A stretch of 63,981 nucleotides of DNA, counting the filler, from Halocafeteria seosinensis (taxonomy: Eukaryota): the NCBI GenBank assembly GCA_001687465.1. It is 6 parts of 6 records of this genome, joined end to end, with 100 filler letters (N's around TTAATTAATTAA, not from the genome) between each part and the next. Parts side by side here need not be neighbours in the genome. Positions count along the whole stretch, not along the records: positions 40,272 to 48,569 come from LVLI01000112.1; 5 more parts are not named here. The stretch is one strand, 5' to 3'. Position numbers and translations under genes: made by a program. The notes beneath the pieces were generated by a model that ran no database searches, was not told the DNA's origin, and worked only from the letters and a program-made list of their open reading frames with translations. Within the stretch, counting starts at the first letter, position 1; the number at the start of each line of letters is the position of its first letter. Shown piece after piece: positions 1 to 63,981 of the stretch.

Positions 1-810
1 CAAGATAAGACACTGTTCGAACAAAGAGTTGTACTGCTTTGGAGACGCAACCAAAGCTTGCTATTAGAACGCAGTCTTCCCACACAAACTGTTTCCCCTT
101 TCAACTACCACCTTAAGACACAGAGAGAGAGAGAGGGAGAGAGAGAGAGAGAGATGGGGGATGGGTGGGAACTTACTTGTCTCGTCCGCGCATAGTTTCC
201 TAATCAAGTCACACAGCGTATTGGTCAGCAGAAGTACTAGGAGTCCCACTTCCTCCGTAAATGCGGTAAATATATCGGCCCCCGACGCCCTCCACTGTTC
301 AACTTCCTGTTTCATTTTGTTCCTCTCATCGGGAGGGTACAAATCCTTGAGGCGTTTTTCTTTATACGCCCTGCAAGCCCCAGGGTCACCCAAAAGGAAA
401 CAAGCAACCACCAGCTTGAACTTGACTTCCCTTCTTTGGCTCGCTAATAGGGTCTTATTTCCTTCTTCGAGGCAAAGGCATCCTAGGGCATCATTAATAA
501 GGGTTGATGTGACCTCCTCTCTTTGATCCAAACATTCTGTAATGCACTGAACCCAGAGTACTTCATTTGTCACTCTGCATTCGTCGGGTATAAACCAATC
601 AGGAATCCCTTTCAATGCTTTGGATAGTACCAACTTTGGCGCTTCCTCAGGAGCTGCAGCTGCCATTCTGGCGCTATTGTCAAATGAGTTGGTGTGTTTA
701 AACGTGTTGTAGCTAACTTCTGCTGGGGCAGCCGGGGGGTTAAACGGCTCGCGAAAGTCAGGCCTGCCAACTACCTGGGGCGTGTCCGAAACGGGGCAGC
801 TTCCTGCCAA
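1..810 (-). CDS. 5' part of a second copy of the Crinkler-like gene (upstream exon plus intron; continues off the left window edge)
   Basis: Bases 1-~573 are near-identical to 4200-4802, with the same GTAAGT donor followed by a (CT)n tract. ORF 64..810 matches ORF 4304..4798. Confidence 0.6.
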
Positions 811-1634
811 AGCTTTCCTGTGGAACCCAGGTAAGCTTGAGGTGGCAGTTTGGAGGCAGCTTGAATTCCAACAGACCAGACGAGCGTTCGACTGTTTGAA
901 TTAGCAACCACCAATGAAGGGTGTATACAACTTTCTGATGTACAAATTATACCACATACATGTATATCAAATAGTAAGTACAAAAGCGACAATTGATTTA
1001 CTTGATTTTGGATGTCACTGCCCTGTTTTGAAATCTCAAATGGCCGCGCGGGCCGCGGCGACCGGCAGCTTCCAGCCTGAAGTTCCAGGCAGCCTGAGGC
1101 AGGTGGTGTGTATGCAACTTCAACTATAGTAAACCCATCTATATCACGAAAATGTCAAAGTTCTCCATCTCTCTTGCTCCCCAGCAGGAACCCGTTGCTT
1201 TCCTGGCACTTCTCTAACGAGGCCACCCGTCGCTTCTATCGCGAACGGGCTACTTTCTTTCAGATTCCCGACGAATTTCCCCTATTTTGTCTGCTTCAAC
1301 TTCTCCGCTTCTACCGCGATGATGAGGGGTCTTCCGGCGGCCCTGACTAGTCTGTCTCCGGTGAATGGGTTTGGCACTGTCACATCGACATCGACATAAA
1401 CTGTGCTCGTTGAACCTTTTCTTACCAGGTCCATTACAGGCCTCACTTCTTCGTTTCGCGGGTTTTGTTCATGTTCATTGATGAATGCCTTTATGTAGGG
1501 TTCAGCGTTAAGCGTCTAACGACGCTATGTACGACTACCGCTATACAATGACAAAAACAATTTCTATCAATCTACATTTCCTCCCTCTTCTTTCCGTTCT
1601 CCCAGTATCCTATCCTCTCCGCGAACTCTCAGGG

Positions 1635-4316
1635 CTATCTCACCCCCCGAACTCTCAGGGCTCTCTCACTCTCAAGGATATCCTTAGGCTTAAACATTAA
1701 AAAGGGCTGGACTCCTGTAGGGATCCTCGCAACTCTCCTTTGGAGATCAGCCCAATCCGTGAAGGGCCTATTATTGACAATTCTGCTGGCTAACGTTTCA
1801 TCAATCCCATCCACATCATTAAGACGCAATGCGGTATCCGAATTCACGAAGACCTTGCCATGAGGAAGAGTGGTAAAGACTCGGGAAGCAATCGAGCGCC
1901 CTAAATACTCTTCTAACCCTTCTGAACCAACTACCAAGCAATCCGGCGGAATATCGCCCTCAGTCACGTTGTTCCGGAGCGCAAACACAACGAGAATATT
2001 AGCAAAATCCGGCTGTGGCGAGGCGCGGTTCAGCGACACCTCGACTTTATCGACCTCTACGCTTAGGCCATCCAACGTAAGAGTTTGTGTTTCTCGGTAC
2101 TTGATTTGGCCGAACACTCTCAGCCAACGCTGCCTATTATTGCGTGTGACCCTCGTACTCCCAGTGTCCATGACGCGATCAAAAAAGCTGTCCGTAGGAA
2201 CACCTTCTGCATTCAACCAAACTGTCTCTCGGCGTTCCTCATCCTCTACTTCCTCTTCCTCATCTGAGTCCGCAGCGTTCTTATCCGTCGGCATTCCATC
2301 CCGAATCTGGTGTTTGCATTTTTGGTACCTTACTAAAGGACTCAGGTAAATTTTTCGGTTCTTGGCGTCATCCGTACCTACACAGCCGCGAAACAATTTG
2401 CCTAGGCTGACCGAAGCGGCTTCTTGACTTCCTTTTGCATGGCTCTCAAAGAGAAACATCTCACGCATGGCTTGGTATTTTGTCATGAACACTTCAAAGC
2501 CCTGCCATGTCATTTTTGGGTGAGATATGGACTCCAAAATTTCGTCCAAGAGAATGTATTTTTCCTCCCGTTCGCTTTCCGAAACTCTGTGTACGATGAC
2601 CACTAGCAACGGATACGGCAGGTCCACGAAGAGACAACCGCTCTCGCAACGAATGATGATCTCTCCGCTTTTTTCGAGCTCACTGTATGTACTTCCTTCG
2701 GTGAGTGCAACAGCTTTATTTCTGAGAATGGGCCGCCCCAACACAGTGTCGGTAATAATCGTCTGGGCGATAGCGCCCGTAAGACTCGACCTCTCGTGTA
2801 TTTGTTGCTGTAGAATACGACGCAGACGCCCGATTCGCTGCGAGTCCTCGAGGTCCCAAAGTTCATCATACCATCGAAAGAAATGTTCTGCAAGCCGTGG
2901 GATTCTACAGTACTCGAGGAACAATTCCACAAATTCCGATGTATACCAACCCTCGTCCCAACCCTTTTCTTCGGCATAATCGGAAACGAGTTCGATGAGC
3001 TCACGATCCTCAAGGAGCGTAACTGGTACGTCGTACGAAGGAACCTGGGATTCTTTCAAAACCTGCTGAAGAGGTCCCGGTAATGTAGCCGCAATAATAG
3101 GAAATATCAACAACTGGTCATTGTCCGGTGACATTACTGCATCCACTAAAATCATAATGTACCTTCTCAGAAAGTCAGTGGCGAACGTCGAATCCGTCTT
3201 CCTTGTCTCAATTAGAATATTGAGTTCATCCACTCCAACATATATAATGCCAGGTGTACTCTTGGAAGCGACATTCCCAGTCTTAATGTTCATGATGGTT
3301 TCAATGAGGCGAAATGCTGCAGACAGAGTCCACCACCGAGTTCGCGTCCAAGCTTGTGACGAATAGGTGTTAAAAAACGTTTCAAATCTTTCAAACACTC
3401 GTTTTCGCGTGTCGTCCACTACCGCGAAAAACAAAATCCGTAGCGCGAGCACATGTTCACGCCAAGCGGGATCATCGCTTGCCTCGTGCGACAGGGGCCC
3501 ATGCCCCTGATTATAAGTAATCACGACGGACGCAAACCAAGCGTACTTTCCTTGTCCTTGTTTGGATAATTGCCCTCTTTTGTTCACAGCAGCACACTGT
3601 CCTCTAGTCTCTTCACTTTGCTTTCCCGAGTCATCGTCGGAAAAATGTGACTGCTTCGGCTGGTCAGAATTTTCTGGCTGGGAAGCAAATCTACCTTGAG
3701 GGTAAACTGGCTTATCCGCGAGGTTAAGTTGTTGAAATGGCAACTCGCTAACAATGTCTCCTTCCAACAAGTTTCGACATTCGTCTGACTCTACCTCATA
3801 GTTTGACTCCTTCTCATCGGATCCTGCAGATTTTCTCCCGGCAGCTTCTCCCTCAGATGGTCCTAGACTCTGTACTGGCATGAAACCAGTCTCGACCAGT
3901 TGTTTCAACATCTCGACAAGATGAACAAGCATTCTCGTCTTGCCAAGGCCGGGAGCGGCTCCAACGATCCCCACAGGGAAATACTGTTTATTCTTTCCTT
4001 GTTCAAGCCTGTCGCAAATTCTTTCTCCAAATCGTTTACGAACAGTACGAATAGCTTCACTTCGTCCTACAAACTTAAAGGGAGTGATGTATTTTTCAAA
4101 TTGGGTCGAGAGGTCCACGGAAAGCTGTTGTCCGTCGTTTGCTTCCTTGAGCCACTCCAAACATTTATTCTCTAATTCTTGATGGCTGACTGCAACGCAC
4201 AAGATAAGACACTGTTCGAACAAAGAGTTGTACTGCTTTGGAGACGCAACCAAAGCTTGCTATTAGAACGCAGTCTTCCCACACAAACTGTTTCCCCTTT
4301 CAACTACCACCTTAAG

Positions 4317-4382
<66 letters not shown>

Positions 4383-4802
4383 GGGATGGGTGGGAACTTA
4401 CTTGTCTCGTCCGCGCATAGTTTCCTAATCAAGTCACACAGCGTATTGGTCAGGAGAAGTATTAGGAGTCCCACTTCCTCCGTAAATGCGGTAAATATAT
4501 CGGCCCCCGACGCCCTCCACTGTTCAACTTCCTGTTTCATTTTGTTCCTCTCATCGGGAGGGTACAAATCCTTGAGGCGTTTTTCTTTATACGCCCTGCA
4601 AGCCCCAGGGTCACCCAAAAGGAAACAAGCAACCACCAGCTTGAACTTGACTTCCCTTCTTTGGCTTGCTAATAGGGTCCCATTTCCTTCTTCGAGGCAA
4701 AGACATCCTAGGGCATTATTACTAAGGGTTGATGTAACCTCCTCTCTTTGATCCAAACATTCTGTAATGCACTGAACCCAGCGTACTTCATTTGTCACTC
4801 TG
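1635..4802 (-). CDS. Crinkler (CRN)-like protein: P-loop NTPase + PD-(D/E)xK REase-like domain + C-terminal helix-hairpin-helix; 5' end truncated at the n at 4803
   Basis: Walker A GAAPGLGKT, Walker B IIYVGVDE, REase-like WLNAEGVPTDSFF...RVFGQIKY, and ComEA-like HhH VNSDTALRLNDVDGIDETLASRIVNNRPF. A phase-1 intron at 4401-4190 (GTAAGT...TTGCAG) joins ORF 4304..4798 in frame to ORF 1635..4253. Confidence 0.7.
4321..4379. repeat. (GA)n microsatellite inside the CRN-like intron; shorter copy at ~122-154
   Basis: Directly visible. Confidence 0.95.
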
Positions 4803-4811
4803 NATGTTTAC

Positions 4812-6400
4812 GTGGGCTACTCTTTTGCGAACAGTATCACTGAAAGTGCCAACCATATGGTTAAGGGGCAGGATATAACCCACGCCACCAGCACGCTTCG
4901 AGTAATATACATCGCATGTTCGACTTTCGATCCTTCTGTAATAAGCCCAGATGTGATGACGTGTCCGCCTATTATCTCCGCAAAACTCGAGGGATCGACG
5001 ACGCGAAAGAGAACGGAGCTGCTGAAAACGCTGAAAGATTGCTCCTCACCAGTAAAATGGGATGGTGTACCCGATACCCTAACGAACCGCTGCCTGGACG
5101 TGCTGATACGAGGGTTTAGACTGAGCAATTCTCTGACTGCCGTGCTTGATGGGGATCGCAACCGGTGCTTCAAGGTTACGCCGTGTGGTAGTACTTCTGA
5201 GACGGTGTTTCACATTGTAGCTGTTTCCGATATTCACGGGAAGCTCTTGTGCCTCTCTTGCAATTATTCCAGCTTGCAGGGCAGCCCATGTCCTCATGTC
5301 CTGTCTGTACTCAAGTGCTTTCGCATGTCTGAAGATAAGCTACCTTTCATTACGAGGAACTTAAGGACGGAAGGAACCGAAGGCGTTGATATGAATGCCC
5401 TTTATTCAGGATTACCTATTAGCGAGGATGCAATTGGTGGTCTCGTCACTGTTAATGACTTCCTCTCTGCTGAAGATGTGGAGCAAGATCCTCCTCTAGG
5501 AATGAATGACAATGATGATAGTGCTGAATCATTCCCCAAGTTCGAGCATATTGCGTCCGAAACAATGGAAGTACCTGTAAATGGCAACTTGGAGTATTCC
5601 CGTGAGCTGAAGTTGGCTGCTTCTCGCAGAAGCACTGTGGCTCGAAATCTCGAGTTGGCCAATCAAGATTCTGCTGCTGGATTGAACGCGCGAAAGTCGC
5701 TGCAGAAGACACTGCTGATACCACTGCTTGAGAGTGCACTGACACAGAAAGAGCTTTGGATTAAAATTCTAATGTCTGCTACATCTCTTCAGGAGCAGCA
5801 CACCGCGATGTACAAGAAAATATTTCCAGCTAAAGCACCTAAAGACTCATCTCTGAAGCAAATAGGAAATGCCGAGAATTTAAAACCCAGTGCTTATGTC
5901 CCTGACATCCAGCATTCCCAGAGACTGGCTAGAAAACTAAGCACCAAGAACAAACCAGTCAAGCGAAGTCGATCTTCCGCCGTCGCCAAGAAGAAATCTT
6001 CGAGTCCAGCGACCACTCATAAGGCAGGAAGTTCCGTCCAGCAAGTTGAAAAGAGCGCATCAAGTGTTTCCAAATGTAGCGGCAGGTCAGCCAGCCGCGN
6101 TCCAGGAGAGAAGTCNTCGAGGAGAACGTCAACTGGTGTTCCTATTGCAGCACCTGCTTGTGAAATAGTTCAGAACAGGCCGTCAAGCACTTCGAAACGC
6201 AGCTTTGGATCAGGGAAGAGGACAAAGAAGCATGTGGTCGAGAGAGGTTCGTCAAGTATGATCCCGCGAAGAAGCGTGTGTCTGTGAAGTGGAAGGGCTA
6301 CCCCAGAAAGCGAAAACTCATGGGAACCCGTTCGTTTCCTGAAGAGCGACCTTCCGGGAACATTCCAGTCATTCTGGAAAGCGCTATTCCCTGATGACAC
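4812..6400 (+). pseudogene. SWIM zinc-finger protein (MULE-transposase-like C-terminal part) ending in a frameshifted chromodomain
   Basis: SWIM-like CLSCNYSSLQGSPCPHV. Correcting two small frameshifts at ~6242 and ~6301 gives HVVER-FVKYDPAKKRVSVKWKGY-PESENSWEPVRFL, a chromodomain signature. Confidence 0.6.
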
Positions 6401-8104
6401 GGGTGTACAGTTGCTGCCTGGTGACGAGAGTAGTGATTGCGACAGTGACACTCCTCTCAGTCTCAGTGAGCTGGTGCCAGTCAAATCAGCCAAAGTTAGC
6501 AAGTGCTAGACAGTTGGACTTCGCCAGACCACACGCTCTTCACAGTCGAAGGACGAATTTCCGCTGTTCATTTGTCCGCATCATATCAACAATATTAAGA
6601 ACGCATACTACATGCATATGCGATATACTTGTCGTCACTTCCAGGCGCCTGCCAATACTTACCTTCTCTGTCGAAATGTAAACAGTGATTCCACTTGGTG
6701 ATGGGGAATTTTGCGCTCAGGGGAGATGTAGTCTTTCTGGGAATCACGGAGGATCCCGGTAGTACAAATTGTACAACAGTTGTTTTAAAGCGCGTATTAT
6801 TATTAGTATAACACTATATAACAGTCATCACTGGATGGTATTGTCATGGAGAGCCACTTTATTCGAACAGAATCCTATCACGATCTCTGTGACCTGAGTA
6901 TACTGGCATGTTAACTACTAGGAGTAAGGGCAAGCGAAATCTTCGTGGCTCCATCACTGCCGGTAATAAGGACGCATGCTTCCATTATAATCCCATTTTG
7001 AGCATGTTCCAACTCACATGTAGCTTTACATGGATGGGTTAGTACGCCAATGACACGGACAGCTTCATACGACTAAGAGCCAATGAGATCTTTGAAGGGA
7101 ACCATTATGAGATTAATCTTGTGAATGTGACGGACTTTGATGGGCTCTTTGCACGCGGATACAGAAACTTGGATAGCCCAAACGAAAAAGCACCGATACA
7201 GTAGTACGCAATGTCCACACGCGAAACGGCGCCACCGGTATAAAAGGAGGGTTCATCATGCGTCCCGAGCAGTACAATTTCATAGTTGATACCCCGAAGA
7301 ACATATATCCAATTGCTATGCTTCTGGTCATTCCTCAAAGGAAGAGCACTCCATTGTTTCTAGCAGTACCGTGGGGGAAGGACAGAGTGGTGTACAGCAC
7401 TGATTATCCAATACTCCTTGTTCAACAGGAATACGAAGAGTTGGACGAGCAAGTTAGTTCCGGAAAATCAGTCGTCGTGCAGGGGAACTCCAATGCTCTC
7501 GATGAAATTACACAGCACAATGGCAACCCACAGTGGTCTGAAGACGTATGGATCGTTGAAACAGCCCACAGTTTGCCTTCATTGCGATGCCAGCAAGGGG
7601 CATCGTCTCTCAACAAGACTACGAAGGAATCAAAACGGAAGCACCTACCCCGACGACGAAGATGTGACTGATGGCCCACCGGCAGCTGGATGTTAGCCGC
7701 TACACTTAGGTAGCAGCTGCCGCCCGTGTCTGGCAGCTACAGGCCCGCTGTCCCATTAGGAAAGAGGCAGCATAAACGAGTGACTTCAAAGCATTGACGC
7801 ACACCCGAACTTCAGTATCCGTGTCATTACTGACGAGGCCGCCTTCGTCCATGACCTGTAAGACCATCGAGGGTGACCTTGTTAATGTCCTTGTTGTGTT
7901 CCTTCAAGATATCATCGAGCTGCGCACCATTCAATCATAATAAACACTGCGATTGAAACAACCGACCTCATTCAAGTCCTTTGAACGCACCATCTCTGCT
8001 TGCCTGACAGTGCGCGGGAGTCCATCCAGAACAAAGCCATTACGGCAATCCGACTTGAAATATTAAGGAAGAAGATACCAACAGCGAGAGAACTCCAGTC
8101 CCTA

Positions 8105-8212
8105 GCCAACAACTACGTGGGTGTACGAGGGGAACCTCCGGTTACACGTTTGGCCGACAAATGTTGTAAGATATTGGGGCGAGCAACAGCTGAACTTATT
8201 GTGTGGTGTGTT
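8105..8212 (+). repeat. Dispersed repeat; second copy at ~55136-55243
   Basis: GCCAACAACTACGTGGGTGTACGAGGGGAACCTCCGGTTACAC...GAGCAACAGCTGAAC recurs with few differences near 55140. Confidence 0.75.
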
Positions 8213-8559
8213 AGTAGCATCTTCATAGGGTGTCGATATGACTCGGGGAAGTACTAACGCATTAGTCGAGTTTCGCGATAGGGAGATGCTCCTTTTTCCT
8301 AGGAGTTTCTCTAGTGTTACTAACTTCAGATTAAGGGGAACCGGCGCGAAATTACGTTAACGCACCTATCCGAGAAGCGCAAGCAAGCGATAGAAATGTT
8401 CCTTTCCGTACGTTTGTGAGGCAAGTTTTTGTTGCACCTAGTGAACAGTGTCACAGCATAGTGCTCTCAGATGGAGATTTTCTCGTCTAATCCGTCGCTG
8501 AAGCTAATTTCGTAACACTACTAACGTCGCCAAAATCTGGCGAAATGAAACGTAGTTGC

Positions 8560-11500
8560 TCAGTTGTCATCGTCCGATAGAATTTCAATGATATCTGCGT
8601 TACTACAGGGACCAAGGCCAGACTCTTTGCCATTCAGTGCTACTTGATTGTCATCATATTTCTTGGATTGAGACTTGCATGGAGAGGACGTACGCGTGTG
8701 AGTATCGCGCTGTGTCACAACCCTCCAGCTGCCATCTGCAGAGATATCGATCGTCCTTATGTTATCGACGTCCGTCTTGGAAGTTGACCAGTCAATAGAC
8801 ACATCCTTTCCACAATCCAAAGCTTGCTGCAGTACTTTCTCCCCTTCTTTGACGGCGTCTAGCGTTCCAGAAGGCATTCCACAGGTGATACTCAGCAAAA
8901 CAGAGTAGAAAAACGTATCCAGATAGATATCTCCAAAGAGCACATAACGGTTGCATATGGGACACAGCCATTTAGGCGACGATCCACTATTGAGTTTTAG
9001 AAAGGAAAACAGATCAAACGACCTTAGGTGGTTGCATTTGCGCCCGCGAACCGGAAGCGCAATGGGACCGAAACTTACTGGGTCACGCACAGAAACTCCG
9101 AACGAATCAGTTTGGATTTCTATTGCTTCTTCGGTTGAAACGTTGCGTTTCTTTCCAACTGGAGTCCCTCCGTTAAGCACTCGTTGCACGCTCTCTAAGT
9201 CGGCAAACTCCATACCAGAACATTTCACGCTACATCCAAACCCTGTTTTTAAGCATTCTTTAACTTCATCATACGACATCACTCGTCCATTGACAACATC
9301 GCGATACACATCGGATGAAGTTACTTTGGTTGACTCGTACACTCCTAGTACGACGTGCTGCGCATAAACTGCAATCAGGTGAGGTGTAAATTCACAATTG
9401 TCTAGTAGAACCTACCTCACGGACATTCTCATATGATGAAAAAGCCACCGTGTTTTCAGAAGGCTTACAAAGAGATGATATATCAATTGGTGCTTTGCAT
9501 CCCCTCTGGATGGAAGAAGTCAAACAGTCACAGAAGTGGCGGAGAGATTCCTAAGGACGGTTGTTCCGAATACTTACGGGGACATTCAAGAATGAACTAT
9601 TGACATAGTAGGCATAACACGGCGACCAGTAGTGTCTAGTCGAACCCGCTTCATCGTCCGAGGTTTTCATGGAGAACATCACAACTCGAGAAGATTGAGC
9701 TACCCACTCACACGGTATCGAGAAAATCATCCGATCGTTTTGGGCAATATCAACTGGACCACAAATCGTCCGTTGCAGTTTTAACCACCCCATCTGAAAG
9801 GACTTTTCCACTAGATTCTCCACGTTGCGAGACGCCTGTGGATTTTTTACCGCACGCTGGGTATTAGTCCTTTCTGTAGGAATATAAAGACGAGAGCCAG
9901 ATAGACGGCATTCTGGATTTGTTGCCGTAGGAGTACGCTGGACGCCCCTCAGTACTGTTGATTCATTAACGAGATTAGGAACGGAACGAGTCTCAGACCG
10001 AATGACTTCGGTAGAGTCATCTTCAAAGGATACCCAGGTCTTCCAACTCTTGATCGAGTTAACGCCATCTGATTCCCATTTAGCTAGTAACACGGGAAGA
10101 AACCGATCATGAAACGAGCGAATTCGAGCAGCTATCCTTTTGCGAGCCTCGAGCTTCCCATTGCCCAACAGCCATAATACAAGCCGCAGGAAATACAATG
10201 GAAACTCGCTCTGTATACAAAAGAGGTTGGTAGAGTGTGCGGGAAAGCAAGCGACATTCTCGGACAGATACATACCTGATAAAACATAGCTAAAATTGCC
10301 CTCACGGTTCCATTCTTCGGTTTCAAATCAATTACTTGGTCCCCGTTCTCAGACAACGTGTCGCGAAGCCTTGCATATTCCCTTTTAGGAACGAACACTC
10401 CTGAAATCCCCCTTACCATTTCTCTAAAGTCAGTCGTCATAGCTTGAGTTCTAGCAACAGTGTATTCCATGTTGCGCTCCGCAGGGTCGAGAAAACGTAC
10501 GTGTTGGACCTGGGAGAAGCACTCGTCATCATCATCTGGATCCGCTGTAGCATCAGCATGTGCCTTCAACTCTTGCAATCTTTCGTTTCTAGGCCACCCC
10601 GTCCTGGTTTCAACTTCTGGCCACTCATTTCTCTCAATTACGTACCGCATACGCTTACGACAAAGGTTCGATACTTTAGCTTCCCGATTACAAAGAAACA
10701 AAGAGGACGGAGAGGTATCAATGGTTTCCTCTGCAGTTTTGAACTCAACCATCATTGCATTAAAGGCCTTTTTACAAGTCGAAATTAGATGTTGTAGATC
10801 TAGATACAGGGCCGATACATACGCAGCCTTTGTATGTCGTAGAAGTTCGGCAAGCGGTTGTACAAAGAACATGAACTCACAATCTCTATGTCGTCTTCTT
10901 GGATTCCTGTATACACACGTTGGGACCCATTCCATTAACTCGGCGGCGCGGATCGCACCAAGCAAAGACTTCGTCGCGGAGTGATAGGGAAAGTCCCGGT
11001 GGTGTCCACAATACCGTCCAATACAAGAGCGTAGAAATTCCGCGGGTATCTCGGCATGGTTTTCCATGGCATGAATCTCCCGTGCGGCAGTATTTTCGGA
11101 GAATGGTTCCGCATTGTTGTGAGCAGTCAGGGAAGAAGCAGCGGTCTCGGTAGTAGTGGCCTGCGGCTGGGCACTGCGTACCGATAGTGTTATGCTCGGC
11201 ACCCCCGTCGCTCGTCCTGCAGTCCGCCCAGTCGAGTGACTTTGATCGGTCATGCGAATGCTCGAGCCAGTACCAACACCAGGTGCAGTCGGCGCTGCAT
11301 TCACTCCTCCACTATAGTGAGTCGTTGTCGCCATGCTTGTCGTCGTAGTGGTAGTGAAGGTGATGCTGCCTGCTGCTGTTTCTCCCGTTGAACACGCATT
11401 ATGTCCAGTTCCTGCTAGAGTGGGGACTGCGTTCCGTGTAGGTGGCGCCCCATTCGCTACCGACGCATCATTGGCCGTAGATCTGTTGGCAATGCTCTGT

Positions 11501-11652
11501 AGTTCACCCGGAAATGTGGGAGGACTAGTGCCATCCATTTCCATGTCCGCCAACATATAATCTTCCAGACTACCAAAGGGGCTGTCCATGCGGCTGGTAG
11601 TTGCTACGGGTATAGCTGATGCACAAGAAGAAGAGGCTGAAGGCTCTCCCAT
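8560..11652 (-). CDS. SP-RING (MIZ) zinc-finger protein, PIAS/SIZ-type SUMO E3 ligase-like, multi-exon
   Basis: VSVRDPVSFGPIALPVRGRKCNHLRSFD...KWLCPICNR is the SP-RING motif. A SIM-like IIEILSDDD ends the protein. ORFs 10132..11652, 9551..10273 and 8560..9342 are linked by GT-AG introns. Confidence 0.85.
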
Positions 11653-12895
11653 GATGGTGGTGGTGGCTTGCGGCGCTCTTTTTCTCTGTACTCTTGAGCA
11701 CGAGTGTGGAGATGATCAATACATTACCTTCTCATTTGCAACTCGTAAACAATCATTACATATATACAATATCACACATGCGTATTGCAATGTACGATCA
11801 TCAATGAAAATAATTGATGAAAATGTGCAGGGGAAAGACCCGCCCAACTTTTCGTCGACTTTGTATAGTGGGAGGGATCATCATGTCGGCCAGCCGGTGT
11901 GGTACGTATTCTATAGCGGATGTCCTAGCATGTAAAAAAAACAAAAAAAAAGAAAAACTAACTCTTGTGTGGTAGTCCCGCGTCGACATTCACACACTCA
12001 AGGGGCTGATCTTAAGACTTCAGTACTAGAGGTAGTCACGGAGCTGAGAGAGGAAACGATTAAAAGACCACTTTACTTCGAGGAAGTTGCAGTTGGGTAC
12101 AATATTTTGTATTTAAAGGAAGAAATGGGACACCATCAGACAATCGTTGAGACATGCTGTCGATAATAATGAAGAGCAACCTGGGTGCTCATACTAGAGT
12201 GGACAAGCTACGAGATGAATGTGTCTTATCGGGTACACATGTAGTTCTGGGATCATGCGAGAGGGTTAACGACTTCATCAAAGTGGTGCATAAACCAAAT
12301 ACGTATGGAAGCTAAAGAAATCCAAATAGCCAGACCTGTCATGGAGGACGCTTTCGCAGATTTTGACGAAAGCAACTGGGAGATCATAAAAAGAGAATTA
12401 TCAGTGCTCTTGTGAACAATTCTGCATATAGGAGTTACATGGAAGCGCTTAAAACGAGAAGAACGTCATATGGCGAAGCCGTTAGAGCATTTCGTACCAC
12501 TATAAGTGGTTCACACCTCGGACTCCCTTCCATAAGTGGATCAATAAAAGATTCAGAAACCTTTCGTTCTCGATATTAGCCCAACGATTGACATACAATG
12601 ACGCCAGTATCGAGAGAGTCCTGACTATTATCGGTGAACAGACAAGTCTCTCGTAGAGCATTTGAGAGGGGTTGCGTCATATTTATTTCCAGAGTTGGCT
12701 GAGTGGGTGTCTATACTGCTTCCTGTTGCATACACGGACCGGCCGGTGCGAGTTTCCAAGGCAAAAAAAGCTTTCGTAGGGAACTCTACTGTATGTGTCA
12801 ACAAATGAGAGTGCGAGCAGTGTAGTGTAGCAGTAGTCGCATAAGGACTAGGAGGAATTCAAGTGAACTCTCTCGACTAATTACCTACAGGGTGT

Positions 12896-13467
12896 TCAGA
12901 AAGGACCTACATTTGAACGCCCATCCAAGACTTTAAATATGGGAAGAGGCTTACGGTAGACGACGTCAAGAATTGCCCCAGTAACTCGGCCCAGTTCACT
13001 GAAGAATACTTCTCCAAACGTGTATAAACGTCTTCTTGTGAAGGCAGTTGCCTGTTTTATTAAGACAGACTCCCATAGCTCATTCATCAGATCTCGAGTG
13101 CGAGAAATGTTCTGTCATAGGCGCCAAGATCCACCAGATCGACAGTTGAAGCACCAGGCCGGGTACGAGATAAACCCATCGATGTTTCCAAGCACCAGCG
13201 ATGCCACCAACCACGATCAGTATCGAAGCAACAATACCAATTTTTGCAAGGAAGTCATCCAAGCGTCCGCCGAGTCCGATCGATGCATTGAATGGCACCG
13301 ACACAAGTCCAAATATGATCCCGAGACCGAGGATGCTGAATCTCGACACAAGGGCCATCGATGCAAACCTGTTGTCCCCCGTAGATTGGGCAGTATTCCC
13401 GATTTGTCCCTCACCATCGTGCAAGGGTTGCTGCTCTTGGTCGTACCCCTCATACATTGTTGCCATG
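12896..13467 (-). CDS. Putative small multi-pass membrane protein (gene structure uncertain)
   Basis: Three hydrophobic segments in ORF 13080..13523; possible downstream exon in 12896..13087; no family recognised. Confidence 0.35.
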
Positions 13468-13924
13468 CTTGATGGATGCAAGGCCGTCCCAGATACAGTA
13501 CACGTGTACACCAGCGAACACACAGCCTTACCGGGACATGATCAAGAAACGTCAACGCGTATCACGAAATAATCGACGAGTCGATCCATCCACATTGACT
13601 ATGTGCATCGTGGTACTGTTCTGCGGCACTACTAAGAACTTCTGCCGGGGCCCGCTGCTGAATACAATTCTGAGGCGAGTCGCACACTGGCGGGTGCGCG
13701 GCGAAGCGGCAACTTGGCAACCTGAGGGACACTCCATGTTTTTTTATCACAATTCCACCATGCAAAACATGACAACTTCTCCCCAATATACGAAACGAGA
13801 GTGTTCAACTAACTCAGTGTTTCCGTGCTGCGGCACTGCTGCCACAACTTGTGGACAGGCCCACAACACTTCCTACCTTCACATACTGTAATAAACACAC
13901 CCACCAGGTAGTGCGTGGACCTGT

Positions 13925-15266
13925 ATGGATTGTCAAAACCAATCAAGTGGCGTAAAAGTAGTTATAGTTGAAATGGAGAGTGAGCGAGGTAATCCCCATA
14001 CAGAGAGCGAGTGGGAGGAGAACTCGTCGTCCTCCTCCTCCTCCTCTTCTNCATTGTCTGCCTCGCCTTCGCCGCCGTTGACTTCCTCCTTGACCGGGAC
14101 TCTGCCAGACTCGGGCAGCACTTTAGGCGAGGGTTCCACGGCTACAGAGGATGTAGGGAAAAGACACGAAGGAGGAGATGCATTGCACTCTTCGTCGGAC
14201 ACGGAAATACCTTCTACACTTCGACTGTCCTCTTTCCCAAGAAGTAACCAGAACTCCTCGTCATCGTCAAGTCTCTTTGGAGGAAGTGGATCCACCACCA
14301 CTGCCGCTACAATGTTGCCCTCAGAGGAAGGTGCCCAATCTGGTATGCGCTCCTTGGATCCGAATTATATCCGAGAGCAGGTAGAGAGTGAATCATGGAG
14401 GAACAGCGCTGGCGGTGGTTCCACCAAACTCTACCAGTTCAACCCAGACGGAGGCCTTATCGAAGCTGAGGAGGGCTCAGACGCGTACGACTCGACCCTT
14501 CAAGGATTGCGCAAACTAGAGTCGGACAGGGATAGCGTGGGGGAAAGGACCAGCAAGCAGGAAACAACAGGTAAATTTGTCTGAGTCAGACTCGGTCCGT
14601 CGAACATTCTACCGTCATCACTTCTTCCAACTTGTTGTTCTATGCAGATGTATTTAGGGAGACATCTCTCCGATACCTCGGGTATGCCAATGAAGTCGGC
14701 GAATGTTTTCGTCCTCTTCTTCCGCGGTTGGTTGTATGTCCCCCACGTAAAGCCAAGGAAGCCTCTATGTTTCAAGTTATGGGTTCTATTTTGGATACTC
14801 CAGGTACCGTCGTATTTACTATCAACCGCGTATGTTCTTGGCGATACTGCGCACAAGACTATGGAAGCATATGACGTGAGTGTATATTGAGCGCTCTCTT
14901 TACTGCGGCACGCCCAACATTGGACGAATGAACGTATATATACCGCAGGAAACCAAGTCAAACTGCCAGAACAGAAAGAAATACGTGGCGGCACATGCAG
15001 TAGACACTTTATTATGGCAAGCATTTGCAAGCGTTATTGTACCCGGGTTCACCATTAATCGCGTGGTTAGAGTGGCTCAGATGTGCACTTCCAGGACTGT
15101 TATGCCTCCGGTCATGCATCGCTGGGCTCCCTCAGCGATTGGACTGGCTATCATACCAGTCATTGTGGAGCCGATTGATTACTGGATCCATCTTGTTATG
15201 GATCGAGTCGTTAGACCCCGTCTGGGGGTTCAACCGATTGTTCGCAAAGATCTGTCGTCCCCGTGA
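13925..15266 (+). CDS. MTFP1: Mitochondrial fission process protein 1 (MTP18) homologue, 4 exons, with a long Ser-rich N-terminal region
   Basis: DVFRETSLRYLGYANEVGECFRP, VPSYLLSTAYVLGD, DTLLWQAFASVIVPGFTINRVV and GLAIIPVIVEPID are split across exons separated by GT-AG introns (~14572-14647, ~14734-14803, ~14876-14949). Confidence 0.88.
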
Positions 15267-15291
15267 GCGAGTTGGCGGTGTATGTACAGAA

Positions 15292-16214
15292 TCAGTGGCA
15301 AGAGGCCTCCGTTTCCATTTGCTGTTGGCTCTTCATCAGTTCCGTCTCGCTTTCCTGTGGATTGGATTCGTAGCTGAAGATCAGCAAGCCAAGTCCTTCA
15401 CCCACACAAACGGCAATAAAGAGTCCCACATTGTATACTGCGAGCACACAATCCAGCTCAGTCCGTATACAGACAGGTAGTTGTTGATAGCATAGTATAA
15501 CAAGATCGATCACTTACACATAGCGATTAGCATATTTAGAAAAGCTATAGCTGTGATGATCGTATGCAGTAGGGCATCTGCGCATCGCAGTATTTTAGCA
15601 CAATAGACGGTGTGCGCCGACCACTGTAATCCGTAGGGTATTTGTGCAATCGTCTTGTCATCCAGCACTTGCGTGGACAAGGCTTGGAGCGCAACACCCC
15701 CTGAAACAGAGCTCGATTCGGACCCATTTTCGTGCTCATCTTGCTGCTTGCCTCCTCGCAGGGGCTCATTCAAGGAATTGCTGTGATCATGCCCCACCAC
15801 AACAGGTTGGTGCTTCGCCTCCTGGCCATGATTGACGTTCCCGTGGAAGCTAGATGACGAAGTATGCACCGCCGGACGGTACCGTGCTCCTGTGGTCGGT
15901 GCTATATCCGAGGGGTCCCATCCACCCCGGGTCGTAGCGCTGGAGAAGCGATTGTAGACGCCGTAGAGCTCATCATACCGCGCTTCCTTTCTCATGAGTG
16001 CCCGTGCTCTATGGGCTGCCGAACTCACGCGGCGTCTCCGGGCGGCCAAGAAATGCTTGAGTATCCCCAGGGCCACAGCAAAGACCAAAGCGCCGAAATA
16101 GGTCCCTGCATTGTGCGTCTGGAACCCCTTGAACAACACAGTCTCCTTGATGGACGAATGGAAGTACATGGACATCATCATGCCACCTCCGCCATCGTCA
16201 TCCATGGGCATCAT
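15292..16214 (-). CDS. Ctr (SLC31) copper transporter, 2 exons
   Basis: Met-rich N-terminus MMPM...MMMSMYF, VLFKGF, MxxxM motif (NMLIAM) and YNVGLFIAVCVGEGLG after an intron at ~15517-15438. Confidence 0.9.
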
Positions 16215-16929
16215 GGTGCCGTGTTATAGGCATGTATCATGCAACATGAAGACGAAAAAACAAAAAACAAATGACCACAGGACTCAAAGTCAATCAATCC
16301 AATCATAAGTCTGTAGACTACCGGTACTTGTAAAATGTGAGTAGCTCCCGCACTTAGAGTCGCAGGACTTAAAGCTGTACTGTACAGTGGTAGCTGGAAC
16401 TTACTTCCTAAGCGAAGCGAAGCGATACCTGCTCCGGTTTTATCCACGCGAGATTTGAAGTGCATGAATTTAAGTACAAGATAGTTCCATGTTTTCGATT
16501 TACACAAGTAGCGTGGGATATGTGTAATCAGTTTGCCTTGTTGTCTAAAGTTATGGATCAGTTCCAAGAGCTGACGCATTCATTTGTAGACTACATTGTA
16601 GTTTTAAACACCACGCGAAATGGAAACATAGTAAGCCGAGAACCGGGGCCTTCTTTGCAATCGATGCTAAAATTATCAACCAAACCAGTTCAAAGACTGA
16701 CCACATCGCCTCGCACGCGATCGCTGCTTGAAAGAGTCGTGTCGAGATGGTTACAGTGTAGTGTCGAATCGCCACTGCCCCTAATGCAGGACAACGCCGT
16801 CTCAACGCCCTGCGGGTCTGTTGACCACTTGATGACGGTAATACATGTAGAGGTACACGTTTTCCTCAGGTGGATCACTATACGCTTTCTCGCCGCGAAA
16901 AGCACTTCTCCAAGCAAACACATGCCAGC

Positions 16930-19307
16930 TCCATCTTGACCACCATATTGTTTCGCCAATACAGCGTTCCCTTTGTCTTCCAACTGTTTATTTTCTATTC
17001 GCAACTGTTTCTCTCCTTAACTGGATTGTTATCAAGCCGGTGTGTGACTAATGGCCGACCACGATATTGGACAGCATCTTCTACAGTTTTTTTGCCATCT
17101 TCGGATAACTGATTGGCAGGTGTTTCGTGAGAATAGAGTTTCTTATGCAAGAGTCGTTATCCAACTGGCTCTTCGTTTCAACCTTCGCTTTCACTGCCTG
17201 ATTGCATTTCTCAGCCTCATGGACCATCCGGTCCACCTCTGCTTTGCTCAGTCGCGCGTTCTCGTTGGTAATCCTGATCTAGTTCTGCTTGCCCACCGGC
17301 TCCGCCTTGGCCACCATACAGTGTCGTCAGTACAGGGTTCACCTTTACTTCCAACTGCTTACGCTTCTCTTCGTATTCTTCTTTCTCTTTGTCTTGGTTG
17401 TTGTCAAGCCAATCAATCGTCTCTTGAGCAGCATCTTTTACAGTCTTCTAGTCATCTTCGGACAGCTGGTTGGCAACTTTCTCATCTCGAATAGAGTTTC
17501 GAACAGAGAAAGCGTTGTTCTCCAATTGGTTCTTTGCTTCAACCTTCGCTTTCATTGCCTCGTCTTCAGCTTTGTACTTCTCTGCCTCTTGGACCATCCT
17601 CTTAACTTCTTCTTCGCTGAGTCGACCTTTTCCGTTTGTAATCGTGGTCTTGTTCTCCTTTCCGGTGCTCTTCTCAATGGCAATTACATGGAGAATGCCA
17701 GTCACGTCTACATCGAAGGTCACCTCAATCTGCGCAGTCTCAGTCGACATTCCTGTGAGATACAGTTTGCCCAAGAAATTGTTATCCTGGGTCATGGGCT
17801 GTTCTCCTTCGAATATCTGTAGCAGCGTATCTCCTTGAATATCGCAAGGCGCACGTATGGTGCTCGTCTTCATGCAAGGAATTGTAGTATGCCGTTCAAC
17901 CAGGACAGTCATCCGCCGATGCCCATCGTCGAAACCGAGAGAATAAGGAGCATTGAACAGAATAAGCATTCCGTCTAGTTTTCCACTGGTGTCACCTCCA
18001 CTAATTATTGTTGCTTCTATTGATGCTCCATCAACGACAGCTTTGTCATGGGAACCGCTCTCGGATATTATTTCTTTGTTGAAATAGTCTTTCAGCATCT
18101 GTTGAATCTTCGGGATGCGCGTGGATCCTCCAAGCAATACAATGTCGTCGACTTCATCTTTCGGTAATTGCGAGTCTCTCAGCATGCAATTGAGATTACG
18201 CAGAGCTAAATGAAAATGCTTCATGCACATTTGCTCAAAATTAGTGCGAGTGATAGAAGTGCGGTAGTCGATTCCTTCGAACAGAGAGTCGACCTCAATG
18301 CATGCCTCGTCAGTGAAGGTGAGAGGGCGTTTAGCTCCTTCGCAAGCGGCTCGAAGGCGGCAAAGCGCTACTTTGTTGTTTCGAACGTCCTTGCCGTATT
18401 TCCGTTTGATATCACAGATGCAATTCTCGACTAGCTCTGTATCCAAATCCGTGCTACCACCTCGCATATCTCCAACAGATGCTTGCTCCTCGAAGACTCC
18501 CGAATCTACGCCCACCAAAGAAGCATCCACAAAGCAGGCACCCATGTCGAAAGTCACAACATTAGTCATAACATTTCGTTCTCTTTGGCTTTCGTCGTAA
18601 TATCGAGGAAGGAGGGCTAGTACAGACTCTTTGCAACACCGCATCACGTCTAGACCCGCAACCCTCCCGGCAATTTCGATCGCTTGACGTTGCTGGTCAT
18701 TGAACGACTGCATGTGCGACATGCGAGGATATACCACAAGCTGTGTACACAAAAGCCCATGACTACGGGAAACGTACCGCTGGAACCGCAATGACGCAGC
18801 TGGTAATCACGTCTCCTAGGTAGTCTTCCGCCAGTTCTTTCAATTTCCGAAGAACCATTGCGCAGATCTCCTCAGGAAAAAAATACTTCGTCTCACCCAT
18901 GTACTGCACTTGTATTAATGGTCTATCCCTCTCGTTAGCGACAACTTTGAAAGGGTGATTCTTCATGTCCTCCTGGAAAGCAGGCTCACTGAAGTTGCGG
19001 CCAATCATTCGCTTGACGTCGAACACAGTGTTGGAAGGGTTCCTGGCGAGTTGCTCCTCCGCTGCCTCTCCAATCAATCTCCCTTCATCAGTGAAAGCGA
19101 CATACGAAGGCGTCTTACGGTTCCCCAGTTCATTGGGGATGACTTCCACATGGTCATGCTGCACCCTCACCGTGTTTGCGTGATAAGAATGAATTCAACC
19201 GGGATGATGATGATCCAAGCGGCACTCACCACCCATATTCCTACGCTCGAGTACCTACTACCGAAATCGATGCCGATCGCAGGGCATTTATTATCAGGGG
19301 GGCCCAT
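16930..19307 (-). pseudogene. Divergent, probably degenerate Hsp70 paralogue with an in-frame stop and a duplicated C-terminal lid segment
   Basis: Same two-intron layout as the neighbouring Hsp70. Core motifs are eroded: GIDFGSRYS, CCKESVLA for [16 protein letters not shown] for [12 protein letters not shown] at 17448-17450 replaces AAG. A second degraded ITNE..RLSK..EV.RMV.EAEK copy lies at ~17280-16930. Confidence 0.8.
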
Positions 19308-19980
19308 CTTTGCCTTGCTTGAGGGCACCAGTGCTGGAATGGAGTCACGATCCCGGGTGGGTGAGATGGACGTTCTTTCTTCTATGCGGGCCCTGGAACT
19401 TCTATATGTACGTGGTATAAGGAGCTTACAAGCTGAGGGGTGAATAATATAATTCAGGTAGACATGTGATGAACAATCTGTGTACAGTAGTTCACGCACG
19501 AAACAACCACAACCCCCCTTTGTTGCATGACGCAAGTCGAAACAAGTTTTCCGAATGATGAATGAAAATTCAATTTTGCTTGACGGAATTGGTGAAAATT
19601 ATCGTTATGCATTGCATTACATACCATGCACTGATGCACTTGACCTTCGAGACTTTCTACTGTCGATGCGCGTCATTTTTCTCACCGTGTCGCAAGGAGC
19701 CAGTCATTGGGTACAGGGGTTGCAGCGCAGCAGAAGTGCATCAAGTGGTGTGCAACCTGAGCTAGGTAAACTCCGTTCTTAAAGGAAGCGTCCCTAACTT
19801 TGGGGGGAACGTCCGTCACCAGTCACATTTCACCGTGTTGGCTTCTGCAGTGGCCAATATGGTACAATACTCAATATTGCATACCAGTTGTGTATTGGTT
19901 CGGACAGTAACTGAAATAGAGGGAAGAAGCAAGACTGCCAGTCTAAGTTGTTAGGAACCACCCTGAAGCGTGGTCCGAAA

Positions 19981-22394
19981 TTAGTCCACTTCCTCGACCT
20001 TAGGGCCTCCGCCACCACCTCCTGTGTCAGCACCGCCACCAGCGTCACCACCACCAGCACCGGGCATGCCACCACCTGGCATTCCACCTGGCATACCGCC
20101 AGCACCACCAGCTCCGCCTTGGCCACCATACAGTTTCGTCAATACAGGGTTCACCTTTTCCTCCAACTGCTTACGCTTCTCTTCGTATTCCTCTTTCTCT
20201 TTGTCCTGATTGTTGTCTAGCCAGTCAATTGTCTCTTGGACAGCATCTTCTACAGTCTTCTTGTCATCTTCGGACAGCTGGTTGGCAACTTTCTCATCCC
20301 GAATAGAGTTTCGGACAGAGAAAGCGTAGTTCTCCAATTGGTTCTTTGCTTCAACCTTCGCTTTCATTGCCTCGTCTTCAGCTTTGTACTTCTCTGCCTC
20401 TTGGACCATCCTCTCAACTTCTTCTTTGCTGAGTCGACCCTTCTCGTTGGTAATTGTGATCTTATTCTCCTTTCCGGTGCTCTTCTCCACGGCACTCACA
20501 TGGAGAATGCCATTCGCGTCTACGTCGAAGGTCACCTCAATTTGGGGAGTCCCACGCGGCATTGGCGGAATACCATCCAAGTGAAACTTGCCCAGTAGGT
20601 TGTTGTCTTTAGTCATGGCGCGTTCTCCCTCGAACACTTGGATCAAAACGCCTGGCTGATTATCCGAGTACGTGGAGAATGTTTGGGTCTTCTTGCAAGG
20701 GATGGTGGTATTCCGCTCGATCAAGGTAGTCATCACACCACCAGCCGTCTCCAAGCCGAGAGAAAGTGGAGCCACGTCGAGCAGCAAGAGGTCGTCCAGT
20801 TTGCCACCTTTATCTCCTCCAGTCAAAATGGCTGCCTGAATGGTTGCACCATATGCGACTGCCTCGTCGGGGTTAATGTTCTTGCAGGCTTCCTTTCCGT
20901 TGAAGTATTCCTCCAGCATGTTCTGGATCTTTGGGATACGAGTGGATCCACCGACCAATACGATTTCGTGGACTTTGTCCTTGGAAACTTCCGCGTCTTT
21001 CAAGACCTTATCAACGGGCTGCATCGTCTTGCGGAAGTACTCCATGCACATTTCTTCGAAACGAGCGCGAGTTACAGTGGTACTGTAGTCAATGCCCTCG
21101 AACAACGAGTCGATTTCGATGAAAGCCTGAGTGCTGGAAGAGAGCGTGCGCTTAGCTCGCTCACAAGCAGTGCGAAGACGGCGTACAGCTCGTAGGTTTC
21201 CTGTCATATCTTTCCGATGCTTCCGCTTAAAGTCTTGCATGCAGAATTCAACCAACTTGGTGTCGAAGTCTTCACCACCCAAATGGGTATCTCCCGCAGT
21301 TGCTTTGACCTCGAATATACCGCTGTCAAGAGACAGTAAGGACACATCGAAAGTGCCACCACCCAAGTCGAAAATCAGAACATTTCGTTCTCCTTCCTTC
21401 TTATCGAGCCCGTAAGCAATTGCAGCTGCTGTTGGCTCGTTAATGATGCGGAGAACCTCCATACCAGAAATCTTCCCGGCATCTTTCGTTGCCTGGCGCT
21501 GACCGTCGTTGAAATACTGCAGGTAGATAGCAAGAATAATCCCAAATAAAATGAAATGTTGTAGACTTCTTAATCAATGCCGGGCTGTACTTACAGCTGG
21601 CACCGTAATTACGCTTTGGTTGACAGAAGTTCCCAAGTAAGATTCAGCAATCTCTTTCATCTTCTGGAGTACCATCGATGAGATCTCCTCGGGAAGGAAG
21701 TACTTCGCCTCGCCTTTGTACTGAACTTGAATCTTGGGCTTATCATTGTCTCCAGCGACAACTTTGAAAGGCCAACTCTTCATGTCATTCTGGACGATCG
21801 GATCACTGAATTTGCGGCCAATCAATCGTTTAGCGTCGAACACGGTGTTCGACGGGTTCATGGCAGTCTGGTTCTTGGCCGCATCTCCGATCAATCGCTC
21901 TTGATCAGTGAATGCAACATACGACGGCGTCGTACGATTCCCTTGGTCGTTGGCAATGATCTCTACTCGATCATTCTGCATACAATCACGAAGAAGAAAT
22001 GCTTGGTAAAAAAGTTGAACTTGCCGAATTCAAATCCACAGCACCGGTACAGTCAAGCTCTCTTGGGAGGCTACCAGCTCATTCAACGCAACATTCAACG
22101 AATTGCTCCCGTATTGCCCACACTTGGGAAACAGCGAGGGTTAGCAAGAATGCCTCTCGCGTGTGTCATCCCTTCGTGAACCCTCGTAGAACGTGTGAGT
22201 CACACCTTCCCCGCGTAGAACATTCTACGATTCCACTCCGGCAACACGGCAGAATGGGCAAAATGGACTACAGGAAACATTGCATTAGTATTGCGTAGGA
22301 AACATACCTGCCATACACCTACGCAGGAGTAGGTGGTGCCCAAGTCAATGCCAACAGCAGGGCCTTCTTTCTTTCCTTCTCCTCCGCTCGACAT
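19981..22394 (-). CDS. HSP70: Cytosolic heat shock protein 70, 3 exons (22394-22308, 21975-21595, 21516-19981)
   Basis: [30 protein letters not shown] repeats and terminal GPKVEEVD; canonical GT-AG introns. Confidence 0.98.
22214..22229. promoter_or_regulatory. Candidate heat-shock element (nGAAnnTTCn) in Hsp70 intron 1; another GAAcgTTC at 22815-22822 upstream
   Basis: Near-palindromic CGTAGAACATTCTACG containing GAAnnTTC. Confidence 0.4.
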
Positions 22395-24014
22395 GATGAC
22401 GTATACAGGCTAGGTTATGCGAGAGAACAATTGAATATTTCGCAAACGAGGGAAAAAATCACTTGATTTTTATTTTGCTACAACGCAAACGCAAACGATT
22501 GGGAAAGATAGAAACACTTCCCTTCGATTATTTCTTCAAATTCGATACCGTGGTGCTTAGACTGCTTACCAATCCATTTCATTCACTTGAGAGTATCGGG
22601 CGAGGAGCTTCAATTCCTCCCTGGCAAGCTTCAAGCGATTCCAGATTCCGCACTGGAACCGACTTCCATTCCATTGTAGCATTGGTAGAGTCCATGAAGT
22701 ACTTGGCAACTGTACACAACAATTTCAAGATGCTGGTTTCCTTTGCATTCGGTGGAGTGACTGCTGGAATTCATGAAGCTGTGTATTAGATACAACGGGC
22801 ACAATCGAACAACCGAACGTTCCATTTCAGCCCGGTAGAACATTTTATTCTCCGGCCGCTTCTTCTCATTGCAGAACCCAAAACTCGAGCCACAACGGAG
22901 AACCACTAAAGAGATCATCATATTTACACTTGCTTTGACAGATATTTAATTGGGGAGCGACTCGTGCGCAGCAGCGAAGTTGTATGTGGATTCCGGTTCA
23001 CAGAATGCAATGCGCGATCCGCTTCAGTGCTTCGGGCCCATCAGTGGACACGCTAATCGGCTCCACCACATGCCGACAGAAAGCAGACGCCGATTCTTTC
23101 GTGTGCGCTCGAAATATGTTCGACTTTGAGTTTCCGACATGGAATGGGTGAACTCTTGTTAATGGCAGCTAGCATCCGTCGCGCCGATGATCCGGCTTTC
23201 CTGGGACAGGAACCCTGGGCCTCTATTTCGGGATTTCAGGATTGATCGTTTGCAAGAGATTTTGCGTCTGTGCCATACCCTGTCCGAAATCAGCTCAGAC
23301 TTGACTGGTCTGCCAGCCAGCAACAGTTCATGTCGTGCACTATGGGTATGTACTACCACCTGGAGTACTGGAGTGTAAGGTAGTCTACATGATACGTTTT
23401 CCGAAGACTGGAAGCGCCCATACAGTTCATGAACCAGTTAGTTACAGTAACTTACCTTGCTATGTCTACAATTGGGGTTTGTTGTAAACTGAAGAATCCG
23501 ATAACTGCGGGTAGACCACGAGAGCAGCATTGGAAACTCTTCAACATAGCGGTGCTATCCAGAAGGGAAACCGATGAGATTTCGAACTTCACATGGCTTT
23601 TTCTTGTCTTGTTGCTTGGAAGGATAAAGGAATCGTTTGTTTGCACTCATGTGATGTACCGAGCAGCGAGCTTCTATGGCGATGGCATGCGACGAAGGAG
23701 TACTTAGTAGTACTACTTACTACCGAATAGTTTTGTCCCACCTGTTGGAGGAGTATTGGCAACTTGTTCTGTACCAAAACACCGCAATGATAGTGAAGCC
23801 ACTTCACCGTTGATTATCAACATGGTCATGTTATACACATTGACAGAAACATACATGTAATACACGTCGATGTATGTAAGACTCTGGTACCACCTACTTT
23901 TGTTGAAGTTGAAGTCGTATTCTGTATAGTTTTGAACTGTACGTTCTGTACAGTTGTCCCAAATTTCTGCTGCAGGGGTAAGCTATAGGAAACTAACAAC
24001 AATATCCTCCCGAT

Positions 24015-24250
24015 CCTATTAAGTATTGAGCTGCTAGCGAGTCAAGTGGCTGTGTCGAGACGGGGGAGTAAGGACGAGACGGAATGGAACGTTCGGAAGA
24101 CGCGCATGGTGGTGAGGGGGAACGAGAGCCAGGAGAGAAGAGGGACGACGAACTGAGACGGATAGCACGTCTCGGGTGGAATCCGGATTCGAGAACAGCC
24201 GAAGCGCAAGCTACACGAATTGACTTATACGTGCAAGAGGAACTAACAAC
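24015..24250 (+). repeat. Dispersed repeat family A; reverse-complement copies at ~40660-40829 and ~56416-56596
   Basis: GTAAGGACGAGACGGAATGGAACGTT...GAACTGAGACGG...ATCCGGATTCGAG is shared by three copies. Confidence 0.85.
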
Positions 24251-25968
24251 AAAATCCTTCCAATCCTATTTAGCAATGAACTTCTCCTATGGGATGTGAC
24301 GGAAACATTGTTGTCGGTATTGTCAAAGACAACATCTTCCGTCTCCCTTTCCCATCTTCCTAAGGAGAAATCAGCGACAATATTCATGGTATCCCCCGAA
24401 CGCAAACAACCCAAACTAGGAAGCATGATAAGAAAACTTGTTCAAGAATTGAGAAGATTTAATTGAAAGGGCAAAAATTAGACTGTAAGTGTTGTTTGTT
24501 TCCCTGTATTTCTGCGCCGCGTATCCGTGCAACTTCGCCAGTCTACCGGAGCTCATGCACCTACAGCAGCTAATTTAGCATCCATCTGAAGGCATGATAC
24601 GATACCCATATGATGAAAAAGGGTGGGAACCGATTGTTACACACACAATCCGATGAGTATGGTGCTTTCTGACCGGTCTTCCGGGTCTCTCTCTTGGCTC
24701 TCGACTCGGGAAGTTACAAAAGGAATGCGCTGTTTTATTTCCCTTGTTTGCACTGCAATACAGCTAAGATAGACACACTACTGTATTTCATCTCAAACGA
24801 TTTGCCTTTCTTGGACACGGAGGTAGGGGTACATTACAATGTGATCACATCCCTCTTTTTTTGAGAGAAATGGCGTCGATACAGTATCATCCGCGTCGTC
24901 TACCACTGATTCTCTTGACCATATTCGCTACTGTGCTGGGAGTAGTAGAAGCACTACCTGCTCGTCCGCTCTTAACTAGCTTGTTCCACCAATGAACATA
25001 GTCGGTCATTATCCAGTGAAACCTTGGATAAAAGTCATTTTTCACTTCGAGGTGTGCCACACCGTGTGCGTTCGTCTCAGACGTGAGCAACCATTGGAAT
25101 GACCAAAGAACTTCACGTCACCGCACCACGTTAACCGCTGCAAGAAGATGCTTCATCGCAACTGCATCTTCCGGGAGACTTATACTCAGACACTGCAACA
25201 TTCTTCCCGTATTTTCAAGAAAGTAGTACAGTGTAGTCAAAAGAGAGCATCTTGTGGACCGTTCCTCCTCGTGACCACGAGCCAAACTGAACCGGCATCG
25301 GAAGACAATGGACATAGTTGCTACTAAACAAATAAGATGACGGCACGATACGAGCAGAGGAGGCAAACCGATGCAATCTCTGACGAGATCCACGCATTAG
25401 GAAAGTATTACACTGAGAAGAGAATCCTGGTGCGCGATTCGCTACCGATACGCATGGCTCACTGGATATCAAGCGAGGATGGACAGCAACGAAAGCAACC
25501 CCAATCAACGTCAGCGCCCATTGCAAGGTGAGCGAAAATGATATACGCTTTGTGGGTCGTGCCATGGTTACAGTATTAGTTTGAGAAAAGGCGATGAATC
25601 ACGCGCTACTTTTCCTTCGTTCTTTCTGCCTCTAGCAGTAGTGGGTGTCCAACGCCTTGGTATGGCTTGGGGAGAAAACATCAGTTTAATTAACGAGCAC
25701 CTCTTCCGGTTTCTGGGTTGTCCGTCAATGCTGTACTCTACACAACTTGGACAGTGTCACAGTCACAGTGAGTCAGTGACACATACTAGTACCACTAAGT
25801 ACCCGTTAGCCGAGGCTACGCAACAAAAGAGCGATCAAATCGAAGCAATCTCATCTGCATCGTGGTCAGTCATCAATGGTGGTCTGTTTAACAAGCGGAA
25901 AGTCAAACGGGATCTAGATCACCTCCGGTTAGGCTGCTTTCCATTCTCCAGGATGTCATGTACAGTAC

Positions 25969-28121
25969 ATGATGTACTGGTTGGATGTTAAAGCAGCCTT
26001 GGCCAAATTTGAAAACAAGTATTTCGCTTGCCCCTTCCTTATCCAATTCTTTGATCTCCATTTTAGAACAGATATACAGCTGTGCCTATGGCATTTGATA
26101 GATAACTGGCGGAAGAGACTTAGAGTGTTTTTCGGGCGCTCAGTCAAAAATAGACTTAAGGGGGGAGTGTTCTCCTACGGACTACGCTCAGTTTCAGGGT
26201 AGACTACTTGCCATATTTTCCGTCGACTGTCTTGACCAATTCAAAGCACACGTCAAGGAGCTACGGGTAGAGTTGGCAGCAAATAGGGTAGATGAGGAGG
26301 TAATGGCTTACCTTGATCGCAATTACATATTGTACTTCACGGACGATTAAATCGGTAGGACTGTTCAGTATCGGGCGCATACCGCTCCTCGTTAAGAGGA
26401 TGCGGTCAACTTCCTGGCCGCTGGGCTATCTGTCACATATGTGTGTGTGTAGTTGTTATTGTTCATGACCGATAACCGCTCTATCTCCGCCGCAGTGACA
26501 TGGGTGGCATGCACCTGCATAACGGAAGAAGGTCACATCAGAACGGCAAATTACCTAGAACGGTAAGGCATTGCGTTGGCATCGACTTACGTCTTATGCT
26601 GCTCTCCGACTGGAGTGTCCTCGTTCAGGTTCAACCGCCCAACGAAACCTGATAAATTAACTCTCAAGAGCGCAAAGAATCTTGGCGAAGTGGTGTATGC
26701 GTTGAACGGACATCCAAGCATCGAGTCATCTCCCTGTACTAAACTGACGGCGATCGCATTCAACAGAACGGAAGAACGTGAGTTGTAGGCCCAGCCAAGC
26801 TAATCGTCTCCTCCAAAATATCACCCGCCCGTGTTCTGCTTCTACAGGACACCTGCGCCCAATGACCACACAGGCAGTGTATCGTGTAGACAATGCAAGA
26901 CTCATGTATGAGTCCATACTATGGAGGAAGCCTTTCCAGGTATCCATGGAGAACGGAGCTGTCGCCAACTATGGACCCTGGATCAAGTACAGACAGGAAG
27001 ACGAGAGTTGCTACATCGCTAAAGAGTCACTATTCTGTAGGGACTATTTGAAGCCGTTTGCAGATTCGGAATATTATCAAGTGAAAATCTCAAGAGGAAC
27101 TTGTACATGCCCTGTAAGTGGACTTGCTGCCGTTCGACAGTGTGAACTTCAACTACGGTAGTTCCTTGGGCCATCTATCGGCAGGATTTTTACAGGTGCA
27201 AGCACGTGTATTTAGGTCATATGATGACACATCATGGAATACTTAGTGAATTCATTGGGCAGAATGAGTTGGAATATGTCTCTCATGGACACGACATCGC
27301 AGAGCTCAGAGAAATTCTGTCTTCATGCAGTGAGCCAGAGGGCAAGACCACCGGGAATCAATCGCACAAAGGCCAGTCGAATTTCCACGCAGGGAGCAAT
27401 TCGCCTTCAGCGGCATTGCGAGGAGAGGCGAGAAATCAAAGGATTGACATCTGAAGAATGGCTGGATACATTGGCCCCCCTCACAGATCCAAAAGGAATT
27501 CTTCTGTCAGAAGAGCCACGCCTCGAAGAGGCACATTGCCGAAAGTTGTTGGAACTAAGCAACGCCGAGGACAATGCTATGTACGACAAGCTTACGGCTG
27601 CTCAAGTGGTTAGTATTCTCAAAGCATCTCCAGTAACCCGGGCCTTTATGGTAGACATGCTACACAACATTTTCACCAATGAACGCTGCAAGAGCTTCGT
27701 TCATCTATTCACAGACACGGTTCATCCAACACTTACGGACTTACTGGACAATGCAGGCAGAGATGTGATAACTTCTCATTTCAGTGTCGTGATGCCAATA
27801 TCCTACCAGAATGGTCCCATCAACCACTGGGCTGCCCATATTGCCCAATTCCGCACGTCTCATACAGTTAAAATCCTCAGCGTTAACATCCACGGCGAAC
27901 CGATGGAACGAGAATTAGGTACGCTCAAAGCCTGGTTCCATCGATTCAATGATCAAATCGAATTCGACGTCTCAGTCGTCCAATTTGCGGATACTTCGAC
28001 GACGAGCGATTCTTCGATTTTAGTCTTTGCGACTATTCGATTTATATTTCAGCGAGTTCCATTGTGTTATAGTGAAAGTGACTTCTTATTTGAGCGCTAT
28101 CGTCGCGTCTTCGAACCCTAA
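25969..28121 (+). pseudogene. Degraded MULE (Mutator-like) transposase region with SWIM finger and Ulp1/C48-protease-like C-terminal domain
   Basis: QLCLWHLIDNW (MULE CxxH motif). Spliced SWIM CTCP|DFYRCKHV (intron ~27114-27185). VVMPISYQNGPINHW and DSSILVF resemble Ulp1 motifs, with the catalytic Cys apparently absent. Confidence 0.6.
26372..26450 (+). mobile_element. 5'-truncated (TG)n-tailed retroposon copy (family B)
   Basis: GGGCGCATACCGCTCCTCGTTAAGAGGATGCGGTCAAC...GGGCTATCTGTCACATATGTGTGTGT, shared with five other copies. Confidence 0.75.
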
Positions 28122-28375
28122 CCTCCTCCTCTTTCCCACTCTCTCCTTCCTACTTTTTCTCTCATACACTGTGTATGCACGCCATGATGCCTCTTTCTAC
28201 CCCCCTTTCTCGTGCTTCATGCGTTTCTTGATGGCGTTTTGCCTCCTATCCGCTTGCCCTCAAGGCCAGTCTGAGCGACGGACCAAGAATACTACATTTC
28301 GATACCCTCATGGCCATGTATGCCCCAATTACATTACAAATACGGCTGTATTCTGGCAATATCGAGAAAGTAGAA

Positions 28376-28587
28376 AAGTCACCTTTCCGCTCTCAGATGG
28401 CCAGGGTGAATTTGGAATTCACCAGCCGAAATGCGGAATCCGGAAGGAGCCAGGGTGAATTTTCACCCTGAAAGTCACCCCAAAAAGTCAACTTTCCTTA
28501 ATAAGCCACCAGATTTGGTCGTTAGGTAGGGTAAAATTCACCTTTTTCAACCTCAACTTTTTCAACTTCCGTTAATAAGACACACCC
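28376..28587. mobile_element. Putative transposon terminus with repeated GGTGAA/TTCACC motifs
   Basis: Palindrome CAGGGTGAATTTTCACCCTG at 28451-28470 and repeated TAATAAG. It ends in CACACCC directly at the 5S fragment. No partner TIR was found. Confidence 0.4.
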
Positions 28588-28647
28588 TTAGGCCTGGTCA
28601 GTACTGAGGTGGGGGACCACTCGGGAAGCCCAGGTGCTGCTGACTTC
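28585..28647 (+). rRNA. 5S rRNA: 3' half of a 5S rRNA gene followed by a poly-T Pol III terminator; 5' half missing
   Basis: GGCCTGGTCAGTACTGAGGTGGGGGACCACTCGGGAAGCCCAGGTGCTGCTGACTT aligns with the eukaryotic 5S 3' half and is followed by T-runs. Confidence 0.85.
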
Positions 28648-28735
28648 TTTGTTTTTTCTTTTTTTTTTCTTTCAAGAAACTTGTTGCTTTCATAGTCCTC
28701 TACTGGGAAGCAAGATGCTTGTAATGGCGGGCTAG

Positions 28736-28835
28736 NNNNNNNNNNNNNNNNNNNNNNNNNNNNNNNNNNNNNNNNNNNNTTAATTAATTAANNNNNNNNN
28801 NNNNNNNNNNNNNNNNNNNNNNNNNNNNNNNNNNN
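28736..28835. other. Artificial contig linker (N-TTAATTAATTAA-N); others at 40172-40271, 48570-48669, 56316-56415 and 62834-62933
   Basis: Identical 100-nt N-flanked spacer with stops in all six frames, occurring five times. Confidence 0.97.
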
Positions 28836-29423
28836 TGAAACTCCGTCCGCATCAGTGACGAGCACAGAGACTCCATCATCGTCCGTTACCTCGACGAAAA
28901 GCGCTAGTTCGTCGGCCACACCATCTGAGAGTCCTAGCTCCACGGCCAGTCCTACAGAGCGCGGAACAGCGTCGGGGACCCCTACAACGAGTGCTACCTC
29001 CTCCATAACATCGACCAGTACTAAAGCCGACACCCGTTTGACCGGTGACGCCTCGTTCACCGTTCTCCCCAGAGGACGCCGCGGTAGCCTTTGATGATTT
29101 ATATATACTGCAAATACTGTGTATATCCTGTTCGGAGAATCCAATTTCATTCCAATACGCTACAATCGCGCCATGAGGATCTCCTAGCTCTTCGGCAAGT
29201 TCACCTCCTGGCTTTGCAATAATGAATTGGACAAGTGGCCCTTCGTTGTCTTCATATTTAGCGTCATCAATATTGCAGAAATTCCAGAAGGAAATGCATA
29301 GGGTCTTCATATTCCTGAGAAGACAGAAACTCCAGTGACCCTTGGACCATGTCACTTAGGTCAGGAGCGCGACGAAATTGATCTTCTAAGCTTGCTTGTT
29401 TCTCGTTGATTAAAGTTTTGGGA
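28836..29423 (-). repeat. Inverted duplicate of ~31092-31681, followed by a ~130-bp tandem repeat out to ~29620
   Basis: ORFs 28876..29355(-) and 30985..31416(+) translate nearly identically; the ESRRKSLSSQGEDLGEKDP unit occurs twice. Confidence 0.9.
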
Positions 29424-30773
29424 ATCCAAATTGGGATCCTTTTCTCCCAAATCCTCTCCCTGAGAGCTCAGTGATTTTCGCCGGCTTTCACCGTGGCCGT
29501 CACTTAGGTCAGGAGCGCGGCGAAGTTGATCTTCTAGGCTTGCTTGTTTCTCGTTGATTAAAGTTTTGGGATCCTTTTCCCCCAAATCCTCTCCCTGAGA
29601 GCTCAGTGATTTTCGACGGCTTTCACAGTGGGCGTCACCATCCATCGAGCCCCTGGGGACATACCGCAAAGCCATTCATCCTGGGTTCCAAAAGATTTTT
29701 CAGTTGTTGAAGCGTCGGGGCAGCTTGTGAGGAAAAGCGTTCAAGCTAGGTAATATAGCCCAGTATTATGAGTCTTTCTCATGGATGAGATCTCAAACTC
29801 AATGCTCGTCCGAGAACAGTAATATGGCTGCGGTTGTACACAAAGTTGCTGGCTCCGCAAGAACACCTCCGCCGCCAGCTTCCGGGTTTATGGAATTCCC
29901 CTGCTCCTCCAGTGTGTTTCTATGCACACAAAGACACACTCTCAGTGGTTTGCTTTCTATGTAGAAGCAGCTTTTGCACGTCGGCTAGTGTATAACAATC
30001 AAATCAGGTAGTGTACAGGCTGGTGTCACCGCGGACTCTGTCGCGGACAAATGCTCGTTCCGCTCCGTCCCATCCCGCCGGATGATCCCGGAGGATGATC
30101 GCGACCACCACCGAGCCAATGGATACTAGTAGTATTGGATACCCTATGATGCAGAAATAAGCCCGCATTTTCGTCCAGACCATGCGCTCACGCGCGACAA
30201 GTTGAGGGAGCTACTGCCCTTGGTGTATGATGCGCTAGCAGAGTATTTACTGTACAAGTAGTGGAAGAGAACAAGTGGCCGCACCGTACAATGTACAGGT
30301 CAGTAGTGTAGGCTGCGGTGAGGAATGACATTATCGTTTGAATTCGAAACTGGAAATTTGTTAAAGCTGAACGAGGATGAACTGGTGAGCGATTTTCTGT
30401 GTTCTATCTGGCTTTGTCATCCCCGTTGGATCGATATTGCTACCATACAAGTCTCACGGGGTGATCAACAGCTTGACACCAAGTCCTGTTTGTGAAGTCC
30501 ACCGGTGGGCCACCGCACACAAGACTTCAGACGGTATTTTTCTGAATCGATTGTTCCAGAGCATTCATACTCAAGCGCTCGTTTGGATTACAGAAAGAGT
30601 CTTTATTTTATATTATCCATGGATTAACTCTGCACTAAGGGCAACACAGACGTCACACATTGGGAAAGAAGCCATAAATATCCCAAGATATCGCTTCTCA
30701 GAGGTGCAGTTTCACAAAATAAATTAGGCACGTGGGAGCAAACCAGATCATTCACTGCTCAACGAGTATCTCT

Positions 30774-30829
<56 letters not shown>

Positions 30830-30984
30830 AGGGAGGGACTATATTGGTAGGGAAACAAGCTTGAACGTTTCCCTCACACGGCAGGCAACACCCTGGGAAG
30901 ATCCCGCACTTCAACACCTGCCGTACTCGGAGTACAACTATTCTTGGGGTTCACGGACCAGGTGCAACCTAGCCATCTGCCATC

Positions 30985-32280
30985 ATGAGTGGTTCTGCGT
31001 ATACCCCTCACGACTCCACATGTGGCCATGGTCAGGCAGAAAATCGTTCGACACCGACGAGCCCACAAGGAGAGACCCAGCAGGAAAAAAATCCCAAGAC
31101 TTTAATCAACGAGAAACAAGCAAGCTTAGAAGATCAATTTCGTCGCGCTCCTGACCTAAGTGACATGGTCCAAGGATCACTGGAGTTTCTGTCTTCTCAG
31201 GAATATGAAGACCCTATGCATTTCCTTCTGGAATTTCTGCAGAATATTGATGACGCTAAATATGAAGACAACGAAGGGCCACTTGTCCAATTCATTATTG
31301 CAAAGCCAGGAGGTGAACTTGCCGAAGAGCTAGGAGATCCTCATGGCGCGATTCTAGCGTATTGGAATGAAATTGGATTCTCCGAACAGGATATACACAG
31401 TATTTGCAGTATATAAAAATCATCAAAGGCTACCGCGGCGTCCTCGGGGGAGAACGGTGAACGAGGCGTCACCGGCCAAACGGGTGTCGGCTTTAGTACT
31501 GGTCGATGTTATGGAGGAGGTAGCACTCGTTGTAGGGGTCCCCGACGCTGTTCCGCGCTCTGTAGGACTGGCCGTGGAGCTAGGACTCTCAGATGGTGTG
31601 GCCGACGAACTAGCGCTTTTCGTCGAGGTAACGGACGATGATGGAGTCTCTGTGCTCGTCACTGATGGGGACGGAGTTTCACTCGGTGCCACCGAAGACG
31701 TCGCAGTCTCTGTCGGTGTTGCCGACGGTCTGTCTTTGCCGTCACCAATCGACCTCATATCATGTCAAGAGGATATTCATTCGAATTCTGACTCAGAGAC
31801 GGTGATGGTGAGTTTTATGAACATGGCTATGGAAATGCCGTGATCCCTCACTTGATGGACCCAGAAAAATTGCCAACCTTCCTCATAGCGCACGATCTAA
31901 TGGGAGAGACTGACTTTTACGATGAACGACAAAATAAGCTGAATAGGACACTAATGTATATCCCGCTAAGACGTTCAAACATAGCGAAAGAAGTTGAGCA
32001 TTATTTTCGAGGAGATGGTGAAGTGAAACAGACTATACTGTTTCTGCGGCAGCTTGAGTCAATCGACGTAACAGTCGATGGAGTGTGGGCGCAAGAATAC
32101 CTCGTTTAGAAAGACGTTGGTGAAGGGAAGTTTGGACAGATCCTCTCATGGTGACGACATGCAAGTATCCGTCTCCCATGAAGGTAGTCAGACAAAAATT
32201 GACTGGGTAGTGCTAACCTCGCTGACTCAAGTGCCTCCTGAAGTCGAGGCCCTCCGCGGGAAACCTCTTTGTTGGTAGTA
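30985..32280 (+). pseudogene. Sacsin/NO-VEIN-like GHKL (HSP90-like) ATPase fragment, disrupted by a stop and an antisense Ser/Thr-rich insert
   Basis: HFLLEFLQNIDDAKY, NEIGFSEQDIHSIC, SSK...GQTGVGF, and later TLMYIPLR and TILFLRQLESI; TAA at 31414-31416. Confidence 0.65.
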
Positions 32281-33163
32281 CTTTCAACAGCTCGGCGACG
32301 CTGCAGCAACCAAGAACACAAGCGTCATCTCCCGGGACTGGTGCAGGCCTATTCAGCGTCTCTACCTCGTTGCACCCACCGACAACAACTGGAAAGACTT
32401 CGGTGACGGCCGATGGGGGGAACCGCTCGGTCACCAAACAAGTGGAAGGTTTCGGTCAAAGTGCAATTAATGAAGATGCTGATGGTGAGACCCAGAGTTC
32501 ACGTGCCAGCATTATGTTTGGGAATGACACTCCCCACAACGAGGAGTCGTTGAATTACAGTTTGCAGTCAGGGCAACAGGGCGTGCCTTCCCCATCGGAA
32601 CCGCAATTCTTTGGAGCGTCCAGTAACTCGGGTGATACAGGAGAGGTCAATGTCTTTGCTGGCTCCGTGCAAGGCGATAGCACTTCTGACAACGGAGATA
32701 GTGGTGGTGCACTGGATTGAGGAGTGTGCTGAAGGCATCTTCTCTTATCTTTCGTAGCAGGTAGACGTACCCATCAATGAGTACAGCAGAGGAATGTTGA
32801 CGTGCGCTTCGTGTAATCCAGCTGCCACGATCTATGGTCGTAGTTTCTTTCTGTGGTTTGCCTCGGTAGTGAATGATCTCGTTGTTCCGAGGTGCTTAAT
32901 TTGCTTGAAGCTGCGCCTCCGGCAACAACTGAGAAGCGATTCTTAGAATTTCTGGCTTGTTTCCGATTGAGTGATGACTATATTCACCTAATGCAGGGAC
33001 AATCAGTTAATGATGTGAAATATCGGATAATCTTTATGAAACAATCAACTCAACTGGTTTGAACTAACTTCGGGCTGCAGTTTGGGGCCCATTGAACTTC
33101 TGGTAGAATAGAGTGATGAGTCACTGTAAGAGTGTCGTGGTGCCTGAAAGGAATCATCTGCTT

Positions 33164-33276
33164 AAGGCTGCAGGAACAGCGGGCCCGTCGCTGCTTAACA
33201 CGGGCGCATACCGCTCCTCGTTAAGAGGATGCGGTCAACTCCCCGCTATGGGCTATCTGTCACATATGTGTGTGTG
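33164..33276 (+). mobile_element. Family B retroposon copy, possible TSD TGCTTA
   Basis: Same core and (TG)n tail; TGCTTA at 33159-33164 and 33275-33280. Confidence 0.75.
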
Positions 33277-33879
33277 CTTATGTCCCAAGTGACGACTGTA
33301 GTCTATGAGCTGTAGAGAGTGCAAAATACGCACATAATGATCATCATGAAGGTCGTCAGATTCCTCGGGGGCCTTTGGTCATCTCTTGGGGGGACGACGA
33401 AACTCCCATACGCTTCTCCTTATCGTTCCTGTATACTCTTGCCTTACTCCTTTCGGTGTCAGCTTACACTCACAGCGTGCCTTGCTGCTAAGTCCGCTCC
33501 CCAGCAGGAGTGCTCACATGCTCGACATGGAGGGATATGAAGGGATGCATCCCTCATGCTGCAAAAGTCAATGCGATCTCTCATTGTCTTCTTTCAGGAA
33601 AGGAGCTCTTTCAAGCTGTTTGGTGACGTCCCTAAGCCGAAAGAGCCGGTAGAAATGAGTCATTATTACCCACGGACGAGTGCAAATGATATAACACCAA
33701 ACTTTCCCTCCTCAATGGTCATGTATAACCCTAAAACACCTATCTCCTAGAAAAGAACCTCTTCCAGCATTGCAAAGCATACAGAGATCAGTTCTTCGTC
33801 AATGGTCAACGCTTCATCTCTCGCGATTGTTTTGGCACAAGAAGCGTCATGCGTGCGAACTATGTGCAGCACAGTCCGA

Positions 33880-34140
33880 ATGCTGTGTGTTGATGGCTTT
33901 CTGAGACGTTCATATCTCTAAACTGTATGCCTGTGGCGCAAACGACGACGGCTACCAACAGACACACACACAACAGAAGCAAAGTGCCGGTGCACCGCCT
34001 GGGATTGACTTTGCAATGCATCTATGGTTTGTGTTTTGCCACCCGGAAGTATAGCGTCACCACGGGAGATGATCAAGGCGTCCACACGCCCCATATTGTG
34101 ACCAAAAGTAGGGTCATTGTCCCGTGTGTATGGGGATGGC
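33880..34140 (+). repeat. Diverged dispersed repeat; second copy at ~40963-41205
   Basis: TGTGTGTTGA..TTTCTGAGA.GTTCATATCTC...GCAAAG..GTGCACC.CCTGG..CCCATATTG is shared. Confidence 0.65.
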
Positions 34141-34673
34141 CGGAACCCTTTCTCTGCCCCCACTACAGCGTCACGCGTGACGCGTCCCTACACTGGTTTT
34201 TGGGTCTCTCCCTGTCAGATACAGAAATATGGTGAATAACCCTTGCAACATGGTTCTATTGGAAATCAATGTATATATGTCACCTGATTTCCCCTGCGTG
34301 ATGACACCCTGCTTATATACACGTAAGCGTCGATAGTGTTCTCAGGGGTCGGGAAGGCAAGGCGCGTCCTCAGTGGACTCCTCACTACGCTCCGCTCCAA
34401 TGGAGGAATGCAACTTGCATTATGCAAGCACTTTGGGATATGCATGGGCAACCATGCTGCCGTATTCTATGCTCTCAAAACTATAGCGACTTACTGCAGC
34501 GTTGTTGCTCTACCAGACGTTTGTAGAGGCTATAGCTCGGACGTTCTCGAAATCTTTGAGGAGAGCTTCGAGCCCCTCGGGCCCCTCCGGATGGTAACCG
34601 TTAACAGAAATGGAAGATTTCCTCGAATTGTCAATTTGGCGAGCAAATTATATGCAATTAACTATCAAAAACC

Positions 34674-36641
34674 ATGTCAGAGTATCTCTCGGCTTTCAAG
34701 CTGCCGGAAATCCCTTTGGATGAAATCAAGGATGTCTATGAGGAGGTCTTCGAATGCTTCTCCAAAGAATATGTAAGCGGGTCTACTTCGAAAATCCCAA
34801 AAAAGGTTTGAAGGGTGGGATGGAGGGAATATGGGAAACGGGAGAAGACGGCTGTTCTTCTAAGATTCCTCTGGCCCCTACAATATGTAATCGTGTTTGG
34901 AATCGTTGGATTCCGCCGCTGCTTTAGAGTTCATTAAGAGGAATGCGCCAGGGGGTAATGCGCTTAGCTAATGCCAATCGCCAACTTCTTTTCATCTCAT
35001 GTTTGTCATGTCGAAATGTGGTGACGTCTCCAGACGGTTTTCATTGGTGTACCTTTGGTTCAGGTCAAACAATTCGCGGTGGCTATGATTGAGCACCTCA
35101 AGCAGAAGCGATTTGGCACAATCGACAACTTCAAAGCGAAGCTTAAACTTCCTATGAGTCAAACTCCGCCGTCTGAACCTATCGAAAAGGGATGGTTGAA
35201 GAAGCTCGGAGGAAAGCGGAAGAACGTATGGCAAAACCGCTATTTCATTGCGTCTAACGCAGCTCACGGCTATCAGCTCTATTATTACAAGAAAGAAACG
35301 GAGACGATCTCCGCGGACACAGCTCAAAAAGTTAGAAGCTTGTATGGCTATCACGTGTCCCGATGCCTATCAGAAAATGCTAAGAAAGCTAACGGAGAGC
35401 ATTCTGTAGAATTGATTCCGAAAAAGTATCCCCATCGCAAGAAAGTAATCCGGCTTGCAGCTCCAGATGCGGCAACAATGGATTCCTGGCAGTATGCCCT
35501 TAACCGTATCTCTGCTCGCGCAGCTCCTCCGATGAATCCTGACCCCTTGCTGAGACAGGCATTCCAGGCAGCCTTCAGTAAAGTCGTTAGAGAGTTGGAG
35601 CCCCAGTTTGAAGTTGAGTTCTATTTGAGCGAGGACGAACTCCTGGGAGAGTTTCTCGCCTACCGCATTGAGAATGGGCCTATGGAAACATTTTACGAGG
35701 AACTATCTGGTAAATTTGCTGAGAAGAAACGGACCGTGGCGAAGCGCATAATGCAACAGAAAGTTGAATTTCTAGTCCGTGGAGGATGGGCAGCGGCTCA
35801 AGAATCACTGAAGGCGATGCGTGACAGTGTCGAAAAGAAGGCAGAGGAATATGTCGGCACAGTACTGGACAAACAAAAAGAGATCGAGGATGAAATCAAA
35901 GATACTATCGAGGAGAAAGCCATCCCGAAGATTGAACAATCTCTGAGAGAAAAATTGATGCCTTTGGTAGATTCTATGGGGTACCAGTTGACTCTCGCAT
36001 TCAACTCGCTCCTCGCAAAGTTGGATAAAGCGTTGAGCTCCACACTTGAAGAATATCGCCGTTATCCAAATAAGCGGACAAGCCCTGCTAAGGAGCAGTC
36101 CAAGTTCCAAACCAAAGTCAACTATTTTGATCGTTTCCTGGGATCCACCAGTCGCACTCTTGGACAAATCGGTCTTGATGAACTAAGTCAACAAGTACTT
36201 GAGGAAACGGAAGGAGCAGTTACCAATGACACAATCGAGGCACAGATCCGGAACATGTTTTGGGATGCCATCGACGGGTTCTGTGACTATATTTATCTGC
36301 ATACTGACGAAGTAGCTGACCAAGACACTGGAAAGGATAAGCAAATTGAGCTCTTCGACTTGATGCTGGAAGACTTCCACCTATTCGCCACCAGGGAAAT
36401 GATAGCTATCATAATAAAAATTGTCAATTTCATGCACAAACAAAAGCTTATGTTATCTATTAGGGACAACCTCGAGTCTGTTGACGAATATGTGCCGGGT
36501 GAATTGGAACAGTTGCTGGATGTCGAGGGCATGGCTGAACGTATTCTAGACGACACGATTTGGAAAACGGTAAGCGGTTTTGTGGAACCAGTCGCCGAAG
36601 AAAAACTGCAAAGACTTTATTATCCTCCTCCAACCTATTAG
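34674..36641 (+). CDS. PH-domain protein, Niban/FAM129-like, 2 exons (34674-34772, 35064-36641)
   Basis: PH motif EKGWLKKLGGKRKNVWQNRYF...DSWQYAL followed by a long helical region. A phase-0 GTAAGC...TTCAG intron gives FSKEY-VKQFAVAM, resembling the Niban N-terminus. Confidence 0.7.
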
Positions 36642-38224
36642 GCAAGAATTCGCTCCTCCCCTGGCGCATCCGAGCAATTGCTCAACTCTTGAAAGGGGTG
36701 TTGTGGAAGCAGTATTGTGGACTCCAGCGTATAACGAAATATGACATTAACGCGTATCCTTTCCCGTATATATATTTCATCTGGTCTGTATCAATACACT
36801 AATCACAATACACGCGTTACAACATCATAGCAGCCTGCGCTACCATGCACACTGTGTGGTTTGATTAAAACGCACGGTCGTTGTCTCCCAACCTCCGACC
36901 ATAAACTCACGTTAGAGAGACGACCACAGAAGTACTCAAGCGCCAGCATTTTGAGACAAGAGGAACAGTCGTCTTGGTTTCGGTTGAAGTAGAAGTTCCT
37001 GTGACATTTGTATTTGGGACAGGTTCTACAATAGGTGATCACACTCAATGATGTTGGCTACTATACTCACGCGCCAGCATTTTGAGACAAGAGTCGCCTT
37101 GGGTTCGGTTGAGGTGAAAGTTCCTGCGAAATTTGTATTTGGGACATGTTAGATCACACTCAAAGCCGCCACTGTCACTGTGGGTTGTTTATTGTGCTGA
37201 CGAAAGCATTTCATATATGGTAATTTGATCACTAAGGATAAGTCTCTTTTCTAATCACCCCTCTTTCTTGCCCTGTATTACGGAGACGGACGGGATATTG
37301 CGTGGAGAGATAATTGTTGCGACGTACGCATCAGCCCCTGGTTCAACTTTGAAATTATCTCAGGTGATCGAAAAATTGAGCTTGTAGGACCCTCGCAACT
37401 ATTCAATACTTTCCAGACAAAGATTCGCGAGAGTTTCTGATTGTTGCCTGTACGGGGCTGGAGGAAGTGTCAGCTTCCGCAAAAATTCATCACAGACTTG
37501 ATGATATTTCAGTCTTAATTCGTTGTTTCCCAGCACACTGTATACTTTGGTCAAAGCGACCCAGTCAAAACCGAAGAAGTACAGTACAAGTGTAGTGCTG
37601 TCCTACGACGGATCCTCAGAAGAAAGTTGCTCAGCGAACAACCTAGTCAACCTGGGATGTAACGGCGTATATTCCAAGCATAAGTAATTTGGCTCCTTGT
37701 TCTCTTTGATAACCGAAATATGAAGTCAGGAATCGTATGCAGTCCGAAGTAATCATGCATGGAGCTCAATTTCCTGTAAATGCATTGACCATCCATATAA
37801 ATGTTATCGAGTGGTACAACGGCTGTGTATGTGCAACGAATGCTGAGTGCTGCTGGATCGACACGTTAGTGTACTCGACTATAGGTACTTCTGCAGCACG
37901 GACAATTTTATCCGACTCTATTTTTCGCAAGGCTGTTTCTACCCTCGGCAGTCGTCGTCGTCGTCGTCGTCGACGTCGATGTCGGTGAAATGCCCGAAGA
38001 ACAACGCGGCTCGGGGGCACTGGATGTTGTAGCACATTGCGCGTGTGTCTGTAGCTTTCCAGTGGCAGGCGACTTGCCTGGGAGTACGTGGAATTGCTGT
38101 TTCGGTATGCAAATTGTATACGTTTATGTTGATATACGGAGGCTTTTACAGTGTACATTGCCAACAATCTACTGCATCTTACGTTGTTGAAGGGTATCTG
38201 CCTCATTTCAGGGAATACCAGAGC

Positions 38225-38293
38225 CGGAGGATGCGGTCAACTTCCCGGCCGGTGGGCTACATGTATTTGTCACATTTGTGTGTGTGTGTGTGT
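38225..38293 (+). mobile_element. Family B retroposon copy, TSD CCAGAGC
   Basis: CCAGAGC at 38218-38224 and 38294-38300 flanks the core plus (TG)n. Confidence 0.75.
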
Positions 38294-41200
38294 CCAGAGC
38301 TACGGTTACATTCTAATCGCTGGAAACAATGGAGTGCCTGGAAAAGTTATTTCCGGTGATCGAAGAACCCAGTTTATTTGGAAAATACCGGTAATTAAGT
38401 ATTCCCCAAACAAGTATGACGGAGATCACCGAAGATTTAGTATTTCCATGAGCTGGATTCTCGAGGAATAGGGGAAAGCCTGCATTGGTTGAAAGTTCCT
38501 AATCCCCAACTTTGACTTGTCACGGAGTATTGTGCATACTGGAGGGAAGAGGAATGTTAGGACTACAAAATTAAGTACCTTATGTCTCTGGATGCAACTG
38601 TAGATGGGAGTTGCGTGGAGAAGGATACACCCGACGGAATGAATATGGTTGTAGGTTTCTAAGTTCCTGAAGTGAGTGATTTCTTGGCTTGTTAAGAGAT
38701 ACCCAAGAGTATAGAAGAGCTCCTGTGTCCCTTCCAAGACGATACCAGGATCAATGGAACTGCCGTTCCAGCACACTCTCTATAAGGTTGGCGTGCGAGC
38801 CTGCAAATGGTGAGTAGTTCAGTGACAGTTTTGTCTCGGCCGAGGTGGTACAGGGGTCGATGCCCTCCATAAACGCAGGCCGTTCTGTCAATTCCATAAT
38901 TTCTTGAGACTTTCTTTTGATATAGATGGATCTTCGGGTGGAAAGAGAAACAATTTCTTGTTAAACTTTACCGAAGGAAGCATCTAGTTCAACGAGACCG
39001 GAATAATAGATACGTTACTCTTAAGTGAACACAGCAACATGATTTGGGTATTTGATGTTATTAGTTATTCTTCCACGAGGTTTACAGTGCGACTAGATTA
39101 GCATCATCGACTCTGCATGTGAGTTGACCGCGGATTTTCGTACATACGTTCGCTGGTACTCTCTACTATGGCACGCTCGTATTTGGTGGACAAGGCAGCG
39201 CAGGTGGTGGTGGCGGGGCTGGTTAGTCTCACCACCATCATCCTGGTGGTACGTTTGACCGGGCAAGACCACTGGAGTTGTTGTTGATGGCATCATTCCG
39301 ATCGTCCTAACTTTCTGGCCCATTTCTGGACCACGTCGTGCGATATGTACGGCGCCGTTGCGATCTCACTCCTTGCTTCCACTGGCGCGAAGAGACTACA
39401 AATCCTTCAATGCAGTTCAACTGGAATCCACGCAGCAGTAAAACAGCGTAGTAAGTCCTGGTGGACTACGGGAAAACAGACATCATCAAACGCTTGAAAC
39501 AAGTTTAACCATGGAAGAAACGAACTTGGGAACTAGCAGTAGGCTACTCTGTAACGACTATTCCACTGCTCCATTGCAATTCATGAAAATACGGGATGAA
39601 AGTACGGGATGTAGCGTGAATCTGTTGTCAGCCGGAGGAGCGATTATCAATTCTTGCTTAAGAATCCCATGCCATCGAGGCTGTCGTATCCTAGTGGTAC
39701 CTCCACAGACATGACACGAATTCGTTTTGCGTGAACCCTTACTTGTGAGTTTCCGACCACCAACTAAGGTTGTCACAATGAGGGAATCAAATAGCATCAA
39801 TGTTCTTGTGGTTCGCCTTCTGTAGACGGCAGAATGTCTGGAACTGCCAACGCATATATTAATAACGAGTAATTGATAAATTTTTGATTTCCCTTAGCTC
39901 ACTTCGTTCGCACGGGAAATCAAAAACGCTTACGCTATTCATCAATTACTCGTTTCCTGACAGGACACAATTAGACTCAGTCAAATATCAGAGATATGAA
40001 AGTCAAGTTCCTAATATTAAGATTTTATTTATTATTCAAGTATATTTAACCTTATTCGCAAGGATAGAATTCAACACAGTATAATATCAGAGGTTCTCTT
40101 GTTTAGAACCTTACAATAGATACTATTAAAATTTCTTTAAATAGAAAATCTTATAATTTTGAAAAATCGTTNNNNNNNNNNNNNNNNNNNNNNNNNNNNN
40201 NNNNNNNNNNNNNNNTTAATTAATTAANNNNNNNNNNNNNNNNNNNNNNNNNNNNNNNNNNNNNNNNNNNNACCAAAGTTGCTCACAAAATTGTCAAACG
40301 ACCGCTGAAAGAATGACCGTTAAGACTCCGGCTAGGTTCACCCGCCTTCAGTAAGTTCCGACGGCCCTATCGTAGCTCTCCTGGTTACAACCGAGCACTA
40401 TCTCTTGATGCAGCTTTTTCGCCTGGTATCCTACTCTATCATAGTTGCTCACAAAGTTGTCAAACGACCGCTGAAAGCGTGATCGTATTGTATGCGGAAA
40501 TCCCGTATACATGTATTGTAGGGTGTACATAGTACGTACGAAATACCATGCCTCCGGATGCCGGCATGCTGGCGCGCCGGCGGTCCGTGCCGGGCTTCAA
40601 CTTCAACCTCGAGGTGGTTCACCCCCCCTTTTCCAAATCCGCTATCCGTCTGATCCCTGTTCTCGAATCCGGATCCCACCCAGGACATGCTATCCGTCTC
40701 AGTTCGTCGTCCCTGGCTCTCGTTCCCCCTCCATCATGCGCGTCTTCCAAACGTTCCATTCCGTCTCGTCCTTACTCCCCCGTCTCGATACAGACGCTTG
40801 ACTCGCTAGCAGTTCAATGCTTAATAGGAAGCTAACAAGCAATATTCACGTGTAGCAAACAGGACAAAAATCCAGACATTTCTCTCCTTGAGGTCTCTGT
40901 AGATCATATTGGCCCAAGAAGTATCATACGTGCAAAGTATGTACAGTATACCACTGCTTGAGCGTTGTGTGTTGAAGGTTTTCTGAGATGTTCATATCTC
41001 GGTATGACTGAGACTGTGACGTGGTAAATGACGAAGGGTTTCGACAGAAGCAAAGGGCAGTGCACCACCTGGATTGGCTTTACAATCTATCTAGCATTTG
41101 CTCTTTGACACCCGAAGTATACATCATCACGAGGGGTGGTCAGCACGTCCACACACCCATATTGAGCCCAAACGTAGGGTAAAATTGTCTCATGTATCGG

Positions 41201-42534
41201 GGATGACTGTAACGGCTCCCCTTCGTCTGCTCCCACAAGCGGCACGCGGTACGGCCCCCTTGGTCTCCCCTTCGAGACGTCCCTATCGCCCGTTCCCTCG
41301 GTCAGTTAGACTCCCAGTCTTCACAGACTCTTCAGGGTTGATAAGAACCGGTTCGTTGTAGAGGACTGCATCACCACTTCTCGAACCGGTCATCTGTTGT
41401 TTACCAGATTTATCTTGGTTACAATCAAGCATAGGTACCAACGGTACCACCTTGGATCTTTGCGGCTTTTAAGAAGCCGGTCCAACATCGGCACCCGAAG
41501 TTATTGTAGAGCATTACTGTATACAATCCTTCAAGTACGTTTGTATTGATGCAAGAGTAACAGTATCTGTGCGAACCTGGAACAGTGGTAGTGAGCCAGA
41601 TTGAGGTCCTGTGTATTTCCGTCTTCGAAGTTCGGCGCACCTCACGTGTCGTTGAGTGTTCGTTGGTTATAACTTATAGGGCATTTACTTGGCCATTTGT
41701 TCTGAACCCCATTTTGTTCATTTATATTTGCTGTTGCTTTCTTTCGTTTGTTTATTAAGGGTATCACACACGCAGCGAGTGACAGTCGGACCCAGTGAAA
41801 AACCGGTAGCTTTGACCAATCGATTGCGGACAGTATGTCTGCTTATATGCTAATTAATGACTCTCCTCCAGGTATGGAAGCGTCATTCCGTAAAGAGAGC
41901 ATATATCATCGGTTTGCATACTGGATACACAATGAGCAGCGGATAAGACAGACGACAGTCCGCCGAACCTGCCTACGGAAGACAGGGAAGAAAAAAACAC
42001 GGAGGAGAAACCAAGCAAGAAACAAGTTCTGACAGGGTTCTTTAACCTCGGTTCGCACCTTTTCCTACCGGTTTTTTCCCTTTCATTTTATTCGCAAGTA
42101 CTCTTGGACGGAACAGCCAGTATAGAAGTATATATCGCTGCCTCGGTGGACACAGTGCGTTTCCTGGTGTTTGTCTACTTCGCGGTCATGGTATTTCTCG
42201 GCAAACCGTCGGTTTCGCGTGATGGCTATCGTCAGCAATTGGTAACGTTGGGGGACAAAATTGCTAAGGTAAGTTAGTCTCTTCCTGCGGAATGAGCATA
42301 CTAAATATGCTGTCGAACGAATTAGTGTTCAGGCGCATGTATCGCATGGAACCCGGGCTGTTTCACTGATTCTGACGTTGGCATCTCTTGTCGTTATGTC
42401 TATGGAAGTGTCTCCTAGACGATCCGGTGCGTTGCTTGCATTTGAACTTGGTCTCCGAGGACGCCTTCAACTCGCTGGTTTTTTCTATGCAAAACTGGGA
42501 TTGCTACTGGCTCAACAAGTAAGGTGCGAATCGG

Positions 42535-44187
42535 TTGAATCCTGCTAAATTTCAGGATGGATGTACATGTTTCCAGGTGGCTGGTAATATTGGAGGTATG
42601 GACTTCGTTTGCCAGAAAACGTGCGGTGGTCACACTCCCACTATTGAGGAAAATGATTATTGCTCCATTGAGTGCACAGTAGGGAACAATGAACGTATGT
42701 ACCAAGTACTGGATGGAATTTTTGCTTCCATTTTCTTCGTGGCCATTTTATGTGGGATTCTACTGCTCCCGCATCTCTTCTTCAAGGCTAAGCTCACCAT
42801 GACCGAAGAGTCATGGCAAAGCGAGTATTTCCCCACGTCGGTGTCCATTAACCGTCTGGTGAATTTTCCCAACGCATGCCATTCGAACGATTGTAATGGG
42901 GATTATTTTGGACTACAGAATGTTCAAGTCGTTTCTAAAGAAGACATTCCTGAGACAGATCAGAAGGTATTGCCCGTTTCAAACCACGTACTCTTGGTGG
43001 ACTACAAGAACAGCACCACTGTACACCGGGGGTTTGTTACCTTGCCAGCTATGTTCGATTTCTTGAAAGCTTACAATATGAGCGTTGGCATATTCTTTCG
43101 AATTCCTCAGGTTGTTACAAACGGCTATCATGTTTGTATCGAAAGACTGCCGGTCAGACTGCAAGGAAATACCAGCATTGACTCTTCATCCCAGTCGCAA
43201 TCTAGGGATTTGGAGATCGGTTATTTTGCTGTCGGTGTTAAGGCTGCTGGAGAGTTCAATTGCTCCATTCGACCGGTACCTACCCACACACCATTGCTAT
43301 ATTACAATTACGTCTTAGGAAACAGCGGATCATCATCGTCTACCGATAGTACTTCTAAGCCACATGTACAAGGAGTCGTATCATTGGCTCAGGCATCATT
43401 CTCGTCCAATCCAGACAATGCGTTCAAGCCGTATAAGCAAAAAGGCGCGGGAGATTGCCCCAAGAACCACGTATGTTTTGAAGATGGCACCGTTGCATAT
43501 ATCCAAGAAGCGATTGACGACTCCTGCCCTGCGTGTTCTCCGTTCTTTCCTACTTCGGACTGGGCATTTTTCGTTTTGGGATTAACTTTTATGATATTTG
43601 TTTATTGCCTCTTTACAGCTTGCGGTCCTTGGCCAAGAATTGTATATTACATAAAGCAGTTTATTGCCGTGGTTTTTTTGTATCCGTTATTCTGTTTATA
43701 CTTGGCTTGCGTCTGCAGTAAGAAAAAGACCAGGGGATGTCTGGTCTTCCTGTATGGAACTGTTCTGTTTCTCATTCCGGTTGGTTATGTGTTAGTTTCT
43801 CCGTCGGTCGACGTTGATTATCACTTCCGGGACTTTCCCTTTCTTGTTCAAACACAAGATAAACGATTTGACAGTGATGACTCGATACCAGAACCACGTT
43901 ATTTTAACATCAATGCGATTTGCAACGGATTCTACTCATGCAATACCATCGATTATCTTCGAGAAGGCTTTGCCTATATGACAATCATTGCGTTTGTGTG
44001 CTTCGCCCTGGGATATTATCTTCAGCGGCTGGCCGATCTTGTACGAGGATGCATCACGGGTGAACGGATACACCAACACCAGGAACGGGAGAGACTGACG
44101 AGCCAATCGCAGAAGCAGGCCTCGTGGCGAGTAGCGAGCCCATCGTGCCCACTCCGGGGGAGCGAGGCCCAAGACGCGACGCTCTGA
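42535..44187 (+). CDS. Uncharacterised Cys-rich multi-pass membrane protein (probably has upstream exons)
   Basis: 550-aa open frame with about five hydrophobic helices and Cys-rich loops; no family recognised. Confidence 0.65.
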   Translation: MNPAKFQDGCTCFQVAGNIGGMDFVCQKTCGGHTPTIEENDYCSIECTVGNNERMYQVLDGIFASIFFVAILCGILLLPHLFFKAKLTMTEESWQSEYFPTSVSINRLVNFPNACHSNDCNGDYFGLQNVQVVSKEDIPETDQKVLPVSNHVLLVDYKNSTTVHRGFVTLPAMFDFLKAYNMSVGIFFRIPQVVTNGYHVCIERLPVRLQGNTSIDSSSQSQSRDLEIGYFAVGVKAAGEFNCSIRPVPTHTPLLYYNYVLGNSGSSSSTDSTSKPHVQGVVSLAQASFSSNPDNAFKPYKQKGAGDCPKNHVCFEDGTVAYIQEAIDDSCPACSPFFPTSDWAFFVLGLTFMIFVYCLFTACGPWPRIVYYIKQFIAVVFLYPLFCLYLACVCSKKKTRGCLVFLYGTVLFLIPVGYVLVSPSVDVDYHFRDFPFLVQTQDKRFDSDDSIPEPRYFNINAICNGFYSCNTIDYLREGFAYMTIIAFVCFALGYYLQRLADLVRGCITGERIHQHQERERLTSQSQKQASWRVASPSCPLRGSEAQDATL

Positions 44188-44239
44188 AAGGATGTACGTG
44201 TGAAAACATGATACTCACAAAGAGTCCGAGTGTTGGTGA

Positions 44240-44440
44240 CATACACACACACACACATATGTGACAGATAGCCCACCGGCCGGGGAGTTGACCGCATCCT
44301 CCCAACGAGGAGCGGTATGCGCCCGTGTTAGGTAGCGACGGGCCCGCTGTTCTTGCATCCTTGCTGACATGCGCCGTGAGGGAACACAACACTGGTTTTG
44401 TCAGGAGGCATCGGAGGAGGAGCCATGCCTGCGCCAACGA
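44240..44440 (-). mobile_element. Family B retroposon copy (~200 bp), 9-bp TSD TGTTGGTGA
   Basis: TGTTGGTGA at 44231-44239 and 44441-44449. Confidence 0.8.
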
Positions 44441-46273
44441 TGTTGGTGAGCGCAGGGATAGGCAATGCAGGAGGGCCCTGGGGAGATCTTCGACGGCGTG
44501 AAGATCCCCCAACTACATTTCCACTTAGCCGGTCGGCCGTAAATACCGGTAATACACAGTACTACGGATATCGGCTACCCAGAAGCAGAAGCACAGTGAA
44601 CGACTGATGCAAGACGACAACTGAGACGGAAGTGCCCGGTAAGTTAGCAAGAAGATCAGGATACGATCACTTTTCGCTATTAACGCGTTGTCAGTTGGCA
44701 AGTCGAAGTACATCAGCCTGTTCGGTGTTATACCTACAGTACTCCTCGATCCCACATCTGTATACCGGCCGGTTGCGTCACCAACGCAGCAGTCATGGTG
44801 TGTTTATTCCATGACTGAATGTTTTCCTTGTTTTTTATTGGTCATTCTTGGTCTCTGCACCTGAGAAAAGGTGCTCTGTCATTTCCCAAATGAAACGCTC
44901 TGGTACTCAGCGAAGAATTGATTTGACGCTTTGGTATCATGAATGCAGTTTGTATATTGAACGCTTTAGAGTTTGCAATGGTTGGACACCTGACAGAAGT
45001 CCTTCCATATGGTATGGATGCACCTCCACCGCGGTACACACGACTTTGTTAGAACGGGCAATTCCATGCGATAACAGTGGCGCCTTACCAAAGATGCATG
45101 TTCGATAACCAGGTTCATGCGGCTTCACCTGAGGTACTACTGCGGGCGGCTTCGGCGAAGACGCGATCAAGTTCCTCAAGAGAATTCCCAGGAATTCTGT
45201 CACGTTGATGCGCCACAACGTGAAGATGTTGGAGCTTGCTTAGCATTCCTATACAGTCTAGAAACCATAGGCCTACATATTCATTGTATAGTTGGAGATG
45301 ACGCCGATCGGATTGATTGAAGTCAAAATGCCAGGAAAATTGTATGAAGATGAAGCAGTGACCAATAAAAGAGTTTGTGGCCAAGTCTTCGACTACTTGA
45401 AGATGTTGCGACATTACAGTCTGTTTCACGAAGTTCGTGTTATTCTAATTACACGAACAATATGAAACATTCCCACAACGAAGATAGACGATTTCTGTTC
45501 ATACCATCAAATAGAGTGTAGTAAAAATAGCGGATGTCCTGAATTTCAGTTAATTACGTTTTCTCATCTTCGAGATATTGGCGGATATGTTGGCAAATTG
45601 TGGCCTCCTCAAACCACCAGGGGTCATTTTTGTGTCCCCTTTGCTTCCCCTGTGCTTTCCGCACGTGTGACTTGCCCTCTTGTGAAGTTCCCAAATCTGA
45701 ACTTCACATACATGGTGGCTGTGGTGGCGGTCACGAGTTCTTGTCATATACATATATCTATAGAGCTAACGCGTACACATTAGGACAATTACCTTAACTA
45801 GACTCAGTTCCGCGAAAGTTAACAAACAAAATGCCACGCAGAAACGTGCTACTAGCGGACGTCACGAACTGCCAGAGTGCTAGCGCAGCGCATCGTATCC
45901 ATCCAAAAAACCCGGAAGGTATGCAGAACTTCCCTTTTACACTGAAGTAATGGATATTCAAAAGTATCTGCCTCGGAAAGCGCACCAAACGAGAACTCAG
46001 GATAAAGTACGAGAAGTGACTAGAGCCTTATTCTCACCCTACGGTCGTTTCAAGCTGCAGAAGTGCTAGAGACGATGAGCTGCGAAAGGACCTAGATGTA
46101 GACTTCCCTATCTTTTATCAGAGATTTCAACGCCGTCATCAAGGAGGATCTGCAGCTCAATAGAAGGACAGCCCGAAGAATCCTCGTGGGCCTCTGGCCG
46201 CCGGTTATCAAGCCGCAGGGTTACATGCAATACACTCTGTACCTCATACCAAGGCTACTTTTGACGGCATCAA

Positions 46274-46714
46274 ATGAGAATTAGGGCCAATACGCTTATT
46301 TGTACACCAATAGCTGTAAAAAGAACCATTTCAACGGAATTACACGTTCTTTGTGAAACATGGCTCCGCAAAAGTTCAACTTGCCAAGAAAGACACGAAC
46401 TTCGTGAAACAGACGGTAGTCCAACTAGTGGAGCAATAAAACCAGCCGGAGATATTGCTGGTCTCTTTGGAGCTGGTGAAGCAAGCGGAGGTAAAGCATC
46501 GGATATTTTAGGAACAGTAGGTAGTATAGTCGGAAACTTTGGAATTGGAAAAGGAGGAAAACGTGGAGTCCAGAAGACTTCAGGAGCTGACAAACGTAAA
46601 GAAAGAGGCAGACAAGTAGCTAAATTGATGAAAGAGAAAGGTATGTCACTGGGTCAAGCATCGCACTATTTGAAACAACACGGAACATCAGGCGGTCATC
46701 TGGTCTTAGCCTAG
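46274..46714 (+). CDS. Virophage-type small Gly-rich, basic core-like protein; the 5' part may be non-viral
   Basis: C-terminal RGRQVAKLMKEKGMSLGQASHYLKQHG resembles the R..IV..VMKE.GLS..EASKYVKEHG motif of virophage proteins and is preceded by Gly-rich GLFGAG/NFGIGKGG. Confidence 0.65.
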   Translation: MRIRANTLICTPIAVKRTISTELHVLCETWLRKSSTCQERHELRETDGSPTSGAIKPAGDIAGLFGAGEASGGKASDILGTVGSIVGNFGIGKGGKRGVQKTSGADKRKERGRQVAKLMKEKGMSLGQASHYLKQHGTSGGHLVLA

Positions 46715-46719
46715 GCGTT

Positions 46720-46874
46720 CTTTTTAGAAAAAAGTAGCGTCAAAAACACCTGAACTTCAAGAGAATGTGCTTTTAAAAAAGCACGGCAAAACACTTGAAC
46801 TCCAAAAGAATTATTAGAGTTCTTTTGAAGACGCTAACGCGGAAAGAGTTTTGACGCCACTTTTTTTTAAAAAG
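46720..46874. terminator. AT-rich inverted repeat (26-bp arms at 46720-46745 and 46849-46874) with internal small hairpins
   Basis: CTTTTTAGAAAAAAGTAGCGTCAAAA versus TTTTGACGCCACTTTTTTTTAAAAAG, immediately after the stop at 46714. Confidence 0.5.
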
Positions 46875-46904
46875 GGATTAAAGTTTTATCAATAGAATAT
46901 TATA

Positions 46905-47153
46905 ATGGAAAATAGAAAGTCTAAAACAGTACCGGAGATTGAAGAACGTTTAAAAATTATAAGAACGCAGTTAGTTGAAACCGACTCTTTATTAAGAAAT
47001 GTATATAGAACGACTTATCTAACTCCAACTGTTGATAATGAAACTGGGGAGATAAAAAAAGAAACTGTTAGAAAAGGAACTTTAAAATTTACGTGTATTG
47101 AAAATATGTTTCACGATTTAAACTTTTTAACAGATTTAATCGGGTTATTATGA
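46905..47153 (+). CDS. Hypothetical 82-aa viral protein
   Basis: AT-rich ORF with AATAGAATATTATA before its ATG; its end overlaps the convergent ATPase stop. Confidence 0.55.
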   Translation: MENRKSKTVPEIEERLKIIRTQLVETDSLLRNVYRTTYLTPTVDNETGEIKKETVRKGTLKFTCIENMFHDLNFLTDLIGLL

Positions 47154-47966
47154 CTCAAAAAGGAAATTAGGTAAGAAAGCATTTTGAGCTGAGACAATAT
47201 ACTGTGGAACTCGGCTGATAGTGATACAACCTCCTGATTCCTTCTTCAGTTTTTTCAGAACTCGTTTGTCGTCAATGTTGGCATACTGCTGTCCGAAATA
47301 CCGCCAGTTATGATTAGATAGAGACTTCGGCCAAACGATAAAGTAATCGGACTCTCCGAGTATCATTTTAGTTTTCCAAGAGTTAGTAATGTTATGCCAA
47401 ATGGTAAAAAGACAAACTCCCTCTTGAGCCCCGCGTTCAGCAAGCCTATTGAGGAATTTAAGAATTTCTGCCGAGTTTTCATCATTGATAAAGTCATCAA
47501 AACAGATTAGACAGTTACTGAAATCTTCCATTTTGGGGCGTTCGTCTTCTTCGTCTTCATCCGGTGGTGAGAAACTCGCTGTCGGAATTCGCGTAATAGC
47601 TTTTTCTCCAACTTCTTTTTCAATAGTTGGGTCTTCAGTCTTACTAGAAACAAGATAAACTGGGTTATCTGTCAATGCTTGGTAGTTGTGAATCCAGCGA
47701 CACATTTCATGTGTTTTACCTAACCGCTTCATTCCAGCACAATAGGTAATAAACGTGCGTCCTTCTTGAAGACCTTTAGGGAGTGGGCTGTAATAAAAGT
47801 CAGACTTAAGTTTGATTTGAACTTCATCATCAGATTGAGGGGGAGTTTCTAGTTGGTCAGTGTGGATATTGAGGAAATCATCTCTGACGCTTTCGTCTTC
47901 AAGTTTTTTGATTAATGCTATAGTATCTTGTTTGTTATAGTCTTCAGATTTGTATAATCTTGGCAT
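47148..47966 (-). CDS. Virophage-type genome packaging ATPase (FtsK-HerA/A32 family)
   Basis: Walker A YCAGMKRLGKT, VYLVSSKTED, Walker B FSNCLICFDD, TIWH..N..KTKMILGESDYFIVWP and C-terminal VPQYIVSAQNAFL follow the Sputnik V3/mavirus MV15-type pattern. Confidence 0.85.
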   Translation of the reverse strand: MPRLYKSEDYNKQDTIALIKKLEDESVRDDFLNIHTDQLETPPQSDDEVQIKLKSDFYYSPLPKGLQEGRTFITYCAGMKRLGKTHEMCRWIHNYQALTDNPVYLVSSKTEDPTIEKEVGEKAITRIPTASFSPPDEDEEDERPKMEDFSNCLICFDDFINDENSAEILKFLNRLAERGAQEGVCLFTIWHNITNSWKTKMILGESDYFIVWPKSLSNHNWRYFGQQYANIDDKRVLKKLKKESGGCITISRVPQYIVSAQNAFLPNFLFES

Positions 47967-48088
47967 TGTTCTATATAGTTAGGAGAGTTTTTTCACTTTT
48001 GAGCGAAAAGTGAAAAAAGTCTGTTTAGAGTGCCAAATGCTTTTTAGAGAGTTTTTTTTTAAAAGAAGAACAGTATAAAGATATATAG

Positions 48089-48569
48089 ATGCCTCGTACT
48101 AAGTTATATACTAGCAAAGGAACTCCATTCACCCAAACTACCCACATCAGTAAGTCTGACGAGAATACGTCGTCTCCCGACTTTGTCTATGTCAATTTGA
48201 GTCTTGTTAATCACGCTACAGATGAACCCCCATCCAAATATCCCCTCTGTGACTTTAAGGAGAACACAAACAACCCTATCCTTCAAAATCCATCGGAATA
48301 TAAAGCCGGCGTTCTCCAATTTTCTATGGACGGAGTTACACAGTTTCTCCCTTGTCTTCACTTCTTCGCACAGGATGGCAGTACTAACCAAAGTATCTAT
48401 TCAGTCACCTTAGAATGTGATAAAGCCGAAGATGGAACTCAGGGTGCTGGCAATATCCAAACATTCACCCAACAGACGTTCGTTACCTATCAACCGCACA
48501 NCTTGGATGCCNCGAGTCCCTTAGTTGGTAACAAAGAAGATGAATACTATCATGTCTATGGCATAGAAT
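48089..48569 (+). CDS. Virophage minor capsid protein (penton), N-terminal part, truncated by the contig end
   Basis: PDFVYVNLSLVN...FKENTNNPILQNPSEYKAGVLQFSMDG...LP...NQSIYSVTL matches the virophage penton N-terminal pattern. Confidence 0.85.
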
Positions 48570-48669
48570 NNNNNNNNNNNNNNNNNNNNNNNNNNNNNNN
48601 NNNNNNNNNNNNNTTAATTAATTAANNNNNNNNNNNNNNNNNNNNNNNNNNNNNNNNNNNNNNNNNNNN

Positions 48670-51600
48670 AAGAAAGACTTGTTTGGTTGATTGAGTTGGT
48701 TGCGTAACTGAGCCCAGCAGACGCTATGTTTCAGTGTTGCTCTGTACGGGAAGAAGTCTAGTCTTGGCAGCGTACATGCTACGCTGGACTTTGAAGAGTG
48801 AATGTTTTGCCCGATCACGTTGCCATTGGCTATTGCGCGTTTCGGCAGCCTTAATAGCGTTATAGACAAAAGGCAATGGCTGATGCCATCTTGATGGTAA
48901 GAAAGCCGGTGTTTGGTTGATTGAGTTGGTTGCGCAACGGAGCCCAGCAGACGCAGTATACGCAGTATTTCACTGTTGCTCTTCGGGAAGCAGTCTAGTC
49001 TTGTTAAGCTGAACTTGAAGAATGAATGTTTTGCCCGAACACGTTGCCATGGCTACTGTTGACGTTGACTCTGCTGGAGACCCCTTCTTGGGCCATTCGC
49101 ACCCTTACTTTGTTCTGACGCTTCCCTTTTTTTTCCCCGTTTACTGTGGACCTTGTCTTTTTCCCTTCGTCGCTTTTATCCAGTTCTGTGACCTTCTGTC
49201 CCACGTGTCAGTTTTCTGTCGTCCAATTCTGTCCCGTGTATCTTCGCGTTGAGCTTTTGTTCACATGGACACTCTTGTCACGTTCGTGGACATTTCTATC
49301 GCGTGGCCTCCTTTCGTCCAGTTCTTCGCGTGGCTTCCTTTCGGCCAGTTCTTCGCGTTTCGCTGCCTTTCGTCCAGTTCTGTCTCCCGTGTCTTCGCGT
49401 TGAGCTTTTATTCACATGGACACTCTTGTCACGTTAGTGGACATTCTTGTCACGGGGTGGACTCACCCAACAGGACAATCCCTGTTTCGTGTGTCTTTTC
49501 GTTTTGCTGCCTTTCGTTCATTCTGTCCCGCGTCGCTTTCCTTTCGTCTACAGTACAGTGTAGTTCAGTCCCGCGTGTCTTTCCGTTTGACTTGGTCTTT
49601 TCTATCCCACGTGTCTTTACGTTCCGCACTCTTTACGGTTAAAGGACCGTCTCTTCTCTGTTCTGCCGCCTAAATTAACATTCCGTGTTTCCACTTGTCT
49701 AGCATGCTTTCTTCCTTACACTGTGTCTTTTCGTTCGGCTCTCTTCAAGGTATCGGTCTATCTCCGTTCGTCTCTCCATTCTTGTCCCTTGCCTGAGTGG
49801 CTGCTGCCGTCTCCTTAAGACTTGGGATGAGTGGATTGTACTGGTACTTGTTGCTGAACTTCACAGTGCGGCGTACAATTGCATGTTTGCCAGATGTTTC
49901 AACGAGTCTTCGCGTTTAGCTTCCTTTCGTCCAGTTCTGTCCCGCGCGTCTTCGCGTTTAGCTGCCTTTCGTCCAGTTCTGTCCCGTGTGTCTTTTCGCT
50001 TAACTTGCTCTTTTCCATCTTCTCTTTAAGGCGTCTGCCTGTCTCTGTTCGTCTCTTGCCCGAGTCACAGCTGCCGCCTAAATTGGGATAAGTGGATTGT
50101 GTGGGTACTTGTTGCTGAGCTTCTGAACAAAGCTGTCGCCCCACGAAATTGTTCTTTAGAAGAACCCATCTTAAATGATGAGGAAGACATTGTGTATCCG
50201 TTTCTGAATCAACTCTGGCCGACTGTACAGCACGTGACTGCAACAAGCTGCCTTTCGTCCTGTTCTGTCCCGCATGTGTTCGCGTTTAGCTGCCTTTCGT
50301 CCAGTTCTGTCCCGCGCGTCTTCGCGTTTAGCTTCCTTTCGTCCAGTTCTGTCCCGTGTGTCTTTTCGCTTAACTTGCTCTTTTCCATCTTCTTGTTCAG
50401 TGCTCTTTAAGGCGTCTGCCTGTCTCTGTTCGTCTCTTGCCCGAGTCGCAGCTGCCGCCTCGTTAAAAAATTGGGATAAGTGGATTGTTTGGGTACTTGT
50501 TACGGAGCTTCTGAACAAAGCTGTCGCCCCACGAAATTGTTCTTTAGAAGAGCCCATCTTAAATGATGAGGAAGACATTGTGCTTTGTATCCGTTTCTGA
50601 ATCAACTCTGGCCGACTGTACAGTGCTTTGTATCCGTTTCTGAATCAACTCTGGCCGACTGTACAGTACGTGACTGCTGCTTCACATTCACAGTGCGCCT
50701 TCCAAGTTGAAGCCGAATTAAAATTAACACGGAGAGAATGCACACCTACCTGAAAGATGCCCACCTGCTTTTTTGCTGTGGGTGTGGGAGTAGGAGTGGG
50801 TGTGGGAGTGGGAGTGGGAGTGGGAGTGGGAGTGGGACACTTTTTTACGTTGTGAAGTTGGGGGATTTGGAGTGGTCTGGAGCTTCTCTTGTCTTCTACA
50901 CGCAGTGCCTGCATTCTTAGAGCACCCAGAATGATGTAGAATTGCACGTTCTATCTGGACACATGTATTATATTGTTGCTTATACGGCGTATTGAGGTAA
51001 ACGAGAAGGCAAAGAAATGTTTGTCGTGTTGGAGAGCTAGACTGCCACTTTCCAAGTTGACAGGACCCTCTGGGCTTAAAAGCCCATCCGGAATTAAGGC
51101 GCGAGAACGCGGTTCTCGTTGACCGGATGGGCTGTTGGTTCGGTTTCATCAAGTGTTTTGCGAGATAGTAGGGTTGCAGTGAGTTCGTGATTCGCGCTGG
51201 GGCCTGCGTGAAAGGCATAGAGAATTGACTTCGCGTGTTGGTTGTTTGTGCAGTTACGCATGTGGAGCAACTGAGGACGGTAGACGCTGTGTTTCAGTGT
51301 AGCTCTTACGGGAAGAAGTTTCGTCTTGGTAGCGTTATAGAGTTAAGCAATGGTGGATGGTAAGAAAGACTTGTTTGGTTGATTGAGTTGGTCGCCTAAC
51401 TGAGCCCAGGAGACGCTACTAGTATGTTCAGTTTCAGTGTTGTTCTGTAGGGGAAGAAGTCTAGTCTTGGCAGCGTACATCCCACCCTGGACTTTGAAGA
51501 GTGAATTTTTTGCCCGATCAGGTTGCCATTGGCTATTGCGCGTTTCGGCAGCCTTGGTAGCGTTATAGACAAAAAGCAATGGCTGATGCCATCTTGATGG

Positions 51601-52170
51601 TAAGAAAGCCTGATTGAGTTGGTTGCACAACTGAGCCCAGTAGACGCAGTATTTCACTGTTGCTCTTCGGGAAGAGTGAATGTTTTGCCCGAACACGTTG
51701 CCATGGCTACTGTTGACGTTGACTCTGCTGGAGACCCCTTCTTGGGCCATTAGCACCCTTACTTTGTTCCGACGCTTCTCCCGTAGATGTTCTCCGGCCT
51801 TTACTGTGGACCTTGTCTTTTTCCCTTTTTCCCTTTGTCGCTTTTATCCAGTTCTGTGAACTTCTGTCCCACGTGTCTTCGCGTTTAGTTTCCTGTCGTC
51901 CAATTCTGTCTCGTGTATCTTCGCGTTGAGCTTTTGTTCACATGGACAGTCTTGTCACGTTCGTGGACATTTTTGTCGCGTGGCCTCCTTTCGTCCAGTT
52001 CTTCGCGTGGCTTCCTTTCGTCCAGTTCTTTACGCAGCAGGTGTGTGTTATATATACTTGTTGCAGTCACGTAGTGTACAGTTCTTCGCGTTTAGCTGCC
52101 TTTCGTCCAGTCCTGTCCCCCGTGTCTTCGCGTTGAGCTTTTGTTCACATGGACACTCTTGTCACGTTAG
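48670..52170. repeat. Complex satellite/segmental repeat region: 42-bp units, a duplicated block (~48670-49435 vs ~51360-52170) and (GGGAGT)n at ~50780-50836
   Basis: CTTCGCGTTTAGCTGCCTTTCGTCCAGTTCTGTCCCG recurs many times; ~49900-50240 is duplicated at ~50270-50620. Confidence 0.85.
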
Positions 52171-53704
52171 TGACATCATTGCATGTATCGTTATCGTCAT
52201 CATCGTCATTTTCATCACCGTTATCATTATCATAATTATTGTCGTCATTATCATTATCATCAGCATCATCATTATCATTATTGTTGTTGTCATTATTGCC
52301 ATCATTATTCTGGTTGTCGTCATCTTCATTACAAGTTCCAGTGCCTTCGTCAGAATCTTCATGGTCATAATTATCATTGCATGTGTTACTATCGTCATCA
52401 ACCTCAATTTCATCACCGTTATTATTGTCATTGTCGTCGTCATCTTCATCATTATCATCAGCATCATTTTCATTATCATCATCATCATTATCATTGCGAT
52501 CAGCATCATCATCATCTATACCGTTATCATCATTGTATTCATTCTCATCTTCATCACAAGTTCCAGTGCCTTCGTCAGAATCTTTATGATCCTGCTCACT
52601 ACGCCCTGTTTCGTCAGCTTCGCTTTCATTTTCGTCTGCATCAAACCCAATAGGCACCGCTGCCTTCCCGCTCTCATTGTCACTGTCGGAATCTACAGGT
52701 CGTTCCTCCGCCCCAATTCCGCGAGGAGAGAGCAACAGGCCATTGAAGATGCTCCATTGGGACGAGACGTGTCCAACGTCGTACTGCGCCTTCAGTTCAT
52801 CCGGCAGTGGAGGTTGAACAGAGCTTGCCTTTAAAAGCAGGATCATCCTCTGGCAAATCGGGTGCGTGACTCCGTCTTCGATCCAGAGCTTGTTGGTCGC
52901 ACTGCGGGGGTGAAGTTCGTCACAGACGAGGCAGGCGACGTCTCGAAGAGCTTCACGGCCGGTCTCTTTGCGTCCTTCTTTGATCAAGACATCGCTTCGA
53001 GCTCTGCTTACAGCTTCAAACTGATCCGTCAGGTGGCGATGAAGCATTTCATCCGGCTCCATAAGTCCTCGCATCTTCTTGGATGGTCTCATGTCTTGGT
53101 GGTCATCGGATGCGATCTGCTTGCGTCCGCTACGATGGTCTTCATATCGGTTTGGTCTGCTCCGCATCCGTTGCTGCAACCAGTATTGTATGCTCTCAGC
53201 TACAATGCTCTGATAGTGCACGTCGTAACCGCCGCGTTGGGGGCTGTCCAGGCCCTTTCCTTTCTGTTCCGTTTTCAAATCAGTGATTTGTTGCGAGCAA
53301 AATGCTGTTCTCTCCTCAGATGGACAGTCGGCATATTGGTGTCTCAGGAGTTCTTGCGCCTCCTTGTGCAGCTGGCATTTGCATAGACTTCTTCGTTGTA
53401 GTCCACGTGCGAAGAAATCCATTTGCAATGGTTTGATGAAGGGGTACTTCCGTGCAGTCTGGCTCCTGTTCTGCAAGAGAGTCCACAAGTACAGCTCAAT
53501 GCATTTGAGTTTTTCACTTATCATCTCACAACCTTCTTCATTCACCAATTGCAGGTCGTGGAGATTGTTCTCGAGCTGAATCCGTGACTGTTCTAACCTC
53601 TTCGTGATGGCCTCCCTTCCCACAGTGTCATGACTAGGAAGTGTTCGTTTCTCCCGAGAAAGCTTGAGCCTCAGTTTCTCAAACGCGGAATTCGCCGCTT
53701 CCAT
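52145..53704 (-). pseudogene. Helitron-associated protein fragment ending in an Asp/Asn trinucleotide-repeat tract
   Basis: ACLVCDE...PPLPDELKAQYDV...NGLLLSPRGI recalls the Cys-containing region N-terminal to Helitron Rep-Hel proteins. No Rep or helicase motifs were seen. Confidence 0.45.
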
Positions 53705-54455
53705 GTTGAAGTAGAGTGCGAGTTGATTTGTTTGCGTGACTTGAGTCTCTTACAAAATGTTTCGTCGACGCCAACACTGGTATCGTTGTTGTGATTTACG
53801 CTTCTGTTTTACGTTGACGTCGGTCCTTCACAGTATGGAACATGCTACCGGTATTGTCCAGCTTAAATTGAATTCACCAACTTGAGACCCATCCAGTTAT
53901 CTATACACAGTGTCGGAGCTAGGTCGTGTGCTGTGCTGGTTTGAGACTACCCGGTACTGCCCGGAAGGTAACCAACACTGGTTTACGTCGCTGTTGTGAT
54001 TTGCGCTTCGTCAAGGTCCCAAACCTTGCGATAAATGATAACCGATACATGTGTGGTATTGTGATTCGTTGCGAGGTTTTGGCGCCACACACACACATAC
54101 CACCGGCCGGGGGCGTTTTGGCGCCAAGTGGTGTGGTGTCACTAAGCTCAGTTGAGGATTTTTGGATGAGATGCACAACGATGATAATACATAAGCCTTA
54201 GGAGACAGTTCGAAAAGTGTTTTGTTTTGATTGTTCTACATTCCTAGATCGCCGCGGCACAGTTCGGATTGAGAGGTGTCGAAGCCTCTGTATCTGCGAG
54301 AAATTCCGCCGCGGTACAGTTCGGATCCGAGGCCTCCATATCTGCGAGAAATTCCATGGCTTGGGTCATATCAATGAAATGTGCCCAAATCTGCAATGGC
54401 ATCAGGACATTTAAGATAATCTTCACGTATCAGTGGTGCTAGTGTGTGCTTACGT

Positions 54456-54795
54456 CCTCAACTGGCATTGTTTTTCTTGCTTCCTCATTTGCCGGGGCCT
54501 CGTTTGCTGGGGCTCTGGAAAGCAGGTACCAGGCTCGAGCGTACAACATCTGGTGCTTACATCATGCAATCTGCTTACTTCTCGGGCTGTTCCTTGGTTT
54601 CCTCCTTTTCGACCTTGACCTTCACAGCTGCCTCGACTGGCATTGTCTTTCTTGCTTCCTCATCTGCTGGGGCCCTGGAAGGCAGGTACCAGGTTCGAGC
54701 GTATAGCGTCTGGTCGGTGCTTACATCATACAGCCTGCTTACTTCTTGGGCTGTTTTTTGGTTTCCTCCTTTTCGACCTTGACCTTCACAGCTGC
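54456..54795. repeat. Two-copy tandem repeat (~170 bp unit)
   Basis: CCTC.ACTGGCATTGT...CCTTGACCTTCACAGCTGC occurs twice. Confidence 0.85.
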
Positions 54796-55679
54796 AGTTC
54801 GTTTGCGCGCCACTTTGCGTCCCAGCTTCGTTTTCACTACGGGGGTTTTCTTTCGTGGGGTTTTTCCGGTCACTTCTCCAGTTTCCTTATCAGGAGTTCG
54901 CTTGGCATTTTCCATGGTTCAAGTTTCAAGGGCAAGTTTCAAATTTAGATTTTAGATTAGAAAAGAGCAATCGCAGTAAAGTGGTCCGTGTGTCGACAAG
55001 GGCTTTGGTTGTAGTTGAAGGTCTTGGATAGCACAATCATTGTTTTGACCTAGACCTCAAAGGATAATCTTTCCTTTCAGTCTCGTTCCTTCGGTCATGT
55101 CTCCTCTATGCTTTCCGCATGGACCGTACACTAGCCGCCAACTACGTTGGTGTACGAGGGAAACCTCCGGTTACACCTTTGGCCGAGAACTGTTATAAGA
55201 TACTGGTGCGAGGAGCAACAGCTGAACTATTGTCTGGTGTATTGTTTTGACTTGGGAGGCATCTGACTTCCTCATTGTTGCCAAACACTTTGGCCTTCGT
55301 TGGCGTCCGAACTGCGTTGCTACGCAACGCACTTCTGCCGCATCCTGCTTTATTGTTAGCTTTTGGTATGAGTAAGAAAAGCTTATGCGTCCTTGTATCA
55401 AAGTTGCATCAGGAATCAGGAATGGCAAACTCAACTGCGTTGACTACCTATCTTGGAACAAGCGCAAGCTGTTAAAAGTTGACTCCATCGGAGTCCTCCG
55501 GTCTTACCCCAAAAGACTCTCACACTTAATGGTCATACCCGCTGCGTCACTACATGTAATGACGACCACTCAACTGCATTGGCCTCTCAACAAGCATGCA
55601 GATCTCCAGACTTCAGTACCCTACCCTCAACTACCCGGACGCAGGGCGTTACGCAATTTCTTTCACAGCGTGTGAACAG

Positions 55680-55680
55680 A

Positions 55681-55734
<54 letters not shown>

Positions 55735-55765
55735 NCACACACACACACACCCTCTCTCTCTCTCC
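55680..55765. repeat. Compound (CT)n(CA)n microsatellite
   Basis: Directly visible. Confidence 0.95.
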
Positions 55766-56058
55766 TTCAAGAATTACTGTTAGAAGTAGACGGCCGGCTC
55801 GCAGAAAACGTGAACAAGAGCAGAAGGGCAACTCTCTCTTCTCCTCTTCTCTTCACAGTCTTTTCATTTCTTCTTCCTCCTCCTTTTTCATCAATAATCA
55901 ATCGCAGTTTCTCTACCTCTCTTGTCTTTCTCTTTCCTGCTTTCCTATCTACCCTCTCGCTCTCTCCATCAGGTGAGTCGTAATACGCTGTTTCGGTCAT
56001 GCCTCATCTACATATCTCCGCGCGTAAAATCTTTGTTTTAGGTGAAAAAAGGGGTGGC

Positions 56059-56312
56059 GCACCCCACCCCGTTTTGCATAGCTCGGTAAACCTTCGGTTT
56101 CCCTCGAAATATATATTTCATATATATGGTGGGTAGAGGGGGGGGAGGTGTGGGCCCTTCGGTCATACCTCATCTTGAAAGTCCGAGAACGTGTTACGCA
56201 GTTTTTCGGTCATGTCTCATCTTGAAAAGCACACAATCTTTTTTTTAGGTACGAAAACCGCGCACCCCACCTCGGTTTGCATAGCTCGGTAAACCTTCGG
56301 TTTCCCTCGAAA
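56059..56312. repeat. Duplicated hairpin motif GCACCCCACC...TTGCATAGCTCGGTAAACCTTCGGTTTCCCTCGAAAT; possible rolling-circle element terminus
   Basis: Copies at ~56059-56110 and ~56262-56313, with an AAACC-TTC-GGTTT stem-loop. Confidence 0.5.
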
Positions 56313-56758
56313 TTCNNNNNNNNNNNNNNNNNNNNNNNNNNNNNNNNNNNNNNNNNNNNTTAATTAATTAANNNNNNNNNNNNNNNNNNNNNNNNNNNNN
56401 NNNNNNNNNNNNNNNTTGTTAGTTTCCTCTTGCACGTATAAGTCAATTCGTGTAGCTTGCTCTTCGGCTGATCTCGAATCCGGATTCCACCCGAGACGTG
56501 CCGTCCGTCTCAGTTCTTCGTCCCTCTTCTCTCCTGGCTCTCGTTCCCCCTTCCCCATTGGTGTCTTCCCAACGTTCCATTCCGTCTCGTCCTTACGTGG
56601 TTACCGTGCATACACTGCATACACATGTACATATGTAGTACTATGTACACACTGTACATCATAGATTCAGTATGTAGATTGAAGCAAGACGTAGTGCAAT
56701 TTTGCGACACTCTTAGCCTTTATCATTAGCCAAAGCCTTTGCCCGGGGCAGTGTGAAG

Positions 56759-56793
56759 ACACACACACAAATGTGACAGATAGCCCACCGGCG
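56759..56793 (-). mobile_element. Minimal family B copy, 9-bp TSD AGTGTGAAG
   Basis: AGTGTGAAG at 56750-56758 and 56794-56802. Confidence 0.75.
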
Positions 56794-57670
56794 AGTGTGA
56801 AGTCTTTTGGGTGTGCTTGGACTTTCCAGGTACGGAGTGTAGAGCTGGCATCTTTCGTAGCTCGCGGCTTTGCCTTGAGGAAGTTGTGACGGAATCCGGG
56901 CCGGTAGCAGCAGCGGTTAGAGTTAGGGCTAAGTTAGAGTTAAGCATTGGCCAAGACGAAGCAGTTGTAGCCATCAACATATCCCAGAAGCACAAACTAC
57001 TTAGGGTCAACTACATGTAGTTCTCACGTCTTACTAACGATGTTACAAGAGTCGCATTCCATTTTGTTCCAAATCCTATTCTATTCTCGCTCTATTTCGT
57101 CAGATTTCCCAGTTTGGTTGGTTCGTGAGTCATCGTCACGGACTGGCGAGGTTGAAGCTGCCCCAGCACCAGCGACCGCAGCTGGGTCGATTGGTCCGAT
57201 CCGTTGTGACAGCCAGGATTGATACAACTCCCCAAGAAAAACAGATGCAACGTAAGTGATCTTATCCATTGTCTTGTGAGCAAGAGGGGAAGGAATCCTC
57301 TCCACTAGGGAGGAAGAGAGGAAGATGCTGCATCCAGGTTTCTCTGGGACTTCGCCGTCCACGGTGCTCTGCTGTATTTCGACGATTTAAGCTCTCCGCG
57401 GCGCGTATTTTGCACCACAGTGCTAAGTATCTATGTGCAATGGTGCGTATTGTGCAGACCGCGGATGCTGACGTGTAGGGAAAAGCTCCTGTTCGACATG
57501 CGTTGTTGAACTAGCCGCCCTCAAAACCGCGTTTTTTTGCTGGAGCAAGGGACAAAGGCGACTTTTATGCCCCCATTCAGAAGCTACAGTGGGATATACC
57601 CCCTCCAAGAACGTCAAGCGAGCACACTGCGGTGGACGGGAACTGAATAGGAGGGACCTGGGTGTGTACA

Positions 57671-60600
57671 ATGGACAACGAAGACAACGAGGGCAGCAGC
57701 TCCGAGGCCACTGTGGTAAGTACGAGAGACACAGTATAGAATACGCGGGCCCGGGAAACTGTGCTTGTTTAGTTGAACAACCGCGAGAAACAACTAATTA
57801 ACGTTTGCTGTTTCTCAGGGCATCGCCATTGCCATTGTGGGAAGCATCTTCGGCAACTTCGGGGTCAACTTCCAAAAGTACAGCTTTATGAACGAGGCTG
57901 AAAAGGTGCGTTTAACTTGAGTGTTTTCGAACGCGATATCCGCGAAATTCTGTAATCTTGATGCACGCAGCCGTCGAATCAAAGGAGGGCCTACGCGAAA
58001 CAACCAAGATGGTGGTTCGGCATGTTTATGGTTATCCTTGGAGCCCTGGCGAATTTTGCTTCGTTTGGTAAGCAATTGCGTTTGTGAATAATAAAAATGA
58101 TCGGTTACGTTTAATTGTTGTTTAATTGCCAATTACGTATGTATATGCAGCTTTAGGTAAGGGTTTTGCTTTGTGTTTCTTCTTCCCAATAAGGCTTTAA
58201 CATTGATTGAGCATCCTTCTTCCTGCAGCTCCCCAGTCGGTGATAGCTCCGATTGGAGCCTTGGTATTAGGTATGTTGCTTTGGATGCTTTATGGTGTGG
58301 CATATCTTTCTATTTGACTATTTACTGGGATTGATGGCAGTGTGGAATCTAATGTTTGCTCATTTCTGGTTGGGAGAGACACTGCGGTGCAGAGATATTT
58401 CTGTAAGTAGGATTGATGGATATAATTGGACTGTGTATTCAAACTAGTTTGAAGACTCCTCATTTTATACCAGGGTACTGCGCTTATAGTTGGGTCGGTC
58501 GTCCTCATTGTTGCTTTCGGATCTCGGCAGTCTAAAGACTTAACATTGGGAGAAGTTCGTGCCCGCTACGCTGCTCCTGAAGTGTGGGCTTATTTTGCTG
58601 GTGCTGGAGCCATATCGTTCATCTATTACTCACTGCAATTCAAAGCATCGAATATACTAGTCTATGAAGCGAAAAAGCGAATGTGCGTCTCAAGAAAGAA
58701 ACAAGCGAAAAAGGCAAAGAAGAAAGGCATGGCTCAACGTGGCTCTTTCGGTGCAAAATCACTCACATACGCGGAATGGGAGCATATGGATCATCCGTAC
58801 AGTCACCCAACAGGTGAGGGACTCAATGGAATCGACAATGGCAATAGCTACGCAGATACGCCACTTACCTCTATGAGCAATGGAGACCGCTGCGGGTCGG
58901 ATTTAGAGCTTCAACCAGTGACCAATGGCTATAAGTCCAAGAATGACGCTGTCTTGGAAGGACAGGAAAGTGAATCTGAAAATTCTCAGGGTAGTGGTCC
59001 GCATCTTCTAAAAGGCAAGATCCAGGTGCACGTGGCCAGAGACGGTGTTCCCGATTTTTCGGCACTAAACGATATGGGCCATCGTCGGGCGTTTGCTGTG
59101 TATAACAATGTCCGCAAGTACCTATGCTGCTGTTTGAGGAATGTTCCTTCTTTTTCGAGAATGGCATATGATGTCCAATCGTTTGTTGGCCTGTTCCGAA
59201 CGGAGGCGTCCGACGAAGAAGAGATCACGTTGACGGACGAACGAGTTACTTCGCTGATCCATTCTCCCCCGGAAAAATATCGTTCTTACTCGAAACTTCA
59301 TCCGCTATCGCTAGCTGGTCTTGCTGGAGTGATTGGCGCGCAGAACACTCTGTTCGCCAAAACAGTCGGGGAAATGTTGAAGAGCTCTATTGACGGAGAC
59401 AACCAAATGGGACAACCAGTGCTGTATGCCTTTGTTGCATCTTTGTTCACGTCGATAATTGTCCAGCAGCATTTTTTGGCGAAATGTACGTTCTAGACTG
59501 TATCGCGGTCTTGCTACTGTTTAACAGTTCACCTAGGTATTCTTTTTGCCAACTGCAGCTCTGGAGATTTTCGATGCTCTTTACGTTGTACCTGTATTTC
59601 AGGCGCACTTTATTCTTACGGGAATTATTGTACGTATAGTGACTGGTGCGGAACTCGCAACCTCTTAGTTCTAAAGCAAATGCTCTTCTTTGTTCAGTCT
59701 GGTGGAATCAATTTTCAAGAGTTTTCGGATTTTGGATTCATCAACTTTGTTATGTTCCCTATAGGCGTCATTGTAAGTGCTTCAGTACACTGAAGGGGTA
59801 GCATCTTGTCCCGATACTCTCGGTTCCGCGTTTACAGATATTGATCGGTGGTATCGTCTTTTTAAGCCAACGACGAATGCGGGAAGCCACTTCGCGGAAA
59901 GCTGATGTAGACCGGGAATATAAGTTTTGCCATCATGTCTTCCATACTGATTACCAAGGGAGCTTGAACGTCCTACCGATGGTTGCTCCTATTGATAGCC
60001 GTCCATCGGCTAGCAGTAGATTCGTGTTTTCTACAGGTTCATCGTCCTACGAGGCCGGTGCAATTGTTAGGAGCGCCAGCAATCGACATCTGAGTGTCCC
60101 TGACACATCCGAGTCACCTAGTGAATTGCGTACCTGCAAGCGGCGGTACTCAGACTCCTTTATTTATCGGGAAGGGAAAAAGACTGATATGCCGCATCCG
60201 GAATTTTTGGATTCATTGATTGAGCAGTATTATCGGAAACGCCGAGAGCGTCTCGCCCGCGAAGCACGAGCAGGGGGCGCTGTGCTATCCGAGAGGCCTG
60301 GAATACCAGCATTACACGAAAATGTTGAAGCCATGAGAAATTTCCACCGCAACTTTCGCCACTCTGGTCAAACGGCGGCTTTTCGTTCTCGAAATAATAC
60401 TTCGGTTGTGTCCGGTCGAGATCTGGGACTGTCATCAGCCCAACGACCCCCTGAGAGATCGGAACGAAGAGCAAGGGCATCGACGGGGCAGGCTCGACGG
60501 AGCTGGTTGTGGCCTTACAACAAGCATCTACCTACCACTCTTTTGCTGGGCATCCATTCAAACGATTGGGATGAAATGAACAGAAATGAGACTCAGGCTT

Positions 60601-60866
60601 CTCAAGAAGAGACGGACGCTTCAGCGATTCGCATTTCCATTGAGCCCGTCAACATTCCTGAGGAGGACCAGGATGATGCTGAGGGCAGTTTCTGGGAGTC
60701 GTTAGGTGCTGGTTTAAGCTTCTTGAACACGTCCGATTATGCTGCTGCTGGAACACGTGCGAGTGGACTAACAGGTTTATCACAATACCGTCGTATGCGG
60801 GAGGAACAGATTCGCCAAGCTGCTAATCAGGAACGTCAGCGGAGGGCGACCCTATTTCCGGGTTAG
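57671..60866 (+). CDS. NIPA-family (DMT superfamily) magnesium transporter, many short introns, long C-terminal tail
   Basis: Exons encode GIAIAIVGSIFGNFGVNFQK, QPRWWFGM, NFASFALAPQSVIAPIGA, FDALYVVPVFQ and GGINFQEF. Confidence 0.88.
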
Positions 60867-62682
60867 AACCACGACAGCGGTAAAGATTGGCTTTAAATAG
60901 AAGAATTGTTGTACCATAAATATTGAGTAGACGTGCGTCCACTTCATTATTGATATACTATCTACCATCATCATTTGCAGTAATGTCTCAGGTAGCTGAC
61001 CATGAACCCTTTGGGTTGTTAGTTCGAGTGTGTGGTAGTGACCATGGTAGGCTCTAGTAGGTATTCCACGGTGTTGTTAGGAGCCGTGCTGGGCTCGTCC
61101 TCACTGTATATACAAGCCACCGAAGCAGTACCGCTGGTGATGGGACTGCTTCGTCCTCCTTCGCGCGGTGCCGGTGGCGGTTTGAATAGCGGTGGACAGA
61201 TATTAGGTACGTGGTGGCGGCGCTCTGACATTGCATACACTGGCGAGCATTACGTTGACCTCATGCAGTTGCTCTGTCCGGCGTGATCCTGCTGTGCATC
61301 TTGTTGGGGCTGCTGTGGAGACGGTATTACCATCAGAAGCGGTCCGTTCGAGGACGTGTACAACCTTGCGCATTCTTCGTCGATAAGTGCCATTGCGCTT
61401 TGGGCTGCTGCAAGCGAGTGGCCGAGGGAGGACCATTTCGGGAACGAAACCAACAGAGGAGGTATCTCGACACGGGACCTCATGCCCCTGTCATTGGAGG
61501 CGCTGAACCCGTGCAGTCCTCCGAAACTCAGGCTCATTCGGACCTCGGCTACCAATACTCTGCCTCGCAAGCACTGAATGCCCCTCGGGAAGCTTCCAAC
61601 AGCCGTAACTCTGCTGCCCGAGAAGGAGGATTTGGTGGCAATGCTCGACCTGTAGGACTGTTCATGCGAGGGGCCAGATTACATTAAGGACCAGGAGGGG
61701 AGCTCACACTCTTGCTCCAGTGGTAACAATAAGATACTAGTTCATTCACAATGGAACCTGACTTAACAGTCAACGAACCCTTCGATATACTGCATGGAAG
61801 ATTGCTAAAAAAGCCAGAGGCTCCTAAGAATTTGGTGCTAAGGAGTGAGAAAGCAAAACCTCATGGGGACCGCAGACTGTGTTAGCATGTATGAGCGCCT
61901 TATCTGAGGTGCCAAGAGTATTTAGTGAAGATACTGGTTTATATCATTGAAATGGCTTACCTATGAATTTGGGGTACGGCAGGTTCACCATTTCGATAAA
62001 GTCTGCTCTCAGGGCTTCGACTGCTGCTCTTCGCCTACCTACGGGAATCACGGTACGTCAGCGCCGCGAGTGACACGTGGATACGGCGTATTACAGATAT
62101 TGCCTTCGTTGTAGCCATGGCAAGGGTATACTATGCATTCGTCGGGAAGAGTAAATTCTTGGGAGTGCGGGGCAAGTTCGAAACTCTTACGAAGGACATG
62201 CTGGAACGATTAGCAGCGTTCATTCCTCGTACATCCCGGAACACGATGTTTCGACGTTTGTCGAGACTGCAGGCGTTGAATATGGATAACTTTCGACCGC
62301 GGTTGGAGCAAGCAATCTTCTTTTCCACGAGTGATAGTTGGTGGCACACCCTCACATGCTTGAGTTTCTACGTGCTCAGGCCAGTAGCTTGAACTCTTGG
62401 TATTACAAGAACGAGGACGGGGTCAACGACATCACACGCTTATCATGTGGCATCTCGTATCCGGACATTGCCCATGTATGTTGATTACTGCGGATATAGA
62501 GTAAGAACTCAAATGTGGGCGGATTCCTTTCCAGCTCATGGAGCTGACGATGGCCTGATTCGCTCTGTTGGTGCTGCAGTGCCACACTGTCAAGAGGGTC
62601 TGTATTATTTATGGCCTAGCGGCTTACGATTAACTACGCACAACGACTACATCGATTCACAGTGCAGGCAGAACAAGCTACT

Positions 62683-62833
62683 GTACACACACAAATGTGA
62701 CAGATAGCCCACCGGCCGGGAAGTTGACCGCATCCTCTTAACGAGGAGCGGTATGCGCCCGTGTTAAGCAGCGACGGGCCCGCTGTTCCTGCAGCCTTGC
62801 TGACATGCGCCGTGAGGGAACACAGCACTGGTT
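62683..62833 (-). mobile_element. Family B retroposon copy running into the contig end
   Basis: Near-identical to 44240-44397. Confidence 0.8.
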
Positions 62834-62933
62834 NNNNNNNNNNNNNNNNNNNNNNNNNNNNNNNNNNNNNNNNNNNNTTAATTAATTAANNNNNNNNNNN
62901 NNNNNNNNNNNNNNNNNNNNNNNNNNNNNNNNN

Positions 62934-63215
62934 ATCTACTNCTTCGACAAAAAGATCTAAACATACTACGATGATTGCCACACACATTATCCATTTCAAA
63001 AGTCGTTTCCACGTTAAGGAGAAGAAGTATTCCCCAACCTGAACGTATTCTCCTACAGGCTTGCCCTTTAAAATACCGCGTCCCTTCATCTTTCCACCCC
63101 CGTCCTCAATATCTACACTGTGGTAATTACCTCCTATTGCATGCGTATGAGGGTATCCTCCCCCCACGTGATGCCTCATAACAGTTTGCGCAGAAATCCA
63201 CGATGATGCCTCCAC
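62934..63215 (-). CDS. Partial ORF with a hydrophobic segment, truncated by the linker
   Basis: KRLLKWIMCVAIIVVCLDLFVE is signal-anchor-like; function unknown. Confidence 0.3.
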
Positions 63216-63981
63216 AAACTCAGTACAAAGGTTACGAGGCAGGAGTGTTACTGATTCACTCCTGATAACCCCAAGGAGACGGTACGAAGTCGTCGTCGCC
63301 TGTTACAAGTCGCTGTCAAGGGACAAACAGAGTAATTTCTAGTTAGGTAGATGATACCATAAGTAAGGCAAGCCCTACCTTCACAAGGCGATTTGCTGTT
63401 GGTCTTCTGACTTCATACAGTTGTACAGTACCCAGTACGCATAAGGATCATAGTAAGTGGAAACAATTACAGTTTTGATACCAGAAACAACCAGTTATGT
63501 TGAATATTGTCAGTCGTCATCATCATCACTGTCATTATCGTCACCATGTGGCGTCGTGGCAGTAAGCTCAGCCGGTAAAGGAGGTGGTGGGGGGCACGGA
63601 ACAACTGAGTCGATGGAAGGACAATCCGTAGGTTCATAAGGCTGGGCGTCATCTCCATGTGTTTCGGGTTCCTGTATTTGAGCCAACTTCGACTCCGATT
63701 CGTCGCTGAGCAATTCCTCGATGTTGAACACTTGATTAGAGTCAATATGACATCGGTAAGGTATACGAGGTGGAGAGTCATCGGGCCATGCAACTGGATA
63801 ATGCAAACGAAAAGATGATATTGGAGGGACATTCACGCCTTCGGATATGATATTTTCCAGGCGCTTTGACCCAGATGCTTTGAAACGAGTCTGCAATCCT
63901 CTTGCTCGACGACAACAAAATATCCGATAAACCCCCGCCACTTCCCATTCTTCCGCGGATAGCCTGCAATTTCCTGAACCA

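What the first reader, a model, noticed from the sequence alone, without database searches (positions are those of the whole stretch)
46274..48569. Endogenous virophage fragment (packaging ATPase + penton + basic core-like protein) joined to host DNA
Seen: an abrupt switch to AT-richer, intronless, tightly packed ORFs at the end of an 8.3-kb contig. The rest of that contig carries host-type repeats (families A and B, also on other contigs) and a host-like membrane gene. Known: the ATPase and the penton are two of the four virophage core genes (the others are the major capsid and cysteine protease), and the MKEKG.S...AS.Y.K.HG motif recurs in virophage proteins. Integrated virophages can protect protist hosts against giant viruses (mavirus in Cafeteria). 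Inference: this is a provirophage, possibly of an undescribed lineage, which implies a giant virus infecting this host. The ATPase frame is intact.
Basis: partly seen in the sequence, partly recalled or inferred. Interest (0 to 1): 0.92.

Follow-up and report, generated by a model that had tools for sequence, protein, structure and literature searches.

The report
Transposon-cut endogenous virophage, rewired ATPase
A protist contig ends in a piece of a virophage (a small virus that parasitises giant viruses) whose first gene is cut by a host DNA transposon; the piece is likely integrated in the host genome, a known phenomenon, but its DNA-packaging ATPase lacks the near-universal arginine finger and carries a P-loop arginine that may do that job instead.

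Summary
The virophage genes are real: Sputnik-type penton (48089-48569, cut by the contig end), A32/FtsK-type packaging ATPase (47148-47966) and the 3' two-thirds of a basic core-like protein whose C-terminal motif marks virophage contigs (19 of 19). Viral DNA starts at 46419. A 1,004-bp TA-flanked inverted-repeat element (45415-46418, Tc1/mariner-like) interrupts the core-like gene, so ORF 46274-46714 is a chimera and no viral end or integration site is present. A contig from a spliced (RNA) library crosses that junction, supporting endogeny; the link to the host membrane gene runs through a multi-copy repeat and is unproven. Endogenous, transposon-invaded virophages are already described in bicosoecid protists, so this is a known kind. 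The unexpected part is the ATPase: Ala replaces the arginine finger (Arg in 162 of 166 aligned) and Arg replaces the P-loop glycine three residues before the Walker A lysine, the position of the cis finger of GBP1/atlastin. Three other database proteins share both changes (one identical, two 94-95%); a near-identical allele differs by 3 synonymous, 0 non-synonymous changes. Function untested. The scan had no look-alike on other DNA.

The parts
41937..44187 (+). Host membrane-protein gene (main exon ORF 42535-44187) with a GT-AG intron at 42269-42332; marks this end of the contig as host DNA. The 5' coordinate is only the start of RNA cover.
   Evidence: Run X2 contig skips exactly this intron while X1 keeps it; ORF; no Pfam family above cut-off.
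45292..45414 (+). Left flank of the TIR element: short host-like reading frame with an IEVK...GQVFDY motif that resembles Crinkler/RHS-type nuclease domains (recalled, not tested); not viral and not the missing 5' part of the core-like gene.
   Evidence: Translation; no Pfam hit; unlike the natural upstream sequence of the core-like gene.
45415..46418 (.). 1,004-bp non-coding TIR element (MITE-like, TA at both ends, arms begin CAGTC/CCGTC: Tc1/mariner-like by recall), TIR arms 45415-45446 and 46387-46418, with inner repeats; multi-copy in the host.
   Evidence: end at 46418 followed by at least three different flanks in runs X2/X4 and the window, X1 depth 557 against 108 for the host gene (depth is no copy number); 4 small internal ORFs without Pfam hit.
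46419..46714 (+). 3' two-thirds of a Gly-rich, basic virophage core-like gene (C-terminal MKEKG..AS.Y.K motif), 5'-truncated by the TIR element; DNA-binding core role is inferred.
   Evidence: P0166/P0167 91%/83% identical over the viral part, 17.6-18% K+R, 21% Gly; X1 holds an uninterrupted copy with 160 other upstream letters encoding the relatives' N-terminal side; motif in virophage contigs.
46715..46904 (+). AT-rich intergenic region with nested inverted repeats (arms 46720-46745 / 46849-46874); repeated elsewhere in the organism's viral DNA; possibly a transcript-end hairpin (inferred).
   Evidence: Fold z = -5.7, 0 of 200 shuffles as stable; raised depth and loose ends in X1; similar T/A palindrome behind the L001 ATPase.
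46905..47153 (+). 82-aa ORF of unknown function, convergent with the ATPase, stops overlapping; accessory (absent behind the L001 ATPase).
   Evidence: GC3 0.20; no Pfam above cut-off or PHROGs hit; two diverged X1 contigs at 87-91% identity.
47148..47966 (-). Virophage packaging ATPase (FtsK/HerA, A32-like), 272 aa, intact; Walker A GMKRLGKT with Arg81 at K-3 (codon 47724-47726), Walker B CFDDF, Ala180 in the arginine-finger column (codon 47427-47429), sensor His191.
   Evidence: AlphaFold model pLDDT 73; best viral fold hits YSLV5 5.5e-16, Sputnik V3 1e-13; PDB STIV2 B204, FtsK; column counts; codons.
47967..48088 (.). Divergent intergenic region between ATPase and penton with a 17-bp hairpin (47984-48022) and a TATATAGA motif just before both start codons.
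   Evidence: Fold z = -3.8, 0 of 200 shuffles; ATPase-side part conserved in L001.
48089..48569 (+). N-terminal 160 codons of a Sputnik-type minor capsid protein (penton); cut by the contig end, an assembly break.
   Evidence: Pfam V18-19 E=0.026, below cut-off, on the fragment; relative P0016 (424 aa, 89% identical) scores 35.3 bits against cut-off 27 and hits the Sputnik minor virion protein 3j26_N at 2e-6; X1 contig runs on 686 letters beyond 48499.

Best explanation
The last 2.15 kb of this protist contig is a piece of a virophage genome (truncated core-like gene, 82-aa ORF, packaging ATPase, penton) that is likely integrated in the host nucleus, and its left edge is not a viral end but a host TA-flanked inverted-repeat transposon inserted in the core-like gene. 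Shown: gene identities, the element's two ends, the truncation, an uninterrupted copy of the same gene in the same organism's DNA run, and k-mers across the element-virus junction in an independent RNA library. Inferred: a resident provirophage (one of several related copies) was hit by the element; recombination between two element copies, or an adjacent deletion, then replaced the virus's left arm with unrelated host DNA, so this copy cannot make virions alone and is decaying or complemented by intact siblings. The ATPase of this subtype is inferred to remain an active packaging motor with a rewired active site: the trans arginine finger is Ala180, and Arg81 at Walker A position K-3 most likely supplies the gamma-phosphate-stabilising guanidinium in cis, as in GBP1/atlastin (about 0.4 for this step alone).
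For: Virophage identity: fold hits; penton family above cut-off through P0016; motif contigs carry virophage core genes in 19 of 19 and a Sputnik-type MCP in 15 of 19 (Pfam positive in 15 of 15 tested); L007, a metagenome contig found with the ATPase alignment, has MCP, penton, ATPase, protease and pPolB with penton and ATPase head to head as here. Junction: TIR pair with TA ends; chimeric ORF; X2 contig 46389-46467 with 0 differences, chained by a 30-letter overlap to a contig 46284-46418; X2 is spliced, the window and X1 are not. Depth in X1 of viral genes 125-333 against 108 for the host gene, i.e. of the order of chromosomal DNA (not a copy number). ATPase: Arg at column 180 in 162 of 166 and Gly at column 81 in 153 of 166 aligned sequences; only the window, P0001, P0007 and P0008 carry R81+A180; 7 of 7 further virophage ATPases are canonical; the group nests in a long-stem clade whose other 15 rows are canonical where covered; 3 synonymous, 0 non-synonymous changes against L001, P=0.0085 if neutral; K84, T85, D157, D158, H191 kept. 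Precedent for Arg at K-3 as cis finger: GBP1 R48, atlastin R77 (PMC5084822), atlastins and thymidylate kinases (10.1101/2022.06.23.497301).
Against: The junction contig has depth 2.2 against 15.6 for the host gene and has 30 letters left of 46418, one short of the tool's 31-letter rule for a bridge. X1's core-gene contig runs unbroken through the junction position, so X1's contigs do not show this junction, nor the window's version of the 82-aa ORF. Nothing laid bridges the 1-kb element, and a near-identical element copy with another right flank exists (X2, X4), so the left flank may be an assembly crossover. MCP, protease and integrase are not on the contig and no genome was held. For the ATPase: in D6E terminase an Arg at the same K-3 position works together with a trans finger and both are essential (PMC5727402); P0127 has Arg at K-3 and keeps the finger; Arg178 lies two residues from the lost finger and could stand in; the selection test rests on three changes; the four carriers are one 90% cluster.
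Confidence: 0.55

Rival explanations
1. Same endogenous, transposon-cut virophage piece, but its link to this host gene is an assembly crossover: the assembler entered one copy of the 1-kb element from the host flank and left through another copy that sits in a provirophage elsewhere.
For: Left and right flanks of the element come from different loci; the element is multi-copy with a near-identical copy leaving into another flank (X4 687-nt contig, 2 differences in 222); no laid record spans it; short-read assemblies fragment such elements (PMC10120064).
Against: Mismatched flanks are also the expected product of recombination between copies or adjacent deletion (established transposon biology, recalled); the window's element has both ends in correct orientation.
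Confidence: 0.3
2. A free virophage in the culture or sample, chimerically joined to host DNA.
For: No viral TIR/TSD seen; a 98.6% identical ATPase region occurs on a metagenome contig (L001); X1 contigs do not show the junction.
Against: A host multi-copy element is inserted inside a viral gene at a TA, the junction is present letter for letter in a separate spliced library, and viral depth is of the order of host single-copy DNA.
Confidence: 0.06
3. A Polinton-like virus, Gossevirus or polinton rather than a virophage.
For: The defining MCP and protease are not on the contig; an adintovirus FtsK-like protein ranks 4th in the fold search; Gosseviruses share virophage-like core genes (PMC10120064).
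Against: Penton is of the Sputnik V18/19 family; best ATPase folds are YSLV5, Sputnik and LCPAC001, which PMC9952930 treats as a likely misbinned virophage; the core-like motif tracks Sputnik-type MCPs.
Confidence: 0.04
4. ATPase step only: Arg178 serves as a shifted trans finger and Arg81 is a terminase-like cis sensor, so the ring still couples subunits in trans.
For: D6E terminase needs both a K-3 P-loop Arg and a trans Arg, and the finger's position varies among ASCE families; Arg178 is present in the window and in 24 of 166 aligned rows, mostly its own clade.
Against: Arg178 is already present in sister rows that keep Arg180 and Gly81, so it does not explain why Gly81 changed to Arg in the same branch.
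Confidence: 0.35
5. ATPase step only: the protein is catalytically weak or dead and the subtype is packaged by, or interferes with, the motors of sibling virophages.
For: A residue kept in 162 of 166 rows is lost; a bulky side chain at this P-loop position can block fingers in other P-loop enzymes (recalled); related copies coexist in the host.
Against: Open frame, all other catalytic residues kept, 3 synonymous / 0 non-synonymous changes against L001 and 94-95% identical relatives with the same pair of changes. A dominant-negative role would also be under selection, so this is not excluded.
Confidence: 0.2

Closest known systems
Endogenous virophages of the bicosoecid Halocafeteria seosinensis (bioRxiv 10.64898/2026.07.28.741278; also PMC10120064)
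   Same: Integrated virophages of about 35% GC in a host of 47% GC, a host-specific clade unrelated to other virophages, 18 fragmentary copies besides 36 complete ones, transposons inserted in or beside viral genes. The window's host background (47.8% GC) is of the same kind, and the eukaryotic transcriptome protein P0002 in the ATPase clade bears an accession prefix that I recall as that species' transcriptome (recalled, not checked). Whether the window comes from that organism was not tested.
   Different: The preprint's main text names MULE, LINE, Helitron and unclassified TIR elements, not a TA-flanked Tc1/mariner-like element, and has no word on ATPase active-site residues (0 hits for arginine, Walker, mariner, Tc1, MITE). 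Its supplements were not seen.
EMALEs / mavirus in Cafeteria burkhardae (PMC8547959)
   Same: Multi-copy endogenous virophages, partial copies at contig ends, invaded by host transposons.
   Different: Invader there is the Ngaro retrotransposon; the penton and ATPase here are closer to Sputnik/YSLV5 than to mavirus; no TCTA late-promoter motif before the three intact starts.
Sputnik and Yellowstone Lake virophage 5 (class Maveriviricetes)
   Same: Penton family PF21507, packaging ATPase fold (TM 0.64-0.70), core-like C-terminal motif on contigs with Sputnik-type MCP.
   Different: Only 20-27% identity; ATPase on a long separate branch (stem 1.23, SH-aLRT 99); arginine finger lost; integrated in a host.
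GBP1 / atlastin GTPases and D6E-type large terminases (P-loop arginine at K-3)
   Same: Arg three residues before the Walker A lysine, acting on the nucleotide of the same subunit.
   Different: Unrelated families (TRAFAC GTPases; tailed-phage terminases); D6E still needs a trans finger; here the role is only inferred from sequence.

Membership tests
Virophages (Maveriviricetes, criteria of PMC9952930) | Virophage-like major capsid protein (required) | not testable with these tools
   Not on the contig or window; no genome held; the contig ends inside the penton.
Virophages (Maveriviricetes, criteria of PMC9952930) | Virophage-like FtsK-HerA ATPase (required) | tested here: met
   Best fold hits YSLV5, Sputnik V3; profile relatives lie beside virophage MCP/protease. 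The official virophage HMMs were not available.
Virophages (Maveriviricetes, criteria of PMC9952930) | Virophage-like cysteine protease (required) | not testable with these tools
   Not on the contig or window; no genome held.
Virophages (Maveriviricetes, criteria of PMC9952930) | Virophage-like penton (expected) | tested here: met
   Fragment alone E=0.026, below cut-off; 89% identical full-length P0016 passes PF21507 and hits 3j26_N; 33% to the L007 penton, E=3e-10.
Virophages (Maveriviricetes, criteria of PMC9952930) | dsDNA genome of 15-45 kb; dependence on a giant virus | not testable with these tools
   Only 2.15 kb present.
Provirophage (host-integrated virophage) | Contiguous with host DNA | tested here: inconclusive
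   Element-virus junction seen in a separate RNA library at low depth, one letter short of the bridge rule; link across the 1-kb repeat to the host gene not bridged.
Provirophage (host-integrated virophage) | Viral terminal inverted repeat and target-site duplication at the boundary | tested here: not met
   The boundary is a host TIR element inside a viral gene; this makes the copy a fragment, it does not exclude endogeny.
Provirophage (host-integrated virophage) | Integrase (rve or tyrosine recombinase) | not testable with these tools
   Not on the contig; no genome held.
FtsK/HerA viral packaging ATPases | Walker A, Walker B and polar sensor on a RecA-like fold | tested here: met
   GMKRLGKT, CFDDF, His191; model and fold hits B204, FtsK.
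FtsK/HerA viral packaging ATPases | Arginine finger between helix 3 and strand 4 (PMC11703096, PMC5727402) | tested here: not met
   Ala180 between helix 165-176 and strand 184-190 of the model, Arg in 162 of 166 rows; Arg178 is nearby.
Tc1/mariner-type non-autonomous element (MITE) | Terminal inverted repeats, TA at both ends, no coding capacity, multi-copy with different flanks | tested here: met
   Superfamily label rests on recalled TA/CAGT rules.
Tc1/mariner-type non-autonomous element (MITE) | TA duplication proven by an empty site; matching autonomous transposase | tested here: inconclusive
   The uninterrupted viral gene has TA at the insertion point, but the left flank is another locus; no transposase search was possible.
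Polinton-like viruses / polintons | PLV- or polinton-type capsid genes without similarity to virophage markers | tested here: not met
   Penton matches the Sputnik family; PMC9952930 reports no such similarity for PLVs.

The most novel reading that the evidence does not exclude
A subtype of host-integrating virophages has rewired its genome-packaging motor: it dropped the trans arginine finger kept across FtsK/HerA viral ATPases and gained a P-loop arginine that fires hydrolysis in cis, converging on GBP1/atlastin. Such a motor would not need, or accept, fingers from other subunits, which could insulate this subtype's packaging from co-resident virophage subtypes in the same genome.
Probability: 0.3. 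Interest if true: 0.7.

Novelty: new variant of a known kind. Interest (0 to 1): 0.42.

Why it matters
As a provirophage fragment it adds little: such elements, and their invasion by transposons, are described. The ATPase is the reason to look again. How A32/FtsK-type motors of virophages, giant viruses and polintons couple subunits has hardly been tested; a natural pair of close relatives (about 50% identical), one with the canonical finger and one with the finger swapped for a P-loop arginine, makes the cis/trans question directly testable in vitro. The locus is also a clean example of how a host DNA transposon cuts a provirophage and creates a chimeric ORF that misleads annotation.

Tried and rejected
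No whole genome held, so MCP, protease and integrase could not be sought. Direct Pfam, PDB-sequence and PHROGs searches with the window ATPase found nothing; the 67-row profile hit only generic P-loops in PDB, FtsK at E=0.08 over the Walker B-finger stretch and STIV B204 at E=0.1. Three scans of viral contigs with the ATPase, penton and 7-row alignment found no relative; the 67-row alignment was too diverse for a scan. No RNA holder was listed; that runs X2-X4 are RNA is my inference from one spliced intron in X2. Parts without cover in X2-X4 (most of the ATPase) are not used as evidence on expression. ESM Atlas gave only sub-0.8 leads for the core-like piece and no answer for the 82-aa ORF. 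No complex prediction was obtained. The careful tree did not finish; the quick tree (SH-aLRT only, midpoint root, 78 of 166 rows, no named reference viruses) is used only for nesting, not for a family assignment. Rejected: reading 46274 as the viral start; reading the element's TIR as a viral TIR (it is followed by several unrelated flanks and pairs with 45415-45446); pseudogene decay of the ATPase as sole explanation. Scan look-ups gave no look-alike and two unrelated PLV notes.
Full report
1. Observation. The window is a string of contigs joined by N/TTAATTAATTAA spacers; the finding lies at the right end of contig 40272-48569. The stretch 46419-48569 is 38.3% GC, below all 495 same-size windows elsewhere (min 44.2%, mean 47.8%, sd 1.4), 85% coding, with GC3 0.20-0.42 against 0.48 and 0.55 for two host genes. 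Host repeats at 40657-40829 and 44249-44397 recur on other contigs. The host gene at 42535-44187 has an upstream GT-AG intron (42269-42332) that a contig of run X2 skips and a contig of X1 keeps, so X1 is read as DNA and X2 as RNA (inference; X3 is the same sample as X2, X4 is unassigned).

2. Identity of the genes. ATPase: no Pfam or PDB sequence hit; 6 relatives at 48-95% among 404 candidates; the 7-row profile finds 2,257 representatives at E<=0.001, of which the best 150 were listed. The AlphaFold model (pLDDT 73, core 80-94) matches the YSLV5 packaging ATPase (5.5e-16), Sputnik V3 (1e-13), LCPAC001, an adintovirus FtsK-like protein and mavirus, and STIV2 B204 and FtsK in PDB. PMC9952930 (passages seen) calls the LCPAC001 contig a possible misbinned virophage and lists MCP, ATPase and protease as required markers, penton as expected. 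Penton: the fragment scores E=0.026 with PF21507 and 0.03 with 3j26_N; its 89% identical full-length relative P0016 passes the cut-off (35.3 against 27 bits) and hits 3j26_N at 2e-6. Of 7 metagenome loci found with the ATPase alignment, L007 carries a Sputnik-type MCP, penton, ATPase, protease-like gene and pPolB, with penton and ATPase head to head as in the window. Core-like protein: a degenerate pattern of its C-terminal motif found 19 IMG/VR contigs; 19 of 19 carry at least one virophage core-gene homologue and 15 of 19 an MCP, all 15 Pfam-positive for the Sputnik MCP.

3. The boundary. Self-comparison shows 32-bp inverted repeats at 45415-45446 and 46387-46418, both beginning TA-C(A/C)GTCTG, with inner repeats. 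Full-length core-like proteins P0166/P0167 align with the window ORF only from about residue 49. X1 holds a 528-nt contig that matches from 46426 and has 160 other letters upstream whose visible end encodes the relatives' N-terminal side and has TA at the point where the element ends. So the element sits inside the viral gene; viral DNA begins at 46419 and ORF 46274-46714 is a chimera. The element is multi-copy: X1 depth 557 at its end against 108 for the host gene, and at 46418 contigs of X2 and X4 leave into other flanks (two X4 contigs agree only 0.67 with each other). An X2 contig covers 46389-46467 with 0 differences at depth 2.2 and overlaps by 30 letters a contig 46284-46418; it is one letter short of the tool's bridge rule. 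Against: X1's contigs do not show this junction or the window's version of the 82-aa ORF (contigs drop rare variants and a filter leaves records out), and no record spans the element. The left flank (45292-45414) is not the missing 5' part of the viral gene but a host-like frame. The two flanks thus come from two insertion sites: recombination or adjacent deletion in the cell (0.55) or crossover in the assembler (0.3). On the right, X1's penton contig runs 686 letters beyond 48499, so that end is an assembly break. X1 depths of 125 (core-like), 192 (ATPase) and 333 (penton) are of the order of chromosomal DNA and fit several related copies, but are no copy numbers.

4. The ATPase active site. 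In an alignment of 166 rows (window, 161 of 165 fetched proteins of 150-400 aa, 4 locus ATPases; left out: the penton P0016 and three rows outside that length; near-duplicates included), column 180 is Arg in 162 and Ala in 4; column 81 (K-3 of Walker A) is Gly in 153, Arg 5, Asn 3, Glu 2, Lys 1, gap 2. Only the window, P0001, P0007 and P0008, one 90% cluster, carry R81 with A180; P0127 has R81 and keeps the finger. 7 of 7 ATPases from the motif contigs are canonical. Column 180 lies between helix 165-176 and strand 184-190 of the model, where PMC5727402 (passages) and PMC11703096 (passages) place the trans arginine finger of HerA/FtsK and viral packaging ATPases. A quick tree of 78 of the 166 rows puts the four rows (SH-aLRT 100) inside a 19-row clade with a long stem (99), so the state is likely derived (midpoint root, no bootstrap). 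Against L001 the coding sequence has 3 synonymous and 0 non-synonymous changes (P=0.0085 if neutral), and the other catalytic residues are kept. Arg at K-3 is the internal finger of GBP1 (R48) and atlastin (R77) (PMC5084822, passages) and assists in thymidylate kinases (10.1101/2022.06.23.497301, passages). In D6E terminase the K-3 Arg (R44, lysine K47) and a trans finger are both essential, and Arg178 could stand in as a shifted finger. Odds: cis replacement 0.4, shifted trans finger 0.35, weak or dead motor 0.2. No step of this was tested biochemically.

5. How it most likely works. Shown: gene identities, element ends, truncation, sibling copies. Inferred: a virophage integrated earlier by its own integrase; a host Tc1/mariner-like element inserted at a TA in its core-like gene; a later rearrangement removed the left arm. 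This copy cannot supply a core protein or be excised with its left end, so any antiviral role would rest on intact siblings. A giant-virus partner is implied only by general virophage biology; no TCTA motif precedes the three intact starts, which share TATATAGA or a variant. Intergenic hairpins (z = -5.7 and -3.8, 0 of 200 shuffles each) may end transcripts (inference).

6. Comparison with what is known. bioRxiv 10.64898/2026.07.28.741278 (parts 1-4 of 5 of the text read; supplements not seen and may list this subtype) reports 36 complete and 18 fragmentary virophages in a bicosoecid of 47% GC, forming a host-specific clade, often invaded by MULE, LINE and unclassified TIR elements, with no giant virus found. 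PMC10120064 (passages) and PMC8547959 (passages) report endogenous virophages in many protists and transposon-invaded EMALEs. The window's host background resembles that system; identity was not tested. A swapped arginine in a virophage ATPase was not found in print: searches (listings only; 2 papers hold virophage+ATPase+arginine finger, neither on this topic by title and abstract start) and 0 hits for arginine/Walker in the preprint's main text. The library lacks most subscription papers.

7. Verdict. Observation partly confirmed; interpretation partly supported. The element is a fragment of a known kind; the ATPase variant is the new point. Novelty: new variant of a known kind. Interest 0.42; the novel case has probability 0.3 and would deserve 0.7.

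Noticed in passing
window 48217-48222 (runs X2, X3): Contigs of X2 and X3 match the penton from exactly 48222, right after TACAG, with 105-120 other letters upstream: possibly a host transcript spliced into a cryptic acceptor in a penton copy.
   Followed up: no
L001:1-299 and 1188-1218: The 98.6% identical ATPase region on this metagenome contig has no penton upstream (a non-coding tandem duplication instead) and a T/A palindrome instead of the 82-aa ORF downstream; gene order varies among near-identical copies.
   Followed up: partly
window 46934-47156 (run X1): Two diverged copies of the 82-aa ORF (87% and 91% identical) at depth 16-18, far below host single-copy depth: minor or extrachromosomal variants.
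   Followed up: no
window 47967-47980 and 48080-48089: TATATAGA directly before both divergent start codons, conserved in L001; candidate promoter element that is not the CroV/mavirus TCTA motif.
   Followed up: partly
P0092, P0099, P0128: Three virophage-like ATPases have Asn at Walker A K-3, the residue that binds K+ in cation-stimulated NTPases, while keeping the finger.
   Followed up: no
L008-L026: A widespread virophage protein family with a conserved basic C-terminal motif (102-548 aa, often beside the MCP) has no Pfam model in the 4 members tested.
   Followed up: partly
L007:1-10750: Metagenome virophage with MCP, penton, ATPase, protease-like gene and protein-primed PolB; its ATPase also deviates (Walker A begins with Ala, KR in place of GR at the finger).
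   Followed up: partly
window 17448-22029: Two tandem intron-containing Hsp70 genes, one canonical with EEVD end and one strongly diverged (labels by recall).
   Followed up: no
window 1635-4259: 874-aa P-loop protein with a C-terminal helix-hairpin-helix-like end, resembling Crinkler/RHS-type proteins (label by recall).
   Followed up: no
window 28876-29355 and 30973-31843: Duplicated segments encoding fragments of a sacsin/NOV-like ATPase domain (label by recall).
   Followed up: no
window 45143-45235 and 44249-44397: Further short high-copy repeats with many loose ends and joints between them in runs X1-X4; the region left of the TIR element is repeat-dense.
   Followed up: no
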